Virus record (IMG/VR): IMGVR_UViG_3300025322_000532
Location: 1 to 52,689 of that record
Direction: 5' to 3' (one strand)
Length of the DNA: 52,689 nucleotides
DNA from: a virus
Taxonomy: Duplodnaviria; Caudoviricetes
Part shown: positions 1-52,689 of the stretch, piece after piece
Position numbering within the stretch: the first letter of the stretch is position 1
Layout: every line of letters starts with the position of its first letter
The notes under the pieces: model-generated
Told to the model about the DNA's origin: nothing
Database searches by the model: none
What the model saw: the letters and a program-made list of their open reading frames with translations, nothing else
Translations under genes and position numbers: made by a program

Positions 1-1171
1 TACGACGCTTTGACGAGGATCCCGTCTGAGCCATTGTCTCCCAAGCCTCCGCCCCAGACCACGTTCGGACTGGCGCAGACCGCCACGCTGTTGATGTCGT
101 CGTTCGCCGGGATCGAGCCCGCCCGCTCAGGCATGGTCTGGAAGGTCTGGCCGCCGTCGATCGTCCGCAGCATCCGGCCGGCCGGTCCCGCGACCGTCAC
201 GCCGAGGTACCCGACCACCGAATCGAAAAACCGGATGTCGTTCACGGCCGTCGGAGTAATCGGGAGTGTGATCTCAGTCCAGGTCACGCCGGCGTCCGAG
301 GTCCTCCACAGATCGCCGTTGGCATCCCCCACCAGCCACAGCCGGGCATCGTACATCCAGATGGCCGTCAGGTTCACGCCGACCGCCGGGCCAGTCAAGC
401 TCTGCCAGGTCGAGCCCCCGTTGGTGGTGTAGACCACGGCGTTCAGGTCCCCGACCGCCACGATGTTCAGCTTGTCGAGGGCGTGGATCGCTTCGAGATC
501 CTGGATCGTGGCGACTCCCGCGTCCTGCACCGAGACTCCCCCTCGGGGATCATCGGTGAAGTAGATGTAGCCACCGGTGGCCCCCATCCAGGTATGGCTA
601 GGCCCGACGCTCGTGATCGAGAGCGGACCCTTACCGGCTACGAGTCCAGACGTGATCTCCACCCAGTTGTCGGTCCCGTCCAAGATGTCCTCGAAGTCGT
701 TGATATGGATCCCGCCGGCACCCGCGACGACCACCATATCTCCGCCAACGCAGACTGCATCGCCCGGCGTCTCGTTCGAGAACAGGGTTGAGATCGCCAG
801 GCTCGCCCCGGTGGCCCCGCCGTCATCGGAGTAGACCACGCTCGGATTCGTGCCCGGTGTGGCCCCTACCCCGATCTGGAGCGCAAAGACTTTCTGGCAG
901 CCGTCTGAGGGTTCGTCGCAGTCGCCGCACTCGATCGTGTCGCAGGCCAGGACCTTGGTGATCTCCCGGGCGATGACGGTCGAGAGCTGTTCCCCGAAGA
1001 GCAGGGGTTTGACCTCGTACATATCGTCGGCCGAGAACTCGCCGGTCTCGTTCGCCGCCGCCTGCTCGTCCGAGGCCAGGGCACCGAAGTTCTCGCCCGA
1101 GTAGCTGGAATACTTCACGTCGGTGAAGACCAGCACCTTGTCCCAGTTGGCATCGAAGTCCTGCGGGTTAG
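1..1171. repeat. Left copy of imperfect 1171-bp terminal direct repeat (circular overlap)
   Basis: Aligns without gaps to 51519-52689. About 106 substitutions counted by eye; the first 116 bp and last 121 bp are identical. Confidence 0.95.
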
Positions 1172-1490
1172 CGCACTTACCCAGATGGACCTGGACCCCC
1201 GAAGCGCATCGCTTTCGCCCGATCCGCAGGAGTGAACTGAGATCCGCCCGCGGATACCGGGCGATGATCGAGGCCGTTGGTCGTTCTTTCGCGCCCTGGA
1301 TCGAATCGATCTGATCGAACTCGTTGAACCGGGTCTCCGAGGGAACCTCGACCCGTTCAATATCTCCAAACCCGAAGGTCGGATCCCCAATCCGGGCGAA
1401 CCCGAAAAAGTCCTTCCCGCGTCCGGGTCCGAATCCATCCTCAAACAACCAGACCCGGCTCTCTCCTGCTTTCAGTACATCACCAGCCAT
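1..1490 (-). CDS. Putative major tail protein with C-terminal BNR/Asp-box beta-propeller (496 aa, allele A; stop codon truncated at window edge)
   Basis: Not in the ORF track because it runs off the edge. ATG at 1490 has a GGAGGA RBS at 1495-1500 and reads MAGDVLKAGESRVWLF...GILVKAS. Asp-box-like motifs YSDDGG, TTNGGSTW, TSDAGVTW, TIDGGQTF. On the circle it directly precedes the tail chaperone and tape measure, the usual major tail slot. Confidence 0.65.
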   Translation of the reverse strand, partial: MAGDVLKAGESRVWLFEDGFGPGRGKDFFGFARIGDPTFGFGDIERVEVPSETRFNEFDQIDSIQGAKERPTASIIARYPRADLSSLLRIGRKRCASGVQVHLGKCANPQDFDANWDKVLVFTDVKYSSYSGENFGALASDEQAAANETGEFSADDMYEVKPLLFGEQLSTVIAREITKVLACDTIECGDCDEPSDGCQKVFALQIGVGATPGTNPSVVYSDDGGATGASLAISTLFSNETPGDAVCVGGDMVVVAGAGGIHINDFEDILDGTDNWVEITSGLVAGKGPLSITSVGPSHTWMGATGGYIYFTDDPRGGVSVQDAGVATIQDLEAIHALDKLNIVAVGDLNAVVYTTNGGSTWQSLTGPAVGVNLTAIWMYDARLWLVGDANGDLWRTSDAGVTWTEITLPITPTAVNDIRFFDSVVGYLGVTVAGPAGRMLRTIDGGQTFQTMPERAGSIPANDDINSVAVCASPNVVWGGGLGDNGSDGILVKAS

Positions 1491-1499
1491 GAGATCCTC

Positions 1500-1829
1500 C
1501 TATCCTCGTCCGTTTTGCTGCTCGAACGGGACTTCCATTTCCGCTTCGGCATAGGCTTGCATCAAGAGATGGACATCGACTTTTAGCGCCGACTGCAGCG
1601 CCCCGAAGATGGCTTGCGGATTCTTGCGGATGTCGCGAGCCCGGTACAGGCCGCGTTCATGGAGCGTGTTATGAAGCCTGGTCGCAAACGGCTCGGGGAG
1701 CTCCAAGAAGTCCACCGCATCGGGCGGCCCGAGCGGAATCCCCATCGGGGCCTCGGTGTCAGTCGCCTCATCGGGAAGGATCACCCGGTACTTGCGGCCC
1801 CGAGCATCGATCCAGTCGGCCTGTTTCAC
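1500..1829 (-). CDS. Hypothetical protein (head-tail region)
   Basis: 109-aa ORF coupled to its upstream neighbour by a GTGA overlap at 1826-1829; lies between the 414-aa gene and the tail gene. Confidence 0.7.
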   Translation of the reverse strand: MKQADWIDARGRKYRVILPDEATDTEAPMGIPLGPPDAVDFLELPEPFATRLHNTLHERGLYRARDIRKNPQAIFGALQSALKVDVHLLMQAYAEAEMEVPFEQQNGRG

Positions 1830-3070
1830 TTGCGAATTCTCCGGCCATCGCTCTGAACCTGCCGCCAGGCGTAGACCCCGCCTCGGGAAGGACCGAACGG
1901 ATTCAAGAGATCGGCCTCACTGATTTGATAGCTCACGTCAGATCCGGTGCGGGACAGATCCTCCCGCCAATACTCCACGAACTTCTCGACATTGTTGCAT
2001 GAACACAACTCGCGGTCAAGGAGCGCGGCGGATAGATAGACGATGGCTTTCTCCCAATAGGGGTCAAGCTGCACCCGTGGGCAAGACACCCGCGGATCGG
2101 TCGATTGCCAACCCGCATAGTACCAGACTCGGAGCTGCTCGGGGTCTCGCCCGACCGAGAATTCCGCCACATCGAACTGCTCATCATCGGAATCCCATGT
2201 CGCCGGCCGATAGGTCAGCTCGCCTAATCGTTCGTTGCGGACGGCCAGGCATCCAGTCTGGGTCGAGAAGGAGCACTCGACACAGCCCGATCCGTTGCAG
2301 TTCGAGCAGCCCGACGGCTCGTGCTCCCAGAGCAGATTGGCCTGGCTCTGCGGATCGTTCCAGACCCGATAGACATCGATCGTCGTTTCGTAGGACGCAG
2401 CCAGGTCCCCGTTGATTCTCTGGTCGGGTAGCTCGGCATCTAGGCGTTCCTGGAGCGTAGGCTTGACCAACTGCCAGCGATCGAAAGTGATCGTGGCTAC
2501 TCCGCCCGCAATCGTGACCGTGATCGGCCGGATCTCGTAGGCGAAGCTCCCGGCCTGGCCGGGCAAGAACGCCCGGATTTCGCAGGGGGAGGTTACAGCG
2601 GTCGCCACCGTCGCGACGGCCCGTTCGTCGTAGCCATCCCCATCGACATCCGAGACCGTGACCACAACCAGATCATCAATCAATACCTGCGCCCGCTGCC
2701 CGCCCGAGATCACATAACCCCAATCGGTTTCGATCGACTTGGCGAGGCCCCGGACGTTCACCGAAGCACTTGAGAACAGCTCGGGCCTTGCCGGACGGAC
2801 AGTCTGCCTGCGCTCATCAGCCACCCAATCCGGAAGCAGGAAGTACCCGAGCTCGGACGCGATCTTCATCTCCGCATCCCGGATCGCTTGGGCTAGGTCC
2901 TCGCGGGAGGTGTAGTTTGGATTCTGATAAGCAAATTGAGTCCACGCATCGTTGCAGTTGCTGGCAGGGACGACGGAGGAGAAGAGCTGATTGGCATGTA
3001 ATGGATTCACCCCGAGGATCTGGAAAAAGCGATCCAAACTAAGCCACGTCGGAGTCGTTGCCCTAGCCAT
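1826..3070 (-). CDS. Putative head-tail connector/completion virion protein (414 aa)
   Basis: Long coupled ORF. SREDLAQAIRDAE..IASELGY and ..RVWYYAG resemble adaptor/connector motifs; position precedes the tail genes. Confidence 0.55.
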   Translation of the reverse strand: MARATTPTWLSLDRFFQILGVNPLHANQLFSSVVPASNCNDAWTQFAYQNPNYTSREDLAQAIRDAEMKIASELGYFLLPDWVADERRQTVRPARPELFSSASVNVRGLAKSIETDWGYVISGGQRAQVLIDDLVVVTVSDVDGDGYDERAVATVATAVTSPCEIRAFLPGQAGSFAYEIRPITVTIAGGVATITFDRWQLVKPTLQERLDAELPDQRINGDLAASYETTIDVYRVWNDPQSQANLLWEHEPSGCSNCNGSGCVECSFSTQTGCLAVRNERLGELTYRPATWDSDDEQFDVAEFSVGRDPEQLRVWYYAGWQSTDPRVSCPRVQLDPYWEKAIVYLSAALLDRELCSCNNVEKFVEYWREDLSRTGSDVSYQISEADLLNPFGPSRGGVYAWRQVQSDGRRIRK

Positions 3071-3360
3071 CAGAAGGTGCCCCGAGCCTCTTCGCGCATC
3101 GCTTGCTGAGCGGCTGGATGATCCTGTGTCAGTGGCAAAGAACCTGTGCGCCTCGGAAGTTCCTGATCTACAGAATAACCAGGATGGGGTGGTTGCTTCT
3201 TCTTGCGGACATGGGCGATCTCCACTTTCGCCTCGACGTAGAACTCGCCGGGATCAGGCCGGATCTCACCCCGATAAATGATCTCGCCGTGCCAAAGCAC
3301 TCTCAGGCGATCTGCAATGCTCAGGCGGATGTGGGTCTGGAACCATGCTGGTGTGCCCAT
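3070..3360 (-). CDS. Hypothetical protein
   Basis: ORF with TGATG coupling at 3070 and a GGAG upstream of ATG 3360. Confidence 0.5.
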   Translation of the reverse strand: MGTPAWFQTHIRLSIADRLRVLWHGEIIYRGEIRPDPGEFYVEAKVEIAHVRKKKQPPHPGYSVDQELPRRTGSLPLTQDHPAAQQAMREEARGTF

Positions 3361-3390
3361 TATCAATCTCCCAATATTGGAATGGTAGCC

Positions 3391-3723
3391 CTAGCCATGA
3401 TTATGGCGTTCCACGATGATCGCCAAACTACTCAACCCTAAAACCGCGGAGACGGCCATCGTAGCAGAGGCGGAGAGTCCGAATGCGATGAACCATACCA
3501 GACCGATCCAAGGAGAGAGGCACCAGGTACAAGCCAGTAGTTTTCCCACTTCTCCACGAACGTTATCTGTATCGGGTCGACCGTCGTCGAAATGATCGAT
3601 TCCTGCGGCGGATCGGATTCGTTGGAAGACTGCGAAAGGTCCTCGCTCATACGAAATCAGCGCCGAGACTCTCCATACCGCCAGGCCTCCGACAAGTAGC
3701 TCAGGCAGGTTCGGGACTGGCAC
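3391..3723 (-). CDS. DUF1360-like membrane protein
   Basis: Hydrophobic segments plus LAVWRVSALI..ERGPF and LLACTWCLSPW (CxWC) motif. Confidence 0.65.
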   Translation of the reverse strand: MPVPNLPELLVGGLAVWRVSALISYERGPFAVFQRIRSAAGIDHFDDGRPDTDNVRGEVGKLLACTWCLSPWIGLVWFIAFGLSASATMAVSAVLGLSSLAIIVERHNHG

Positions 3724-4237
3724 GTTCCGTCAGCCTGTCCTCAAGGATCCGGATGGCTCCCACCCGCTTCTTCCCGGCCCGCTCTTCCTGCAGCCATTGT
3801 AGTAAGGTCGAGTCCTCCGCGTCAACCGCCGCGCTTGAAATCTGAGCGATGGTCATGTCGTCGGTCTTGCGCGGATCGGGGCCGGGCATCTCCGGGAAAT
3901 CGGGCATCGCCGGCGGGCCGGTGACTTCAACCGGGACCCGGATGCGCTGGCGCTCGGGAGCCTTCTGGACAGTCAGGAAGTCGGGCTTGCCTTTCCGGCT
4001 CCGGCCCAAGAGAACCTCGGCATCGCTGGAGATCACGTACTTCGGCTCGTTGCGGTGGAAGACGTAGACGGTGTTCGTGATCGGGCCCCGGATCGTGACT
4101 TTCCCGTCTCCTGGCCCTTGGTAAGCCAGTAGCGTCATCGGGCCTTCGAGCGCGGCCTGCATCCTGGCACCGAGCGCCGGATTGGAACTCGGATTGATGC
4201 TGGCCTTCGCTTTCCCTGGACAACCTCCGCAGGGCAT
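3701..4237 (-). CDS. Probable internally initiated in-frame product (178 aa) of the GT gene
   Basis: AGGAG at 4249-4245 lies 7 nt upstream of in-frame ATG 4237, exactly at the GT/non-GT domain boundary. Confidence 0.45.
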   Translation of the reverse strand: MPCGGCPGKAKASINPSSNPALGARMQAALEGPMTLLAYQGPGDGKVTIRGPITNTVYVFHRNEPKYVISSDAEVLLGRSRKGKPDFLTVQKAPERQRIRVPVEVTGPPAMPDFPEMPGPDPRKTDDMTIAQISSAAVDAEDSTLLQWLQEERAGKKRVGAIRILEDRLTERASPEPA

Positions 4238-6661
4238 GGTCTTTCTCCTCTCGTAGTAATCGGCCCAGTTGCGCCGGATCATCTTGAGTATAGCGTCTTT
4301 CTTGCCGAAGCTGTCCTCCCGGATGGTCCCGGTCCGGAACCGGTAGATGAATCCGGGGATGGGCACCCGGTAGCTGCAGACCCCCGCGGCCTGGAGGGCA
4401 ATCAGGTAATCCCAGTCCTCCCACCCCGGCATCGTCTCGTTGTAGCCTTCGACTTCCTCATGTGCCCACTTTGGAATCAGACAGGTCATGGCGTGCCGCA
4501 TCTTGATCAACACGTCCCCGCAGCGGAACTCGTCGGACTCGACCATCTGCATCGGCTCGCGTGGATCCGGTTCTGCTTTCAGCCAGTCGGTGTAGATCAG
4601 GCCGCCGCCGGTCCCGATGTGATAGGCGTACATCTCTTCCAATGCATTCGAGAGCAGCATGTCATCCGCATCGAGCAGAAAGATCGCCTCCGAAACCGCG
4701 TGGCGGGCCGCGAGATTGCGGGCCTGGGACGGCCGCATGAGCTGTCCAGGATCAATCACTTTCGCCCACGGACAGCCGGCGACCGGGGAATCGAATTGGT
4801 CTGCGCTCGGCCAAGCCTTGCCCGTCGCGTTGACAACAATCGCTTCCCAGTCCTGAAAGGTCTGGGCCAAGACCGAATCGAGCGCGTCGATGACGTACTT
4901 CTCGTGCCCCGGCCCGACGGGGATCAGGACCGAGACTCTGGGACTCACTCGATCCGGAACCGGCCAGAAGCGCACCCCCGGAGGTGGGTCTCCCTGGGCC
5001 GACCACGGCACCATGTCCTCGTTCGGATGCCCGATGCTGGTCCGCATGAGCGCCGCCCCGTCCTTGCCGTTGTCGGCTCCCAACCGCCAGGGAAACTCCA
5101 GCGTCCAATCCCCGTCGCCGGGTTCTCCCTGCGACTTGGAATCCGACCGCCAGCGGTAGACCAAGGTCGCGGCTTCGGTGACTTTCTGGATCTTGAACCC
5201 GAAGCTGGAGGCGAGGATCCACAACGGCGCATCCTCGGCTCGCCAATGGCGAGTTCTGTAGCCTCCAGTCCGCTCCATGACCTCCCGCCTCATCAGCGCG
5301 GAGTAGGGGAGCTGGTTGAGGTGCGCCATCTGGGCCCGCCAGTTGTACTGCGCGAACGGCCAGGAGTTCCGTTGACGGTTTGTTCCGTCCTCGCTCACCG
5401 TGTCCAGATGCCCATAGGCCACATGGATCGATGGGTCTTGATCCAGCACGCCCGCGAGGGTTCGTAGCGCGTGTTCGGCCAGCATATCATCGGCATCCAG
5501 AAACAGAATGTACCGGCCCTTGGCGTGGGTGAACCCGAAGTTGCGAGCGCCAGGGAGCTTCAGATTTTCGGGCGTTCGGAGGTAACGGAAGCGGGGATCC
5601 TGCTGAGACCGAACAATGGAGACCGGATCGTCCGCGCTCGCATCGTCAATGACGAGGCATTCCCAGTCCTGGAAATCCTGCGCCGCCACAGAAGCCAGGC
5701 AGTCGCCAAGATACCGAGCGAGATTGTGAGTCGTGACCACCACCGAGACCTTGACTGCTTGGGCATCCCACCAAAGCCGCGCCCGTTTGAAGAGATCCGC
5801 ATATTGCTCAATCCTCCGTTCCCAGCCCCAGCGGGTCACGACATCGTGGCGGGCATTGGCTCCTAAGACATCCCGGTTCTCCAACGCCCACTGCAGGCCC
5901 TCGGCTAGGGCCTCGTAGTCTCCAGGCTCGGCCAGAAATCCGGTCTCAGTATGCTTGACGATTTCGGCCTGCCCGCCCCAGTTCCAGCCCACGACCGGGA
6001 CTCCGCAGCTCATCGCTTCAAGCGTCCCGATTCCGAAGGTCTCACGCGCGGTCGCGAGATAGACCCCGGAATTTCGCACGATTTCCCGCATGTCCCCGAC
6101 CGGCATGACCCCGAGGATCTGGATATTGGACGGCGCGGGACCCGGCGCAATCGTGGACTGAAACGCCACATTCGGGACTCGCTTCGCGACCTCGATCAGG
6201 TCATAGGGATCGCTGACCGGATCGGCGCGGGCTTTGTTCCAGAGCACCGTCGGCCGCCAGTTGCCGGAAGGAGTCCATTCGTCCGAATCGACTCCGTGGT
6301 ACACGACCTCGGGATAGACCAGCATGCCTCGGCGCAGGGCCCGGGCGACCCATTCGCTCGGCGCGGTATGGAATTGGGCGCGGGCCATCGCCCGGACGAC
6401 TTCCCGATTGGCCTCATGTGCCCAATTCGGCCAGTCATAGCGACTCCAATAGCAGCCATGATTCGCGTTCACGATCGGGCGGTCCGGCGGCATATCCACG
6501 ACCATCGTCCCATGCGTGCAGACGACATCGGCCTCCCGCCAGCCCGTGACCGGTTCGATCCCGAACTGCGGGAGGTACTTCCACATGGCCTCAGAGACCC
6601 GGCGGATGCCGCCGTCGCCGTGATCCGGCTTGGCCCACGTAGGGATTATTGCGACCTTCAC
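3701..6661 (-). CDS. Multidomain glycosyltransferase: GT4 (GT-B) + GT2 + GT2 + C-terminal non-GT domain (986 aa)
   Basis: GT4 motif ETFGIGTLEAMSCGVPVV. GT2 #1 VSVVVTTHN...IDDAS...FLDADD. GT2 #2 VSVLIPVG...LLDADD...GWEDWD. The C-terminal ~178 aa start MPCGGCPGK. Confidence 0.9.
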   Translation of the reverse strand: MKVAIIPTWAKPDHGDGGIRRVSEAMWKYLPQFGIEPVTGWREADVVCTHGTMVVDMPPDRPIVNANHGCYWSRYDWPNWAHEANREVVRAMARAQFHTAPSEWVARALRRGMLVYPEVVYHGVDSDEWTPSGNWRPTVLWNKARADPVSDPYDLIEVAKRVPNVAFQSTIAPGPAPSNIQILGVMPVGDMREIVRNSGVYLATARETFGIGTLEAMSCGVPVVGWNWGGQAEIVKHTETGFLAEPGDYEALAEGLQWALENRDVLGANARHDVVTRWGWERRIEQYADLFKRARLWWDAQAVKVSVVVTTHNLARYLGDCLASVAAQDFQDWECLVIDDASADDPVSIVRSQQDPRFRYLRTPENLKLPGARNFGFTHAKGRYILFLDADDMLAEHALRTLAGVLDQDPSIHVAYGHLDTVSEDGTNRQRNSWPFAQYNWRAQMAHLNQLPYSALMRREVMERTGGYRTRHWRAEDAPLWILASSFGFKIQKVTEAATLVYRWRSDSKSQGEPGDGDWTLEFPWRLGADNGKDGAALMRTSIGHPNEDMVPWSAQGDPPPGVRFWPVPDRVSPRVSVLIPVGPGHEKYVIDALDSVLAQTFQDWEAIVVNATGKAWPSADQFDSPVAGCPWAKVIDPGQLMRPSQARNLAARHAVSEAIFLLDADDMLLSNALEEMYAYHIGTGGGLIYTDWLKAEPDPREPMQMVESDEFRCGDVLIKMRHAMTCLIPKWAHEEVEGYNETMPGWEDWDYLIALQAAGVCSYRVPIPGFIYRFRTGTIREDSFGKKDAILKMIRRNWADYYERRKTMPCGGCPGKAKASINPSSNPALGARMQAALEGPMTLLAYQGPGDGKVTIRGPITNTVYVFHRNEPKYVISSDAEVLLGRSRKGKPDFLTVQKAPERQRIRVPVEVTGPPAMPDFPEMPGPDPRKTDDMTIAQISSAAVDAEDSTLLQWLQEERAGKKRVGAIRILEDRLTERASPEPA

Positions 6662-7587
6662 GCGGTTTCAGGCTGTTCGGCCCGCTCAAGTTTCCAGGCT
6701 TGGATAGTCTGTTTGAGGCCCTCTGTCAATGAGATAGTAGGCTCCCAATCCAGCCTGACTCGGGCTGCCCCAATCAGCATCACCACGGATCGCAGCTCGC
6801 CCGGCTTGGCGGGAGCATAGGTGATGACTTTGGATGATCCGGTAATCACGAGTAATTGCTGAACGATCTCGTTCACGCTGGTCCCGCGACCGGTAGCGAC
6901 GTTAAAGCTACCGATTTCCTCTGACTCTATGGCCTTCAGATTCGCCTCCGCCACGTCCTTGACGTAGACCCAATCCCGGACCTGTTCGCCGTCCCCGTTG
7001 ATCTGGAACGGTTCGCTATCCAGCATGTGCGCCAAGGCTCGAGCGATCAGGATGTTCTCGCCCAAAGGCTTCTGGCCGGGGCCGTAGACGTTGCCATACC
7101 GGAGAGCGGCCCATGAAAGACCCGAGCACGCGCAGTACATCTCGGCCGCGGCCTTGGAGACTCCGTAGGGGACCTGCGGAGAAACTGAATCGGTCTCTAG
7201 GTAGAATCCATCCTCTTTCGGGCCGTAGACCGCCGAGGTCGAGGCCATGACGATCCGCTTGCAGCCGGATCGCTGGGCCGCCTGCAAAACCGAGAGAGTC
7301 CCGAAGATATTGTGATGGGCATCATAGAAAGGCGTTTCGATGCTCTGCTGCAGGCTGGCGTTCGCCGCCAGATGGAGCACCGCGTCGGGCCGGAACCGCT
7401 TGAACGCGGTCTCCATCCCGGCATAATCCGTGATGTCCCAAGCCATCGGCTTGTAGGCCCCAAAAGGATCGCCGGTGTAGGCGGGCAGATTCCGATCGAT
7501 GCCGAGAACCCGGTGTTTGGCTTCGATCAGCCGGCGGACGGAATGGCGGCCGATGAACCCGGCCGAGCCGGTGACGACGACCCTCAT
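6658..7587 (-). CDS. NAD-dependent nucleotide-sugar epimerase/dehydratase (extended SDR, GalE-like)
   Basis: MRVVVTGSAGFIG (GxxGxxG), HLAA, STSAVYG, YGVSK (YxxxK), LRYGNVYGP, RDWVYVKD. ATGA overlap supports the start at 7587. Confidence 0.92.
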   Translation of the reverse strand: MRVVVTGSAGFIGRHSVRRLIEAKHRVLGIDRNLPAYTGDPFGAYKPMAWDITDYAGMETAFKRFRPDAVLHLAANASLQQSIETPFYDAHHNIFGTLSVLQAAQRSGCKRIVMASTSAVYGPKEDGFYLETDSVSPQVPYGVSKAAAEMYCACSGLSWAALRYGNVYGPGQKPLGENILIARALAHMLDSEPFQINGDGEQVRDWVYVKDVAEANLKAIESEEIGSFNVATGRGTSVNEIVQQLLVITGSSKVITYAPAKPGELRSVVMLIGAARVRLDWEPTISLTEGLKQTIQAWKLERAEQPETA

Positions 7588-8270
7588 GGTGTCACTTTGT
7601 AGCTCGGTTCCTGGCCGATGTGCCCGAACACGCTCCACCCGCCGTTCGGGAGGTTGACCGGCCACCAGATCTCGGGGCCGTCTCTCTTTTCCCGCATCTT
7701 CGCGTCGTGCCAAATCTCGCAGTCGCCGGGGTTTTTGCCCGAAGGATAGCCCTCGTAGGCTTCGAAGTAGCGGCGGTGGCGGATGCTTGGATTTCCTGAA
7801 TAAGCGTACTGCGTGGACTTCTGGATCCGCAAGTAATGCACGCCGTCATGCCCGACCGAATGCAGATCCAAGCCCACGGCGAGATACCCGAGCCTCACCA
7901 TACCGACCTCGGGCTTGTCGAGCAGGAGCTTGACGTAGCGCGTGACATCTAGGTCCTGTGTCAATTCCCAGTCGTCCTCCAGCCAAAGGATCAGATCGCA
8001 ATGCTCCAAGGCTTGCTGAACCGCCCGATTCCAGGACGGGCCGGGACCTAGCTTCTCAGAGTGCGATCCGAAGACTGTCGCTTCCTTCTGCTCCAAAGCC
8101 GCGAGCACGCTGAAAAAGTGCGGTGGATCGGAACCATCGTCGGCGACGTACCAAGCCAGGTTCGGATACTTCAGCCGTTCGCAGACTGAATTCACCGTCC
8201 GCACCGCGTAATCGGTGCGCTGGTAGGTCAGGAGGCAGGCCGCCATCCGAGGCCAGTCGTTGTCAGGCAT
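7584..8270 (-). CDS. Glycosyltransferase family 2
   Basis: LLTYQR, VADDGS, WNRA, LWLEDDW GT-A motifs. Confidence 0.85.
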   Translation of the reverse strand: MPDNDWPRMAACLLTYQRTDYAVRTVNSVCERLKYPNLAWYVADDGSDPPHFFSVLAALEQKEATVFGSHSEKLGPGPSWNRAVQQALEHCDLILWLEDDWELTQDLDVTRYVKLLLDKPEVGMVRLGYLAVGLDLHSVGHDGVHYLRIQKSTQYAYSGNPSIRHRRYFEAYEGYPSGKNPGDCEIWHDAKMREKRDGPEIWWPVNLPNGGWSVFGHIGQEPSYKVTP

Positions 8271-9265
8271 CAGAAATCCGGTTCATCCCGATAGACCACC
8301 TCGCTGCCCGGCACCCCATACTTCACATGGATCCGCCGCAACTTGGTCGCGTGATCGACGGCCTCCAGCCGGTCTTCTGGCACGCAGAACACGAAGAACC
8401 CGCCCGCCCCGGCGCCGCAGAGCTTCCCGCCTGTAGCCCCGGCCTGCAAGGCCCGATTGTAGACGAGATCGAGGTCCGGAGTAGACACCTGATCCGACAA
8501 CCGCTTCTTGCGCTGCCAGGATTCGTCCAGGACGTAGCCCATGTCCTTGACCCGTCCGTCGATCAGCATTTCCCGGGCTTGGCTGGCGAGGCCGGCGATC
8601 GCCCGGGTCTCGGCCGCGGTCCTGTCGTTCTTGCGGATCCTCTCGGACGCGTTCCTGAGCACGTTCTGGGCCTGGCGATGAATCCCCGTGTAGTAAAGCG
8701 GGAACCAGCGGCTCATCTGATCCAGCGTTGAGGTCGGCAGGTTAAGATTCTCAATCCCGACCGGTCCATTCGGATCGAAACTCATGTAATTCACGCCCCC
8801 GAACGCCGCCGCGAACTGATCCTGTTTTCCGCCATCTTGTTTAAGGCGGGCGAGTTCGATTTCGACGGCGTGATTCGCGAGCCAGGTCGGAGACGGCCGG
8901 GCTCCGAGATAAGACCCCAGCGCATGGAGGACCGCGACCGCGGTGCTGCTGCTCGATCCGAGACCCGAACCCTTCCCAGGGATCTGGCCTACGCTCGTGA
9001 TCTCCAGCCCCATCCCGGCGCCGGTCAGCTGAATCGCTTCCCGGACCAGATCGTGACTCAGGTAATCCAGCCGATCCACGTCCTCGGTGACGCTGTAGCT
9101 CAACCGGACCCGGTTCGGATGCCAATGGCGGCTCAGGGTGACGTAGACATAGGCCCCGATCGCCGCATTGACGACCGCCCCGCTCTCGCCCCGCTCCAGC
9201 CAGGCCACGAGATCCGAACCCCCGCCGGCGAAGCTGACCCGCAGCGGAGTCCGGACGACGATCAT
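8270..9265 (-). CDS. hddA: GHMP kinase, D-glycero-alpha-D-manno-heptose-7-phosphate kinase (HddA)-like
   Basis: RTPLRVSFAGGGSD, PGKGSGLGSSS, GGKQDQFAAAFGG, GGKLCGAGAGGF. Start at 9265 from the ATGA overlap. Confidence 0.85.
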   Translation of the reverse strand: MIVVRTPLRVSFAGGGSDLVAWLERGESGAVVNAAIGAYVYVTLSRHWHPNRVRLSYSVTEDVDRLDYLSHDLVREAIQLTGAGMGLEITSVGQIPGKGSGLGSSSSTAVAVLHALGSYLGARPSPTWLANHAVEIELARLKQDGGKQDQFAAAFGGVNYMSFDPNGPVGIENLNLPTSTLDQMSRWFPLYYTGIHRQAQNVLRNASERIRKNDRTAAETRAIAGLASQAREMLIDGRVKDMGYVLDESWQRKKRLSDQVSTPDLDLVYNRALQAGATGGKLCGAGAGGFFVFCVPEDRLEAVDHATKLRRIHVKYGVPGSEVVYRDEPDF

Positions 9266-9624
9266 TTGGTTGAAGTCATATCGGGATTGAGATCCTCTAC
9301 CGTTAGCTGAGTGATACCTACTGTTTCTTTCGCGTAGTCGAAACACTTTCGCTGGAAATAGAAGAGCACTTCAAGAGCAAAATCGACCGCGTATTGATCC
9401 CATCCGAATCGAGCCACGAAATCTTCGTGGCGGCCTAGTTCTATATATCGAGTAAAACCAACGAAGTTTGGGATTGGACCGCTATCTACAGTGCATCTAT
9501 ATTGCGCGTCCCAAATCTCAAGGATTAGGTCTATTTTCCAAGTCTTATCAGTCGCAATATCGAGTAGCTTTTTGATATTGATTCCAACTGCTTGGCAATG
9601 GACTGCAAATTCTTTTTCGTTCAT
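9262..9624 (-). CDS. Hypothetical protein (AT-richer than flanks)
   Basis: 120-aa ORF whose stop overlaps the kinase start; visibly lower GC. Confidence 0.6.
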   Translation of the reverse strand: MNEKEFAVHCQAVGINIKKLLDIATDKTWKIDLILEIWDAQYRCTVDSGPIPNFVGFTRYIELGRHEDFVARFGWDQYAVDFALEVLFYFQRKCFDYAKETVGITQLTVEDLNPDMTSTK

Positions 9625-9657
9625 TACGATACCCCATGAATCCGAAGACTTCGATCC

Positions 9658-10230
9658 TTATAGGCCCTCAGACGGAGGCTTAGAGAATACTTGGCAATTC
9701 GCGGCGAGCCACATTTGAGGACTCGGAATCAGCTGCCAGGCGAGCTTGAGTTTGATCGTCAGGTCCTCGCGGTAGTGCAACCTCCGACCGTCAAACATCG
9801 TGCGCCAATAGTCGGCCCCTTTGAGATGCACATGCCCGTTCCCGGCCTGGCCGGGTGAGGCCGCGCTGAAGATCAGGAGTCCACCTTCAATGACATGATG
9901 GGCAATGTTCGCGACGAAGGTCTCGGCATACATCTCAGGGATGTGTTCGGCGGTCTCCAGGCAGAGGACGTAGGCGAACTGCCGGGCGAGATCCAGGGGG
10001 GTCGCGAGGTCCGTCCGGTAATCTGGGGGCTTGGCGATCTGATCGACTCCAACCGCCTCCACCCCCAAAGACCGGGCGAACTCCACCATCGCCCCGGTCC
10101 CGCTGCCGATGTCGAGGAGGGTCGGCGGGATTCCGAACAACGCAAATATCCCCATAAGCGCCCGGCGGTTCCACGGATCGAACGGCCGCAGTAAATCCAA
10201 CCATTCGTCCTCGGTCGGCTGGTTGCTCAT
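9658..10230 (-). CDS. Class I SAM-dependent methyltransferase (glycan-cluster type)
   Basis: LLDIGSGTG motif I, GVD, LCLETAEHI, FSAASPGQAGNGH. Start at 10230 or 10245. Confidence 0.85.
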   Translation of the reverse strand: MSNQPTEDEWLDLLRPFDPWNRRALMGIFALFGIPPTLLDIGSGTGAMVEFARSLGVEAVGVDQIAKPPDYRTDLATPLDLARQFAYVLCLETAEHIPEMYAETFVANIAHHVIEGGLLIFSAASPGQAGNGHVHLKGADYWRTMFDGRRLHYREDLTIKLKLAWQLIPSPQMWLAANCQVFSKPPSEGL

Positions 10231-10395
10231 ACTCACTTGTCCCACCAGCAGTTCTCATAGCCGGCATCGGCGCCGGTCAGGCGATCCCAGAATTCAACCA
10301 AGAGTTCAAATGGGAGAGAGACCCAAAGACCGAGGCTGTCACGAAGCAGCCTCAAACGTACGCGCAGGGGAATTCGTGGTTCGGGTGATCGTCCC

Positions 10396-10434
10396 AAAAA
10401 GAAGCCCGAGGCGCATTCTAGCACGCCTCGGGCT
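10396..10434 (-). terminator. Intrinsic terminator after the major capsid gene
   Basis: Minus strand AGCCCGAGGCG-TGCTAGAATG-CGCCTCGGGCT followed by TCTTTTT. Confidence 0.85.
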
Positions 10435-10453
10435 GTAGACCACCTACGAGTTT

Positions 10454-11908
10454 CTAGTTCCAGTCGGTGTACAGGCTCGGGGCCGGCCGAGACGTTACGC
10501 CGCCGTCCACGAAGTACGGATCCTCAGGGTGGACGTCCCTCGGGTGCTGCAGAGGCTCGTACCGAACGTTCTGAATCCGGCCCGCAATCTGCGGGGTCCG
10601 GAGCACGATTCTCGGCTCGATCTTGGACTCCCAGACCACGCACCAGTTCACGTTGTCCCAGGTCCAGAGATACATGCCGTCATCGGTCCAGAACTGATTG
10701 GTGAGCCGACCCTGCACCATCGCCTGGGTCGCCCCGGCCCGATAGTCAAAGTGCTGCCAGAAGGTGACGGGAGTCGCGCCCATTGCGGTGAGCGGCACGA
10801 GGTAGACGTCGCTCGCGAACTGGCCGCCGTTGATCGCCGCGGCATCGGCTTCGGTTTCCTCCAGGATGAAATCATCCAGGACCACCGGGACTCGAACCCC
10901 ATCGACCAACAGGTAGTTACCATTCCGCATCGCGTCCCGCAGTGCTACCTGATCGGGGCCGTTGATCACCAGCCGCTCGTTCCCGGTCGTATTGCAGCGG
11001 TAGCTGTAATATTCGCAGGCCCAGATGTCGGTGATCTCCCAGAACAAGGCGGTCCGCATGACCCAGGTCCAGCGCGCCGGATTGAGTCCGGTCGATTGGG
11101 CGATGTGGTTGACGAACCGCCACATGGTCGTCATCACCCGCACGATGTCGGGGCTGGTCGCTGAATCGCTGACCAGGCCGTAGTTGAAGTTCTTGACATC
11201 GGATCTCAGCGAAGGGCAGTCCTGGCCGGTCAGTGCGTCCTGCTTGTTCGTTCCGATCAGAAGATCGAGGCCCTGAAACTCCTCGTAGCCTCCGCCCGCG
11301 CTGTTGTTGGCCGGGGATCCGACGTAAGTCTGACGCCCGAGCCGGTTCGAGAACGCGATCCCGAGCTCCAGCATCCGGGCGAGAACCTCCGCGCCCGCCG
11401 CCAGCTGGGCCTGTCCCGATAGATTCGGGAAGATCGAGGCCCCGAGTTCCGGAGCCAGGGGATCGTTCAGGAGCCGCAGGTCATTGAACTCCCCGCGGCT
11501 GATCAGCTGCCCGATCCGGTTGATCTCGAGCTCCCGGCTCATGAACGAGTAACGCCCAAACGGAGCGGTTTGCAGACAGGTCTTGAGCTGGCCGGCGGTC
11601 TCCGGGTCATCGCAGACATTCACCGGAACGGTCCCGGTCACGTCCTGAAAGCCCGTGATGTAGCCGAACAGCGGGTGAGTGAATTGGCTGGCGAACGTGG
11701 GCAGGATTGCCGCCAATCCATTCGGGGCGATCCGGGTATGGAAGAGGTCACGCTCGACTCCCTCCACTCCGAACAGCCCGCCCGGGCCGTGCATATACGC
11801 CCCGACCGGGGTTCCCGAAGCCGTCACCTTCTGTTGGAAGGAGCCGCCGTTCAGGATGAGCTGCTTCAGGGCTTCGGTGACTTGCTCTTGTGTCGCGTTA
11901 GGGAACAT
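10454..11908 (-). CDS. Major capsid protein (putative, 484 aa)
   Basis: Directly downstream of the protease/scaffold gene, with a GAGG RBS and followed by a strong terminator; size and position are typical. Confidence 0.75.
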   Translation of the reverse strand: MFPNATQEQVTEALKQLILNGGSFQQKVTASGTPVGAYMHGPGGLFGVEGVERDLFHTRIAPNGLAAILPTFASQFTHPLFGYITGFQDVTGTVPVNVCDDPETAGQLKTCLQTAPFGRYSFMSRELEINRIGQLISRGEFNDLRLLNDPLAPELGASIFPNLSGQAQLAAGAEVLARMLELGIAFSNRLGRQTYVGSPANNSAGGGYEEFQGLDLLIGTNKQDALTGQDCPSLRSDVKNFNYGLVSDSATSPDIVRVMTTMWRFVNHIAQSTGLNPARWTWVMRTALFWEITDIWACEYYSYRCNTTGNERLVINGPDQVALRDAMRNGNYLLVDGVRVPVVLDDFILEETEADAAAINGGQFASDVYLVPLTAMGATPVTFWQHFDYRAGATQAMVQGRLTNQFWTDDGMYLWTWDNVNWCVVWESKIEPRIVLRTPQIAGRIQNVRYEPLQHPRDVHPEDPYFVDGGVTSRPAPSLYTDWN

Positions 11909-11947
11909 GAGTCCACCTCATTTCGTTATCGGATTTGGTCGTTCGAT

Positions 11948-14065
11948 TCAACGCGGGATCGCCGCGGCCTCGCTCTGCGGAGGCCCGAAGGTCTCCGTGA
12001 CCCAGGACTGCTTGGACGGCCCGGGCTTGGCCTCGACCAGTTCCTTGTCCTTGGGTTTCTCCTCATCGACCACGGTCTCTTTGGCCTGCGAGAGCCGCCT
12101 CGACCAGATGGGGATGAACTCCTTGACATCCGCCCGCGGCCGGAGGGTCTCGGCCACCTTCTCGTCATCGCTCTTCGCGAGCGCGGTCAGGGCCTTTCCC
12201 ATCGCCAGGATCGTCTGAGACTGGTCCTTCAGGAGTTCACTCAATTCCTTGAGCTCCAGCTTCTGGGCGACCGCGGCCGCGATCTGATCGACGGTGGGGA
12301 CGGCCTTTAGATCTCCAGGTCCGTCACCCACGCCCGCGCCTTCTTCCTCGTCGCCGCCATCATCGGCCAGGCGCTCCAGCGTGTCTGAGAGTTCCTTGTA
12401 CTCCACTCCCAGACTCTCCAGCGCTTTGCCCCGGCCCTCGGTCTCGCCTTCCAGTTTCTTGACTCGTTCCTCGCCGAGGGCCTCGACCAAGAAACCACGT
12501 CGTTCAGGATTGAATCCCATGTCGGCTATCTCCTTCTGTAGAGTTTCGATGTCGGTCCATTCGTTCGCGGCGTGCTCCCTCGGGAGATAGCTGGCCTCGA
12601 ACGTGCGGTACTTCCGGATCACTCCGTTGGTCTTATCGTAATCGAAATTGATTAGGCCGTGGCTCATGGCGAGATCGTGATGGGCCGCGAGTTGGGTGAT
12701 CCGCTCCGCTTCCTTCGCGGTCAGAGGTCCGCTCATCATCAGGAATCCGTCGGCGTAGTCGATCCAGTCCGCCGGCAGATCGTGGGCACCCTCTTTCGTG
12801 TGCCAGGGCCAGAGTTCCGGCATCCGCTTCGGATCCGCGGTAGCCCACTCCACGAATTCCTTGTGCGCGGCCTCGCTCAGGATCTGGCCGCCCAGCTTCG
12901 GCTCGGCCGGCTTGTCCCGATCCCGGAACTTGTTGGAGACCCATCCAAACCAGCGCCAGGAGCCGTCGAGGGCTTTCTCGACCCGGAATCCCGAGGACTT
13001 ACCTTCGGCCGGTGCCCCAATCCCCATCTTCTTGGCCGCGGCCCGGATCTTAGGCAGTGCCTTGCGAGCGATCTCAGCCGACCTCCCGCCGCGGTTGATC
13101 TGCTGGGAAGCCCGGGCCAGCGCATTGCGGACATGAGCCGCATCGTGGATTGGATAATGGCGCAGCGAACGAGGGGCTGTTCGACCGTCCTCATCCCTCT
13201 TTCCGCCTGGCTCAATGTAGGCGAAGTCCGAGTCTGGCAGGTTGTTGATCGAAGCCCGGGTGATCTTTGCCTTCTGCAGAGCCTCTTTGATCCGGGCGAG
13301 GAAGCCGGTTTCCTCGGTACTCTTATCCTCGGGCGGATTCTCGAGCCGGGTCTTCATCTCTTCGCCAAGCGAAACGATGCGGTCGCCCAGTTCACCCGGC
13401 TCACTCTTGGCAAGGACATTCCCGACCAGCATCTCGAAGTCTCCGGTCACGTCCCGGATGGCTCTGGCTTCATGGAGCGCGTCGCGATACGAGTCCAGCT
13501 CATCGAAGGTCGTGGCCCCGTTCGCGGGCAACTCGGGCATGTGAGACATACCCTCACCGGGATCGGGATAATGGATCATCTTGTCGTCAATGACGGTCGT
13601 GAGGGGGCCGGTTGGCGCAACCACATCCTTTGTCATTGTCGTGGTGGGGCGCACGAAACTCATGATGTCGCCGGGATCCGTGACTCGGATCGATTGGCCG
13701 TCGATGTCTTTCCCGGAAAGCGCGGCTGCAATCTCGGCGGCCGCCTGCTCCTGGCTGACACTCTGATCCAGCGGTTCCTCTTCCGCGAGCACTCTCATGT
13801 CCTCTAGGCTCAGGGGTTCGTTGTTCTCCTGCTTCGTCATCGCCCGGTTGAGCCGCCGATCCTCCAACCGCCGCTGCTTGCGCCGCTGCTTCGCGTTCAA
13901 AGCCAACTCCTTATCGATCAGTTCGTCGATGTCTTTGCCTGAGACAATGGACTCATGGCATACCGCAATCGCCCTTGGTTTGGACAGTCCGGACCGCCGC
14001 TGAATGTCCTCGACACAGCGATCCATCTTCGCCCATTGGCTTTTTGGGACGTTTGAGTACGGCAC
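11948..14065 (-). CDS. Head maturation protease/scaffold polyprotein (705 aa)
   Basis: Central LPDSDFAY...YPIHDAAHVRNAL domain. Prohead-protease-like segment GWVSNKFRDRD...LWPWH...MSHG...FEASYLP...AAN. Acidic, coiled C-terminal scaffold region. Confidence 0.65.
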   Translation of the reverse strand: MPYSNVPKSQWAKMDRCVEDIQRRSGLSKPRAIAVCHESIVSGKDIDELIDKELALNAKQRRKQRRLEDRRLNRAMTKQENNEPLSLEDMRVLAEEEPLDQSVSQEQAAAEIAAALSGKDIDGQSIRVTDPGDIMSFVRPTTTMTKDVVAPTGPLTTVIDDKMIHYPDPGEGMSHMPELPANGATTFDELDSYRDALHEARAIRDVTGDFEMLVGNVLAKSEPGELGDRIVSLGEEMKTRLENPPEDKSTEETGFLARIKEALQKAKITRASINNLPDSDFAYIEPGGKRDEDGRTAPRSLRHYPIHDAAHVRNALARASQQINRGGRSAEIARKALPKIRAAAKKMGIGAPAEGKSSGFRVEKALDGSWRWFGWVSNKFRDRDKPAEPKLGGQILSEAAHKEFVEWATADPKRMPELWPWHTKEGAHDLPADWIDYADGFLMMSGPLTAKEAERITQLAAHHDLAMSHGLINFDYDKTNGVIRKYRTFEASYLPREHAANEWTDIETLQKEIADMGFNPERRGFLVEALGEERVKKLEGETEGRGKALESLGVEYKELSDTLERLADDGGDEEEGAGVGDGPGDLKAVPTVDQIAAAVAQKLELKELSELLKDQSQTILAMGKALTALAKSDDEKVAETLRPRADVKEFIPIWSRRLSQAKETVVDEEKPKDKELVEAKPGPSKQSWVTETFGPPQSEAAAIPR

Positions 14066-14073
14066 TTTCGCTG

Positions 14074-14103
14074 ATTGTAGATACTTTCCCCTTTCTACGT
14101 CAA
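14074..14103 (-). promoter_or_regulatory. sigma70-like promoter for the protease-capsid operon
   Basis: TTGACG-18 bp-TACAAT, ending 8 nt before GTG 14065 (near-leaderless). Confidence 0.6.
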
Positions 14104-14595
14104 GCGGAGGGATCGCCGAATCGCGAGCCGGATCAGGTTCTCGTGGTTCTTTTGTCGGCGTCTTGCGATCTCAATATCGAAGTCTCGAGCCTGGGTCCCC
14201 GGATGCTGGACCGCCCGCGCAAACGCCACCGGACCGGAGGCCCCGCCTGCCCTGGAACTGATTATCCGAGGTCGAGTCTTGGCCTTGAAACCAGTCTGGA
14301 ACCGGAGCCTACGCGCTCGCCGGGGCCGGATCAAATGCGGGCGAGTTCCGCGGGTGACGTAGGTATACGCCTCCTGGTTTGTGGAAACCAATACCTCCAA
14401 GTCGGCACCCGTCAACCGCGGTCCCTCCTTGCGGAATGACGGCTTGTGCTCCCAGGTTTTTACCGTCTTCTGAAAGTCATCCCGAATGATATTGCCGGTG
14501 TGATCTAGCGCGTCCTTGAGTTCACGCTGAAGCCGGGCCAGATCGATCAGCTTGGCGACCTTCGGCAGGATCGGAATGAACTTGATGTCAGCCAA
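14095..14595 (-). CDS. Putative neck/head-completion protein (HK97 gp10-like, basic)
   Basis: Y..VTRGTRPHLIRP...LRF...VQHPGT motif typical of this class. The TTG start at 14595 sits just upstream of the previous stop; exact start uncertain. Confidence 0.6.
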   Translation of the reverse strand: MADIKFIPILPKVAKLIDLARLQRELKDALDHTGNIIRDDFQKTVKTWEHKPSFRKEGPRLTGADLEVLVSTNQEAYTYVTRGTRPHLIRPRRARRLRFQTGFKAKTRPRIISSRAGGASGPVAFARAVQHPGTQARDFDIEIARRRQKNHENLIRLAIRRSLRLT

Positions 14596-16261
14596 CGGGA
14601 ACCCACTCGTCTTCCAAGAAGAGCTCAATCTGACAGCGGCAGTTCGAATTGTGGGAAATCAAGCCTTCAACGATGAAGGAATGATCTTCTTCTACCCGGA
14701 GGTCATAGAGCGGAGTGCCTGCCAGTAGTGCTCCAGTGAGCAATACTTGTTGGGGCGTTCCTTCCGAGGTCGTTTCCAGAATTCTTTTCCGCAGATGACG
14801 CAATGATGAGCCATTCGCGTATTTGGCCGGGGATGAAGTCTCGCGTGTTCGGAGCTTGTAAGGAGCTTTAAGTTCTCTAAGCGATCGTCGGTCGGATCGT
14901 GATCGACGTGATGAATAACCATCCCTTTCGGAATAGATCCATGTGCCACCATCCATACCCATTGATAACGGTAGATCGTTCTCCTCTTCGCGCCATCCCA
15001 AAAAAGAGCATATATCCGTCCGTCCAATTTCTTGTTTCGGAAATGTTCCTTCCTTAGATCGTCGAAAGCCCTCCTGCGCTGGATTCCAGCTTGTCGGATA
15101 CCACTCAGGATGCGTTTGCGTTGATTGACGTTCCGCCATTGGAGTTTGGCTTTGCGGGACATGCCGCAGCTCAGACATTCGTCCGCGCGAAAGTCTTTCT
15201 TCTTTCCACAGTGGCAAATCCGAGAACAAGATGTACAGATGTCCGACTGGCGATCCTTGCGATAGCTTGTCCCGCATCGCGTACAGATTTGAGGCATAGT
15301 CTAGAGTATACACCGACAACCGTTTATTGGCTATGTTATCCGTCCTCTGCCAACCGAATTGAGTAAGCCACCGATGATCTGACGTGCAACCGATCCATTC
15401 ACCGCTGGGAGCTAAGAGCCAGGCCTGTCGGTGTATAGGTCTTGAAAAGCTGATGATCGTCTCCAAGACAGTACGCCAACGACCTCGATGAGTAAGAACC
15501 TGATCTCCAATTACCACGTCACGAATTGGTATCTGGCCTCTATTTGTCAGAACGCGGGAATTAGAAGTTGTGATGCAATGGCATTGATCCGAGCCGTCCG
15601 CTGGCAAGCCGCCAGTGAGAGCCAGCATCTCATTCCACGAGCCGTACTCGCGGGCCTTCGGCGGGCAGGTCGCGCAGTGCTGGGCACCGGGATCGAGTAA
15701 TCGCCGCACCGGAACCGTATCCGCTTGCAAGCTCTCACGCATCGATTCCTGAACCCCGAGCCACACCGCGGTCCAGTAGGCCCCGGTATACAACCCGACC
15801 CGGCTCGCCCAGGCCAGGCCGCGGTCATCCGCGAGCTGGCCGAGAGTCAAGCCACCGACTTCGGGATCGCTGAGGTCCGCTCCGATGTAGGGGAGCAAAC
15901 TACTGATCAGGAACCCGGAGTTGAGGTTCAGCGCGGCTGCCAGCGCGACCGCTTGGGCAATCCCGGACCCTGTCCCGAACCCCAGCTTGAACGCGTTCGG
16001 GAATTCTTTGCGGGCCAGCTGATCGAGCTGGACTTCCAGGTCAACCAGCGCGGTGGCGACCGCCGCATCATCGGACAACGAGAGCGCGGAGTAGGCCGCG
16101 ATCCACGCCAAGAGAACGGCAGTCAGCTTCCGACGGTATTCCTCCGTCTCCTCTTCGGCAAGGCCGGGTTCGCCGATCAGTTGCTTCTGCCAAACGTCTG
16201 AGGCTTGTAGTAGTTCTAACGAGGCCTGAATGACCCGCGAAGAATCAGCAATGATCATCAC
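14588..16261 (-). CDS. MuF/gp7-like minor head protein interrupted by an intein (557-aa precursor, ~247 aa spliced)
   Basis: HCATCP...QCH/SNCRC. Splicing restores a CHSNCRC motif resembling the MuF HPNCRC motif. Confidence 0.75.
   Translation of the reverse strand: MMIIADSSRVIQASLELLQASDVWQKQLIGEPGLAEEETEEYRRKLTAVLLAWIAAYSALSLSDDAAVATALVDLEVQLDQLARKEFPNAFKLGFGTGSGIAQAVALAAALNLNSGFLISSLLPYIGADLSDPEVGGLTLGQLADDRGLAWASRVGLYTGAYWTAVWLGVQESMRESLQADTVPVRRLLDPGAQHCATCPPKAREYGSWNEMLALTGGLPADGSDQCHCITTSNSRVLTNRGQIPIRDVVIGDQVLTHRGRWRTVLETIISFSRPIHRQAWLLAPSGEWIGCTSDHRWLTQFGWQRTDNIANKRLSVYTLDYASNLYAMRDKLSQGSPVGHLYILFSDLPLWKEERLSRGRMSELRHVPQSQTPMAERQSTQTHPEWYPTSWNPAQEGFRRSKEGTFPKQEIGRTDICSFLGWREEENDLPLSMGMDGGTWIYSERDGYSSRRSRSDRRSLRELKAPYKLRTRETSSPAKYANGSSLRHLRKRILETTSEGTPQQVLLTGALLAGTPLYDLRVEEDHSFIVEGLISHNSNCRCQIELFLEDEWVPVG
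14692..15297 (-). CDS. HNH homing endonuclease with Zn fingers, nested in the +1 frame inside the intein (201 aa)
   Basis: YRYQWVWMVAHGSIPKGMVIHHVDHDPTDDRLENLKLLTSSEHARLH (HNH_3-type). N-terminal CxxC pairs and C-terminal CVICGKEF...KYCS. Confidence 0.85.
   Translation of the reverse strand: MPQICTRCGTSYRKDRQSDICTSCSRICHCGKKKDFRADECLSCGMSRKAKLQWRNVNQRKRILSGIRQAGIQRRRAFDDLRKEHFRNKKLDGRIYALFWDGAKRRTIYRYQWVWMVAHGSIPKGMVIHHVDHDPTDDRLENLKLLTSSEHARLHPRPNTRMAHHCVICGKEFWKRPRKERPNKYCSLEHYWQALRSMTSG
15305..15333 (-). promoter_or_regulatory. Putative intein-internal promoter for the nested HNH (leaderless)
   Basis: TAGCCA-17 bp-TATACT, ending 7 nt before ATG 15297; no SD sequence. Confidence 0.5.
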
Positions 16262-16617
16262 ATCAGGAGCAGATCTTCCTCGTCCTGCTCCAGTAACCGT
16301 TCCAGCCGTTTCTGTTCAACGGTCTTAAAGTAGCCCCGCCAGTAATCTTTCGCCGACCGTTGATCGCCGGCTTCGGCCTCATTCATCATCGCCGCGGCCC
16401 GGAGCCGCGCCTCGGTTGGCGATAGATTAAGAATCTGTCTGAAGTAGTCGATCCAGAAATCCAGGACATCCCGATGCCAGCGGAAATAACGCCGCCGATC
16501 AATTCCGGGCAGAACGAGAACGCCCCCGGCCACAGCCACAACCTCGGGAGCCGGAACCGGAGGCACCGCGGCGGTCGTCGTGAACGACCAGAGGAGCGAG
16601 CTATCAAGGACATCCAT
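16258..16617 (-). CDS. Hypothetical protein
   Basis: 119-aa ORF overlapping the MuF-like start. Confidence 0.6.
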   Translation of the reverse strand: MDVLDSSLLWSFTTTAAVPPVPAPEVVAVAGGVLVLPGIDRRRYFRWHRDVLDFWIDYFRQILNLSPTEARLRAAAMMNEAEAGDQRSAKDYWRGYFKTVEQKRLERLLEQDEEDLLLM

Positions 16618-16623
16618 TCCACG

Positions 16624-17976
16624 CTAGGCCGGATCGATCGAGGAAACCGGATCGCCCGCCGCCGTAGCAACCGCCGCGGTCCAGTCCACGGTCGCATCAT
16701 CCTCTTCATAGACCGTCAGCGTCCCGGCCGCAATGGCCCGCCGGTTGCGGAGAATCCGTAGCGCTTCCTGAACCGTTCGGCCGCCATCAGCGCCACTGGC
16801 GAGGGATCGAAGCAGAATCCGATCCGCGATCTCTTGGCCCGCGTCGGTCGCCAAGGCATCGGCATCTACGGCGCCCGTAGCAATCACTAGAGCTGTGATG
16901 ATGCCAGCGACCATTGCCCCGACTGAGGAGTCCATGCGGCCTCCAACGAGGGCAGCCGGAATCCGAGTCTGGATGTCATCGGTGTCAGCCTGAACGGTTG
17001 CCAAAGCGGACGCATCGGCTTTGTCCGAGAGTTCAAGTCCTGTGCTTCCAGCTCCCAGATGACCCGCGATCAACTCGTCCCAGACCGCGTCCGCAATTTC
17101 GGCTCCCGCATCCGCAGCCAGCAAAGCCGCGGTCAAGAAGGCCGCATCGAACTGCGCGGTCCCGAGGGCACCAAGCGCGTTATCCAGATCAATCCCGGCC
17201 TCGCCGCCCACCGCCACGTCCAACGTGCGCCCAGCAACGGTAGGTGCAAGTCGTGTCGTAACCGCGGCATCAAGATTTGGAATCTCAGCTGCGCTTAGCG
17301 TACCGCTAGTATTGTCTAGATCAATCCCGGCTTCTCCTGCTACTGTGACATCCAGTGTGCGGCCTGCTACTGTTGGAGCGAGCCGAGAGGTGATAGCCGC
17401 ATCAAGGTTCGGGATTTCTGCCGCGCTCAAGGTACCTACGGTGTTATCCAAATCGAGTCCAGCCTCGCCCGTAGCCGCAATATCAAGCGTCCGTCCAGCG
17501 ACAGTCGGAGCCAGACGGCTTGTAATAGCCGCATCTAAATTCGGGATCTCCGCAACACCGAGTGTCCCAGCCGTATTGTCGAGATCCAGCCCAGCTTCAC
17601 CGGCGGCAGTCACGTCCAGGGTCCGATCTGCGGTCGTCGGACGCAAAGCCGACCGGGCCTCGATGCTGAATTCGGCCACTACGTAACCAACCACAGAACT
17701 CCCGCCCACCGTACCGGTCGTGATCACCAATTGATAGTTCGAGGCCGTGGCAAACCCATTCCCACCAGTCGCTACAACGCGGACATTATGCAGGCCTGTT
17801 ACGCCGTCGAAATCCACAGTCAGCGTAATGCCTGCCGTAATTTGAACCAAGCTGTTGTCCACATAGGCGGAGATCACCGGCGTACCCGCCAGCGTCGTCG
17901 GCACCCCAGAGGTATTCACAGTGGTGAACTTGGTATCGAACGTCTTGCCCAGAGAGAAATCGCCGATGTAGCTCAT
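16624..17976 (-). CDS. Putative virion accessory/fibre protein with 44-aa tandem repeats (450 aa)
   Basis: Ala/Gly/Thr-rich. Repeat unit RLAPTVAGRTLD.....EAGLDLDNT.GTL...EIPNLDAAITS; IADAVWDE motif. Confidence 0.7.
   Translation of the reverse strand: MSYIGDFSLGKTFDTKFTTVNTSGVPTTLAGTPVISAYVDNSLVQITAGITLTVDFDGVTGLHNVRVVATGGNGFATASNYQLVITTGTVGGSSVVGYVVAEFSIEARSALRPTTADRTLDVTAAGEAGLDLDNTAGTLGVAEIPNLDAAITSRLAPTVAGRTLDIAATGEAGLDLDNTVGTLSAAEIPNLDAAITSRLAPTVAGRTLDVTVAGEAGIDLDNTSGTLSAAEIPNLDAAVTTRLAPTVAGRTLDVAVGGEAGIDLDNALGALGTAQFDAAFLTAALLAADAGAEIADAVWDELIAGHLGAGSTGLELSDKADASALATVQADTDDIQTRIPAALVGGRMDSSVGAMVAGIITALVIATGAVDADALATDAGQEIADRILLRSLASGADGGRTVQEALRILRNRRAIAAGTLTVYEEDDATVDWTAAVATAAGDPVSSIDPA
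17150..17652 (-). repeat. ~3.7 copies of a 132-bp (44-codon) coding repeat
   Basis: Clear at the protein level; the DNA copies differ at many synonymous positions. Confidence 0.85.
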
Positions 17977-18191
17977 GCTTTTGCTACCGTTCCCTCAATC
18001 AAACGATTGCGCCGGGAAGAGAGCAGGGGTCCCCAGCCCGCGGCCGCCACTTCTTGATAGGCATCGAAATAGATTCGATCCGTGAGCCATTCATCGAAAG
18101 TACCAGTATTGCCGGATCTAGGTTCCAGTGTTCCAAAATAGACCCGATCTGCGATCCATTCATCAAAAGTCCCGGTATCCTGAGCGGCCAC
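17973..18191 (-). CDS. Small protein with internal duplication TGTFDEW..DR.YF x2
   Basis: 72 aa, coupled on both sides (TAGTG and ATGA overlaps). Confidence 0.65.
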   Translation of the reverse strand: MAAQDTGTFDEWIADRVYFGTLEPRSGNTGTFDEWLTDRIYFDAYQEVAAAGWGPLLSSRRNRLIEGTVAKA

Positions 18192-19573
18192 TAATCCACT
18201 TCCATATCGTCAAAATAAGTCCCGAACGAACCCGCAGCGGCTGTGTTCAGACTGCGGAGAATCATGACAACATACGGAGGATCGGCAGCTGGCGTAAGGG
18301 TCGTCGTAAGCTGATTCCATGCACCTGCGGCGCCGGCGTCAGTGACGGTTACGTCAGCTTGTCCCGGTTGACGAATTATCATCTGAGGATTAGTTCCAGT
18401 GTAATCGGCTTCCCGCCGCGCATAGACACTGAAAACCGTGCTGACATTCGTGATAGGGATAAAGATCTGATGATCTCCCGCGTCGGCCAGCTTGATAGAC
18501 GCGGCACCCGTGCGAACCGTTCCTGTGTCGCGCTCGCCTTCTCGAAGCTGGATAGCGCCCCAGGACTTCTTTGCGCTTGTCGCTGGACGGGTGATACCAA
18601 AGAAGTCGTCCGAGGCTTCGGAGCCGCCCGCCAGTCTTCGGATAGGCGACCATTCGGACGGCGCAAATGGTATGAAGGGAAGCACTAGATCATCTTGTAG
18701 GATCGGAGGATTAAACAACGGAGGATAGGCAACGCTGCCTGCGCCCGTGTTCACATTCTCACGATCCGATATGTTTCGCCAAAAGGTGTTGAAATCCTCA
18801 TCGAACTCTGTAGTCACGGTCGCTCTGCAGGCTCGGTTGCACGCGACGAAAATGCAATTCCTGACCGTTGTAAGCTGTCCGGCATCAAGGGCAACACCGA
18901 CGTAAACGCCTCCGGTCTGTGTTTGGGTGATGAAGCAGTTCTTGACCGTGATGCCGCCAATTCGGTTAGTGTTTATCGCCCGCGCGTTTCCGATGATGAC
19001 GCAGTTCTCAATGAGATGCCCTGTGTTATTGACAACCACAGAATGATTGAAGGTCAATCCTATTGAATTGGACGCATGCGCACCGTAGAATAGACAGCGC
19101 CGAAATGTCACGGCGGCTTGACCGGCCCCATCTATGTCGGCGATACGGCTGGCGCCGCCCTCCCCAACGCAATCTTCCACGATGATATTTGTCGGGCCGC
19201 CAGTGAAGGAAAAGGGGCCAGTAGTGAACGTATCCAGGAAGAAACCGCGAAGGGTCCGGTAATCCCTACCCACGCCCGAAATCGCATTTGCGCGCGTCGC
19301 GGTTTGATCATTGTCACTTCCGGTGATGCGAACGATGCCGCCAACGCCGTCTGTATTCTGGCCTGTCACGTCGGCTATGTATGTGATGATGTTACCGACA
19401 CTACCATCCACATCCAGCACTAATCCCTCACGATAAACGCCTGGACCCACATATACCGTATCGCCAGCCGCGACCGGGACATCTTCCGCTCCGTTGAGCG
19501 TGAGCTTGCGGTTGGCCCAGCTGAGGCCGTTGTTTGCGTCGTTTCCTCCGGGACCAACGTAATAGATCGTCAT
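18191..19573 (-). CDS. Right-handed beta-helix (pectin-lyase-like) protein, putative virion spike or depolymerase (460 aa)
   Basis: YYVGPGGNDANNGLSW, AGDTVYVGPGVYRE, recurring IENCVI/VKNCFI/VRNCIF stacks. Confidence 0.75.
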   Translation of the reverse strand: MTIYYVGPGGNDANNGLSWANRKLTLNGAEDVPVAAGDTVYVGPGVYREGLVLDVDGSVGNIITYIADVTGQNTDGVGGIVRITGSDNDQTATRANAISGVGRDYRTLRGFFLDTFTTGPFSFTGGPTNIIVEDCVGEGGASRIADIDGAGQAAVTFRRCLFYGAHASNSIGLTFNHSVVVNNTGHLIENCVIIGNARAINTNRIGGITVKNCFITQTQTGGVYVGVALDAGQLTTVRNCIFVACNRACRATVTTEFDEDFNTFWRNISDRENVNTGAGSVAYPPLFNPPILQDDLVLPFIPFAPSEWSPIRRLAGGSEASDDFFGITRPATSAKKSWGAIQLREGERDTGTVRTGAASIKLADAGDHQIFIPITNVSTVFSVYARREADYTGTNPQMIIRQPGQADVTVTDAGAAGAWNQLTTTLTPAADPPYVVMILRSLNTAAAGSFGTYFDDMEVD

Positions 19574-19827
19574 GCGTCAGGGTCCACGTCAATGCCTTGT
19601 TGGATTCGCAGCTCGGTTAGGATGATCTGCTCCATGTACTCCCGTAACCTTCTCAAAGGCACGTTCGCTAGGATATTGGGAAAAACAACTGTCCGTGAAT
19701 GCTCGCCCTTGGTGCCGTCGTCGCGTGTCCACCGAACGATAAGATCAACCGACCATCTGGGGACGGGCGCAGTCGTCCCCAGGTTGGTCCAGTTTCTGAT
19801 GTGAACCTCGTCAAGGTTGCGTGTCAT
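19570..19827 (-). CDS. Hypothetical protein (85 aa)
   Basis: ATG 19827 in a TGATG overlap; stop in an ATGA overlap. Confidence 0.6.
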   Translation of the reverse strand: MTRNLDEVHIRNWTNLGTTAPVPRWSVDLIVRWTRDDGTKGEHSRTVVFPNILANVPLRRLREYMEQIILTELRIQQGIDVDPDA

Positions 19828-20963
19828 CAGTTTGGATATTTGATCCACCACTCGCCAGCAGGCGAAATGTCGGCCTCTACCGTATCCGAAGCGTTGTTCC
19901 GCCTCTGATAGTAGCCCGTTGGGACGTGCTCCAGGACAAATGGAATGCAATCCAAGCCAACCTCAGAGCATCCGGAGACGATTTGCCCATAGCGATTTCG
20001 ATAGCCGTTGAAATCGACGTAGCCGTCGCCGTCGGGATCATCGAAACCGCCAATGCTTCCAGCCAAGATGTGCATGGTCATCCTGGAGTTGTTCAGCGCG
20101 CACTGGTAGTCCGGACAATAGAACTGGAGTTTGAACGGGTCCAGAGGATCGACGGGACCCCAAACGTCTTCGCCCCGTATTGCCAGGTCAGTGAATCCTC
20201 CGACTGTGGCTCCGTACCAGGTGGCAATTTTCGGCTTCGGAGGACCGGAATTGTGCAACCTACGATTGTTGCCACAGGTGGAGGGGTCGCTGGGTAACGG
20301 CACATGCACGTCATCCACGAACAGACACCCGAAGTCGTGCCAGCCTCCACCGCGGAGAATGCCACAGTTATCGGGATCGCTCTCGCGACAAATCAGCAGT
20401 TCCATCCAGTAGCTGTGATAGCGCACGGTTGCGCCCAAGCTACCCATGATGGCATGGTACTGCACTCGATAGGCTTTCACGCAAATCGCGGCATATTGGG
20501 CGAAGCAGGACTCATCGACATTCACAAGCCATCCATAACCCTCATGCTTATTGGCATTCTCATTGGGTGTCTGCCACGGATAGGAGACTCCTCCGCCCGC
20601 CCACCCATAGAACTGAACGCCAAAGATGTCATCGACGGAATGGGGGTCTTCCTTGTGTTCGTGGCCGAACGCCTCAGTAAGCGGATGCCATTCTCGATCA
20701 TTATGCTCACTCGGCTCTAGTGTGTCGGTTGGGAACGGCGTATCAGTCACGGTAGGTTCCGGCGTATCTGTAGGAGGAATAGGAGTGTCGGTAGCAACCG
20801 GCTCCGTAGCAGTCGATGCCAGCTCCGGCACATTGAAGACGTACTGCCCCGCCTCCAGATCATATTCCCCCGGAGGGAGCGCAGGCCCTTGAGCGAGCGT
20901 CCGACCAGCGAATAGAGCGGCCAACAAAACTATAACAGCTACAGCGATTTGTCTCTTGTTCAT
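19827..20963 (-). CDS. Secreted protein with Pro/Thr-rich linker and His/Cys-rich domain (378 aa)
   Basis: Signal peptide MNKRQIAVAVIVLLAALFAGRTLA, linker TDTPIPPTDTPEPTVTDTP, FGHEH and NKHEGY motifs. Confidence 0.75.
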   Translation of the reverse strand: MNKRQIAVAVIVLLAALFAGRTLAQGPALPPGEYDLEAGQYVFNVPELASTATEPVATDTPIPPTDTPEPTVTDTPFPTDTLEPSEHNDREWHPLTEAFGHEHKEDPHSVDDIFGVQFYGWAGGGVSYPWQTPNENANKHEGYGWLVNVDESCFAQYAAICVKAYRVQYHAIMGSLGATVRYHSYWMELLICRESDPDNCGILRGGGWHDFGCLFVDDVHVPLPSDPSTCGNNRRLHNSGPPKPKIATWYGATVGGFTDLAIRGEDVWGPVDPLDPFKLQFYCPDYQCALNNSRMTMHILAGSIGGFDDPDGDGYVDFNGYRNRYGQIVSGCSEVGLDCIPFVLEHVPTGYYQRRNNASDTVEADISPAGEWWIKYPN

Positions 20964-23224
20964 TTCCGGATCTCCAATCGCTCAATCAGCTGATCTTCGC
21001 CCCGAATGACATCGTAGTCAATCATCTCGCCGGAAGCTAAGTGTTTGCGGATGAGCGTCGCCCGGCCGTTCGCGTCCCGTTTGAGGATCTCCTGCTTGAC
21101 CACGACCGCGCTGAGGCGGGCTTGCTCGGCTTTGGCCTCGGCTTGGGCGGTCAGTTCGGCCACGGATTTCTGGGCCTTTTGCGTCTTCTCGATCTGGCGG
21201 AGCGCTTTATCGAGACCCGAGACCGCCAGCCCAATCGCCTGCCTCCGTTCGTCGTTCTCCTGTTCGAAGGACAGCATCGCTTGATCCAGCCGCTCGTTGA
21301 TCTGGCGAGTCTGGGTTTCCAAGCCCTCGCTCATATTGGCGGCCGTGACGCTGAGATCTTCCCGCATCGACTGGCCGGCCTGGATCAGAGTCTTTTCGGC
21401 ATCGCCCGCGATCTGGCGCATAGAGCGATCTAACCGGTTGTCGATCAGCTGATCTAATCCTTCGGTCCTGGCTTTTCGAATCTCGGAACCCATGTTCTCA
21501 AGGACGGAGGACCTCATTTGAGTCTCTAGTCGCTTCAGGCCCTCACCGAACATATGCTGGAGGGAGTCAACAGCTTCTTGCAACGTCTGATCGGTCTTGG
21601 CCGCGATCTCTTGAACCGAATCGGCCAAGGCTTCATCAACGGTTCCTTGCAGGCCGGTGGACTGGAGTTCCTGGACGATCCGAATCAGGCCATCCAGCTT
21701 CGCATCCAGGCTTACTTCTTTGGCCGCTTGATCAAGCAGCATCATCACGTCAGGATTGCGCTGTTTGAACTGCGGGTTCTGGCTCAGAATTCGAGTGAAA
21801 TTCGTAAAGGTAGACCGAAGCATCTTGTCCTCAGCGGGGAGTTCCGTTTCTGGTGCAACTATGATAGCACCGACTTCGGAATCGTCGCTCGGTTTCTCAC
21901 CGCCTTCGACCGTCTCCTCGGGCGTGACATCCCCTTCGCCGATCGCTACCAGATATTCGGGCTTCAGATCCCCGTCGTCGGCCGCGATCTGGCGGGCGAT
22001 CACGGGCGAGATCTCCCTGCTCTCAATCATAGTCTTGCGGGTTTCGGCGCGGGTCTTCTTGACGGTCGCCTCTTCCTGCTCGGCCTGGATGTCCTGTTCT
22101 TTGAACCGGAACGTCACCGTGCGGGGCATGACCCCGTGGAAGTTGAAGGCTTGCTCCAGCATCCGCATGAACGCGGCGGGACCCTTGCCGCGAGCTTTCA
22201 AATGCAGGACTTCGGACTGCTGGCCGGTCCCGATGTTGCCGGCCGGGAGCGGCGCGAAGTCCTGATAGTCCCGCCCAAATCCGAGGGCGAGGCTTGAGAT
22301 GTACCACTTGAGCTCCTGGTCGAAATCAAAGCCCTCGGGGAGCGATTTCAGTTCGAGCTTGGCGACCGAGACCTGAGTACCGGGATCCAAGGATCCAACG
22401 ATCAGCGGGCCGAGATAGCGGACTAAGCCCTGGTTATCAGCCTGGGCTTCCATGCGGGCTTGAACGTCTTTGATGTCCTGCGACTTCACGCCGCCCAAAG
22501 CATAGATCGCCTCAGCGAACCGGCCGCCAGCCTTCTCGCCGCGGTAGATCTCCATGTCACGCAGGATCTGGGCCGAGCGCAGGACTCGAGTCACCGCCGA
22601 ATATTGCACGCCGTACATGGACGTGATCGGGGCCGGGAATTCCGCCAGCGCGATGACCGAATGCCAGGGCATCTTGTGGCGAGATCCCTTAATGTCGGTG
22701 TAGATGACCGGGAACTCCAGATCGCCGGTGCGCTGGCAGCGGGCCGAGTCCAGATGGGCGATCCCGAGGATGGGCGCGGCCGGGGAATTGGCTTCTCGGA
22801 CGATTTCGATGAAGGCCCCGTTATCCTGAGTGTAGAGATCGAGCGAGACCTTGACCGAGAACTCTCGCCAGCCCCGGCCGAAGTCGGCTTGGTTGAGCAG
22901 CTCGTGAACGACCTCGACCGTGCGGTCCGGGCCGTCGAGTTCCCATTCGAGCGAGGCATTGGAAGTTGCGCAGGTGAAGACCGCGCCGGCCAAGAACGAT
23001 TCGGTCGGCCAGAACTCGCGGAGTTCCATGTCACGTTTGACGACGTTCTTGCCCCAAGCCTCGAAGGTATCGGCAATCGAGGCCATCCACAGCACGAACG
23101 CATTACCCCCTCCCGGCCCGGCCTCAAGCGAAACCGGAGGCTGCTGAACAGATCGAGTCAGCGTCCGCTGCGGGGGCGGAGGAGCCGGGGCGTTGATCGC
23201 TTTGGTCTGAGTGCCGTTAGCCAT
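20960..23224 (-). CDS. Portal protein with long C-terminal coiled-coil extension (754 aa)
   Basis: Downstream of TerL. DLYTQDNGAFIEIVR, HLDSARCQRTG, YGVQYSAV, VTFRFKEQD are portal-like; residues ~470-720 are helical/heptad-like. Confidence 0.8.
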   Translation of the reverse strand: MANGTQTKAINAPAPPPPQRTLTRSVQQPPVSLEAGPGGGNAFVLWMASIADTFEAWGKNVVKRDMELREFWPTESFLAGAVFTCATSNASLEWELDGPDRTVEVVHELLNQADFGRGWREFSVKVSLDLYTQDNGAFIEIVREANSPAAPILGIAHLDSARCQRTGDLEFPVIYTDIKGSRHKMPWHSVIALAEFPAPITSMYGVQYSAVTRVLRSAQILRDMEIYRGEKAGGRFAEAIYALGGVKSQDIKDVQARMEAQADNQGLVRYLGPLIVGSLDPGTQVSVAKLELKSLPEGFDFDQELKWYISSLALGFGRDYQDFAPLPAGNIGTGQQSEVLHLKARGKGPAAFMRMLEQAFNFHGVMPRTVTFRFKEQDIQAEQEEATVKKTRAETRKTMIESREISPVIARQIAADDGDLKPEYLVAIGEGDVTPEETVEGGEKPSDDSEVGAIIVAPETELPAEDKMLRSTFTNFTRILSQNPQFKQRNPDVMMLLDQAAKEVSLDAKLDGLIRIVQELQSTGLQGTVDEALADSVQEIAAKTDQTLQEAVDSLQHMFGEGLKRLETQMRSSVLENMGSEIRKARTEGLDQLIDNRLDRSMRQIAGDAEKTLIQAGQSMREDLSVTAANMSEGLETQTRQINERLDQAMLSFEQENDERRQAIGLAVSGLDKALRQIEKTQKAQKSVAELTAQAEAKAEQARLSAVVVKQEILKRDANGRATLIRKHLASGEMIDYDVIRGEDQLIERLEIRK

Positions 23225-23460
23225 CAGAGACTGCTCGGCGGTGGCGGATCAGGAAGTACATCAGGGCCAACAATCCGTCTATCTTCTGTGAACGTGACTT
23301 CTTCCAACCAAGCCCCAAATTCAGAGATTCGAACGCGATAAACATATTGGGATTTGCCGATTACGATTGTTAAGAGATCACCGTCTTCTGGCGGGTCGCC
23401 CGCCTCAAGATTCCAGCCAGCTCTGAGATGAACTCGAATCGCTAGATTTGGATCAGCCAA
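23224..23460 (-). CDS. Hypothetical protein
   Basis: 78-aa ORF coupled to the portal start by TGATG. Confidence 0.5.
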   Translation of the reverse strand: MADPNLAIRVHLRAGWNLEAGDPPEDGDLLTIVIGKSQYVYRVRISEFGAWLEEVTFTEDRRIVGPDVLPDPPPPSSL

Positions 23461-23923
23461 TGGAATACTTTCGCACGATGTCCCAGCCGAAGCCGGTGCG
23501 CTTGCCTTCCGAAGTCAGCTCAACCACGGCTTTGCCCCACCGCTTCGCGATCCAGCGATGGATGAACGTGGGAGCGTGCCAGATCGCGGCCGCGGCTCGA
23601 GATTTGTCAGGCGGCACCGTGTAGATTGTCTTCCCTGGCGTGCAGTCGAACGCGTGCTTGTATCGGTCTCCGACTTTCACCAGCTGGCCCTGGATGCCGT
23701 GGCACAGAGCGCATTCTACAGCACGATAGGTCGTTTGGGCGGCGACGAGCTCGAGGACGGTCCCGCATGTGGCCGGAGTTTCGGGCGTGATCGGATGCGG
23801 CGGCCAGCAGAACGGGCAGAGGATTTGCGCGGTGTCTTTATCTCGTGAGATACGGGGCGGGACCCGGCGGGTGCCTTTGTTCGATCCGAGTCGCTGCCGG
23901 GAAGATCTCGAAGACCTCGCCAT
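23453..23923 (-). CDS. Hypothetical Cys/His-rich (Zn-binding) protein
   Basis: CPFC..H...CG and CALCH...H..DC motifs. ATG 23923 is preceded by TTGCGT-18-TACGAT (possible leaderless promoter). Confidence 0.6.
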   Translation of the reverse strand: MARSSRSSRQRLGSNKGTRRVPPRISRDKDTAQILCPFCWPPHPITPETPATCGTVLELVAAQTTYRAVECALCHGIQGQLVKVGDRYKHAFDCTPGKTIYTVPPDKSRAAAAIWHAPTFIHRWIAKRWGKAVVELTSEGKRTGFGWDIVRKYSIG

Positions 23924-24056
23924 GCGGGTATCGTACAACGAAGCGGGTTGCCCACGCAAGAAGTTGATCTATAATCAGGTTGCTCTCCAAGCGAAAGATC
24001 TTCCGGAGAGTGTTCCCTCCACAAGCGTCCTGGCCGACCCCGCCGGGGCGCTGCTC

Positions 24057-25571
24057 TTACAAGTTCAGCCGAAGACTCTCAAAGCTAGCCATGCTTAAAC
24101 ATACACAGAGATCCACCTTCATCGAATCCTCGCGCTTGACGATCCGCAATCGCCGGCCGTCCTCATCCAGCTTCTTGTCCGCGTTGTCGATGTGCTCGCG
24201 CAGATCGGAGTTCCCATCATGCCAGATCCGCTTTTCCAAGATCAGGTCGAGCAGCTGCCGATCAGCCTGCAGCCGGCGCCCGGCCTGGCTGAAGTCGAAC
24301 GCCCAGACAATGTTCTCTTCAGACAACCCGCTCATCATGTCGTGGAGCTGGTGAATGTCGTAGGCCAGCATGACGACTTGAAACTCACGGCACAGGCGGC
24401 GGATCTCCTCCCGAGGCTCGTTGAAATCGATCTTCTGACCGGGCGCGGCCTGCCATTTGCGGACGTACCGGACGAACAGTTCGTGCTGCCGGTACTTCGG
24501 GTCCGGATGCCGGGTCACGCCGACCAGCCCAAAGCAGTCGGAGTATCCGGTCTGGCGCCCCACCGCCGCGTCCGCCGCCAACACCATCGGCTCGTTCTTG
24601 GTCAGAGGCGGGATCGAGGCTTTCAGCGCGTCCCACCAGACCATTGACGGCAGGAACCGATCCGTGCCCTCCATCTCGATCTCTTCATCGGCTTCGAGCA
24701 GCAGCGCGGCCTCGGCATCGGTCAGGGTCTGGGCCCGCTTCTGTAAGAATTCGGGCGTCAGGTTATGCAGATTGCCGCGGGTCGGGAGCTTGAGCTTCAG
24801 CCGGTCCCGTTTGTATTCCAGCCGATCGTCGCGGGCAAGCCCCTCCTTGTCCTCAGGGATCGGACCCGTGTAGTGCCACATCCAAGAACCCTTCGGGAGC
24901 GGGGTGGTGGTGAACCAGACCTGCGGCTGGTCGCCTAGCGGTCCTGGAATCCGCACCCGGCCGTCGATGACTTTCAGCGCGGCGTCGGTCTTATAGCGGC
25001 GGATCTCATCGAAGTGCCAGAAGTTGATGTTCGGGCCTTCCCATGCCATGACATCGTTCTCGGTCATGCCGCCCAGGTACCAGACTGCCCCGGTCTCCCA
25101 CACCAGCATGAACGGCTTGGACGGCTGCCAATGCCGAGAGGCCATGCGGCGGTGCGGCTGGATGATGAAATCCCACGGAATCCAACGGCGCATCTCGGCC
25201 CACAAGGATCGCTGGAAGTGCGGCAGGTCGGGAGAAGTCATGATGCCAGAACATCCGCGCTTGGCGCGTTCTAGGTCTCGCATGATTCCCGAAACTGATT
25301 TTCCTCCGCCCTCTCCCCCAAGTGCCCAGAGGTTCTTCTTGTCGTGGTTTTTCACCCACGCCAGCTCCTCTGGGGAGTGAGGCTCGTATCGCTTGCCGGT
25401 TTCGGAGTTGCGGTATTCGGTGAGATCCGGCCAGCCGGGGATCGGGGTGTAGGGCCGGTCGTGGTCCTCGTCAGGAAGCAGGCCGAGCAGGATTTGGGAG
25501 GCCAGCGATCTCCGCAAATCGTGTGACGATTCGGTTGAGGAGCCGGTTCTTGTCTTCTCTCGAAAGACCAT
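24057..25571 (-). CDS. terL: Terminase large subunit
   Basis: Walker A GGEGGGKS, Walker B FWHFDE, TTTP motif III, RNase-H-like LAADAA...YDIHQ...KVDLCV. Confidence 0.9.
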   Translation of the reverse strand: MVFREKTRTGSSTESSHDLRRSLASQILLGLLPDEDHDRPYTPIPGWPDLTEYRNSETGKRYEPHSPEELAWVKNHDKKNLWALGGEGGGKSVSGIMRDLERAKRGCSGIMTSPDLPHFQRSLWAEMRRWIPWDFIIQPHRRMASRHWQPSKPFMLVWETGAVWYLGGMTENDVMAWEGPNINFWHFDEIRRYKTDAALKVIDGRVRIPGPLGDQPQVWFTTTPLPKGSWMWHYTGPIPEDKEGLARDDRLEYKRDRLKLKLPTRGNLHNLTPEFLQKRAQTLTDAEAALLLEADEEIEMEGTDRFLPSMVWWDALKASIPPLTKNEPMVLAADAAVGRQTGYSDCFGLVGVTRHPDPKYRQHELFVRYVRKWQAAPGQKIDFNEPREEIRRLCREFQVVMLAYDIHQLHDMMSGLSEENIVWAFDFSQAGRRLQADRQLLDLILEKRIWHDGNSDLREHIDNADKKLDEDGRRLRIVKREDSMKVDLCVCLSMASFESLRLNL

Positions 25572-26151
25572 CGAATTCTAGGATCTCCTGGCGATTGGCT
25601 TGGGTGATCTGATTGTAAAGCAGGACCGCGTCCTCGAAGACGATCTGCTCCCGCATCTTTTCCCGGCGCTTGATCTCGGTGTCCACCAGCCGGCGCTTGG
25701 TTTCCTCGGCGTTGCCAATCCGCTCGATCGTCGCCGCGACCGTCGCGGCCTGGCCGAGTAGAGTTCCGATCCGCTGTCGATGGTCGGCGACCGCCTCCTG
25801 ATCGCCGCGGCCAGTCGCGTTCCAGAACTCCCGCCACTCGGCCCGGATGCGGCCAACGAGGCGGGTCGGGGCTTCGCCTTGTTCGAGTGAATCGTACGCG
25901 TCCCGGACAATCGCTTCTTGCCCGGCGATGGACTCGGAGAGATTGAGCAGCTCCGAGTCGTTGAGCGCCTCCCGGAAAGCCGGGGCCAGGAACTTGGGCA
26001 TGTACTTGGAGCGGGAACCGTCCTTAAAGTTGGGATGGGCCGCGCCTTTGAGCGATGCCCCTCCGTGGTGATAACACACTTGGGCGCCCGACATGGCTGG
26101 GCGCTGGCATCGGTTTCCGGTTCTTTTGGACTTCGCTTTACATTGCGGCAT
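25471..26151 (-). CDS. Terminase small subunit-like protein with HGGxSTG-type Zn motif
   Basis: CKAKSKRTGNRC...CYHHGGAS...NFKDG.RSKY; immediately upstream of TerL. Confidence 0.7.
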   Translation of the reverse strand: MPQCKAKSKRTGNRCQRPAMSGAQVCYHHGGASLKGAAHPNFKDGSRSKYMPKFLAPAFREALNDSELLNLSESIAGQEAIVRDAYDSLEQGEAPTRLVGRIRAEWREFWNATGRGDQEAVADHRQRIGTLLGQAATVAATIERIGNAEETKRRLVDTEIKRREKMREQIVFEDAVLLYNQITQANRQEILEFDGLSREDKNRLLNRIVTRFAEIAGLPNPARPAS

Positions 26152-26162
26152 GACAAGAGGAA

Positions 26163-27467
26163 CTAGGCTGACACGAGCTTCGGTTTGAGGCCCATCTGAC
26201 TCAGGCGTTCGAGGGTGACGGCGACATAGGCTGGATTGATTTCAATGCCGCGGCCTTTGCGGCCAAGCTGTTCACAGGCGACAAATGTAGTACCGGAACC
26301 CAGGAAATTGTCGTATACGATGTCGCCCTGATCCGTGTGATTCCAGATCGCGTTGGCGGGAAGTTCGACTGGCTTCATGGTCGAATGCTCCGGGCTGGCC
26401 CGCGGTTTATCGACCGGCCAGACCGAGGCATGGAACGCTCCCGCCTTGCGTCGCTTGTGGGTCTTCTTCCAACCGAACAAGATCGGTTCATGCTGATAAT
26501 CGTAGTCAAGACGGCCGAGCGAAAACGTCGGCGCATTCTTAATCCAAATGAGGACATGGCGAACCGGAAGCCCAGCCTCCATCATCATCATCATCATCAT
26601 CAGGCCGAGCGAGCCACCCTGCGGGGCACAAACGAAGTAAGCGCAGTCGTCGGCCATGACAAGTTCACGGGTGATCTGATAGGCCAAAAGTAGCAGATCA
26701 TGGAGATCTTTTTCATTGAGGGTATCGCCTTCAATGTCCTCTAAACGCCGTCCAGCCTTCTGGACGGCGTTTAGCATGCGATTCTTCTGGCCCACCCCAA
26801 CGCCATAAGGCGGATCACTGAAAATGCAGGTGGCTTTCAAGCCTTCCATGAGTTGCCCAACTATGGCCCGATCCGTGCAATCCCCACAGATCAACCGATG
26901 ATCGCCAATCTGCCAAAGCTGGCCGAGTTCGGTGCCCCATTTCTTTTGAAGCTCTGTGGCGCGGTCAATCTCGGGTTCGGGCGGTTCAGGCCCAAGCAGC
27001 TCTGGCCGATACAGCCGGATCAGCTGGTCTACATCATCCCGGTCGTAGCCAGTTCCATCCAAGTTCCCATTCGAGAGCGAGATCAGCGCATCGACCAGCC
27101 GCGGTTCATCCCAGCCCCCGAGTTCGACCATCCGGTTGTCGGCGATGGTGTAGGCTTTGCCGGCCTGGGCGCCGAGCCGGATACCCATCACGACCGGGGC
27201 CAGCCATTCGCCGTCCTTGACCCGCACACCCTCAGGCGGCGGTTTGCCGTCCGCCTTCAACATCTTGAGCTCATCAAGCCGCCCATGTCCCGCAAGCAGA
27301 CGCCCGTTGCTTTCGTTCAGAACCATAGGCGCGACGTAGCCGAAGCGGTCCATCGACTGCATGAGCGCACCTAAGTCGTGAAGCTTGGCGTTGTCAGGAT
27401 CGGGTTTGATCTTCGAGAGCGGCAGGTACTCGATCCGTAGCTCCCGTTGCTTCTTGGCTTTGGGCAA
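26163..27467 (-). CDS. ParB-N domain fused to N6/N4 DNA methyltransferase
   Basis: PDPDNAKLH...LAGHGR...ADNR (ParB/Srx-like); FSDPPY, HSTMKP, DNFLGSGTT (beta-class MTase). Confidence 0.9.
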   Translation of the reverse strand: MPKAKKQRELRIEYLPLSKIKPDPDNAKLHDLGALMQSMDRFGYVAPMVLNESNGRLLAGHGRLDELKMLKADGKPPPEGVRVKDGEWLAPVVMGIRLGAQAGKAYTIADNRMVELGGWDEPRLVDALISLSNGNLDGTGYDRDDVDQLIRLYRPELLGPEPPEPEIDRATELQKKWGTELGQLWQIGDHRLICGDCTDRAIVGQLMEGLKATCIFSDPPYGVGVGQKNRMLNAVQKAGRRLEDIEGDTLNEKDLHDLLLLAYQITRELVMADDCAYFVCAPQGGSLGLMMMMMMMEAGLPVRHVLIWIKNAPTFSLGRLDYDYQHEPILFGWKKTHKRRKAGAFHASVWPVDKPRASPEHSTMKPVELPANAIWNHTDQGDIVYDNFLGSGTTFVACEQLGRKGRGIEINPAYVAVTLERLSQMGLKPKLVSA

Positions 27468-28044
27468 TTCGATCCCTTACCTCGCCCGCCAGCATGTGGC
27501 AGATGGCTAAGTGGGCATCCTCAACGATCCGTATGTCCTCGGCCTGGACCCGGATCTCCAGCTCGGCGGCCTTGAACTGGAAGTTCCCGAACCAATGCGG
27601 CCGCATTCCGTCCGGGCCGGTGAGGGCGATGGAGCGGCCTTCGAAGCGCTCGGCGTGATAGAGCGCGTTGATGACGTTCTGGGAAGCCCCGGAGCAGGAG
27701 ATCCCCACGACCACATCATGGGGCCGGGCGAGATCAGCGAGTTGCCGGCTGAAGACCTCGGCATACTCGTAATCATTGGCGTACGCGGTGGCGAGCGGGC
27801 CAAGAGTCAGGGCCTGAGCCCGGACACCGCCAGAGCCAGGAACCCGGCTCCACTTGCGGAGGTCGGTCGCGAAGTGCTCGGCGGTAGACCAACTCCCGCC
27901 GTTACCGCAGACGAAGACCGAACGGCCGTTCTGCCAGGCTTCGAACAGAATGTCGGCCGCCTGGCGGATAGTACCGAGGTCCAGGCTGGCGAGGGCGCTT
28001 TGGAGGGCTTCGGGGTAGGCCGAAAGTACCGTTTGGGGCCTCAT
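27394..28044 (-). CDS. gmhA: Sedoheptulose-7-phosphate (phosphoheptose) isomerase, SIS domain
   Basis: VFVCGNGGS..AEHF..DL, TAYANDYEY.EVFSRQL, GISCSGAS.NV, VEDAH..ICH. Confidence 0.88.
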   Translation of the reverse strand: MRPQTVLSAYPEALQSALASLDLGTIRQAADILFEAWQNGRSVFVCGNGGSWSTAEHFATDLRKWSRVPGSGGVRAQALTLGPLATAYANDYEYAEVFSRQLADLARPHDVVVGISCSGASQNVINALYHAERFEGRSIALTGPDGMRPHWFGNFQFKAAELEIRVQAEDIRIVEDAHLAICHMLAGEVRDRIAQSQEATGATDRVPAALEDQTRS

Positions 28045-28059
28045 CGGGTCTCTCCCAGA

Positions 28060-28617
28060 TCATAGCACAGGCCTTCGGTAATCTTTGACGGCTGCCCACA
28101 GATCTTCAGCCTTAATCAAAGCGAGTTGGTCGGCGGTTTTGAGTTCAAACCATTCCCGCGAAAAAAGCAAACGACTGGACCGAAAAATCACACAAAGGCG
28201 CTGTTCCAGATTACGAGCATACTCAACATAATGACTCCCTACGAGTTCCAGATTCCAATTCTGAAATTCCCATTGCAATCGTCTCAACCTTTCCTGCGGT
28301 TTCCCTGTTTTAGTATGACCAATCTTATAGTAATCAGTACCAACCGCATGAATGATGTATAGATAGCCACGGCTAACATCCGCCCTTCGTTGCTCTAGAT
28401 CAGAATCATTCATGGACTCCAATTTACGATTACGACGCGTGCTCTCATGCGCGCGATTGGAGCGTAAGCGACGTCTTGCCTGATAATCGGGATAGCTGTG
28501 AATCAATTGATAGACCCGCTGTCCTGAGACATGAAAAACCTCACCAATCGCCCGCAGGGATAGATCATCTTGAACTGCCATACGGAGCATTTCAAGCCGT
28601 CTCTCTTCCGATTTCAT
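28060..28617 (-). CDS. HTH (sigma70 region 4-like) + GIY-YIG/T5orf172-like nuclease
   Basis: SLRAIGEVFHVSGQRVYQLI HTH; GYLYII...YYKIGHT...ERLRRLQ...LEQRL...REWF. Lower GC than flanks. Confidence 0.8.
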   Translation of the reverse strand: MKSEERRLEMLRMAVQDDLSLRAIGEVFHVSGQRVYQLIHSYPDYQARRRLRSNRAHESTRRNRKLESMNDSDLEQRRADVSRGYLYIIHAVGTDYYKIGHTKTGKPQERLRRLQWEFQNWNLELVGSHYVEYARNLEQRLCVIFRSSRLLFSREWFELKTADQLALIKAEDLWAAVKDYRRPVL

Positions 28618-28623
28618 GCTTAT

Positions 28624-28658
28624 ATAGTACTTGACAAACGAAAAACGTCAAGTATAAT
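28624..28658. promoter_or_regulatory. Overlapping divergent sigma70 promoters within an inverted repeat
   Basis: Plus strand TTGACA(28631)-16-TATAAT(28653); minus strand TTGACG(28651)-16-TACTAT(28629). Arms TACTTGAC/GTCAAGTA with an 11-bp spacer. Confidence 0.85.
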
Positions 28659-28681
28659 TATTTCGTACGAAGGAGCTTCCG

Positions 28682-29068
28682 ATGACCGAACAGACGTTCG
28701 CCCCCGAGCCGCACCAACAGTTGATCGACGGCCTGACCGTAATGGCGCTGAGGGAAGAGATCACGAAGACCGAGGCGCTCGCCATCATCGAACGGATCAG
28801 CGCCCAGCGTCCCGGCGGCTCCGAGGACTTCGCCGAGGCGATTCTGATCGAGATCCGCAAGGATTACGGATTGGATCCTCTGCCATCGAAGACTGAGGAT
28901 CGCTATCAATCCATGTCCAGCCTTGAGCTTGAGGAGCGGCTGGGCGAGATCAATTATGAATTGCGCCCCGTCGTTATCCCCTTCCGTAGCTTCGGCGATT
29001 ACCAGCGCGAACAGAAGCTGGGTCTCGAAACAGGCTACATCGAAGACGAATTGCAGAGGCGGTCATGA
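28682..29068 (+). CDS. Hypothetical protein (first rightward gene)
   Basis: AAGGAG RBS; ATGA overlap with the next gene. Confidence 0.75.
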   Translation: MTEQTFAPEPHQQLIDGLTVMALREEITKTEALAIIERISAQRPGGSEDFAEAILIEIRKDYGLDPLPSKTEDRYQSMSSLELEERLGEINYELRPVVIPFRSFGDYQREQKLGLETGYIEDELQRRS

Positions 29069-30021
29069 TTGATCTAACCAGTCGAGAAATCTGGCTGCAG
29101 GAACGTAAGACCGGAATCGGGGGTTCGGATGCGTCGGTGGTCTTGGGTGTGAATCCCTACAAGACCGTCCGCGAGCTGTGGCTGGAAAAGACCGGTCGCG
29201 TCCAAGACCTCGAGAAAGAGAGCGGGCCAATCCTGCGCGGGCGGGTTTTAGAGCCAGTCGCCGCCGATCAGTACGCCCAAAAGACCGGCCGCAAAATCCG
29301 GCGCCAGCCGATGCGCCGGCATCCCGAACACCAGTTCATGATCGGGAACGTGGACCGGCAGATCTTGGCGGTCAACGGCGTGGTCTCGACTGGCATCCTC
29401 GAAGTCAAGTGTCCGGGCCTGAAGGCGATCGCCAAGGTCAAGGCCCACGGCCTGCCCGATTACATGACCGTCCAGCTCATGCACTATCTGGCGGTCTACG
29501 AATACAGCTGGGGTTCGTTCGCGCTGTTCAATGCCGAGAATTGGGATCTGATTTGGTTTGATCTGGAAGCGGACCCGATTTTGATCGCGACGATGGTTGA
29601 GCGGGAACGGGAGTTCTGGGGGTGGGTCGAGAACGAGGTCGAGCCGCCCGAAACGGCCCGGGCCGAGGCCGTGGACATCCCCAAGATCGAGGGCGAGCTC
29701 ACGATCGTGAGTGACGAAGCTTGGCAGCGGATGGCCTCGGAGTTGCGGGAGGCCAGGGAGTTGAAGCAGGCGGCCGAGGCCTTGGAAGAGACCGCCAAGA
29801 CTCAGATCCAAGAGCGAATGCACCGCGACGAGTTACACGCGGTCGAGGTCGATGGGATCGCCCGGTTCTACTATCGGTACCAGGCCGGGACCACGAAGTG
29901 GAAGGAGACGGCCGAGGCCATTGCCCGGGCCGCCGATTTGAAGACCGAGGATTACTTGGTCAAAGGCGATGGCTTTACCCGATTCACACCCTACTTCTTG
30001 AGAGGATCAACGGAGGACTGA
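29065..30021 (+). CDS. YqaJ/lambda-exonuclease-like viral recombinase exonuclease
   Basis: WLQERKTGIGGSD, LWLEKTG, RGRVLEP, NVDR, ILEVK, QLMHY. Confidence 0.92.
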   Translation: MIDLTSREIWLQERKTGIGGSDASVVLGVNPYKTVRELWLEKTGRVQDLEKESGPILRGRVLEPVAADQYAQKTGRKIRRQPMRRHPEHQFMIGNVDRQILAVNGVVSTGILEVKCPGLKAIAKVKAHGLPDYMTVQLMHYLAVYEYSWGSFALFNAENWDLIWFDLEADPILIATMVEREREFWGWVENEVEPPETARAEAVDIPKIEGELTIVSDEAWQRMASELREARELKQAAEALEETAKTQIQERMHRDELHAVEVDGIARFYYRYQAGTTKWKETAEAIARAADLKTEDYLVKGDGFTRFTPYFLRGSTED

Positions 30022-30022
30022 C

Positions 30023-31135
30023 ATGGGCGCAGTAAAAGAATTAGCAGAACGGACGGGAGAAGGCGCAGCGGAGCAACGTCCGAAGCCGACCTTCACGTTG
30101 GCGATGAAGAACCAACTGGAGGGGGCCCGGGATCAGATCATGGCCGCATTACCGGATCGCATTGACGCGGAACGCTTCATGATGGTGGCGCTGACGGCAA
30201 TCACTCGCAACGACAAGCTACAGGAGTGCGGCCTGCCGAGCGTCTTTTTAGCCGTGATGGAGTGCGCCCGGACGGGCTTGTATCCAGACGGCCAGGAGGC
30301 CGCGATCATCCCGTACAAAGGCGTTGCGGAATTCCAGCCGATGGTGCAGGGCATCACGCGGCTGATGCTGCGCTCGCCCGGTCTGACAAAGGTGGAGGCG
30401 CGGGCAGTCTTCGAAGGCGATGTGTTCCATTTCAACTACGGCCTTCATCCAGATCTGGTGCATGTGCCTCTCGGAACAGACACGGCCGGACGCAAATTGA
30501 CTCATGCCTATGCCATCATGTGGCGACAGGGCGCGGAGCCAACTTTCGAGGTAGTGGATCGGGATGTGGTTGAGGCCGCGCGGTTGACATCAAGAGCTCC
30601 GAACGGACCGGCCTGGGGCAATCCCCTCTGGTACCCGGAGATGGCCCGCAAGGTGGCGCTCAAGCGTCTAGGGAAATACGCCGACCTATCACCGGAGGCG
30701 AGCCGGGCGATCGCCCTGGACAACTTAGTGGTCGGCGGTGGCGAAAAGTGGACGGATTACGAGCCAGAGGGCGTGTCGCCAGAATACCGTAATCAGCTAG
30801 TGCGAAGTCAGACCGAGGCCGGGATCGCCCGGCTCAAGGATAAGATGGCTGGGGCTGACGGGCCTGCGCCTGCGCTGGCTGAACCCGAAGTGATCGAACG
30901 GCACGCGGTTAAATCTTGGCCGCCCGCGTACGTCAACGAGCTGGTGACTCAGGGCCTGGCCGATAACCCGGACCACGCCCTGAACGTTCTCATCATGTCG
31001 CCGTTCGAGACTAAGGAACCGCTCCAGAACGTCGTGCGCTGGGCGAAGATCTACCGGGCGCGGCGGGAAGAAGGCTTAGAGACGGACGTAGCCGCCGAGG
31101 TCGCGACCCAAGAATACCGGACATCCACGAAATGA
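30023..31135 (+). CDS. recT: RecT-family single-strand annealing protein
   Basis: Paired with YqaJ. ERFM..ALT, CARTGLYPD..EAAIIPY, AVFEGDVF...YG, EMARKVALKRLGKY. Confidence 0.9.
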   Translation: MGAVKELAERTGEGAAEQRPKPTFTLAMKNQLEGARDQIMAALPDRIDAERFMMVALTAITRNDKLQECGLPSVFLAVMECARTGLYPDGQEAAIIPYKGVAEFQPMVQGITRLMLRSPGLTKVEARAVFEGDVFHFNYGLHPDLVHVPLGTDTAGRKLTHAYAIMWRQGAEPTFEVVDRDVVEAARLTSRAPNGPAWGNPLWYPEMARKVALKRLGKYADLSPEASRAIALDNLVVGGGEKWTDYEPEGVSPEYRNQLVRSQTEAGIARLKDKMAGADGPAPALAEPEVIERHAVKSWPPAYVNELVTQGLADNPDHALNVLIMSPFETKEPLQNVVRWAKIYRARREEGLETDVAAEVATQEYRTSTK

Positions 31136-31395
31136 CTGCGCCAGTCCTGAAGGTAGTAAGAGCGAAAGAAATCCTGGCCGATCCGTTCAAGGATCATGAA
31201 ACCCTCACAGATCGAGAACGGGAGATTGCCCGCCTGACCGCCCGTGGCCTGTCGGTCAAGAAGGTGGCCGCCGAACTCGGGATCGCCCCGTCTACGGTCT
31301 CAGCCTTGCTGGGCCGAGTGAGCCTGCGGCTGGGCCTGGATCGAGGGGGGATGACACAGAAGATGATTGAGCGGCTAGAGGAGGCATTGAAATGA
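31132..31395 (+). CDS. LuxR-type HTH protein
   Basis: LTDREREIARLTARGLSVKKVAAELGIAPSTV. Confidence 0.85.
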   Translation: MTAPVLKVVRAKEILADPFKDHETLTDREREIARLTARGLSVKKVAAELGIAPSTVSALLGRVSLRLGLDRGGMTQKMIERLEEALK

Positions 31396-31535
31396 GACGG
31401 ATAACTATGAACTCGATTACGGCAGTTACGGCGGTCATCGCTATAGTGTTGATCGCAAAGGGTTCGGAGGTCCCTATTTGGGCCTCTGCTCTCGCCGGTA
31501 GCCTATTTGTTTTCGCTTGGATATTCAAGCCGTAG
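31392..31535 (+). CDS. Small two-TM membrane protein (47 aa)
   Basis: ATGA overlap, GGAGG RBS; MRRITMNSITAVTAVIAIVLIAKGSEVPIWASALAGSLFVFAWIFKP. Confidence 0.55.
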   Translation: MRRITMNSITAVTAVIAIVLIAKGSEVPIWASALAGSLFVFAWIFKP

Positions 31536-31612
31536 GGGATTCCAGGCCGATCCGACCGTGACCCCGCACAAGGCAATCTCGTGCTCCCCCGCGGCAGATC
31601 GGCCTGTTTCCC
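31536..31612 (+). other. Long intergenic stem-loop
   Basis: CAGGCCGATC (31543-52) pairs with GATCGGCCTG (31597-606), with inner CCGTG/CGCGG and GCAC/GTGC helices. Confidence 0.6.
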
Positions 31613-31629
31613 AATAATGAGGAACCGAC

Positions 31630-31914
31630 ATGCCATTTCCAAATTATGAGGGCATACCAGAACACATGCGAAGTGGAGCGAAGCTATATATTGACCGTGG
31701 GCTTCCTCCAGGATCTTTTCTGAGGGCAGTCCTAGAGAACGATCTAACTGGCGCGGCGGGACGCGCCGATGACATCAACGTGGCGCGTCTTCTCGATTGG
31801 GTGATGTGGCTACATTCGGATATTCCAGGCGAAGCCTGGGGCAGTCCCGAGAAGGTGAATGCGTGGATTGTACGAGGCGGGATGGCAGATGATCGCAAGG
31901 GCATCAATGCCTAG
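31630..31914 (+). CDS. Hypothetical phage protein
   Basis: GAGG RBS; YIDRGLPPGSFLRAVLENDL...AWGSPEKV. Confidence 0.75.
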   Translation: MPFPNYEGIPEHMRSGAKLYIDRGLPPGSFLRAVLENDLTGAAGRADDINVARLLDWVMWLHSDIPGEAWGSPEKVNAWIVRGGMADDRKGINA

Positions 31915-32043
31915 TCATGATATGATGCCCTCGGCATCGGGTCCCTTAGCGGCCCGTGTCCACAAGATCGCTCGATTCATCCCCCGCCCCTCGGTGCCGG
32001 AAGCTCCTACGGGTAAACAGACACGGGGGATGAGTCGCGTCTG

Positions 32044-32355
32044 ATGACCGAATACACCTATACGTCGCTGGTGGGCTATACCCAGCACGTCCTCTCCGGC
32101 AAAGCCACCAGCCAGAACAATCGGATCTTGACCTGCCTGTTCGAGTCCGCGGTCCCGCTCTGCCGGCGCCAGATCATGAAACTCACGGGCATCGAGATCA
32201 ACGCAGTATGCGGGCGGGTGAACACGCTGATCAAGTCTGAGCTCCTGCGGGTCGCCTATGAAGCGGTCGATCCCGCGACGGGTCGGCTCGCGCAGTTCAT
32301 CGAACCGACCTGGCCGCAGCTCAAGCAGAAATCATTCGAGGAGTTCCTACGATGA
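32044..32355 (+). CDS. Winged-HTH-like DNA-binding protein
   Basis: RRQIMKLTGIEINAVCGRVNTLIKSELL. Confidence 0.65.
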   Translation: MTEYTYTSLVGYTQHVLSGKATSQNNRILTCLFESAVPLCRRQIMKLTGIEINAVCGRVNTLIKSELLRVAYEAVDPATGRLAQFIEPTWPQLKQKSFEEFLR

Positions 32356-32672
32356 GCAAACTAAACCTAGCCGACAGGATTCACCGCGCAGTCGCTGGCT
32401 ATGAGGAAGGGGCGTGGGTTCCCGAGAGCTATGCCACAGTTGAGCATATCCAACTTCTGAGCGAGGCTAGGGATGCTTTGAGAAGTCTGGAGGCAATGGA
32501 GCGGTCCATTCGTGAATTCGTTTATCAAAACGAAACCGTGAGGTGGCACATCATTGAGCCTCCGATCGGGAAGGGCGAATCGTCCCTTGATGAGGCCTAC
32601 AAGGACATGAAAGCCAGCTTGCCGGCAGCGGAGGAGGAGCCTGATGCCCTACGATCTGATGCCACCGAATGA
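32352..32672 (+). CDS. Hypothetical protein
   Basis: ATGA coupling and GAGGAG RBS. Confidence 0.6.
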   Translation: MSKLNLADRIHRAVAGYEEGAWVPESYATVEHIQLLSEARDALRSLEAMERSIREFVYQNETVRWHIIEPPIGKGESSLDEAYKDMKASLPAAEEEPDALRSDATE

Positions 32673-32829
32673 AACGCCACTGCCCATCGGCTTATACAGC
32701 GTCTTGTCCGTCACGGACCTGAGGATCAAACAGGATGGCAAGCCCTGGCGGACGGTGAGGGCGATGGCCTGGCGGCCGGAGGAGCTGGCGGAGTTCTTGC
32801 GGCAGATGTTGGGTCAGCGACAGAAGTAG
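32644..32829 (+). CDS. Hypothetical protein
   Basis: GGAGGAG RBS before ATG. Confidence 0.5.
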   Translation: MPYDLMPPNETPLPIGLYSVLSVTDLRIKQDGKPWRTVRAMAWRPEELAEFLRQMLGQRQK

Positions 32830-32852
32830 GCCGAAGCCGTGGCGATTGACGG

Positions 32853-32881
32853 TTGACAGGATGCGAGGCTAGACTTATCAT
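32853..32881 (+). promoter_or_regulatory. sigma70-like promoter
   Basis: TTGACA-17 bp-TATCAT; overlapping TTGACG-18-TAGACT at 32846-32875. Confidence 0.7.
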
Positions 32882-32887
32882 GTGTTT

Positions 32888-33270
32888 GTGCCTGGGAAGC
32901 ATGGAATTGGCGTTCATCGTCCAGCGGGGTCTGCGGGAGAAGTTGTGGCTTCCCAGGCCTCCGCAAACCCCCTGGACAATGAGCGCCAGTCGTTTAACGG
33001 CGGGTGCTGCGTTGCCGCCTTACCAAACGCGCATCCACATAGCGCCCTCATACGCGGGACAGCCTCGGAACCCTTCCGCATCGGCGCACAAAAGTCCAGA
33101 TGCTCAGACCGTCCGCGCCCTGAGGGGTGCTTCAGCTCAGGGTAAAGCGCGACCTGGACCGTCCTCGCCGATCTTGGCTGAGGTGGCTGAAGCATGATGT
33201 GGGCCATCCACTGTAACGTCCGATGGCGCCTGAAACCCCGACCCTTGAGGCTGGGGATCATCGCGCCTGA
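32888..33270 (+). ncRNA. Candidate large structured RNA with two pseudoknots, upstream of the HNH gene
   Basis: Long hairpin 32908-32988 whose loop GCTTCCCAGGC pairs with 5' GCCTGGGAAGC. Nested helices 33080-33172 with loop TGCTTCAG pairing CTGAAGCA (33187-94). Further small hairpins follow. Confidence 0.55.
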
Positions 33271-33289
33271 AATCGGAAGGAAAGTGAAT

Positions 33290-33700
33290 GTGACCTACGT
33301 CAAGCCAAAGAAGGCACCTTCCAATCCGATGATTCTCCCCGACGTTCCAGGAACCTCTTCGCGGTGCCGAGCAATAACAGCAAGCGGAAGACAGTGCAAG
33401 GGGTGGGTTCGTTTCGGTGGCTTCTGTCATATTCATGATCCGCAAGGAACGTATCAGAACAGCGGCAAGACGAAACGGACTTTGCCAGTCATTTACAGGG
33501 ATTACCTCCGCTCCGAACATTGGCTGACGTTTCGTAGCAAAGCACTTGAGCATTACGGTTATCGGTGTGCGAACTGTCAAGCTAAACGAGAGGACGTAAC
33601 GCTAGATGTGCATCATCTAACCTACGAAACTCTTTGGCATGAGACAGTCGATGATGTTCTGGTGGTTTGTCGGAAATGCCACATAGAGCTGACCGCTTGA
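33290..33700 (+). CDS. Compact Zn-finger + HNH endonuclease (~136 aa)
   Basis: CRAITASGRQC...FCHIH finger; YLRSEHW...RCANC...VHHLTY...LVVCRKCH. GTG 33290 has an AAGGA RBS (ORF track start is 33194). Confidence 0.85.
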   Translation: MTYVKPKKAPSNPMILPDVPGTSSRCRAITASGRQCKGWVRFGGFCHIHDPQGTYQNSGKTKRTLPVIYRDYLRSEHWLTFRSKALEHYGYRCANCQAKREDVTLDVHHLTYETLWHETVDDVLVVCRKCHIELTA

Positions 33701-33742
33701 GCGAAGCCTCGTGGCTCCGACAGGTGAAGATAGTCGCGCCTA

Positions 33743-34099
33743 ATGATCGACCATCAGTCAGAACGAGTATTAGGGCAAACGAACCCCGATCCGCTAAGCG
33801 AGGTCCTAGGCACAGGATATAGCAGGTTTCAATCGCCTACTGGGATTGATGGCTTGGCGAAAGAGGAAAAGGATCGGCTTGATCTACTGGCATTCAACGC
33901 GCTGGTTCCGGGCATCGGTCAGTTTCGGAGATTCATTCAGCGATGTAAACGGGAGTACGAAACGATCTGCATCTGGGAGATCTGGAATCCGATGCTTCAT
34001 GAAGTCCTGCAGCGGTATGGCTTTCGGGCCTACTCGGAAAAGGATCGTGATACAGGAGAACTGCTTGAAGGGTATCGCTATGATGCCGGGAGCAGGTGA
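33743..34099 (+). CDS. Hypothetical protein
   Basis: 118-aa ORF in the operon direction. Confidence 0.6.
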   Translation: MIDHQSERVLGQTNPDPLSEVLGTGYSRFQSPTGIDGLAKEEKDRLDLLAFNALVPGIGQFRRFIQRCKREYETICIWEIWNPMLHEVLQRYGFRAYSEKDRDTGELLEGYRYDAGSR

Positions 34100-34124
34100 G
34101 CCAGATAGTCGGCGGGAGGATGGG

Positions 34125-34454
34125 ATGAGCGAGACAATGAGCCAAGTGGACATTTTCCGCGCCACAGCACTGAAGGCGGAGGAGGATGCCAGGGTGATGC
34201 AGGGTTTCCCCGGATCGGAATATCCAGCCCGCGTCGCTCGGATCGGCCTACGGGCCATTGATGAACTCGAATCCGAACTCGCCCGGGCCAGAGCCAACGT
34301 AGAGGTGCTGGAACGAGACGCCCGCAGGTATCAATGGCTGCGCGCGGGTAATGCTTATGCTCCCGAAGAGAACATGGTCCGTGGGGACGATGAGTTGGAC
34401 CGTTTGTGTGACGATGCTATCAGCAGCCTTGCTGGAAGAGCAACAGATGAGTGA
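34125..34454 (+). CDS. Hypothetical phage protein
   Basis: GGAGGA RBS; DARRYQWLR motif common in small phage ORFs. Confidence 0.65.
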   Translation: MSETMSQVDIFRATALKAEEDARVMQGFPGSEYPARVARIGLRAIDELESELARARANVEVLERDARRYQWLRAGNAYAPEENMVRGDDELDRLCDDAISSLAGRATDE

Positions 34455-34752
34455 CCTTGGCATACGACCTATGACGGTGAGCGAACGCCTTGCCATGCGC
34501 TTGGAGGGTTCGCCTGATCCAGACAAGGACGATGGTTATGCCATGTATCCCAACTGGCAGCTCCGCATGGAAATTGCTGATGCCAAAGCCCTCGAATCCG
34601 AACTCGCCCTGCTCCGAAGGGCGGTTGCGCAGTTAGGCCATGCTTGGCATGATGCGAGGAAGAAGGAGCCGCATCTAGAGATGTATTCTTTCGACTTCTA
34701 TAGCATCGATCCCGACGTATTGGATCTCATCAAGGAACCCGAACCCAAGTGA
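34447..34752 (+). CDS. Hypothetical protein
   Basis: Overlaps both neighbours; shares LESELA with the previous ORF. Confidence 0.55.
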   Translation: MSDLGIRPMTVSERLAMRLEGSPDPDKDDGYAMYPNWQLRMEIADAKALESELALLRRAVAQLGHAWHDARKKEPHLEMYSFDFYSIDPDVLDLIKEPEPK

Positions 34753-34991
34753 CCCAGCCCATCTCCGAGAGGCCTTCCCCGATTCAAACCCAGAAGTGCA
34801 AAGCCTGTGCCGCGCCGATCTTCTTTGTCAAGACTGCCGCGACCGGGAAATTCATGCCGCTCGACGCGCGCCCCGAGCGCCGCATCTGGCTCGACAAAGC
34901 CGGCAAGGCGCATTCGGTGTCTGTGTTCGTTCCGCATCACAGCACTTGTTCCGATGCAGATCAGTTCCGAAAGAAGGCAACCGCCCAATGA
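34749..34991 (+). CDS. Small Zn-binding phage protein
   Basis: CKACAAPIFFVKT..GKFMPLDA...HHSTC.DADQF; GTGA coupling. Confidence 0.7.
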   Translation: MTQPISERPSPIQTQKCKACAAPIFFVKTAATGKFMPLDARPERRIWLDKAGKAHSVSVFVPHHSTCSDADQFRKKATAQ

Positions 34992-35449
34992 CCCGCTACG
35001 CCGCCCAGACCACCGTCTCTGAGGACCGATCCCGGTCCGAGATTGAGCGGATCCTCAAGCGCTACGGCGCCACAGGCTTCATGTACGGCTGGACCGGAAG
35101 CGATGCTCTTCTTGGTTTTGTGGCCCATACCCGACAGATCAAGATCGTGCTCGCGCTCCCAAGCCTGGAAGATGTCAGCAAGACTCCGAGTGGACGCAAG
35201 CGTTACTCTGCCGCGGCTCGACTTCGAGCGCATGGATTCGCCACCCGGCAGAAATGGCGAGCGCTGGCCCTGGTCATCAAGGCCAAGCTGGAAGCGATCG
35301 AGAGCGGGATCAGCACCTTTGATGAGGAGTTCTTAGCCTGGACGCTACTCCCAACTGGACAGACCGTGGGCCAGACATTCATCCCTCAGATTGACGACGC
35401 ATACAAGACTGGGAGGATGCCTCCCCTCCTGACAGGCGGCCATGACTGA
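34988..35449 (+). CDS. Hypothetical phage protein
   Basis: ATGA coupling; YAAQTTVS..RSRSEIERILKRYGA...WRALALVIKAKLEA. Confidence 0.8.
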   Translation: MTRYAAQTTVSEDRSRSEIERILKRYGATGFMYGWTGSDALLGFVAHTRQIKIVLALPSLEDVSKTPSGRKRYSAAARLRAHGFATRQKWRALALVIKAKLEAIESGISTFDEEFLAWTLLPTGQTVGQTFIPQIDDAYKTGRMPPLLTGGHD

Positions 35450-35702
35450 GAACGCTGGCACAAAGAAGTGGCGAGCGATGAGCATCCGCACCCAGCCGCG
35501 CCAGTTCGCGTACACCTACACCGGCCCCGTCCAGCCGCATGTGGCCGAGTGGATTCGGGTGAACGCCGAGTACGTCGCGGCAGGCGCCGGCAAGGATCGG
35601 GATCGGCCGCTGTGCATGGGAGGGTTGATCGACGGCAAGCTGTGCCGGCATCTGGCGAGGCTGGGCCGGACGAACTGCAGCAGAAAGCATGACGAAAGAT
35701 GA
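35442..35702 (+). CDS. Hypothetical protein
   Basis: Overlaps the previous stop. Confidence 0.45.
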   Translation: MTENAGTKKWRAMSIRTQPRQFAYTYTGPVQPHVAEWIRVNAEYVAAGAGKDRDRPLCMGGLIDGKLCRHLARLGRTNCSRKHDER

Positions 35703-35831
35703 TGGGCGGCGAGGGGTTCGTGGCACGCGGTAACGATCAGGCGGACGCTCAGATGCGTGCAATCGAAAGCTACCCTGATGGCCCTCGGCCCGCCCAACTG
35801 ACGCAACACCGGGCACAGGAGGCCCAATAGG

Positions 35832-36185
35832 ATGAGCGAGAACAGTGAGGTACAAGAGGAAACTTGGGAGGGCAACTATCGGACACTCTCTCGTCTCTTA
35901 GACGAGAAGAACGAGCGGCTCACCGCCCTCGAACACAAGTTGGATGTAACAGAACAGGAAGCTATCGCGTTTCGGGATCTACTGCAGGAGGCCAGAGCCA
36001 AGCTGGAGGCGGTCGAACAAGAGTACATGGAACTGTTGTATTCGGTCGTGACAAAGCACGAGGGTGAGACACGACACCAGACGGCGCTTCGTTACATCCG
36101 TGAGCGTGAGCATCACACAACTGAAGCGGTTGCCGCCCAAGAGGAGCCGAGCGGCCCCGGCCCGGCCTACGTCGATCAGGAATGA
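35832..36185 (+). CDS. Hypothetical coiled-coil phage protein
   Basis: AGGAGG upstream; YMELLYSV..KHEGETRHQTALRYI. Confidence 0.7.
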   Translation: MSENSEVQEETWEGNYRTLSRLLDEKNERLTALEHKLDVTEQEAIAFRDLLQEARAKLEAVEQEYMELLYSVVTKHEGETRHQTALRYIREREHHTTEAVAAQEEPSGPGPAYVDQE

Positions 36186-36255
36186 CCCCCCTCATCCTGC
36201 TGGTGATGTGGCTGACTGGGCGTTTGCCCCTATGTGCTGGACCGGAGGAGGAAGC

Positions 36256-36624
36256 ATGACCACAAGCTACTATCGTTTGAAAAGCCCGATCACGCATCTC
36301 AAAGTTGAGGAAACACCAACGCATGTCCGCGTGAGCATCTTTGTCAATCACGCCCACGCGGGTGTGCTTACAGTCAGGCAGGAAGAAAAGAAAGATCTCT
36401 ACCGTCTTTTCGAGCTGTACGAAGAGGATGATCAATGTCCGTTACGAAGCTGGTGGGGAGGCGCCGATCAGGGTTCCATTATTCAAGTCAATGATCCTAC
36501 ACTGCCCGACGAGACAGTTGTGTTCTCGGAATATGGCGAGCTACTGACGGTCGGTCAAGTGAAAGCCCGTCACGGCGCAAAACGCGCAGATGGATACCCC
36601 ACTGAGCTATTTGGCTATAAGTAA
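36256..36624 (+). CDS. Hypothetical protein
   Basis: GGAGGAGG RBS before ATG 36256. Confidence 0.65.
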   Translation: MTTSYYRLKSPITHLKVEETPTHVRVSIFVNHAHAGVLTVRQEEKKDLYRLFELYEEDDQCPLRSWWGGADQGSIIQVNDPTLPDETVVFSEYGELLTVGQVKARHGAKRADGYPTELFGYK

Positions 36625-36687
36625 CTTGCTGGACCTATTGATGGCTGATCAGACAATTTCTTGGGTTCACTGCGAAGGCCACAGCCT

Positions 36688-38058
36688 ATGAACCCTTCCG
36701 CGCTGATCGCCCAGGCTGATTGCTTCCGCATCCCACTTCCCGACAAGAGCGTGCACTGCTGCGTGACGAGTCCTCCCTATTGGGGCCTCCGCAAGTATTC
36801 TGGCAATCAAGGCGATGAGCCGCTGGGCCTGGAGCCGACCCCTGAGCGCCACATCGAGCGCACCGTGCAGTGGGCGCGGGAGGTCTATCGAGTGCTGCGG
36901 GACGATGGCGTATTTTTCTGCAATTACGGCGATTGTTACGCCGGCAGCGGGGGCGAAAATAACAACGGCGGCTTGGGCTCCACTCTGACCGGGACAGCAC
37001 GTCCCATCACGGACGATGGTTCCCGAAGCGGATTATGGCGGCGCAACCCTAGGCAAGAGTGCATCGCCCAAGGCAACCTCATGCTCATGCCCCACCGTGT
37101 CGCCCTCGCCCTACAAGCCGATGGCTGGATCGTGCGCCAGGACCTCGTGTGGAGCAAACCCAACCCGATGCCGGAGAGTGTGGCAGGTTGGCGGTGGCAG
37201 AAATCTGCTCAGCTCGATCCTACTATTTACTGGGGCATCCCGACGAATGTCCCCGCCGATCTTCCAGACGGTGGTTCAGTCCAACACCTCCGCCGAGGCT
37301 CGTTCAGGCACACTCGCAGCCACGAGTATGTTTTTATGCTGACCAAGCAGATGCAGTATTTTGCGGACGGTGAGGCTGTCAAAGAGAGGCTTGCGCTACC
37401 CGATGCCGCCGACAGTTCTCGCACGTTCGGTGGTAGCTCCAAGCACGGAGCCAATCTACAGCACGGAAAACGAACTACCGGGCGCGCCTACGACGTAGCT
37501 CCCACTGGCCGCAACCCCCGCTCCGTCCTCCACATCCCGACCGCGCCTTATCGCGGGGCGCACTACGCCACCTTTCCGCCTGCTCTGATTGCGCCCCTGA
37601 TCCTCGCTACCTGCCCCCGCTGGTGCTGCCCGGTGTGCGGGCAGGGATGGGCGCCGGTGGTTGAGAACCATTGGAAAGATGACGGTCGCAAACATGATGA
37701 TGGATATGCTATCGCAAAGCGGATGGGCTATCTCAGGCTGGAGTGCGATGACAACGATGGTTTCGCCACCAGGGTCCCGCCCGGTACAGTAAACGCGGAT
37801 ATTACTGTTCTCGGCCACCGCCCCACCTGCAACCATTCGCATACGCAGGCCGAGGCCGTGCCTGGCATCGTCTGCGACCCATTTGTGGGGTCGGGAACGA
37901 CGGTCATGGTGGCGAAGCAGCTCCTGCGGCGGGGCATCGGCTTTGATCTCAGCCTAGAATATCTTGACCAGCAGGCTTCGCTAAGGACGGGCGCAAGTTC
38001 CCGGAGCGGTCAGCTCGACAATCTGCCATTATTCGCCCGCGATGAAACCGAACCCTAA
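36688..38058 (+). CDS. Site-specific DNA methyltransferase (N4-C/N6-A, beta class) with Zn-ribbon insert
   Basis: CVTSPPYWGLR, WSKPNPMPES, HYATFP, CPVCG...C insert, DPFVGSGTT. Confidence 0.92.
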   Translation: MNPSALIAQADCFRIPLPDKSVHCCVTSPPYWGLRKYSGNQGDEPLGLEPTPERHIERTVQWAREVYRVLRDDGVFFCNYGDCYAGSGGENNNGGLGSTLTGTARPITDDGSRSGLWRRNPRQECIAQGNLMLMPHRVALALQADGWIVRQDLVWSKPNPMPESVAGWRWQKSAQLDPTIYWGIPTNVPADLPDGGSVQHLRRGSFRHTRSHEYVFMLTKQMQYFADGEAVKERLALPDAADSSRTFGGSSKHGANLQHGKRTTGRAYDVAPTGRNPRSVLHIPTAPYRGAHYATFPPALIAPLILATCPRWCCPVCGQGWAPVVENHWKDDGRKHDDGYAIAKRMGYLRLECDDNDGFATRVPPGTVNADITVLGHRPTCNHSHTQAEAVPGIVCDPFVGSGTTVMVAKQLLRRGIGFDLSLEYLDQQASLRTGASSRSGQLDNLPLFARDETEP

Positions 38059-38761
38059 GCCCACGCCCGCCCAAGCCGCGGTGCTCATGGAACTCGCGCG
38101 GGGAAGCGAGGTCTATTTCCAGCGCAGCGAATGGCGGACGATCGGGCCCAGATGGGTAAACGGCCGCGCCAAGTCTCGAGCCGGCACCATCCGGGCAGCC
38201 ACCTGGCGGGCGCTGATCGGTCTGGACTATGTGCAGCTCCAAGACCCGACCGGCTCCAAGTGGACGCTCACCGAAGCCGGGCTGCAGGCCGCGGGCGGAA
38301 TCAATCCCGAGGATCTGATCCGAGAACCGAAAGGGATGACCTCCCATGACGTGCTCAAATCTCTGCGGAAGCTATGGCCTTCGATGCCGATGAGTATTGA
38401 GGTGGCGGTCGGACCCACCGGAAACCCCTCCTATGCCGATGCCGTCTTCCTCATGGGCAGCGAGGGGATGACAGCCGTAGAAGTGAAAGTAAACCGCGGC
38501 GATTGGCTGGCCGAGCTCAAGGATCCGATGAAGCGGGCACCCATTGTCGCGATCTCGGCCCGGTTCTACTTTGCCACCCCAGCCGGAATGACGCTGCCCT
38601 CGGAACTTCCGGAAGGTTGCGGGCTGATCGAAGTTGAGCCGCGCACTCTCAAGGCTTCAGTCACGACCGGCGCAGCCCTGCGCTATCCATCGAAACCGGA
38701 TTGGCTATTAATGATGCGGATAGGGAGCGGGATGGAGCGAGCGGCGAGCCTTGGTTTATAG
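38042..38761 (+). CDS. MmcB-like PD-(D/E)xK nuclease with N-terminal wHTH-like region
   Basis: EV...ADAV...AVEVKVNRGDWLAELKDP.K...RFYFATP...ELPEGCGLIEV. Confidence 0.75.
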   Translation: MKPNPKPTPAQAAVLMELARGSEVYFQRSEWRTIGPRWVNGRAKSRAGTIRAATWRALIGLDYVQLQDPTGSKWTLTEAGLQAAGGINPEDLIREPKGMTSHDVLKSLRKLWPSMPMSIEVAVGPTGNPSYADAVFLMGSEGMTAVEVKVNRGDWLAELKDPMKRAPIVAISARFYFATPAGMTLPSELPEGCGLIEVEPRTLKASVTTGAALRYPSKPDWLLMMRIGSGMERAASLGL

Positions 38762-38782
38762 CAACATCTATCTCGAACACAT

Positions 38783-38887
38783 GGCCGGATATGGCGTGGC
38801 AAGGTAGGGCATAATGGGGCCTGGCAAGGCGAGATCCGGCGAGGCCAGGCATGGCTGGGCGCGGCGAGGCGAGGCTTGGCAAGGCAT
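38783..38887. repeat. Degenerate GGCNN pentanucleotide array (21 units in strict 5-bp phase)
   Basis: GGCCG GATAT GGCGT GGCAA GGTAG GGCAT AATGG GGCCT GGCAA GGCGA GATCC GGCGA GGCCA GGCAT GGCTG GGCGC GGCGA GGCGA GGCTT GGCAA GGCAT, then TTTTAATT. Confidence 0.85.
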
Positions 38888-38896
38888 TTTTAATTC

Positions 38897-38924
38897 TTGC
38901 GCCCCAATCCGTACCGTTTATAAT
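38897..38924 (+). promoter_or_regulatory. sigma70-like promoter
   Basis: TTGCGC-16 bp-TATAAT immediately after the GGCNN array. Confidence 0.55.
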
Positions 38925-38953
38925 GGAGCTAATTGGGCAGTTTTAGCCTGGTC

Positions 38954-39211
38954 ATGCCAAAACGGGCAGTACGAGACCTTTCCGCTCTGATCGAACACCT
39001 GGAGAACGAGCGGCTCGAAAAGAGCTGGACCGCGCTGGCGAAGGAATACGGCCTCTATCCGGCGATCTTGTGGCGCATCGTGAACGAGAGTTATGAACCC
39101 AGACGGGCCGACATCCGCAAGAAACTCGGGCTTCCCCAAGTCATTCGGGTTCCGATACAACGAGGAAAGAACGGTCGCTTCGAACCCATTGAGCAGAGTG
39201 AGCAAACATGA
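38954..39211 (+). CDS. Putative HTH protein (Cro/Xre-like)
   Basis: SWTALAKEYGLYPAILWRIVN...P....RKKLGL. Confidence 0.6.
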   Translation: MPKRAVRDLSALIEHLENERLEKSWTALAKEYGLYPAILWRIVNESYEPRRADIRKKLGLPQVIRVPIQRGKNGRFEPIEQSEQT

Positions 39212-39516
39212 CCCGCAATCAGAAACTCGGAGTAGGGCTTGGCGTGATCGCGACCGGAGCGCTGATCGGCTCCGTGGTCTTTGCCCAACCCAACCTGCCG
39301 CTGACGTTGATCTGGACGACTGATTGCCCTGGACTGAGCCTAGCTCTAGCCGAGGTTCATGTCAGTGCGGACATCGTTCAGTGTTGGCTCATCGACATGA
39401 CGGCGACGCCGACGAATACGCCCAGGCCACGGCCCACCTTTACACCCAGACCTACTCTGACGCCTCGCGCTCCGCCGACATTGACCCCGCGACCCTCGCC
39501 CGGTCCTCCTGATTAA
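39208..39516 (+). CDS. Membrane-anchored/secreted protein with Pro/Thr-rich tail
   Basis: N-terminal TM/signal; TATPTNTPRPRPTFTPRPTLTPR. Confidence 0.65.
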   Translation: MTRNQKLGVGLGVIATGALIGSVVFAQPNLPLTLIWTTDCPGLSLALAEVHVSADIVQCWLIDMTATPTNTPRPRPTFTPRPTLTPRAPPTLTPRPSPGPPD

Positions 39517-39531
39517 TTGGAAAGGATCAAC

Positions 39532-39750
39532 ATGACCGACTTCATAGAAGTTCAGCCAGCGACCGAAAAGGGTAATACTGAACCGCGGATCCTTCTGAAT
39601 ACCGCCACCATCGTTTCTGTACGGCCTAAGACGGGTACGGGTGGCTACGGCCATTCGGTCATCATCGCAATTGACGAAAGCCCGATGCCCGTCTGGGAGC
39701 CGTATGAACATTTGGCCTCACAGCTCCTGAAAGGAAGAGATGATGACTGA
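39532..39750 (+). CDS. Hypothetical protein
   Basis: AAGGA RBS; 72 aa. Confidence 0.6.
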   Translation: MTDFIEVQPATEKGNTEPRILLNTATIVSVRPKTGTGGYGHSVIIAIDESPMPVWEPYEHLASQLLKGRDDD

Positions 39751-40432
39751 CCAGACGAAATTCGGCCTCGGCCGCCGCCATGCCCCCGACCCGCGGGATA
39801 ACGCGTTCATGATCCGGGAGATCGCGGCCCCGGTGAAGGCCGCGGTCCCGGTCCGCAAGACCCGTTACTGGAACGCGTCGGGCTGGTGGGGGGATCAGGA
39901 CGGCACCAATCAATGTGTCGGCTATGCCTGGAACCACTACATCGAAGACGGGCCCATCACGCACAAGCCGAAGGGCGCGAAGACCCCGCCGCTCTATGAC
40001 CCGGCCTATCTGTACGCGCAGGCCCAGCTCGTGGACGAATGGGAGGGCGAGGCCTATGAAGGGACTTCCGTCCGGGCCGGTGCCAAGGTGCTCAAGACCC
40101 TCGGCCTGATCTCCGAGTACCGCTGGACCTGGGACGTGAACGACGTGATCGACGCCCTGCTCTATATCGGGCCGGTCGTGGTCGGGACCAATTGGTATCG
40201 CAGCATGTTCGAGCCCGATGAGAATGGCGTGCTCGGGATTGCGGGTCTGATCGACGGCGGCCACGCCTATGTGCTCAACGGGATCAGCCAGCCTAAGAAC
40301 CTGATCCGGATCAAGAACTCGTGGAGCCGGGGCTGGGGAAAGAATGGCTTCGCCTACATCATGCCCCATGATCTACAGCGATTGCTCAATGAGCAAGGTG
40401 AGTGTTGCCTTGCGACGGAGGTAGCGACATGA
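39740..40432 (+). CDS. Papain-like (C1) cysteine peptidase
   Basis: DQDGTNQCVGYA (Gln/Cys), GGHAYVLNG (His), IKNSWSRGWGKNG (Asn). Confidence 0.9.
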   Translation: MMTDQTKFGLGRRHAPDPRDNAFMIREIAAPVKAAVPVRKTRYWNASGWWGDQDGTNQCVGYAWNHYIEDGPITHKPKGAKTPPLYDPAYLYAQAQLVDEWEGEAYEGTSVRAGAKVLKTLGLISEYRWTWDVNDVIDALLYIGPVVVGTNWYRSMFEPDENGVLGIAGLIDGGHAYVLNGISQPKNLIRIKNSWSRGWGKNGFAYIMPHDLQRLLNEQGECCLATEVAT

Positions 40433-40554
40433 TCTTCACACAGTTTCTATGTGCCATCGGACTGCATCGATGGTTCCAAGATACCTTGGATCATCAGGTT
40501 TGCTTGAGATGTGTCAAATGGCGCAAGCACAAAGGGCCGCGTGATCTGCTTTAA
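40429..40554 (+). CDS. Small Cys/His protein (LCxxGxHxW...CxRC, DUF1660-like, 41 aa)
   Basis: GGAGG RBS and ATGA overlap; MIFTQFLCAIGLHRWFQDTLDHQVCLRCVKW... Confidence 0.55.
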   Translation: MIFTQFLCAIGLHRWFQDTLDHQVCLRCVKWRKHKGPRDLL

Positions 40555-40557
40555 ACC

Positions 40558-40589
40558 GAACGGCCCGGGACGCCGCTCCCAGGCCGTTC
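40558..40589. terminator. Hairpin at the convergence point of the two genome arms
   Basis: Minus strand GAACGGCCTGGGA-GCGGCG-TCCCGGGCCGTTC, a 13-bp stem with one G-U, followed by GGTTT. Confidence 0.65.
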
Positions 40590-40614
40590 TCCCAGAGGAG
40601 GAGGAAGACCGCGC

Positions 40615-40914
40615 TTACTTGAGCTTGTTCAGGCCCAGCCTGCCCAGCAAGATTTCGTAGACCGCCCGAGCCGAACCCATGACCGCCACCGCGGCCGCCA
40701 GCAGATTCGTGGCGAACTCCAGCGGATCCTCCGAGAACCCGATGTCGGGCTTCATCCAGATCCCCGCCATCACGACCGCCACGACGAACACCAGAATCTT
40801 CGCGTAGTTGCTCGGGACTTCGAACCCCAGCCGTCCCGCCACGAATTTCAGGACTGCCGTGATGACCGAGGCCGCGATGCCGATGAGCGCCAGTTGTCCA
40901 GGATCAAGTTCCAT
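40615..40914 (-). CDS. Putative holin (3 TM)
   Basis: 99 aa, three hydrophobic helices, basic C-terminus, AGGAG RBS; last gene of the lysis region. Confidence 0.65.
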   Translation of the reverse strand: MELDPGQLALIGIAASVITAVLKFVAGRLGFEVPSNYAKILVFVVAVVMAGIWMKPDIGFSEDPLEFATNLLAAAVAVMGSARAVYEILLGRLGLNKLK

Positions 40915-40932
40915 GTGCTTTTTCTCCTATTC

Positions 40933-41586
40933 CTATTCCATTCGGATGGGATGTCCCCAAGTCAAGCGTAAGAAGATTCGACGCAGCTCCTCCTCCTGTT
41001 TATACCACTGACCTAAACCCCACCGATACCCCAACGTCGCGAGCCAATCCCCTACACGGTCGGGAGTGATAGCTTCTCCGGTAAGCCGCATCCGGAAGAC
41101 CGGCACCCAATACCCAATGATCCGATCGGCATACGCGTACCCACCATAGCGGCCGCAGCGCCCAGCGTCAAGTCCTACGAACCCGCAGTTGTAGGCTCCG
41201 AGTGCCCGGCGCAGATTACCGTCGGTTTGCCGAAGGGTGGCCGAAAACATCCGCATCCCAATGTAGATATTGAACTCCGGACGTTTGAGTTGGTCCACAG
41301 TCCCTGTCCAGCTCCTAGGAATCACTTGCATTAGTCCAATCGAGTTCCAATCATCCTCTCCCTCCAGATAGGGAAACCCTTGGCTCTCCTGAGCGATCAC
41401 GCCGAGGACCCAAGCCGGATCGAGTTCGGGAAAATAGGAATGCCAGCGCTCGACGAGCGGCAGCCATTGAATGACGTTCCGAATCAGCCATTCGGGAGGG
41501 GCTTTCTCTTGGGCTGGTGATTGTAGAGGGGCGAGCACCGCGCTGAACGCCAGCAGTAGGCGGGGTGCCCAGCGAGCTAGGAGCAG
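40933..41586 (-). CDS. SLT-type lytic transglycosylase
   Basis: VIAQESQG, GLMQV, FNIYIGM, ALGAYNCG. Start uncertain: CTG 41586 with GGAGG RBS, or GTG 41538. Confidence 0.88.
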   Translation of the reverse strand: MLLARWAPRLLLAFSAVLAPLQSPAQEKAPPEWLIRNVIQWLPLVERWHSYFPELDPAWVLGVIAQESQGFPYLEGEDDWNSIGLMQVIPRSWTGTVDQLKRPEFNIYIGMRMFSATLRQTDGNLRRALGAYNCGFVGLDAGRCGRYGGYAYADRIIGYWVPVFRMRLTGEAITPDRVGDWLATLGYRWGLGQWYKQEEELRRIFLRLTWGHPIRME

Positions 41587-41607
41587 CTCGCGGCCTCCAA
41601 ACGCTGA

Positions 41608-41724
41608 TCATGGTCTCTCAAACGCGCCTCCGAACAACATCTCATTGATCATTAGCAGGATCACGATCACTAGACCGAACGCGCCTAGCACGAATCCGAC
41701 GGGCAGCAACCATTCGCCTTTCAC
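41608..41724 (-). CDS. Single-TM peptide (38 aa)
   Basis: GTGA overlap with the LCP stop; MKGEWLLPVGFVLGAFGLVIVILLMINEMLFGGAFERP. Confidence 0.55.
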   Translation of the reverse strand: MKGEWLLPVGFVLGAFGLVIVILLMINEMLFGGAFERP

Positions 41725-42653
41725 GGATCGGCCTCGCAGATCTGATCAAACACACAGTCATTCATCCAGAGTTCCAGATCAAAGACCGGGACCATGCCCC
41801 GGATTTCCAAGGGAGTATCCCCGCGCTGGATATAGGGTTCCTCCAGCTGGACGAATCGTATGGTTTGCTCAGTCTTCTTCACTCGATAGGCGAGTTCGGC
41901 CAGGGCATAGAAGTCCCGCAGGCTGTCGAGATCTGTCTGCAAGAGCGGACCCCAGCGCGAGAGTGCCAATCCGGCCGCGGCGATTGGATCGCTCGTGACG
42001 TATTCGAAGCCCCGGCTCCAGATCGCATTCAGGACCCGGAAGCCCCGCTGTTCGGCATCATAACTCCCGAGCTCCCAGTTCGCGTGGTTATCTCTCAGGT
42101 AGACCAGCGTCTCGGCCCCGGTCAATCGCTGTGATCCCACTGGCGCGATCCCTCCCAAGTCATCAATGAAGACCTCGAAGCGATCCATATCGGTGTAAAA
42201 GATGCCGTCGAGCGAAACCCCAAAGACCTCCCGGAAATAGAGCTGCAGGCCAGTCCACCCATCCCGGCCCCAGACCGCGAAGAGCCATTCATCCTCCAGG
42301 CCCCGGACCGGAACGTAGAGATTGCGCGGGAACTGGATGACCGAGATATTCAGGGGATCGGTCTCTAAGACGGAAATCAGAACGATGACATCGGTCTTGT
42401 TGCCCCATCCGGTGTTGGCCCGGTGCGCCCGGTAGTCTCCGCCCAGGATCAGCCAGTTCGTGCGGTCTATGACCGGCTCGTTGAAGACTGGATCCCGCTG
42501 AACGGTAAATGGGGTCGGATAGCTAGGAAGCGTTGGAAGAGGGATCAGTGTCGGGCGCGGGATCGGACTAGGTTCTATCGTCGGGGTCTCTGTCCCCGGT
42601 TCGCAGGCGACAGAAAAGGCGAGCAATACGCACATAGAAACGGTCAGCCTCAT
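41721..42653 (-). CDS. LytR-CpsA-Psr (LCP) family lipoprotein
   Basis: Lipobox-like FSVAC and PT linker; NWLILGGDYR...KTDVIVLI...IQFPRNLYV...F..FIDDLGGI...LTGAETLVYLR. Confidence 0.8.
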   Translation of the reverse strand: MRLTVSMCVLLAFSVACEPGTETPTIEPSPIPRPTLIPLPTLPSYPTPFTVQRDPVFNEPVIDRTNWLILGGDYRAHRANTGWGNKTDVIVLISVLETDPLNISVIQFPRNLYVPVRGLEDEWLFAVWGRDGWTGLQLYFREVFGVSLDGIFYTDMDRFEVFIDDLGGIAPVGSQRLTGAETLVYLRDNHANWELGSYDAEQRGFRVLNAIWSRGFEYVTSDPIAAAGLALSRWGPLLQTDLDSLRDFYALAELAYRVKKTEQTIRFVQLEEPYIQRGDTPLEIRGMVPVFDLELWMNDCVFDQICEADP

Positions 42654-42654
42654 A

Positions 42655-42945
42655 TTATTGATTTCGTTTGAATGATGATACTAAGAAGGCGATCGCAGGT
42701 CCGATGATGGCACCGATGGCACCAATCGCTTTATCCCAAGTCCGAAGGCTCTTCACCGTGTCCTCGAAACCATCCATTCGATCTCGTTGAGCAATCTGCC
42801 GTTCGTCCAGCCTGGCGATGATGACGGCACTCTCCGTTACCTTGGTCTTGATGTGATTGACTTCCTGTTTTACTTCTCCGATCGCAGAGAGAATCTTAAC
42901 TTCTTGAGCTTCGAGTCGTTGGGTGATTACGTCATTATCGGCCAT
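42655..42945 (-). CDS. Coiled-coil + C-terminal TM protein (holin/XhlA-like)
   Basis: Heptad N-terminus IARLDERQ and TM AIGAIGAIIGPAIAFLV; follows the endolysin. Confidence 0.6.
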   Translation of the reverse strand: MADNDVITQRLEAQEVKILSAIGEVKQEVNHIKTKVTESAVIIARLDERQIAQRDRMDGFEDTVKSLRTWDKAIGAIGAIIGPAIAFLVSSFKRNQ

Positions 42946-43015
42946 CAGGATGGGTCCGCCTCAGGCTGGGGCTACGCTAACACAGGTTGAGGGAGGCTGA
43001 CAAGTAGGCCCGAAG

Positions 43016-43774
43016 TCATGGAGCCAGATTCCAGCCGTGGGAGACCGCTTCCCGCTCCAAGATCCCGACTCGCTGCTCGAGCGTGGGCGGTGCCGGGGTC
43101 AGGCCAAGGAAGCCTCGGAACTGATCCTCGGTCGCGTTGACCACGTTGTAATCCATGCTCTCCGATTGGGCACCCAACGGCTTGCCGCCCGACGTCCACT
43201 GCCAGAGCGCCCAGTCGGTCCAGCCCTTCGCGAGCGTGGCCGGTTTCTTAGGGGTTTCCGGCTGCTGCGAAATGTCGATCCCGCCCCGCGGCATCGTGAC
43301 GATGTATTCCGCTTCCCAGAGCGGATAGGTGTTCTCCCATCCAGCCGCCACGGTCCACCACCAGGAGGCCGAGTAGACCAAGACTTTGCGCTGCAGGACG
43401 GCGGCCACTCGATCAAGCCAGATCTTCGCCTGAGCCTGGATCGCGGCCTTTGTCAGCCCATGATCCAATTCGACATCCAGGACCGCCAGATCGACCGGAC
43501 CGCAGCGGGCCAGGAAATGATCCGCTTCTCGGATCGGGTTCTTGTTGGCCGGCCACAGGACATGATAGGCCCCGAAGATCATCCCATTATCTCGAGCCTG
43601 CTTCTGGCCATTGTGGTAGAAGTCAAGAGAGCGCCCGACCGATGAACCATCTTCCGCAAGCCCGATCGTGCAGCGGGCAATGATCCCGCAGAAACCCGCG
43701 GCTTTGATCTTCACGGCATCAATCATGCCTTGATACCGGCTCGTATCTACGAGGGCGGCTCTCATATCGGGCAT
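43016..43774 (-). CDS. GH25 muramidase endolysin
   Basis: VDTSRYQG, FGAYH, VLDVE (DxE), LWEAEY, WQWTS, DYN. Confidence 0.92.
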   Translation of the reverse strand: MPDMRAALVDTSRYQGMIDAVKIKAAGFCGIIARCTIGLAEDGSSVGRSLDFYHNGQKQARDNGMIFGAYHVLWPANKNPIREADHFLARCGPVDLAVLDVELDHGLTKAAIQAQAKIWLDRVAAVLQRKVLVYSASWWWTVAAGWENTYPLWEAEYIVTMPRGGIDISQQPETPKKPATLAKGWTDWALWQWTSGGKPLGAQSESMDYNVVNATEDQFRGFLGLTPAPPTLEQRVGILEREAVSHGWNLAP

Positions 43775-44412
43775 AATCCGATCAATGAAAACAGACTGGA
43801 ATTGCCAAACTCACAAAATCCGCCGCCAGCACTGATCGTGATCGATGTGATCGGATCCGCCGTATTAATCCAACGACCTCCACCCTGGCGTACTCCGATG
43901 AGATTCGATGATTCGCTCGGACCAAACTGGAAGTCCCAGGATTTCCAAGTAACCGGTCGACGCGCGTTGATTCCTTCGAACAGCGCATAGTTATAGAGAT
44001 TGACTTCACATCCGGTATGGTGATTCTCGGGTCCAGAATGTCCGATCCGGATTGCGGCTACCGAACTGGTACTGGCAACGATGGCATCCGTATCAGTTCC
44101 TCCGCCATCTCGGAGATGTCCGATATTATAGGATAGATAATTCGTTCCAGTATCTCCATTGAATGTCATCAGCATCGCGCAGCCGAGATCGGGATTCGTA
44201 GAGTGAACAGACATCCATAGCCATAGATGTAGAAAGTTCTGATCGATGGCGCTGAAAGTAACCTCACTCTCGCCTTCTGCTGTTTGAATGAACTGAGAAC
44301 AAGCAATGGCTCCGGCCGTCCCATGTTCCAACGTCTCCAGCCGCTCAATTCGGCGCTGGGCATCCCGGAGTTTGCCTGCCATTTCCTGAAGCGCCCGATC
44401 AGCCGGTAACAC
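43762..44412 (-). CDS. Minor tail/tail-tip protein
   Basis: Short coiled N-terminus RRIERLE, then VTFSAIDQNFLHL...ITSITI...FSLIG beta domain. Confidence 0.65.
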   Translation of the reverse strand: MLPADRALQEMAGKLRDAQRRIERLETLEHGTAGAIACSQFIQTAEGESEVTFSAIDQNFLHLWLWMSVHSTNPDLGCAMLMTFNGDTGTNYLSYNIGHLRDGGGTDTDAIVASTSSVAAIRIGHSGPENHHTGCEVNLYNYALFEGINARRPVTWKSWDFQFGPSESSNLIGVRQGGGRWINTADPITSITISAGGGFCEFGNSSLFSLIGLCPI

Positions 44413-45526
44413 GATCCACCTCCGTGATGATGCTCAAGGTTTCCTCGCCATCCGAATTCAGAGTCACCTGGACATTGCGGATGGTTAAATCGAACTGCCG
44501 ATTGCGGTACTTGGCCGTCACTTTGTCACCGAAACCCCAATCAATCCCGTAGCGAGACTGCGGCCGATCCAAGAGCTCGGCCCGGAACTCAATCACCGGC
44601 CGTTCTTTTTGGAGCCGTTCGAAGGCCCGGTTAGCCACTCCCAAGGTTGTCTCCTCTTCTCGGGCATCCTGGAACGTTTCTCGCCGGGCCCAGATCGAGC
44701 GGGCGTTGCGGAAGAGATCCTTTTCGGGATCAATAACCCGATCAGTGCCCTGTCCCTGGCCGCCACCGTAGACATAATTCCATTCGTCGCGCCAGTCCTC
44801 CCTAAGAAAAGGATCCGTCAGGTTTCCGGCCTCCTGGCTGAAGATCAGAGGATTGAGACCCGCGGTCGCCGTCCGATCCACGCCTCGGACATTGACCCAG
44901 GTCCGGAACGCAAACGTCCCCGCCCCGGTCGGTTCCATATCGAAGTAGAGCGGGGTCCCATGCTCATGGGAGGACTCGGCGACTTCCTGCAGGACATCCA
45001 GAACATTCCGCCAGGCGAAGCTGCGGGTCACGGTCGGAGCATCGGCGAGGTCTCCCATGACTTCGAAATGGCTGCTCGGGAACGCCCGCGGGCGCCCGGC
45101 CTCGTCCAAGGGTGCCAGCGATCCCATGTTTTCCCGGACGATGGCTTTGATCAGATCGTCGGCCTCGTCGGTCTTTTCGGCTTGGGCGGTCGTGGCATTG
45201 AACGCGATGACCCGGCGCAGGAGCAATCCCATCTGGTCCTCGCCCCCAATCCTCAGCCGGTCATTCCCGGCCCCGGCCTCGAACCAATCCCAGTAGCGGC
45301 AGAAGCCGACCATCTCCAGACGTTCCTCCCCGCCCTCGGGTTTGCGCCAGAATTCGATCATCCGATCCACATCCGGCAGATCGTCGGCGCCCTCGGGGGA
45401 CATCACGATCATGAACCATCCGACGTTGTTCAGGAATCGCCCGTACTGGATGCTCTCCCAGGTCTCCAGCTCCCGCAGGTAGACCCCATCATGGGTACGA
45501 ACGACTATCCGGTGTTCTGCGCCCAT
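44399..45526 (-). CDS. Siphovirus baseplate hub-like protein (ReqiPepy6 Gp37-like)
   Basis: Follows Dit; NYVYGGGQGQG.DR, RRETFQDAR, YGIDWGFGDKVT. Confidence 0.75.
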   Translation of the reverse strand: MGAEHRIVVRTHDGVYLRELETWESIQYGRFLNNVGWFMIVMSPEGADDLPDVDRMIEFWRKPEGGEERLEMVGFCRYWDWFEAGAGNDRLRIGGEDQMGLLLRRVIAFNATTAQAEKTDEADDLIKAIVRENMGSLAPLDEAGRPRAFPSSHFEVMGDLADAPTVTRSFAWRNVLDVLQEVAESSHEHGTPLYFDMEPTGAGTFAFRTWVNVRGVDRTATAGLNPLIFSQEAGNLTDPFLREDWRDEWNYVYGGGQGQGTDRVIDPEKDLFRNARSIWARRETFQDAREEETTLGVANRAFERLQKERPVIEFRAELLDRPQSRYGIDWGFGDKVTAKYRNRQFDLTIRNVQVTLNSDGEETLSIITEVDRVTG

Positions 45527-48054
45527 GCGATGTCGTCAAAGCTCCAGTGGCGAATATCCCAGCGCAGACTGATTTCGGTTGCGCCCGTCGTATCGACCGC
45601 GAAGAAGGCGATCCGGTTGTCGCCCGGGAGGAGCTTGAAACCCCCGACATCGGAGTCCCGCAGGATGCCGGAAGCGACGTTGCCCCGGAAGTCGCTGATC
45701 ACCTTGTGCATTCCTGCTCGTAGATCGATCATGACTCGCTCGCCTGCCTGAGCGATCAGATCCATCCGGATCACATGGCCGGTGGTTTGGTTCTCAAGCC
45801 AGAGTAGCCGAGCCGGTCCGAGGACCTCCAAGACCGCGCCATTCGAAGCCCGGCCGCGGTTTGTAACGGTCTGGATGGCGGAAGCTAGGCTCGCGACTCC
45901 GCTGATCTCATGGCCGAGATAGATGTCATCATCCAGAAGCAGGATGCCGTGGACCTCGTTCGTCGGGCCGGGGAGCTCCAGATCCAGATGGGAGAAGCTG
46001 GTCCCATTCCAAGAGGCCGCAAACGTGGCGAATTCTGCACCCGTGACTTGATCGAAATCACCTCCAAAGACGACTCGATTCTTGTGGCTGACTTTGATAT
46101 TGCGGACGACCCCCGAAACACCGCCGATGATGCCGTCTCCCTGTCGGCCGAGCGGCAGCCAGTCCTGCCGGGTGTAGACCGCGACGGCATCGGCATCCGA
46201 AACCCCGATGTGGGTGAAGAAGCCCCCGGCATAGAACTTCCCATCGGGCGAGAGATCCGATCTCCGCACGTCGTTGGAGGTCGCGCCGTCGTCCCCCGGC
46301 TCATCGAAAGTGTTGGCCGTGAAGTTGTAGGTCGCGACTCCCCGCAGATCGCCAGCGATCCCACCAGTCGCCCGGTCAAATAGACCGGTAATGAATGGGA
46401 TCTCGCCATCCAAGTCGATCGTGATCCCCCGGACCCGGCCTCCACCAGCGGAGAGATTCAGGCCTGGGCCCGTGCCCATCGCCAGGAACGTATTGGTGTC
46501 CGGATTCCAGCGAGTGATTAAGTTGAGCGCGGTGCCACCGCCGAAGGTATTGGCGAATCCGCCGCCGAAGTAGACGTTCCCATCCTTGTCTACCGCGACC
46601 GCCAGCGCCAGGTCATCCAAGCCCGGACCGGATCCCATGCTGCTCCAGGTATCCGTCGTCGGGTTGTAGCGGGCGACGTTGTTCCGGGCTACGGCCGCGA
46701 TGTTGTCAAAGTCGCCGGCGAGGAAGACCGTGCCATCCGGGCCGATGGCGACCTGATAGGCGACCCCATCGTCTAGCCCGCCTCCAGCCGATTCCCAGAC
46801 CGAGCCATTCCAGCGCGCAATTCCGCGGGTACTGGCTACCCCGCCGACGGCCGTGAAGGCCCCGACCATGTAGATGTCACCGTTTGGATGGACTGCGAAG
46901 TCACGGACTTCCCCGTTGGCACCCGTACCTAACGCCTGCCACTCGCCGTCGATCCGGGCGATCAGGGCATTGGAGTTTGGGATCTGCTGATTGGCCGTCA
47001 GTTGCAGGACATCCTGGCTATCGGAAATCCAGTAGGGCCGGACCGCCAGCATCCGGACTCCGAAGGAGTTGTGATAGGGGAACCGTAAATCACCGTCGAA
47101 CTCCAGCCCCGATTCGTAATGGGCGAAGACCTCCAGCGAATCTGGGCCATCCAAATAGCGGAGCAGGAACGGCTGCGCGCCGTGTGATCGATCGGGCTTG
47201 ATCAGATTTTCCAGCCGCTCCCGAAGCAGATGCAGCTCCCGAAGCGAGGCCGGAGTACAGACCGCGCTCTGAGGGTCCTTACGCGCCCAGAAGACCATCT
47301 GCAAGACCCGATCCTGCGCCCGGAAGCTCTGGACCTCCGAGCCGTCCTGGGCGCCGAGGCGCTGGATATTGAGCAGCACCGGGGCCATCCCCAGCCCCGA
47401 GGCCTGCGTGACATAGACCCCGACATCCGCGAGTTCGATCTGGCGAGGTCTCCCAGCCGGCCGGAATCGATCGGATCTTGTGCTGGTCGATTCATGCTTG
47501 GTCCCGGTCCAGCGGAAGTACCGGTCGCCCGCGTGCCGCGGCAGATCATCCTCCAGATCCCCATCGCAGTAGCTGGAGACGTAGTGCTTGGCCTCGATCT
47601 GGAAGCCGTCTGCATAGAAGTTCACGTCCTGGATCGATCCAACGGTCTCCACATACAGCCGCAGATCTGCCGAGACCGCGCCCCCGGTCCGGCCCAGGAC
47701 CTCCAGCCGGGTCCAATGCCGGTCATCGACCGTCACCCGCTCGCTGACGAATTCGATCCCGTTCGTCGCATCCCTAAGTCTAGCCCGGACGGTTCCGGTC
47801 CCCCGAGCGTAGAGGCTCCCGGCGTAAGGCTGGTTGGAGATCGCGGGATTGACGGAGAAGTAAACCCCTTCCAACAGCCCCGACCCGTTCGTGTTGACGA
47901 GTAGGCTCGCTAAACCCCACCGTGCTCGGGTGAGCGTTCGGCTGATTGAGGAGCCCGATGCCGTGTACCCGGTCGTATTGACGGTCAACCTGGGATTGGT
48001 GACCAGATTGGTCGTCGCGTCCGGCTCGTAGATTTCGAGCTTGGAGCTTCCCAT
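45505..48054 (-). CDS. Evolved distal tail (Dit-like) protein with N-terminal CBM-like domain and inserted beta-propeller (849 aa)
   Basis: Follows the tape measure. TNLVTNP...DGFQIE...SYCDG (CBM-like); repeated YxGGxF...IARWN blades; Dit C-terminus VTNRG...LLPGDNRI. Confidence 0.7.
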   Translation of the reverse strand: MGSSKLEIYEPDATTNLVTNPRLTVNTTGYTASGSSISRTLTRARWGLASLLVNTNGSGLLEGVYFSVNPAISNQPYAGSLYARGTGTVRARLRDATNGIEFVSERVTVDDRHWTRLEVLGRTGGAVSADLRLYVETVGSIQDVNFYADGFQIEAKHYVSSYCDGDLEDDLPRHAGDRYFRWTGTKHESTSTRSDRFRPAGRPRQIELADVGVYVTQASGLGMAPVLLNIQRLGAQDGSEVQSFRAQDRVLQMVFWARKDPQSAVCTPASLRELHLLRERLENLIKPDRSHGAQPFLLRYLDGPDSLEVFAHYESGLEFDGDLRFPYHNSFGVRMLAVRPYWISDSQDVLQLTANQQIPNSNALIARIDGEWQALGTGANGEVRDFAVHPNGDIYMVGAFTAVGGVASTRGIARWNGSVWESAGGGLDDGVAYQVAIGPDGTVFLAGDFDNIAAVARNNVARYNPTTDTWSSMGSGPGLDDLALAVAVDKDGNVYFGGGFANTFGGGTALNLITRWNPDTNTFLAMGTGPGLNLSAGGGRVRGITIDLDGEIPFITGLFDRATGGIAGDLRGVATYNFTANTFDEPGDDGATSNDVRRSDLSPDGKFYAGGFFTHIGVSDADAVAVYTRQDWLPLGRQGDGIIGGVSGVVRNIKVSHKNRVVFGGDFDQVTGAEFATFAASWNGTSFSHLDLELPGPTNEVHGILLLDDDIYLGHEISGVASLASAIQTVTNRGRASNGAVLEVLGPARLLWLENQTTGHVIRMDLIAQAGERVMIDLRAGMHKVISDFRGNVASGILRDSDVGGFKLLPGDNRIAFFAVDTTGATEISLRWDIRHWSFDDIAWAQNTG

Positions 48055-50708
48055 CAGCCGCGGCGCTCGCCCATCAAGGCCATCAATCGGAAATCGGCGG
48101 CGATCGGTTCCACCGGGGCACTGGTGTTGATGGTCTGTCTGAATTCATTGTTGGTCGTGGATCCTCCTGCCGATGCCATCGCCATCGACGGAGCCGCAAT
48201 CGGTAGCGCGGAAGCCAAGGAATTCAATACCGAAAGCAGACGATTGGAAACGATCTCTCCCGACGATCTTGGAATGAACAGCTCTTCACCGCGTTCTCCC
48301 ACCCGAACTGGACGGCCGCGGCCTACCGGGCCACCGAATTGTTTAGCTCCCCCAAACCCTCCCACATTCGCCGCTGCACCGCTAGGAGGAGCTCCACCGA
48401 ATGGAATGCCTCCTCCAAACAAAAGAGTTAATAGAGCCTGTGAATTCGGAGGAAGACTCTCAATCAGGGCACTATTGATGTCTCGGATCGCCGCCGCTAA
48501 TTCCTCCGCAGATTGTTTAGGATCAGCCATCACTCTAGCAAGTGTCGCCATATCTTCAGCAAAGAGTCCTGATTGATCCCCAGTCGCGGTCATTCCGGCG
48601 TTTAGCAGATCTATTTTTTCAAGCAGTGCAACTCCGGCTTCATCAATTAGTCCTAATCCTTCAGGACCAGCAAGGGTCGTCAGAGCATCAAGCTCTTCAT
48701 CAGTAAATCCATCTAGCCCAAACCGTTGAGTCGCTAGATTGAAGATGATCTCTTTCGTCTGCCGTTCCCAGGCCTTGGTAGTTTCGTCAAGTTGCCCACG
48801 GATCGCTTCCTCACGATCCGCATATTCGGCCTCTAGTTCCGCGAGCTTATCCTGCTGGCTGGTGGCGATGTCTTCGGTCGCGCTGCCTGCCTCGGCGATC
48901 TCCTGACTGAGACCGGAAATCTCCTTGCGTTGGTCAGCAATGTCGGCGGTCAGGCGATCCAACCGGGCTTGCGCCTGTAACCGGCTGGCTTCCGAGGTTT
49001 CTTCGTTCAACTCGCCTTCCCTAAGCCGGGCGATCTCCAGTTCGGTCTCCAGTTCTTTGAGCCGCTGGACGGCATCGGCGCGCTGGTCATTCAGATCCGC
49101 GATCCGATCCGCCGCCTCTTCGGCATCCTCAATCCCTTCGACTTCCAAGCTAGCGATAGCCTCTAACTTTTCGGCTTCGAGCGAAGCAATCTCGGAATTC
49201 AGATCCTCGAGCTGTTGTTTGAAGTCGCCGAACTGCGGCGTGATGTCGGTGGAAATCTGAAGCTGAATCCCGCTCAGTTTGCCTTGGAGGATCTCCTGCT
49301 TCTCTGCCAGTTCCTCGGCCTTGCGGGCAGCTTCCGCTAGAGCCGCGGCTATATCCTCGAAAGATCCGGCCGCTTCGGCGGCCGCTGCATCGGCATCGCT
49401 CATCGCGCCCGTTGCCCCGGCCTGACTATCCTCAAGCTGGGCCGCGGCCTGTGCGGCCTCGAATTCTTCCCGACTGAGAACCTCGATCTCTTTGGTGAGC
49501 AGTCGTCCTAGAACGCCTTGGTCTCGGATGACCTGATTGACGCGGTCTGCCTCGCGTCGATACTCATCGTAGTTATCCGAACCGACGAGTAGCTGCCGAT
49601 GGAAATCGCTCAGTTCTTCTTTGAGTTTCTTGGATTGCTCTTTGGTATCTCGGATAAATGCCAAGAGCTTGACACCGGCCGTGATAACCGCGGCGATGGC
49701 AATGACTACGATCGCTAATGTTCCGGCGGTAAGGCCCACCGTAGTACCGACGGACACGAACGCAGCTTTGAGACGTGGTAGCGTCGCGGCCGCTAAGGAT
49801 AACGCTCCGCCTAAAGCGATCGTGATGCTCGTCGCTCCGAAGAATGTAGAACTCAGGTCCTGTGTGACCTCATCCAGATCTTTCCATTTCACGAGGCTCG
49901 AAGTAACGAGAGCGACTGCCTCGGCATAAACCGGAAGCCAGGCTTCACCGAGGATCACCTGGCTATCCTCAATATGCCGAGGCAAACTCGTGACTGCCTT
50001 ACCAACTTTCGTCATAGCCTCTTCATAAACTCCGGCGATGTTGACGCCTGCCGCCAGTACCGCCGTCGTCCGGGCCTGGACTCTCTCCAGCTCGGTCAGT
50101 TCAGCAGTCGTCTTTCCGAGCGAATTAGCTGTGGCTTGATATGCCCGCTCAAAACTGACCTGAAGGCCAAGGTTGCGGGCCATGAGGACATTGCCGGACG
50201 TGATGACATCGATCAAGCGCTCAAAGGCCTGCGTCGAATCGATGTCGGCGATGACCGCCGCGTTCTGGGCGAGACGAGCGAGATCCGTAGCATGGGCCAA
50301 ATCAACATTCGAACCGATCATCTTGGCGATGGCCTGACGTGAACCCTGGACCGTGATACCGAGCTCCTGAACGCCTTCTTCCAGAGCCCTAATCTCAGAT
50401 TCGGTCTTGCCTACATTTTTGCCAAGGCGCGCGGTAACTACTCCGAGGACTTCGACTCGGGCAGCGAGCCTTGTGGAACTGACAATCAGAGCAACGCCAG
50501 CGCCGCCAACCGCCGCCAACGCGAGACCGGTCTTGGTCAGATCCCCTTCGATGTCTTGCAGACCGCGGGAGGCCTTCTTTGTCGCGGGAGCGATGCCTTC
50601 AATGTTCCCGGTGACTTCCTTCAGCCGGCGATTGATCGCATCCGCGTCGCGATTGAAGGCTCCGATGCCTTCAATGACCGCCCGGACACCGATGTTCTCG
50701 AATGCCAT
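48054..50708 (-). CDS. Tail tape measure protein (884 aa)
   Basis: Ala-rich helical protein with TM-like segments, a long acidic coiled coil and a C-terminal GGPV...VGERGEELFIP motif; follows the chaperone pair. Confidence 0.88.
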   Translation of the reverse strand: MAFENIGVRAVIEGIGAFNRDADAINRRLKEVTGNIEGIAPATKKASRGLQDIEGDLTKTGLALAAVGGAGVALIVSSTRLAARVEVLGVVTARLGKNVGKTESEIRALEEGVQELGITVQGSRQAIAKMIGSNVDLAHATDLARLAQNAAVIADIDSTQAFERLIDVITSGNVLMARNLGLQVSFERAYQATANSLGKTTAELTELERVQARTTAVLAAGVNIAGVYEEAMTKVGKAVTSLPRHIEDSQVILGEAWLPVYAEAVALVTSSLVKWKDLDEVTQDLSSTFFGATSITIALGGALSLAAATLPRLKAAFVSVGTTVGLTAGTLAIVVIAIAAVITAGVKLLAFIRDTKEQSKKLKEELSDFHRQLLVGSDNYDEYRREADRVNQVIRDQGVLGRLLTKEIEVLSREEFEAAQAAAQLEDSQAGATGAMSDADAAAAEAAGSFEDIAAALAEAARKAEELAEKQEILQGKLSGIQLQISTDITPQFGDFKQQLEDLNSEIASLEAEKLEAIASLEVEGIEDAEEAADRIADLNDQRADAVQRLKELETELEIARLREGELNEETSEASRLQAQARLDRLTADIADQRKEISGLSQEIAEAGSATEDIATSQQDKLAELEAEYADREEAIRGQLDETTKAWERQTKEIIFNLATQRFGLDGFTDEELDALTTLAGPEGLGLIDEAGVALLEKIDLLNAGMTATGDQSGLFAEDMATLARVMADPKQSAEELAAAIRDINSALIESLPPNSQALLTLLFGGGIPFGGAPPSGAAANVGGFGGAKQFGGPVGRGRPVRVGERGEELFIPRSSGEIVSNRLLSVLNSLASALPIAAPSMAMASAGGSTTNNEFRQTINTSAPVEPIAADFRLMALMGERRG

Positions 50709-50987
50709 TTACTTCTTCGGCCTCTTGGATCGGAAGTGGGTGTCTAGGGCCTCGGCCTCATGGAGACCGATATGCCGCTTGACCCGGAAATGAGCAACGG
50801 CCTCCGCCCGCTGCCAGGGCTGGAGGCCGTTCCACTGCTCTTGATTGTAGTTGGCCTCGATCATGGCGTCGTACTCCTCGAAGAACGGCACCACACCAGG
50901 AAGCTGGATGCCGTAGGTGATTCCGGTATCGACGCTGCTATTTGACCTGAGGCTCTCGATCCTCGTCCCGTGCCGTAATACTCCGAA
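50709..50987 (-). CDS. Tail assembly chaperone 'T' extension (probably reached by frameshift)
   Basis: Open frame +1 relative to the chaperone; its stop abuts the tape measure ATG; no clear RBS. Confidence 0.55.
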   Translation of the reverse strand, partial: FGVLRHGTRIESLRSNSSVDTGITYGIQLPGVVPFFEEYDAMIEANYNQEQWNGLQPWQRAEAVAHFRVKRHIGLHEAEALDTHFRSKRPKK

Positions 50988-51552
50988 AACGCTGGACAGC
51001 ATCATCGACGTCTGCTTCTGAGACGCCGGTGAGCCGTCCGACCTCCCCCAGGAGCATGAGGATGTCGTGATCCGTGGGCGCGGCCACGGCCTTGACCCAG
51101 GCCAGATACCGGGCCCTCGGATTGTCGCGCATGGGCATACGCAGGACTTCCATCTCCTGAATCCAGATCGTGTCATCGGGTCCCGGCACGCTCTTCGGTT
51201 TCTCGGCGATTTCTGTGCCGCGGAGCAGCGCCACGTCGGTCGCCGCGTTGGCGGTCTCGACAATGTAGCGTTGTATGGATTCCTGGTATTCCGGATCGGC
51301 CGGGTTCTCTTCGTCTCGGCCTTTGTCCTTGTTGAGGACCACCGGGACCCGCGGCCGCTCAAAGGCGCGGGTCGCCTCGTAGATGAACTGCTTGGGCACC
51401 GGGCGCAGATTCAGAACCACGCCGGTCGAGAGCGTGATCTGGGGCCGCCCATTGGTCGCAACCGAGGCCATCCGGGCCTCGGCCGCGATCACCTTGCGGG
51501 TCGCTTCATCGCGTTGATTACGACGCTTTGACGAGGATCCCGTCTGAGCCAT
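50938..51552 (-). CDS. Tail assembly chaperone 'G' (204 aa)
   Basis: GGAG RBS; lies between the major tail and tape measure genes. Confidence 0.65.
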   Translation of the reverse strand: MAQTGSSSKRRNQRDEATRKVIAAEARMASVATNGRPQITLSTGVVLNLRPVPKQFIYEATRAFERPRVPVVLNKDKGRDEENPADPEYQESIQRYIVETANAATDVALLRGTEIAEKPKSVPGPDDTIWIQEMEVLRMPMRDNPRARYLAWVKAVAAPTDHDILMLLGEVGRLTGVSEADVDDAVQRFRSITARDEDREPQVK

Positions 51553-52689
51553 TGTCTCCCAAGCCTCCGCCCCAGACCACGTTCGGACTGGCGCAGACCG
51601 CCACGCTGTTGATGTCGTCGTTCGCCGGGATCGAACCCGCTCGCTCCGGCATGGTCTGGAAGGTCTGGCCGCCGTCGATCGTGCGGAGCATCCGGCCGGC
51701 CGGTCCCGCCACCGTCACGCCGAGGTATCCGACCACCGAGTCGAAGAACCGGATGTCGTTCAGGGCTGTCGGGGTGATCGGGAGCGTGATTTCGGTCCAG
51801 GTCACGCCCGCATCCGAGGTCCTCCACAGATCACCACCCGCGTCGCCCACCAGCCAGAGCCGTGCATCGTACATCCAGATGGCCGTCAGGTTTACGCCGA
51901 CAGCTGGACCCGTCAATGCCTGCCAGGTCGAGCCCCCGTTGGTCGTGTAGACCACGGCGTTCAGGTCCCCGACCGCCACCACGTTCAGCTTGTCGAGGGC
52001 ATGGATGGCCTCAAGATCCTGAGAGGTCGCGACTCCCGCGTCCTGAACCGAGACTCCCCCTCGGGGATCGTCGGTGAAGTAGATATAGCCCCCGGTCGCA
52101 CCCATCCAGGTATGGCTCGGGCCTACGCTCGTGATCGAGAGCGGGCCGTTGCCGCCTACGAGTCCGGACGTGACTTCCACCCAGTTGTCGGTGCCGTCCA
52201 GGATGTCCTCAAAGTCGTTGATGTGGATTCCTCCGGCGCCCGCGACGATCACCATGTCGCCCCCGACGCAGACCGCATCCCCAGGAGTTTCGTTCGAGAA
52301 CAGGGTAGAGATCGCCAAACTGTCGCCAGTCGCTCCTCCGTCGTCGGAGTAGACCACGCTTGGATTCGTGCCCGGTGTGGCTCCGACTCCGATCTGGAGG
52401 GCAAAGACCTTCTGGCAGCCGTCGGAGGGTTCGTCGCAGTCGCCGCATTCGATCGTGTCGCAGGCCAGGACCTTGGTGATTTCCCGGGCGATGACGGTCG
52501 AGAGCTGCTCACCAAAGAGCAGCGGCTTGACCTCGTACATATCGTCGGCCGAGAACTCGCCGGTCTCATTCGCCGCCGCCTGCTCGTCCGAGGCCAGGGC
52601 ACCGAAGTTCTCGCCCGAGTAGCTGGAATACTTCACGTCGGTGAAGACCAGCACCTTGTCCCAGTTGGCATCGAAGTCCTGCGGGTTAG
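51518..52689 (-). CDS. Putative major tail protein, 3' part (allele B, 5'-truncated by window end)
   Basis: Same protein as 1-1490 with about 10 amino-acid differences; TAA at 51518-51520. Confidence 0.7.
   Translation of the reverse strand, partial: NPQDFDANWDKVLVFTDVKYSSYSGENFGALASDEQAAANETGEFSADDMYEVKPLLFGEQLSTVIAREITKVLACDTIECGDCDEPSDGCQKVFALQIGVGATPGTNPSVVYSDDGGATGDSLAISTLFSNETPGDAVCVGGDMVIVAGAGGIHINDFEDILDGTDNWVEVTSGLVGGNGPLSITSVGPSHTWMGATGGYIYFTDDPRGGVSVQDAGVATSQDLEAIHALDKLNVVAVGDLNAVVYTTNGGSTWQALTGPAVGVNLTAIWMYDARLWLVGDAGGDLWRTSDAGVTWTEITLPITPTALNDIRFFDSVVGYLGVTVAGPAGRMLRTIDGGQTFQTMPERAGSIPANDDINSVAVCASPNVVWGGGLGDNGSDGILVKAS
51519..52689. repeat. Right copy of imperfect terminal direct repeat
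   Basis: Gap-free alignment to 1-1171. Confidence 0.95.

Follow-up and report, generated by a model that had tools for sequence, protein, structure and literature searches.

Canonical HNH inteins, in which the nuclease lies in frame with the splicing domains, were described by Dalgaard et al. (1997), as cited in a recent preprint on actinophage inteins. The alternative architecture, with a nuclease encoded out of frame, was first noted by Gorbalenya (1998), according to a later citing paper. The cases published there, as cited, and in the Gogarten-laboratory papers of 2025–26 involve LAGLIDADG or EndoVII-like nucleases within inteins, or an HNH nuclease within an insertion that is not an intein. 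The genes invaded by the non-canonical inteins of actinobacteriophages include those of the terminase large subunit and of minor capsid proteins (Gosselin et al., 10.1101/2025.01.02.630785), and leaderless initiation has been proposed for the hidden ORF of the ShiLan-type insertion in mycobacteriophage DNA methylases (Arsenault et al. 2025, PMC11855218).

We have analyzed a 52,689-nucleotide stretch of DNA (the window) from a Caudoviricetes virus (IMG/VR record IMGVR_UViG_3300025322_000532), in which an HNH_3 homing-endonuclease ORF is nested out of frame within an intein. The architecture itself is already published; what is new here is its occurrence in 34 of 79 screened relatives, together with three free-standing relatives located beside an intein-less host gene. 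Our literature search found no HNH_3 ORF out of frame in a bona fide MuF-like or terminase intein, a result that could be changed by the supplementary tables of the actinophage preprint.

Organization of the intein-bearing gene

The element interrupts a gene on the minus strand at the sequence CH/SNCRC, where the slash marks the insertion point. The locus is organized as follows.

14588..16261, minus strand: host-gene precursor ORF, 557 aa, a single intein-bearing ORF
15578..16261, minus strand: N-extein, 228 aa, with the C-terminal end ...GSDQCH
14648..15577, minus strand: element very probably representing a class-1 intein, 310 aa, with Cys1 at 15577 and Asn310 at 14648
15299..15577, minus strand: N-terminal splicing domain (intein residues 1–93), selected in the intein frame
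15305..15333, minus strand: hypothetical promoter-like site, TAGCCA-17-TATACT, ending 7 nt before the HNH ATG
14692..15297, minus strand: HNH_3 homing-endonuclease ORF, 201 aa, ATG start, +1 frame, between the splicing blocks
14648..14752, minus strand: C-terminal splicing region (intein residues 276–310), blocks F and G
14591..14647, minus strand: C-extein, 19 aa, SNCRCQ...

The initial annotation had proposed both the 310-residue intein and the 201-residue +1 ORF with its own ATG, and all of these coordinates were confirmed. The stop codon of the HNH ORF had been given as TGA and is TAG (14692–14694); this codon and the final HNH codons overlap the start of block F. The intein has a GC content of ~50%, compared to 60–66% in its flanks. 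A split intein or fractured gene was ruled out, as the host gene is one 557-residue ORF. A search of positions 16600–18000 for tandem repeats found none.

The description of the host gene as MuF-like, also made in the initial annotation, was not confirmed by any HMM library: neither PF04233 nor an equivalent curated Phage_Mu_F model matches, and the sole family match is phrog_24776, of unknown function. The N-extein and the intein-less allele have no Pfam or NCBIfam match, and a tblastn search of the 557-residue precursor against cultured phages returned no match. Phage_Mu_F clusters constitute 13 of 30 Atlas matches among the protein-language-model neighbours of the host gene (score 0.96, 179 shared features), and an ART-PolyVal domain is present in one homolog (L022). 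These two observations provide only a lead to Phage_Mu_F, and the product can be described as head-morphogenesis-like and possibly MuF-like.

Coding in two frames

HMM scans of both frames agree with the assignment of a nuclease to the +1 ORF alone. HNH_3 (PF13392) matches this ORF with an E-value of 4.6e-15 (55.4 bits, cut-off 24.8), as do eleven PHROG HNH families, whereas the intein frame matches splicing families and, in Pfam, no nuclease family. Comparison of nine sequences identified invariant residues at H129, H130, D138, N142, H151 and H155, of which H130, N142, H151 and H155 are catalytic, and invariant Zn-ribbon cysteines at C28, C30, C41, C44, C166, C169 and C186. AlphaFold predicts a confident fold for the HNH frame (mean pLDDT of 83). 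The alignments used for structure prediction in the two frames were shallow (7 and 9 sequences). Foldseek returned no HNH match for this model at E≤1e-3; its top PDB match is I-HmuI (1u3e; E=4.6e-3, probability 1.0), with low TM-scores of 0.27/0.31. The HNH sequence alone matched only free-standing HNH genes, in T7-like and other phages, with <40% identity and with roughly half of the sequence aligned. A profile search of genome contigs with the HNH alignment found no relative.

Across the overlap, the intein frame contains no stop codons, compared to 9.5 expected from permutation of synonymous codons in the HNH ORF; none of 20000 permutations left that frame free of stops. The third, unused frame contains 6 stops, with 5.0 expected. 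Each of seven further nested relatives likewise has no stops in the intein frame (3.3–16.5 expected, with 0–39 of 5000 permutations stop-free), while three free-standing homologs carry 6, 21 and 15 stops in the corresponding frame.

Selection within the window was assessed against one relative that is 85% identical (L001); L001, L002 and L017 share the same HNH and intein sequence and are therefore counted as one. The two inteins differ at 136 of 930 nucleotides, with no indels. Differences at intein-frame codon positions 1, 2 and 3 number 12, 3 and 26 in the N-terminal splicing domain and 1, 0 and 8 in the C-terminal splicing region. The corresponding counts in the overlap are 53, 19 and 13, where position 1 is the third position of HNH codons. 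At the amino-acid level, the overlap is 85% identical in the HNH frame, and 68% identical in both the intein frame and the unused frame. The dN/dS ratio is 0.10 for the N-terminal splicing domain in the intein frame and 0.098 for the N-extein; for the centre, the two frames give 1.71 (intein) and 0.11 (HNH). These results support the conclusion that ~600 bp are dual-coding, with the HNH frame under purifying selection and the intein frame merely held stop-free. Stop avoidance in the intein frame and purifying selection on the +1 frame had both been put forward as checks in the initial annotation. The +1 ORF is intact in every nested relative.

The HNH ORF could nevertheless be an inactive, decaying relic, in which case the element would effectively be a mini-intein with a long junk linker. 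Such decay would be compatible with an ATG that lacks a Shine-Dalgarno motif in the window, and with a C-terminal ribbon whose fourth Zn ligand is a histidine, where the family has a cysteine. We consider it quite improbable, since the dN/dS of the HNH frame equals that of the extein, every invariant catalytic and Zn-ribbon residue is retained, the fold is predicted with confidence, and no nested relative has a disrupted ORF. The co-existence of an intein-less allele is also what would be expected under an active homing cycle.

Expression, splicing and homing

The HNH ATG is found at the homologous position in 7/7 nested same-site relatives, and lies 3–4 residues ahead of the first CxxC, as it does in the free-standing homologs L023 and L024. 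In the window, the HNH frame is closed by a TAG two codons upstream of this ATG. Shine-Dalgarno motifs precede the HNH ORF in four relatives (L025, L026, L032 and L028) and are strong in L026, L028 and L025; none was found at the HNH start in the window. The initial annotation had the nuclease made as a free protein, and the support is indirect: the conserved ATG, the upstream TAG, the Shine-Dalgarno motifs of relatives and the shared N-terminus of free-standing homologs all favor it, while the start in the window itself does not contribute such a motif. We infer from this combination that the HNH protein is translated independently. Among the listed sequencing runs that contain the stretch, none is recorded as RNA.

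A programmed +1 ribosomal frameshift late in the N-terminal splicing domain would instead produce a fusion of N-extein, HINT-N and HNH, and no free nuclease. In favor of such a fusion, both frames abut at the domain border, and the window lacks a Shine-Dalgarno motif. The upstream TAG, however, leaves almost no room for a shift, and the ATG conserved in all seven same-site relatives, with the same start point as in free-standing homologs, and the strong motifs of L026, L028 and L025 also speak against it. The probability of frameshifting is about as small as that of a relic, and independent translation from the ATG is preferred.

A dedicated transcript is a further consideration. The promoter-like site upstream of the ATG is the sole minus-strand match in 2 kb, and is no evidence by itself because one match was found and 1.0 is expected in shuffled sequences. 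Its −10 hexamer doubles as the intein codons Y-T. On the basis of this site and the comparative pattern described below, it may be speculated, as in the initial annotation, that HNH expression is uncoupled from late-gene expression.

The intein frame contains a full set of splicing motifs. Cys1 directly follows the N-extein sequence ...QCH and is invariant in 7/7 aligned relatives. T65 and H68 of the block B TxxH motif are also invariant in these seven, as are D292, H299, H309 and N310 of block F/G, which reads ...EDHSF...SHN and is followed by the +1 Ser. TIGR01443 (intein_Cterm) matches above its cut-off (22.4 vs 15.6 bits), while Intein_splicing (E=6e-5, 23.3 bits) and Hint_2 (E=4e-4, 21.1 bits) of Pfam fall below their gathering cut-offs of 35.8 and 28.4, respectively. 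In the AlphaFold (AF2) model, residues 1–93 and 276–310 have pLDDT values of 78–91, and the centre (residues 94–275) is disordered, with values <50. This model has 28 PDB matches at E≤1e-3; those listed are inteins and other HINT-fold domains, led by the gp41-1 intein (9.4e-6) and including the MchDnaB, Ssp DnaB, Npu DnaE and Mtu RecA inteins. The element is very probably a bona fide class-1 intein, probably competent for splicing, and its nuclease is not an in-frame domain; protein splicing is predicted.

An insertion that is never spliced, and persists as a loop tolerated by the host protein, has a precedent in the ShiLan-type out-of-frame HNH insertions, which lack splicing domains (PMC11855218), and two members of our IMG/VR set (L046 and L063) look to be of this type. 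For the present locus, this is even less probable than a relic or a frameshift, given the invariance of Cys1, TxxH, block F/G, the terminal HN and the +1 Ser across seven relatives, the predicted HINT fold, the dN/dS of 0.10 in the N-terminal splicing domain and the TIGR01443 match above cut-off.

Presence and absence of the intein were both observed. An intein-less allele (L003) reads ...DDCH/SNCRCQ..., in frame and precise. In run X12, one contig skips 951 nt and has 21 replacing letters, a net difference of −930 nt that corresponds to the intein length; the same run also holds an intein-containing contig. One contig, which comes from a run without a source flag, is identical and has 0 gaps, and a variant contig differs by 104 substitutions, likewise with 0 gaps; no indels were listed. 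The initial annotation had named compensating indel errors as the possible undoing of its reading; an in-frame HNH domain displaced by two such errors would look alike, with an ORF running from the end of the N-terminal splicing domain to block F, but this artefact can be dismissed, since an unused frame would carry ~9.5 stops where the intein-frame centre has none (0/20000 permutations), the TAG lies two codons before the ATG, independent contigs have 0 gaps and relatives at 38–85% HNH identity keep the same offset. What was observed is this polymorphism; homing by site-specific cleavage of the empty allele is a prediction.

A cycle consistent with these data can be proposed. Read in the frame of the host gene, the mRNA would yield N-extein, HINT-N, an unstructured linker of ~180–200 residues, HINT-C and C-extein, and splicing would restore the ...CH-SNCRC... 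protein; the linker sequence could drift freely provided that no stop arises. The HNH protein would be translated separately from its conserved ATG, either because ribosomes initiate internally on the mRNA of the host gene or because an embedded promoter supplies a leaderless transcript. During co-infection, it would introduce a nick or cut into the intein-less allele close to the sequence coding for NCRC, and repair would copy the whole intein, together with its endonuclease gene, into that allele. The cleavage target and its timing are likewise predictions of this scheme.

In 34 of the 79 IMG/VR relatives screened, the HNH ORF is nested in another frame, for the most part within terminase inteins; clear in-frame HNH inteins number three (L042, L047 and L093; ribonucleotide reductase). 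The +1 offset is kept among same-site relatives even where HNH identity falls to 37–50%. Three close free-standing relatives (L021, L023 and L024) directly adjoin copies of this host gene that lack the intein. The HNH tree resolves just two pairs, one of which joins free-standing L023 and nested L025 as sisters with 100/100 support. L004–L013 were dropped as relatives; they are unrelated inteins that occupy different host genes and have in-frame LAGLIDADG or still other centres.

It is conceivable, though we would not count on it, that nesting is the main and stable association of HNH_3 nucleases with inteins in uncultured phages, having arisen from free-standing endonuclease genes with their own promoter. 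Free-standing genes beside the 3′ end of the target gene would then have given rise to the nested form, as a cassette carrying its own −10 box, which in the nested state would double as the intein codons (V)-Y-N/T. A box 5–7 nt before the ATG would yield a leaderless mRNA; alternatively, it may lie ~19–24 nt before the ATG, with a Shine-Dalgarno motif between. Were such a promoter real, the schedule of the nuclease could be independent of the late structural operon.

Comparison with described systems

In collaborative or trans homing, exemplified by T4 mobE (PMC2790892), a free-standing endonuclease targets the insertion site of an intron, the mobile elements being group I introns rather than inteins. 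The three free-standing relatives beside the intein-less gene resemble these endonucleases and presumably represent the precursor state. Collaborative homing of group I introns is reportedly also known from a cyanophage psbA case and from work by Bonocora and Shub in 2009. Fractured genes (Dassa et al. 2009, PMC2677866) share with the window a free-standing endonuclease gene tied to an intein locus, and support a splicing-first origin. Their host gene is divided into two ORFs joined by trans splicing, whereas the host gene here is kept as one ORF by stop avoidance. Nested and free-standing relatives, taken together, offer snapshots of a route in which the splicing element comes first and the nuclease invades later.

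Canonical HNH inteins have in common with the window the nuclease superfamily and its position inside the HINT domain. In those inteins, the precursor includes the nuclease as a domain, which is freed only by splicing, whereas in the window it would be a separate translation product. The ShiLan-type insertion (PMC11855218) is similar in that an out-of-frame HNH ORF lies within a stop-free insertion in a phage gene, and in that similar free-standing HNH genes occur beside insertion-free copies of the gene. No splicing domain is detectable in it, however, and it is considered to be retained in the protein, in contrast to the element of the window with its complete splicing blocks. Within the IMG/VR set, L046 and L063 have a ShiLan-like appearance.

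A published LAGLIDADG intein shows the same signature of selection, with omega in the overlap low for the nuclease frame and elevated for the intein frame, and the same structural contrast, in which the in-frame centre is disordered and the product of the alternative frame has a confident fold. It differs in its nuclease family (LAGLIDADG rather than HNH), its frame (+2 rather than +1) and its host, a bacterial chromosomal replication gene rather than a phage structural gene. Elements of this kind are natural cases of extended gene overlap (600 nt) where selection on one frame is confined to the absence of stops. As gene callers allow one frame per locus, such inteins are mis-annotated as degenerate or mini-inteins, and six-frame domain scans of intein interiors would be worth making routine in phage annotation.

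The non-canonical actinobacteriophage inteins (10.1101/2025.01.02.630785) are contiguous and have conserved splicing domains, like the intein of the window. Both have a nuclease ORF that occupies a different frame of the same strand, between the splicing blocks; no structure can be recognised in the in-frame centre, and the hosts are phages. The origin proposed for both is the invasion of an intein by a free-standing endonuclease gene. In the accessible portion of the preprint, the same-strand out-of-frame nuclease is endonuclease VII-like (IPR004211) and in frame 3, the HNH inteins are in frame, and minor-capsid inteins carry an antisense LAGLIDADG nuclease. The window, in contrast, combines an HNH_3 nuclease that has N- and C-terminal Zn ribbons with the +1 frame, in an uncultured soil/groundwater phage. 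The case is clean and statistically strong and enlarges a recently recognised class of inteins; in uncultured phages, dozens of genes for terminases, head proteins and methylases contain out-of-frame members of this HNH family.

Organization of the intein and the nested HNH reading frame

The window record (52,689 bp, estimated completeness 59%) carries the intein, the HNH homing endonuclease ORF nested within it and the neighboring ORFs as follows.

Features of the intein region
11948-14065, minus strand: ORF downstream of the host gene, 705 aa
14588-16261, minus strand: host-gene precursor ORF, 557 aa
15577 down to 14648, minus strand: intein, 310 aa (precursor residues 229-538), starting with Cys after ...GSDQCH
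15297 down to 14692, minus strand: HNH ORF in the +1 frame, ATG start, 201 codons, TAG stop
16624-17976, minus strand: repeat ORF, 450 aa, about 4 repeats at the protein level, each ∼44 aa

The 310-aa insertion has the hallmarks of a class-1 intein. Its placement between CH and SNCRC in the initial annotation is borne out by Cys1, by the C-terminal end, which reads ...EDHSFIVEGLISHN followed by SNCRCQ..., and by an NCBIfam intein C-terminal model scoring above its cut-off. A Pfam scan of both frames matched the +1 product to HNH_3 (E = 4.6e-15, above the cut-off), and the intein frame to Intein_splicing (6e-5) and Hint_2 (4e-4), each below its cut-off, and to no nuclease family. As first described, the center of the intein frame contains neither a stop codon nor an endonuclease motif; the nested ORF was also correctly described in its ATG, length and nuclease family, but its stop codon is TAG rather than TGA. 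This TAG (14692-14710 region, minus strand) falls at the beginning of block F, within intein codons V295-E296. Stops are numerous in the +1 frame outside the HNH ORF and occur all along the third frame. The name MuF-like for the host gene is a lead rather than an established membership.

The predicted structure of the intein-frame product (7-sequence alignment) is confident for residues 1–93 and 276–310 (block means 78–91), with pLDDT below 50 for residues 94–275. The confident parts have 28 PDB matches at E≤1e-3; those listed comprise inteins and further domains of the HINT fold, with gp41-1, MchDnaB-1, Ssp DnaB and Npu DnaE at the top. The HNH-frame model of the same DNA (9-sequence alignment) has a mean pLDDT of 83; among PDB structures it comes closest to I-HmuI, an HNH homing endonuclease, in a weak match (E = 4.6e-3, TM ∼0.3). 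Across the HNH family alignment, no substitution is seen in the catalytic His/Asn/His residues or in three pairs of Zn-ribbon cysteines.

Among the neighboring ORFs, the 705-aa product has a sole match, to phrog_16160 (function unassigned; residues 298–347), and contains a motif, ...DFAYIEPGG...RHYPIHDAAHVRNALAR..., which we take to be typical of head proteins of the scaffold or protease type in phages. The 450-aa product follows the pattern ...AGRTLD..AGEAG.DLDNT.GTL..AEIPNLDAA.T.RLAPTV..., with no Pfam or PHROG match and no DNA-level tandem repeats detected by a repeat finder.

Coding constraint in the overlapping frames

An IMG/VR relative carries the same element, with a nucleotide identity of 85%; in the compared regions, L001, L002 and L017 are identical, and they were counted as a single relative. 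The window and L001 inteins, 930 nt each, differ at 136 sites. By intein-frame codon position, these differences number 12, 3 and 26 in the N-splicing domain (dN/dS 0.10), 53, 19 and 13 in the overlap, where position 1 coincides with HNH-frame position 3, and 1, 0 and 8 in the C-splicing region. Within the overlap, dN/dS is 1.71 in the intein frame, 0.11 in the HNH frame and 1.23 in the third frame; the N-extein, the non-intein part preceding the insertion, has a value of 0.098. Thus, the frame under selection changes from intein to HNH and back to intein. Over the overlap, the HNH-frame translations are 85% identical in amino acids, and those in the intein and unused frames 68% each. The sole conserved-looking motif in the intein-frame center, L-P/S-L-S/P-M/V-G, overlies the invariant YRYQWVW of the HNH and, judged from the aligned sequences, is its shadow. 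Selection is again on the intein frame for the last few HNH codons; the final six HNH residues differ between the window and L001 (SMTSG vs STISA), and the intein frame is identical there.

When the synonymous codons of the HNH ORF were shuffled between identical residues (20000 permutations), 9.5 stops were expected on average in the intein frame; none is observed, and no permutation was stop-free. The same test gave 5.0 expected stops for the unused frame, which has 6. In the center, the intein frame is under selection for stop avoidance only. The expected combination of purifying selection on the +1 frame and avoidance of stops in frame 0 was found, and dual coding of ∼600 bp is well supported by this avoidance together with the frame-dependent dN/dS.

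The initial annotation named compensating indel errors hiding an in-frame HNH as the result that would overturn this reading. Were the HNH truly in frame, the present intein-frame center would be an unused frame and stops would be expected in plenty; their absence excludes two such indels. Independent assemblies also argue against them: one contig, whose run is not flagged as the source, is identical with 0 gaps, a variant contig has 104 substitutions and 0 gaps, and no insertions or deletions are listed in the comparison.

Nested and free-standing relatives, signs of mobility and proposed expression

A metagenome scan with the HNH alignment gave 14 loci, of which 11 were examined (L018 and L019, contigs of L002 and L001, and L030 were left out). 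In 8 of the 11 (L017, L020, L022, L025, L026, L027, L028 and L029), another frame of the same strand lacks stops over the HNH and extends into a long ORF. Five of these (L020, L022, L025, L026 and L027) are homologous genes with an intein at the same site, immediately before (S/C/T)NC(R/K/L/G)C, and an HNH 37–50% identical to that of the window, +1 to the intein every time. L028 (DNA methylase) and L029 (terminase large subunit) use the other frame offset. Each nested ORF tested has 0 stops, compared to 3.3–16.5 expected (0–39 stop-free permutations of 5000); the free-standing L021, L023 and L024, a built-in control, have 6, 21 and 15 stops in that frame. The L022 host-gene homolog (256-3648) is a 1131-aa polyvalent-type protein with an N-terminal ART-PolyVal ADP-ribosyltransferase domain, and its nested HNH is longer (279 aa), with two additional C-terminal Zn-ribbon repeats.

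From IMG/VR, 80 loci were retained in a scan based on the 9-sequence HNH alignment, and 79 were screened (L031 is a contig of L002). Nesting out of frame in a longer same-strand ORF was found in 34 of these 79 HNH_3 relatives (L032-L110), the long ORF being offset from the HNH frame by +1 in 28 and +2 in 6. Six lie in long same-frame ORFs, only three loci being classical in-frame HNH inteins (L042, L047 and L093, in ribonucleotide reductases). The remainder are 38 free-standing genes and 1 locus truncated by a contig end. Loci were counted singly, although the nested pairs L073/L075, L074/L076, L085/L086 and L107/L108 have identical ORF lengths and could each represent one element recovered in different samples. 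Pfam scans of 28 of the 34 long ORFs gave a Hint/intein match in 24 and a terminase-large-subunit match in 21; L105 had no match, and the L046 methylase had none to a splicing domain. L050 (90-3260) and L045 (1165-4398) have Hint/Intein_splicing matches at two separate places (e.g. L050 residues 83–308 and 703–788), and these genes may contain two inteins each. L046 (1263-3176) and L063 (2-784) are N6_N4 DNA methylase ORFs with an out-of-frame HNH beneath a stop-free insertion bounded by ...RFFY(T/C)A and ...H(K/P)..(K)PL..., with no intein splicing domain visible. Both (L063 judged by its flanks) look like the published ShiLan type.

Free-standing genes closely related to the window HNH also lie beside intein-less homologs of the host gene. 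The HNH starts 82 nt past the stop codon of such a homolog, ending ...CLMNCKCHLV..., in L021 (1817-3091), and 57 nt past that of one ending ...SNCMCDVIFR in L023 (659-2097). In L024 (2441-5081), an opposite-strand homolog ending ...CISNCRCRLV... is convergent with the HNH gene, the end of which it overlaps. The 3' end adjoined by these HNHs is the site of the intein in other homologs. The L023 gene is 42% identical to the L025 extein (E = 4e-65), the alignment ending at the intein insertion point, and the free L023 and nested L025 HNHs are sisters in the HNH tree (support 100/100), the rest of the same-site clade being without resolution. Such an arrangement would fit homing endonuclease genes parked by their target becoming nested, or the reverse.

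An intein-less allele, L003, occurs in IMG/VR, with ...DDCH directly joined to SNCRCQ.... The intein has a GC content of ∼50% vs 60–66% in its surroundings. One contig of run X12 skips 951 nt and has 21 letters instead, a net loss of 930 nt that equals the intein length; the same run holds an intein-bearing variant contig, and thus empty and occupied alleles co-occur in one sample. Run X3 has a loose end at window position 14635, the same place, with the same initial replacing letters.

An ATG is found at the homologous position in all seven nested same-site relatives, 3–4 residues ahead of the first CxxC, and the free-standing L023 and L024 have the same kind of start. In the window, a TAG two codons 5' of this ATG in the HNH frame counts against a frameshift fusion. 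From such comparisons, we infer that the HNH is made as a free protein; an uncoupling of its timing from the late genes is speculative. A Shine-Dalgarno-like motif precedes the start in L025, L026, L032, L028 and the free-standing L021, L023 and L024, and in 10 of 29 further nested IMG/VR loci (raw count; 4–13 nt ahead of the earliest start codon in the open stretch); none was found ahead of the window start in the comparison of same-site and related loci. Of 10 same-site loci, 7 have a TATAAT-like hexamer (at least 5/6 matches) in the 45 nt upstream of the start, compared to 7.3% of random 45-nt windows from the same loci. As the loci are related, neither these nor the Shine-Dalgarno counts are independent. 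The spacing between hexamer and ATG is 7 nt for the window, L001 and L022, 5 nt for the free-standing L024, and 19–24 nt, with the Shine-Dalgarno motif between, for L025, L026 and L023. In nested copies, the hexamer also encodes the Y-N or Y-T that closes the N-splicing domain. L020 reads, by eye, TTGACA-17-TATGCT-7-ATG; a promoter scan of the window gave TAGCCA-17-TATACT (15333 to 15305), one site, the number that shuffles give. An internal promoter producing a leaderless HNH mRNA is conceivable from these motifs, if doubtful.

Comparison with known out-of-frame nucleases

The architecture of an out-of-frame nuclease within an intein is already published. A preprint on actinobacteriophage inteins describes same-strand endonuclease VII-like and antisense LAGLIDADG or VSR nucleases, proposes that free-standing homing endonuclease genes invade, and warns that such inteins get mistaken for decaying or mini inteins (bioRxiv 10.1101/2025.01.02.630785). 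A dnaX preprint reports an out-of-frame LAGLIDADG nuclease and credits Gorbalenya 1998; that intein resembles the window intein in its frame-dependent selection and disorder pattern, and differs in its LAGLIDADG nuclease. In ShiLan, an HNH lies out of frame in a methylase insertion without splicing domains, and relatives have an uninterrupted gene adjoined by free-standing HNH genes (PMC11855218); a genome announcement mentions another such methylase (PMC12613952). Full-text searches, supplements aside, gave no account of an HNH_3 ORF that lies in another frame of a bona fide intein. Dual coding, with a selected nuclease of free-standing type and an intein frame merely kept open, is well supported. 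The window case thus belongs to this recently described kind and differs in nuclease family and host gene; what it adds is how common nesting is among uncultured phages, together with free-standing and nested sister pairs.

Follow-up and report, generated by a model that had tools for sequence, protein, structure and literature searches.

The window analysed here is the whole 52,689-nucleotide stretch of soil-phage (Caudoviricetes) DNA in record IMGVR_UViG_3300025322_000532, a record estimated to be 59% complete. Between a 61-aa gene and the end of an HNH endonuclease gene, the following features were identified:

32832–32843, plus strand: left copy of a boundary motif (CGAAGCC..GTGGC), directly 3′ of the stop of the 61-aa gene
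32845–32997, plus strand: D1 module, a discrete mosaic unit of promoter, 5′ tail, 81-nt hairpin and short U-run
32853–32881, plus strand: sigma-70-type promoter (−35 TTGACA, 17 bp, −10 TATCAT) with 11/12 consensus positions and a predicted start near 32888
32890–32900, plus strand: 5′ tail element a, the exact complement of 32948–58, in a pairing that covaries in five divergent homologues
32908–32988, plus strand: long bulged hairpin of D1 (81 nt), with arms at 32908–36 and 32959–88 and an apical loop at 32937–58
32948–32958, plus strand: loop element a′, 11 nt, complementary to a and abutting the 3′ arm of the hairpin
32993–32997, plus strand: short U-run at the 3′ end of conserved D1, a putative terminator component
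32998–33289, plus strand: D2–D3 module, leader of the HNH cassette
32998–33079, plus strand: variable linker (z = 0.05)
33080–33172, plus strand: D2 hairpin region, with an apical hairpin at 33118–33142 and a loop element at 33128–33135
33186–33194, plus strand: 3′ partner of the D2 loop, overlapping ATG 33194 and lying 3′ of GAGGTG 33180–85
33209–33286, plus strand: D3 hairpin (z = −2.2), which pairs part of the HNH Shine–Dalgarno sequence (33275–80) and GTG 33284
33290–33700, plus strand: HNH endonuclease gene, 136 aa, with an N-terminal Cys-rich (DUF5763-like) segment
33702–33715, plus strand: right copy of the boundary motif, directly 3′ of the HNH stop

The promoter, the long hairpin and both loop–flank complementarities had been listed in a preliminary description of this DNA, and all of them were found in place. 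The promoter is one of the two best plus-strand sites within 25000–44000, the other being a 12/12 site at 28631. It is kept in the relative L013 with one spacer change, and in a variant from X12 a −10-like hexamer is retained, its spacing to GTGCC unchanged. The window contains two copies of the boundary motif in all, at 32832 and 33702 (0.06 would be expected by chance; 1 of 100 shuffles had two), and likeness to the window ends at 32838–32844 in L003, X12 record 3 and X15 record 11. No terminator was found 3′ of the HNH gene.

D1 sits ahead of at least four mutually unrelated sequences; the one in L013 lacks an HNH gene. L012 and L013 keep 32701–32997 (94%) and 33691–33743 (98%) with an unrelated 632 bp between them: likeness stops at 32997, D1 is followed by a different spacer and a 103-aa Cys-rich ORF, and 33691–33743 lies 3′ of a different gene. 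The same joint, 32997 to 33691, is present in X12 record 6, and D1 is joined to other sequences in P0006, P0009 and P0016. L003 is without 32838–34080 altogether, and the stop of the upstream 61-aa gene is kept in both L003 and L013. These joints demonstrate the module borders. The preliminary description had proposed one RNA of about 380 nt; a structured RNA region is indeed there, but two separable modules had been lumped into one. The unit has its own promoter, variable gene content among relatives and deviant base composition, traits of a phage cargo unit of the ‘moron’ type.

The comparison of sequencing runs used DNA contigs, no RNA run being listed among those with the stretch, and X13, X15 and X16 were read only where the stretch is covered; P0013 (2345 aa, 20 repeated stretches) and the tandem-repeat protein P0015 were left out as low-complexity. 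No relatives were found by blastn of 32600–33800 against cultured phages, by tblastn of P0016, P0017 and the terminase against phages, by scans of viral contigs with the 106-aa neighbour, the 114-aa ORF, P0008 and alignment A6, or by a scan of genome contigs with the 114-aa ORF. Searching viral contigs with the tail/loop DNA pattern returned five stretches, none of them homologous: four are in apparently coding DNA, and L015 is an unrelated promoter–hairpin–terminator unit. The extended pattern returned three Ktedonobacter loci from genome contigs, all of which are one orthologous coding gene and hence one chance match.

The open reading frames that overlap the region are spurious, as had been suspected: GC content is flat across codon positions, divergent homologues change frame, and no ORF across the region matched Pfam or PHROG. 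For the 114-aa ORF, GC at the three codon positions is 0.59/0.62/0.61, compared with about 0.6/0.45/0.75 in the phage’s real genes. All three differences from L013 inside this frame change the amino acid. The promoter and D1 (32853–32990, 138 nt) differ from L013 at four sites (2.9%), compared with 13 of 129 nt (10%) in the adjacent gene. The homologues leave the shared frame differently, P0012 into frame 2 near 33185 and P0011 into frame 1 near 33240, and the window has in-frame TGA codons at 33195 and 33246. From an ATG inside the −10 box, the same frame is open through D1–D2 in all homologues found. This is due in part to the way in which they were found, as in-frame ORFs only, and a small protein gene would look the same in this respect.

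The D1 hairpin, with the helices named in the preliminary description, is the minimum-energy fold (z = −4.6; 0 of 200 shuffles as stable), a bulged duplex of about 25–29 bp at about −50 kcal/mol. A single match to the gapped tail/loop pattern is present in the window, and none of 100 shuffles contained one. The hairpin is followed by GUCGUUUAA in the window and GUCUUUUAA in L013, giving a U-run of 3–4 U (UUU and UUUU, respectively), and a U-rich Leu or Phe codon stands at the U-run position in nine aligned homologue rows of A5. A simple terminator scan did not list the hairpin and U-run, the stem and loop exceeding the limits of the scan.

Folding energies also reveal an earlier, competing fold that is exclusive of the long hairpin in nested folding. 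In a nascent RNA of 71–83 nt, a tail–loop hairpin is the minimum-energy fold (−29.8 kcal/mol). From about 95 nt the long hairpin wins (−55.7 kcal/mol versus −34.9 kcal/mol with the tail–loop helix forced), and this fold leaves both the tail and the loop elements single-stranded. The tail–loop duplex itself has an energy of −22.2 kcal/mol. As a′ abuts the 3′ arm (a 0-nt junction) and the linker from tail to hairpin is 7 nt, the 11-bp tail–loop helix and the full hairpin cannot coexist in one window-type molecule, and geometry suggests that they would exclude each other as a pseudoknot, too. The tail–loop pairing would thus be either an alternative fold or one that forms between molecules. In P0008-type homologues the linker spans about 27 columns, and the tail–loop spacing varies among homologues (58 nt versus about 77–83). 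Complementary targets of the loop elsewhere in the phage are not in excess, with 28 sites at up to two mismatches against 23.8 expected.

Divergent homologues were compared by back-translating database translations, in which third codon positions are ambiguous. When five divergent D1 translations were aligned by codon, the hairpin stem (14 columns; pair types CG/UA and CG/GC/UA) and the tail–loop pairing (10 columns; AU/UA and AU/GC) were the two longest helices that all five sequences allow. Among 1000 codon-column shuffles, which do not preserve kinship, a longest helix of at least 14 columns had P = 0.001 and a second-longest of at least 10 had P = 0.005, and none of the 1000 contained two helices of 10 or more columns with two or more covarying pairs. 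For D2, the best of 17 slid registers of loop against partner was 0 or +1 in all three homologues, with the loop and partner sequences both altered. Both loop–flank pairings, and the D1 stem, are kept through compensatory change in divergent, back-translated homologues. An unbiased scan of single degenerate back-translated sequences, which is noisy, placed neither pairing in its top 14 windows. A first codon-register mapping of the tail–loop helix onto P0008 gave several unpairable positions; there the pairing sits 3–6 nt further on.

Folded as a whole (403 nt), the minus strand scores better than the plus strand (z = −4.44 versus −2.98), so energy alone does not assign the strand. In close variants, stem positions 32982–83 read AG, GG or GA opposite UU, combinations that are pairable only as plus-strand RNA. 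Two microvariants affect the tail–loop helix: an A-to-G change in a′ in P0020 retains a U·G pair, and a U-to-G change opposite A in P0021 breaks one pair.

Screening all 4227 Rfam families by cmscan gave no match at gathering score across the window, and at E values up to 10 the 1.1 kb from 32700 to 33800 gave just four junk matches of 15–16 bits. The families without a match include C4, HEARO and the HDV-like, pistol, hatchet and twister ribozymes. With no known family matched, the structured non-coding element is undescribed. No tRNA or tmRNA was found. Self-cleaving ribozymes (HDV-like, pistol, hatchet and twister) were rejected, having no Rfam match, and with a′ directly adjoining the 3′ arm there is no junction in which a catalytic residue could sit. 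A group I intron with an HNH gene was likewise set aside, with no Rfam match and an upstream 61-aa gene that ends at a conserved stop. For a retron msr–msd there is no RVT_1 match anywhere in the record, and integrase and reverse transcriptase are absent from it, at an estimated completeness of 59%.

In the D2–D3 module, the D2 loop TGCTTCAGC (33128–36) is complementary to GCTGAAGCA (33186–94) over 9 nt at 100%. The repeat GCGCCTGAAA occurs twice. Of the two hairpin domains in the preliminary description, that of D1 lies far below shuffled sequences, but the nested D2 stem, although its segments are complementary, is no better than chance (z = −0.77; 38 of 200 shuffles as stable). Across P0008, P0011 and P0012, 3 of 51 cells of the D2 stem are unpairable compared with 9–22 in slid controls. 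For the D3 stem the figures are 9 of 70 and 14–31. Neither stem has a fixed double change, so that both show conservation only. The Shine–Dalgarno positions paired by D3 are G33275–A33277 and G33279. All nine residue changes of the close relative P0010 lie in the linker, at 33004–33081, and the P0017 translation ends in HNH-homologous DNA read out of frame, as far as about 33596. D2–D3 thus adjoins HNH-like DNA in two divergent lineages, and in run X13 it has one difference compared with six in HNH, per 151 nt each. A functional link between the two is possible.

The HNH protein itself is an ordinary small phage HNH. It matches PHROG HNH families (E = 2e-8) and falls below the cut-off for Pfam HNH PF01844 (E = 0.076). 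The β-β-α-metal motif with paired CxxC is present, with C93, C96, H108, H109, C127, C130 and H131 invariant in alignment A7. For the 136-aa product, GTG 33290 (or 33284) is the right start and ATG 33194 the wrong one: the homologues P0002 (68%) and P0003 (59%) start near KKAP. A sequence search for a solved relative found none. At 136 aa and matching HNH only, the protein is too short for RuvC and, as had been noted, is not IscB. The cassette has a GC content of about 48–53% against 59% for the window, a drop relative to the flanking DNA that would fit a mobile insert.

We consider the best explanation of the whole, with a probability of about 0.5, to be that the region is a non-coding structured leader RNA built from two separable modules, D1 and D2–D3. 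It looks like a previously undescribed gene-expression switch ahead of a swappable cargo gene. From the strong promoter, D1 would produce an RNA of about 105–110 nt with a single-stranded 5′ tail, the 81-nt bulged hairpin and the short U-run. During transcription the tail–loop hairpin would form first and would have to yield before the larger hairpin and the U-run could act, making D1 a candidate promoter-proximal read-through switch, or attenuator, that may gate any downstream cargo gene. The finished short RNA would expose both tail and loop and could pair in trans with nascent transcripts of the same promoter; such pairing could feed back on read-through as for P4 CI and Gifsy-1 IsrK, with self-antisense action possible. 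D2–D3 would be the 5′ leader of a mobile HNH cassette, in which the hairpin loop pairs with the flank beside ATG 33194 and D3 is predicted to sequester the first GTG together with part of the HNH ribosome-binding site, keeping nuclease translation low.

Alternatively, D1 RNAs may pair tail to loop between molecules and form dimers, rings or chains, an RNA-only assembly serving, for example, sequestration or scaffolding. The tail–loop helix covaries even though geometry forbids cis pairing in window-type RNA, the two elements are single-stranded in the hairpin fold and form a stable duplex, and in the phage RNAs ROOL and GOLLD covarying ‘tertiary’ pairs proved intermolecular. However, a small RNA of about 110 nt directly behind a promoter and ahead of cargo genes fits a regulatory leader, alternative cis folds account for the same covariation, and the longer linker of P0008-type homologues might permit cis pairing; we regard such assemblies as unlikely. 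Long hairpins could also be RNase III processing sites or 5′ stabilizers of a polycistronic phage mRNA, the loop–flank complementarity tuning their folding. The intergenic position in a rightward operon and the bulged duplex agree with this, and D1 resembles the intergenic processing hairpins of phages. This reading is distinctly unlikely, as it leaves unexplained both the joint movement of promoter and hairpin as a sharp-edged module and the covariation of tail and loop. A combined reading, in which the D1 tail–loop pairing is intermolecular (as a self-antisense gate for a swappable cargo slot or in head-to-tail RNA-only oligomers) and D2–D3 is a working partner of HNH beyond a translational mask, is conceivable, if doubtful.

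The headline of the preliminary description was an RNA–nuclease system, but D1 and its promoter, the best-supported part, are present without the HNH gene. The co-occurrence it proposed holds only for D2–D3, which accompanies HNH-like DNA in another lineage as well. The data do not support an RNA-guided nuclease. That the RNA, or at least D2–D3, is a guide, scaffold or activator of the Zn-ribbon–HNH protein in an RNP that aids spread of the cassette would agree with its position beside HNH-like DNA, with fewer differences in D2/D3 than in the HNH ORF in X13, with the changes in P0010, all of which avoid D2–D3, and with a Cys-rich N-terminal segment to which no role is assigned. We nevertheless consider it very unlikely: the protein has no RuvC or other domain and belongs with ordinary phage HNH families, neither HEARO nor any other Rfam family matches, the phage has no surplus of complementary sites, and it is simpler to see the RNA as a leader that moves together with its gene. 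Equally improbable is action at the level of DNA, through operator half-sites, a single-strand initiation or origin structure, or recombination sites for cassette exchange. The inverted repeats are strand-symmetric and fold as well on the minus strand, in each repeat pair the two starts are separated by 58 bp, a repeated boundary motif flanks the mosaic junction, and no replication initiator was recognized within the window. Against this, substitutions retain G·U-type pairs valid on plus-strand RNA only, the variable tail–loop spacing is poor for phased protein sites, and a consensus promoter travels with the element. Nothing spoke for a replication primer RNA, which had also been suggested. 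For the suggested immunity switch in place of a missing repressor, the estimated completeness of 59% limits what the absence of a repressor can mean. Finally, a small protein of about 100 aa could be made from ATG 32880, the RNA structure being incidental. GAGG lies 10 nt upstream of this ATG, the frame is open in every homologue found (89–229 aa), and all indels between homologues in D1–D2 are multiples of three, but the sample is biased in that in-frame ORFs alone could be found. The product would be rich in Pro, Arg, Ala and Ser, its replacements are radical, and its C-terminal third is read in three frames across three homologues and meets in-frame stops in the window. With GC2 and GC3 almost equal, all L013 differences non-synonymous, no family match and a complementary covariation unexpected for a protein, such a gene is extremely improbable.

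Attenuation and immunity systems of other elements offer the closest parallels for the switch that we propose for D1. C4 of P1 and P7 is an immunity RNA that, like P4 CI, is encoded in the sense strand of its own leader. In pT181 and pIP501, attenuation relies on a leader with alternative folds, in which a terminator hairpin arises once an early segment is sequestered; the antisense RNA there comes from the opposite strand, whereas D1 would use the sense RNA itself. Pairing of P4 CI with seqA (upstream) and seqC (downstream) leads to premature termination (PMC4825925). P4 CI and P1 C4 resemble D1 in having a promoter-proximal untranslated leader with a stable stem-loop that exposes a sequence complementary to an adjacent part of that transcript, and the analogy with a loop that pairs with its own leader, already drawn in the preliminary description, fits the anatomy of D1. 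By contrast, there is no sequence or Rfam C4 match, each hairpin here pairs with a single segment (the 5′ tail for D1, the 3′ flank for D2), variable cargo instead of replication genes lies downstream, and processing, a termination site or an immunity role would be hypothetical. For IsrK of the Gifsy-1 prophage, a single promoter yields both a short, terminated RNA and an mRNA from read-through, the short form acting in trans on the long. This is the short/long RNA logic that we propose for D1, although IsrK activates translation of the long form whereas D1 would control read-through, and there is no homology.

Other known RNAs share parts of the arrangement. HEARO, or omega RNA, with IscB is alike in that a structured RNA adjoins an HNH-containing gene; here, however, there is no Rfam match, the 136-aa protein is without RuvC, and the best-supported part of the RNA is present without HNH. 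In phage T4, an RNA hairpin masks the ribosome-binding site of the homing-endonuclease gene I-TevI. D3 would be of this type: at a free-standing HNH gene it pairs the first GTG and part of the Shine–Dalgarno sequence, in a leader that here is about 290 nt long and has an additional covarying loop–flank pairing. ROOL and GOLLD are phage-encoded RNAs whose covarying loop pairings turned out to be intermolecular; those RNAs have 500–800 nt or more and form cages, whereas D1 has about 110 nt and no Rfam match to them.

To our knowledge, phages that infect uncultivated bacteria of soil and groundwater have so far yielded few regulatory RNAs. The compact promoter and RNA module described here recombines as a unit ahead of interchangeable cargo, with compensated pairings that are mutually exclusive within one molecule. 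For annotation, the ‘proteins’ of 105–229 aa that several metagenomes list over the element are in all likelihood spurious. Where the DNA itself is inaccessible, such ORF translations in protein databases can still serve to test RNA covariation. If D1 gates read-through, especially by acting on its own nascent transcript, the principle of P4 CI and IsrK would extend past enterobacterial prophages, and D1 would be a portable, sequence-programmable expression gate.

The linear record (52,689 bp, 59% G+C, completeness estimate 59%) carries structural, packaging and lysis genes on its minus strand (terminase, tape measure, minor tail, endolysin) and a rightward block at 28682-40432 encoding a YqaJ-type exonuclease, RecT, a LuxR-type HTH protein, two DNA methyltransferases and many small ORFs. 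The best two plus-strand sigma-70-type sites in 25000-44000 were at 28631, heading this block (12/12), and at 32853 (11/12). The former (28631-28658, TTGACA-16-TATAAT, a perfect match) lies at a divergent junction and is faced by a 9/12 sigma-70 site on the opposite strand. The window contained no recognisable replication initiator, and sequence searches found no cultured phage similar to the region or to the terminase. Metagenomes from soil, sediment and groundwater contain window DNA; no RNA sequencing run was listed among those that contain the region.

Every element of the double-pseudoknot RNA that the preliminary description placed upstream of an HNH gene was found. The promoter occupies 32853-32881, and the long hairpin (32908-32988) is the minimum-energy fold, with a z score of -4.6 and none of 200 shuffles as stable. 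Its loop (32948-58) complements the 5′ end (32890-900) exactly over 11 nt; this gapped tail/loop pattern matched once in the window and never in 100 shuffles. The second proposed loop-flank pairing joins loop 33128-36 to 33186-94. The segments of the nested stem in D2 are present, but their stability is no better than that of shuffled sequence (z = -0.77). The linker at 32996-33082 has a fold z score of 0.05, and over the whole stretch the minus-strand fold is at least as stable as the plus-strand fold. Directly after the first hairpin the window reads GUCGUUUAA and L013, a close relative, reads GUCUUUUAA. This U-run site is a Leu or Phe codon (U-rich triplet) in 9/9 aligned homologue rows, and the conserved sequence of D1, the unit of promoter, tail, hairpin and U-run (32845-32997), stops exactly there.

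Three long ORFs overlap across the region on both strands, none with a Pfam or PHROGs match. In the plus-strand ORF, GC at codon positions 1/2/3 is 0.59/0.62/0.61, compared with about 0.6/0.45/0.75 in the real genes of this phage. Compared with L013, all three differences within its frame alter the residue; promoter and D1 differ at 4 sites in 138 nt (2.9%) and the adjacent 61-aa gene at 13 sites in 129 nt (10%), with many synonymous changes. Translations of homologous DNA made by gene callers are present in public protein collections (P0006-P0012, P0014 and P0016-P0021; P0010 on the minus strand), and the recovered translations all begin at an ATG within the -10 box. P0008 keeps frame 0 as far as 33281, P0011 shifts to frame 1 near 33240 and P0012 to frame 2 near 33185, and the window has in-frame TGA codons at 33195 and 33246. 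Homologues differ by radical replacements, and Pro, Arg, Ala and Ser are abundant in the translations. Indels between recovered homologues within D1-D2 are all multiples of three, partly because the homologues were found by protein search. With that caveat, we conclude that no conserved protein is encoded across the RNA region; a small protein is disfavoured by codon-position GC, the residue-changing differences, the frame departures and the lack of a family match.

For covariation, translations of divergent homologues were back-translated to degenerate codons, and the pairings still possible were assessed. The D1 alignment comprised P0008, P0011, P0012, P0014 and P0016 (49 codon columns), and only helices with no unpairable cell in any sequence were listed. 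The two longest were a 14-column hairpin stem, with fixed-letter pair types CG/UA and CG/GC/UA, and a 10-column helix joining 5′ tail and loop, which shows AU/UA and AU/GC; one tail-loop position shows three different Watson-Crick pairs once the C-G of the window is included. In 1,000 codon-column shuffles, which ignore relatedness, a helix of at least 14 columns had P = 0.001, a second of at least 10 columns P = 0.005, and one of at least 10 columns with at least two covarying pairs P = 0.004; two such covarying helices never occurred. Scanning single degenerate sequences was too noisy and did not single out these helices. Among close variants, stem positions 32982-83 are AG, GG or GA opposite UU, all pairable only in plus-strand RNA, and in P0020 a loop A facing U is replaced by G. 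A variant in metagenome run X12 loses tail-loop pairs at one end and gains two at the other; as counter-evidence, P0021 breaks one pair. For the D2 loop and its partner, the best of 17 slid registers was 0 or +1 in P0008, P0011 and P0012 (3/3), with no unpairable cells though both elements differ from the window; P0011 has four fixed double changes at the register of the window. The D2 and D3 stems are conserved, with no double changes.

A 25-base tail/loop pattern inside one orthologous coding gene of three Ktedonobacter species (L019-L021) was rejected as a chance match, not a homologue. A chance match in another viral contig, L015, exposed an unrelated unit on the minus strand of that locus (~2400-2590): its TTGACA-17-TATCTT promoter, long hairpin and clean terminator (hairpin plus T-run) make it a likely small-RNA gene.

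Comparison of loci revealed sharp boundaries. L003, 93% identical in a nearby protein, lacks the entire 32838-34080 and has other genes there instead. L012 and L013 retain 32701-32997 at 94% and 33691-33743 at 98%. The intervening 632 bp are unrelated sequence, in which a different spacer and a Cys-rich ORF of 103 aa were found but no HNH. Contigs from X12 share this 32997-to-33691 joint, other X12 and X15 contigs break off at 32844, and P0006, P0009 and P0016 join D1 to still other sequences. By these sequence breakpoints, therefore, 32845-32997 is a discrete mosaic unit. A 12-14-nt motif (CGAAGCC, 0-2 nt, GTGGC, then ..GACAGG) occurs exactly twice in the window, flanking the cassette of promoter, RNA and HNH gene:

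32832-32843, plus strand, left copy of the boundary motif, directly after a stop codon flanking the cassette
33702-33715, plus strand, right copy of the boundary motif, directly after a stop codon flanking the cassette

In L013 the right copy, there behind a different gene, shows 98% conservation, and the motif may be a cassette-exchange sequence.

At the position of the cassette, L003 encodes a 229-aa protein with an HTH_36 domain (4659-5348, E = 8e-8), possibly a replication or regulatory protein. At 3937-4329 its homologue of the 61-aa gene is interrupted in the 3′ end by a 104-aa gene, and the final ~36 nt of the homologue, including the stop and the beginning of the boundary motif, recur behind the insertion. 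In L013, the unrelated spacer after D1 (4146-4290) is structured (z = -2.5), opens with a 9-bp G+C-rich hairpin and in part resembles the sequence following D1 in P0006 and P0016. At ~4364-4471 lies an ORF of 35 codons preceded by a good Shine-Dalgarno sequence.

The HNH gene stood up as described, at 136 aa: its homologues begin near KKAP, which places the start at GTG 33290 or 33284 (136-138 residues). With the next 118-aa ORF, which has no family match, it forms a segment (33290-34099) of 48-53% G+C against 59% for the window, suggesting a recently acquired insert. D2-D3 (32998-33289) and HNH are conserved alongside D1 in the divergent P0008, P0011 and P0012/P0017, the tail of P0017 being an out-of-frame reading of HNH-homologous DNA to about 33596. 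In the close relative behind P0010, 9/9 residue changes map to the linker (33004-33081), leaving D1 and D2-D3 free of them; run X13 differs at 1 site in 151 nt in D2/D3, compared with 6 in 151 nt in HNH. In X12, X13, X15 and X16, runs from different studies, 33025-33287 is matched only by short contigs (151-263 nt), identical or nearly so to the window, and in three runs their starts fall within 10 nt of one another (33025-33034). Low coverage could account for this pattern, as could library bias or an element boundary. D2-D3 would be the leader of the HNH cassette. The D2 loop-flank helix would cover the ATG 33194 region, adjoining GAGGTG, and the D3 fold pairs part of the Shine-Dalgarno sequence (G33275-A33277 and G33279 of 33275-80) and GTG 33284, masking that would lower nuclease translation. 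A comparable lowering of translation is known for phage homing endonucleases.

In D1 of the window type, tail a, the 5′ arm, loop element a′ and the 3′ arm follow in that order, with 7 nt between a and the 5′ arm and 0 nt between a′ and the 3′ arm. By A-form dimensions, the full hairpin and a:a′ should be unable to coexist in one molecule, because the 7-nt linker would have to span both an 11-bp helix and the ~25-29-bp hairpin on which it stacked. They would therefore be alternative folds of one molecule, or the pairing would be between molecules. Intermolecular assembly is a live alternative: in ROOL and GOLLD, phage RNAs, covarying loop pairings proved intermolecular. Folding of the growing transcript supports an ordered path, the predicted a:a′ hairpin being the minimum-energy fold from 71 nt (-29.8 kcal/mol) to about 83 nt and the long hairpin being favoured once about 95 nt are made (-55.7, compared with -34.9 when a:a′ is forced). 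Treating the hairpin as an RNase III site or stabiliser leaves the covarying tail-loop pair and the module boundaries unexplained. A role at the DNA level is disfavoured by the G.U-type substitutions and the variable tail-loop spacing. The RNA-nuclease system originally proposed, in which RNA and HNH protein form an RNP, draws on D2-D3 travelling with HNH, but is weakened by the independence of D1 from HNH, an ordinary protein and the lack of a HEARO match.

We favour D1 as a putative promoter-proximal read-through switch ahead of a cargo slot. On transcription from the 32853 promoter, the early a:a′ fold would delay or block the hairpin and U-run, a candidate terminator or pause, and whatever occupies the tail would allow the hairpin to form. 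In the finished short D1 RNA, tail and loop would both be single-stranded, and this RNA could itself be the occupying factor, targeting in trans the nascent transcripts that arise from its own promoter. P4 CI works on this principle, its pairing with seqA and seqC leading to premature termination (PMC4825925); IsrK comes close, its short terminated form acting on the read-through form. The region represents a real and apparently undescribed family of structured RNAs in uncultivated phages of soil and groundwater, seen in about ten sequence variants, built on a known regulatory principle with an unusual tail-to-loop design, that moves as a module.
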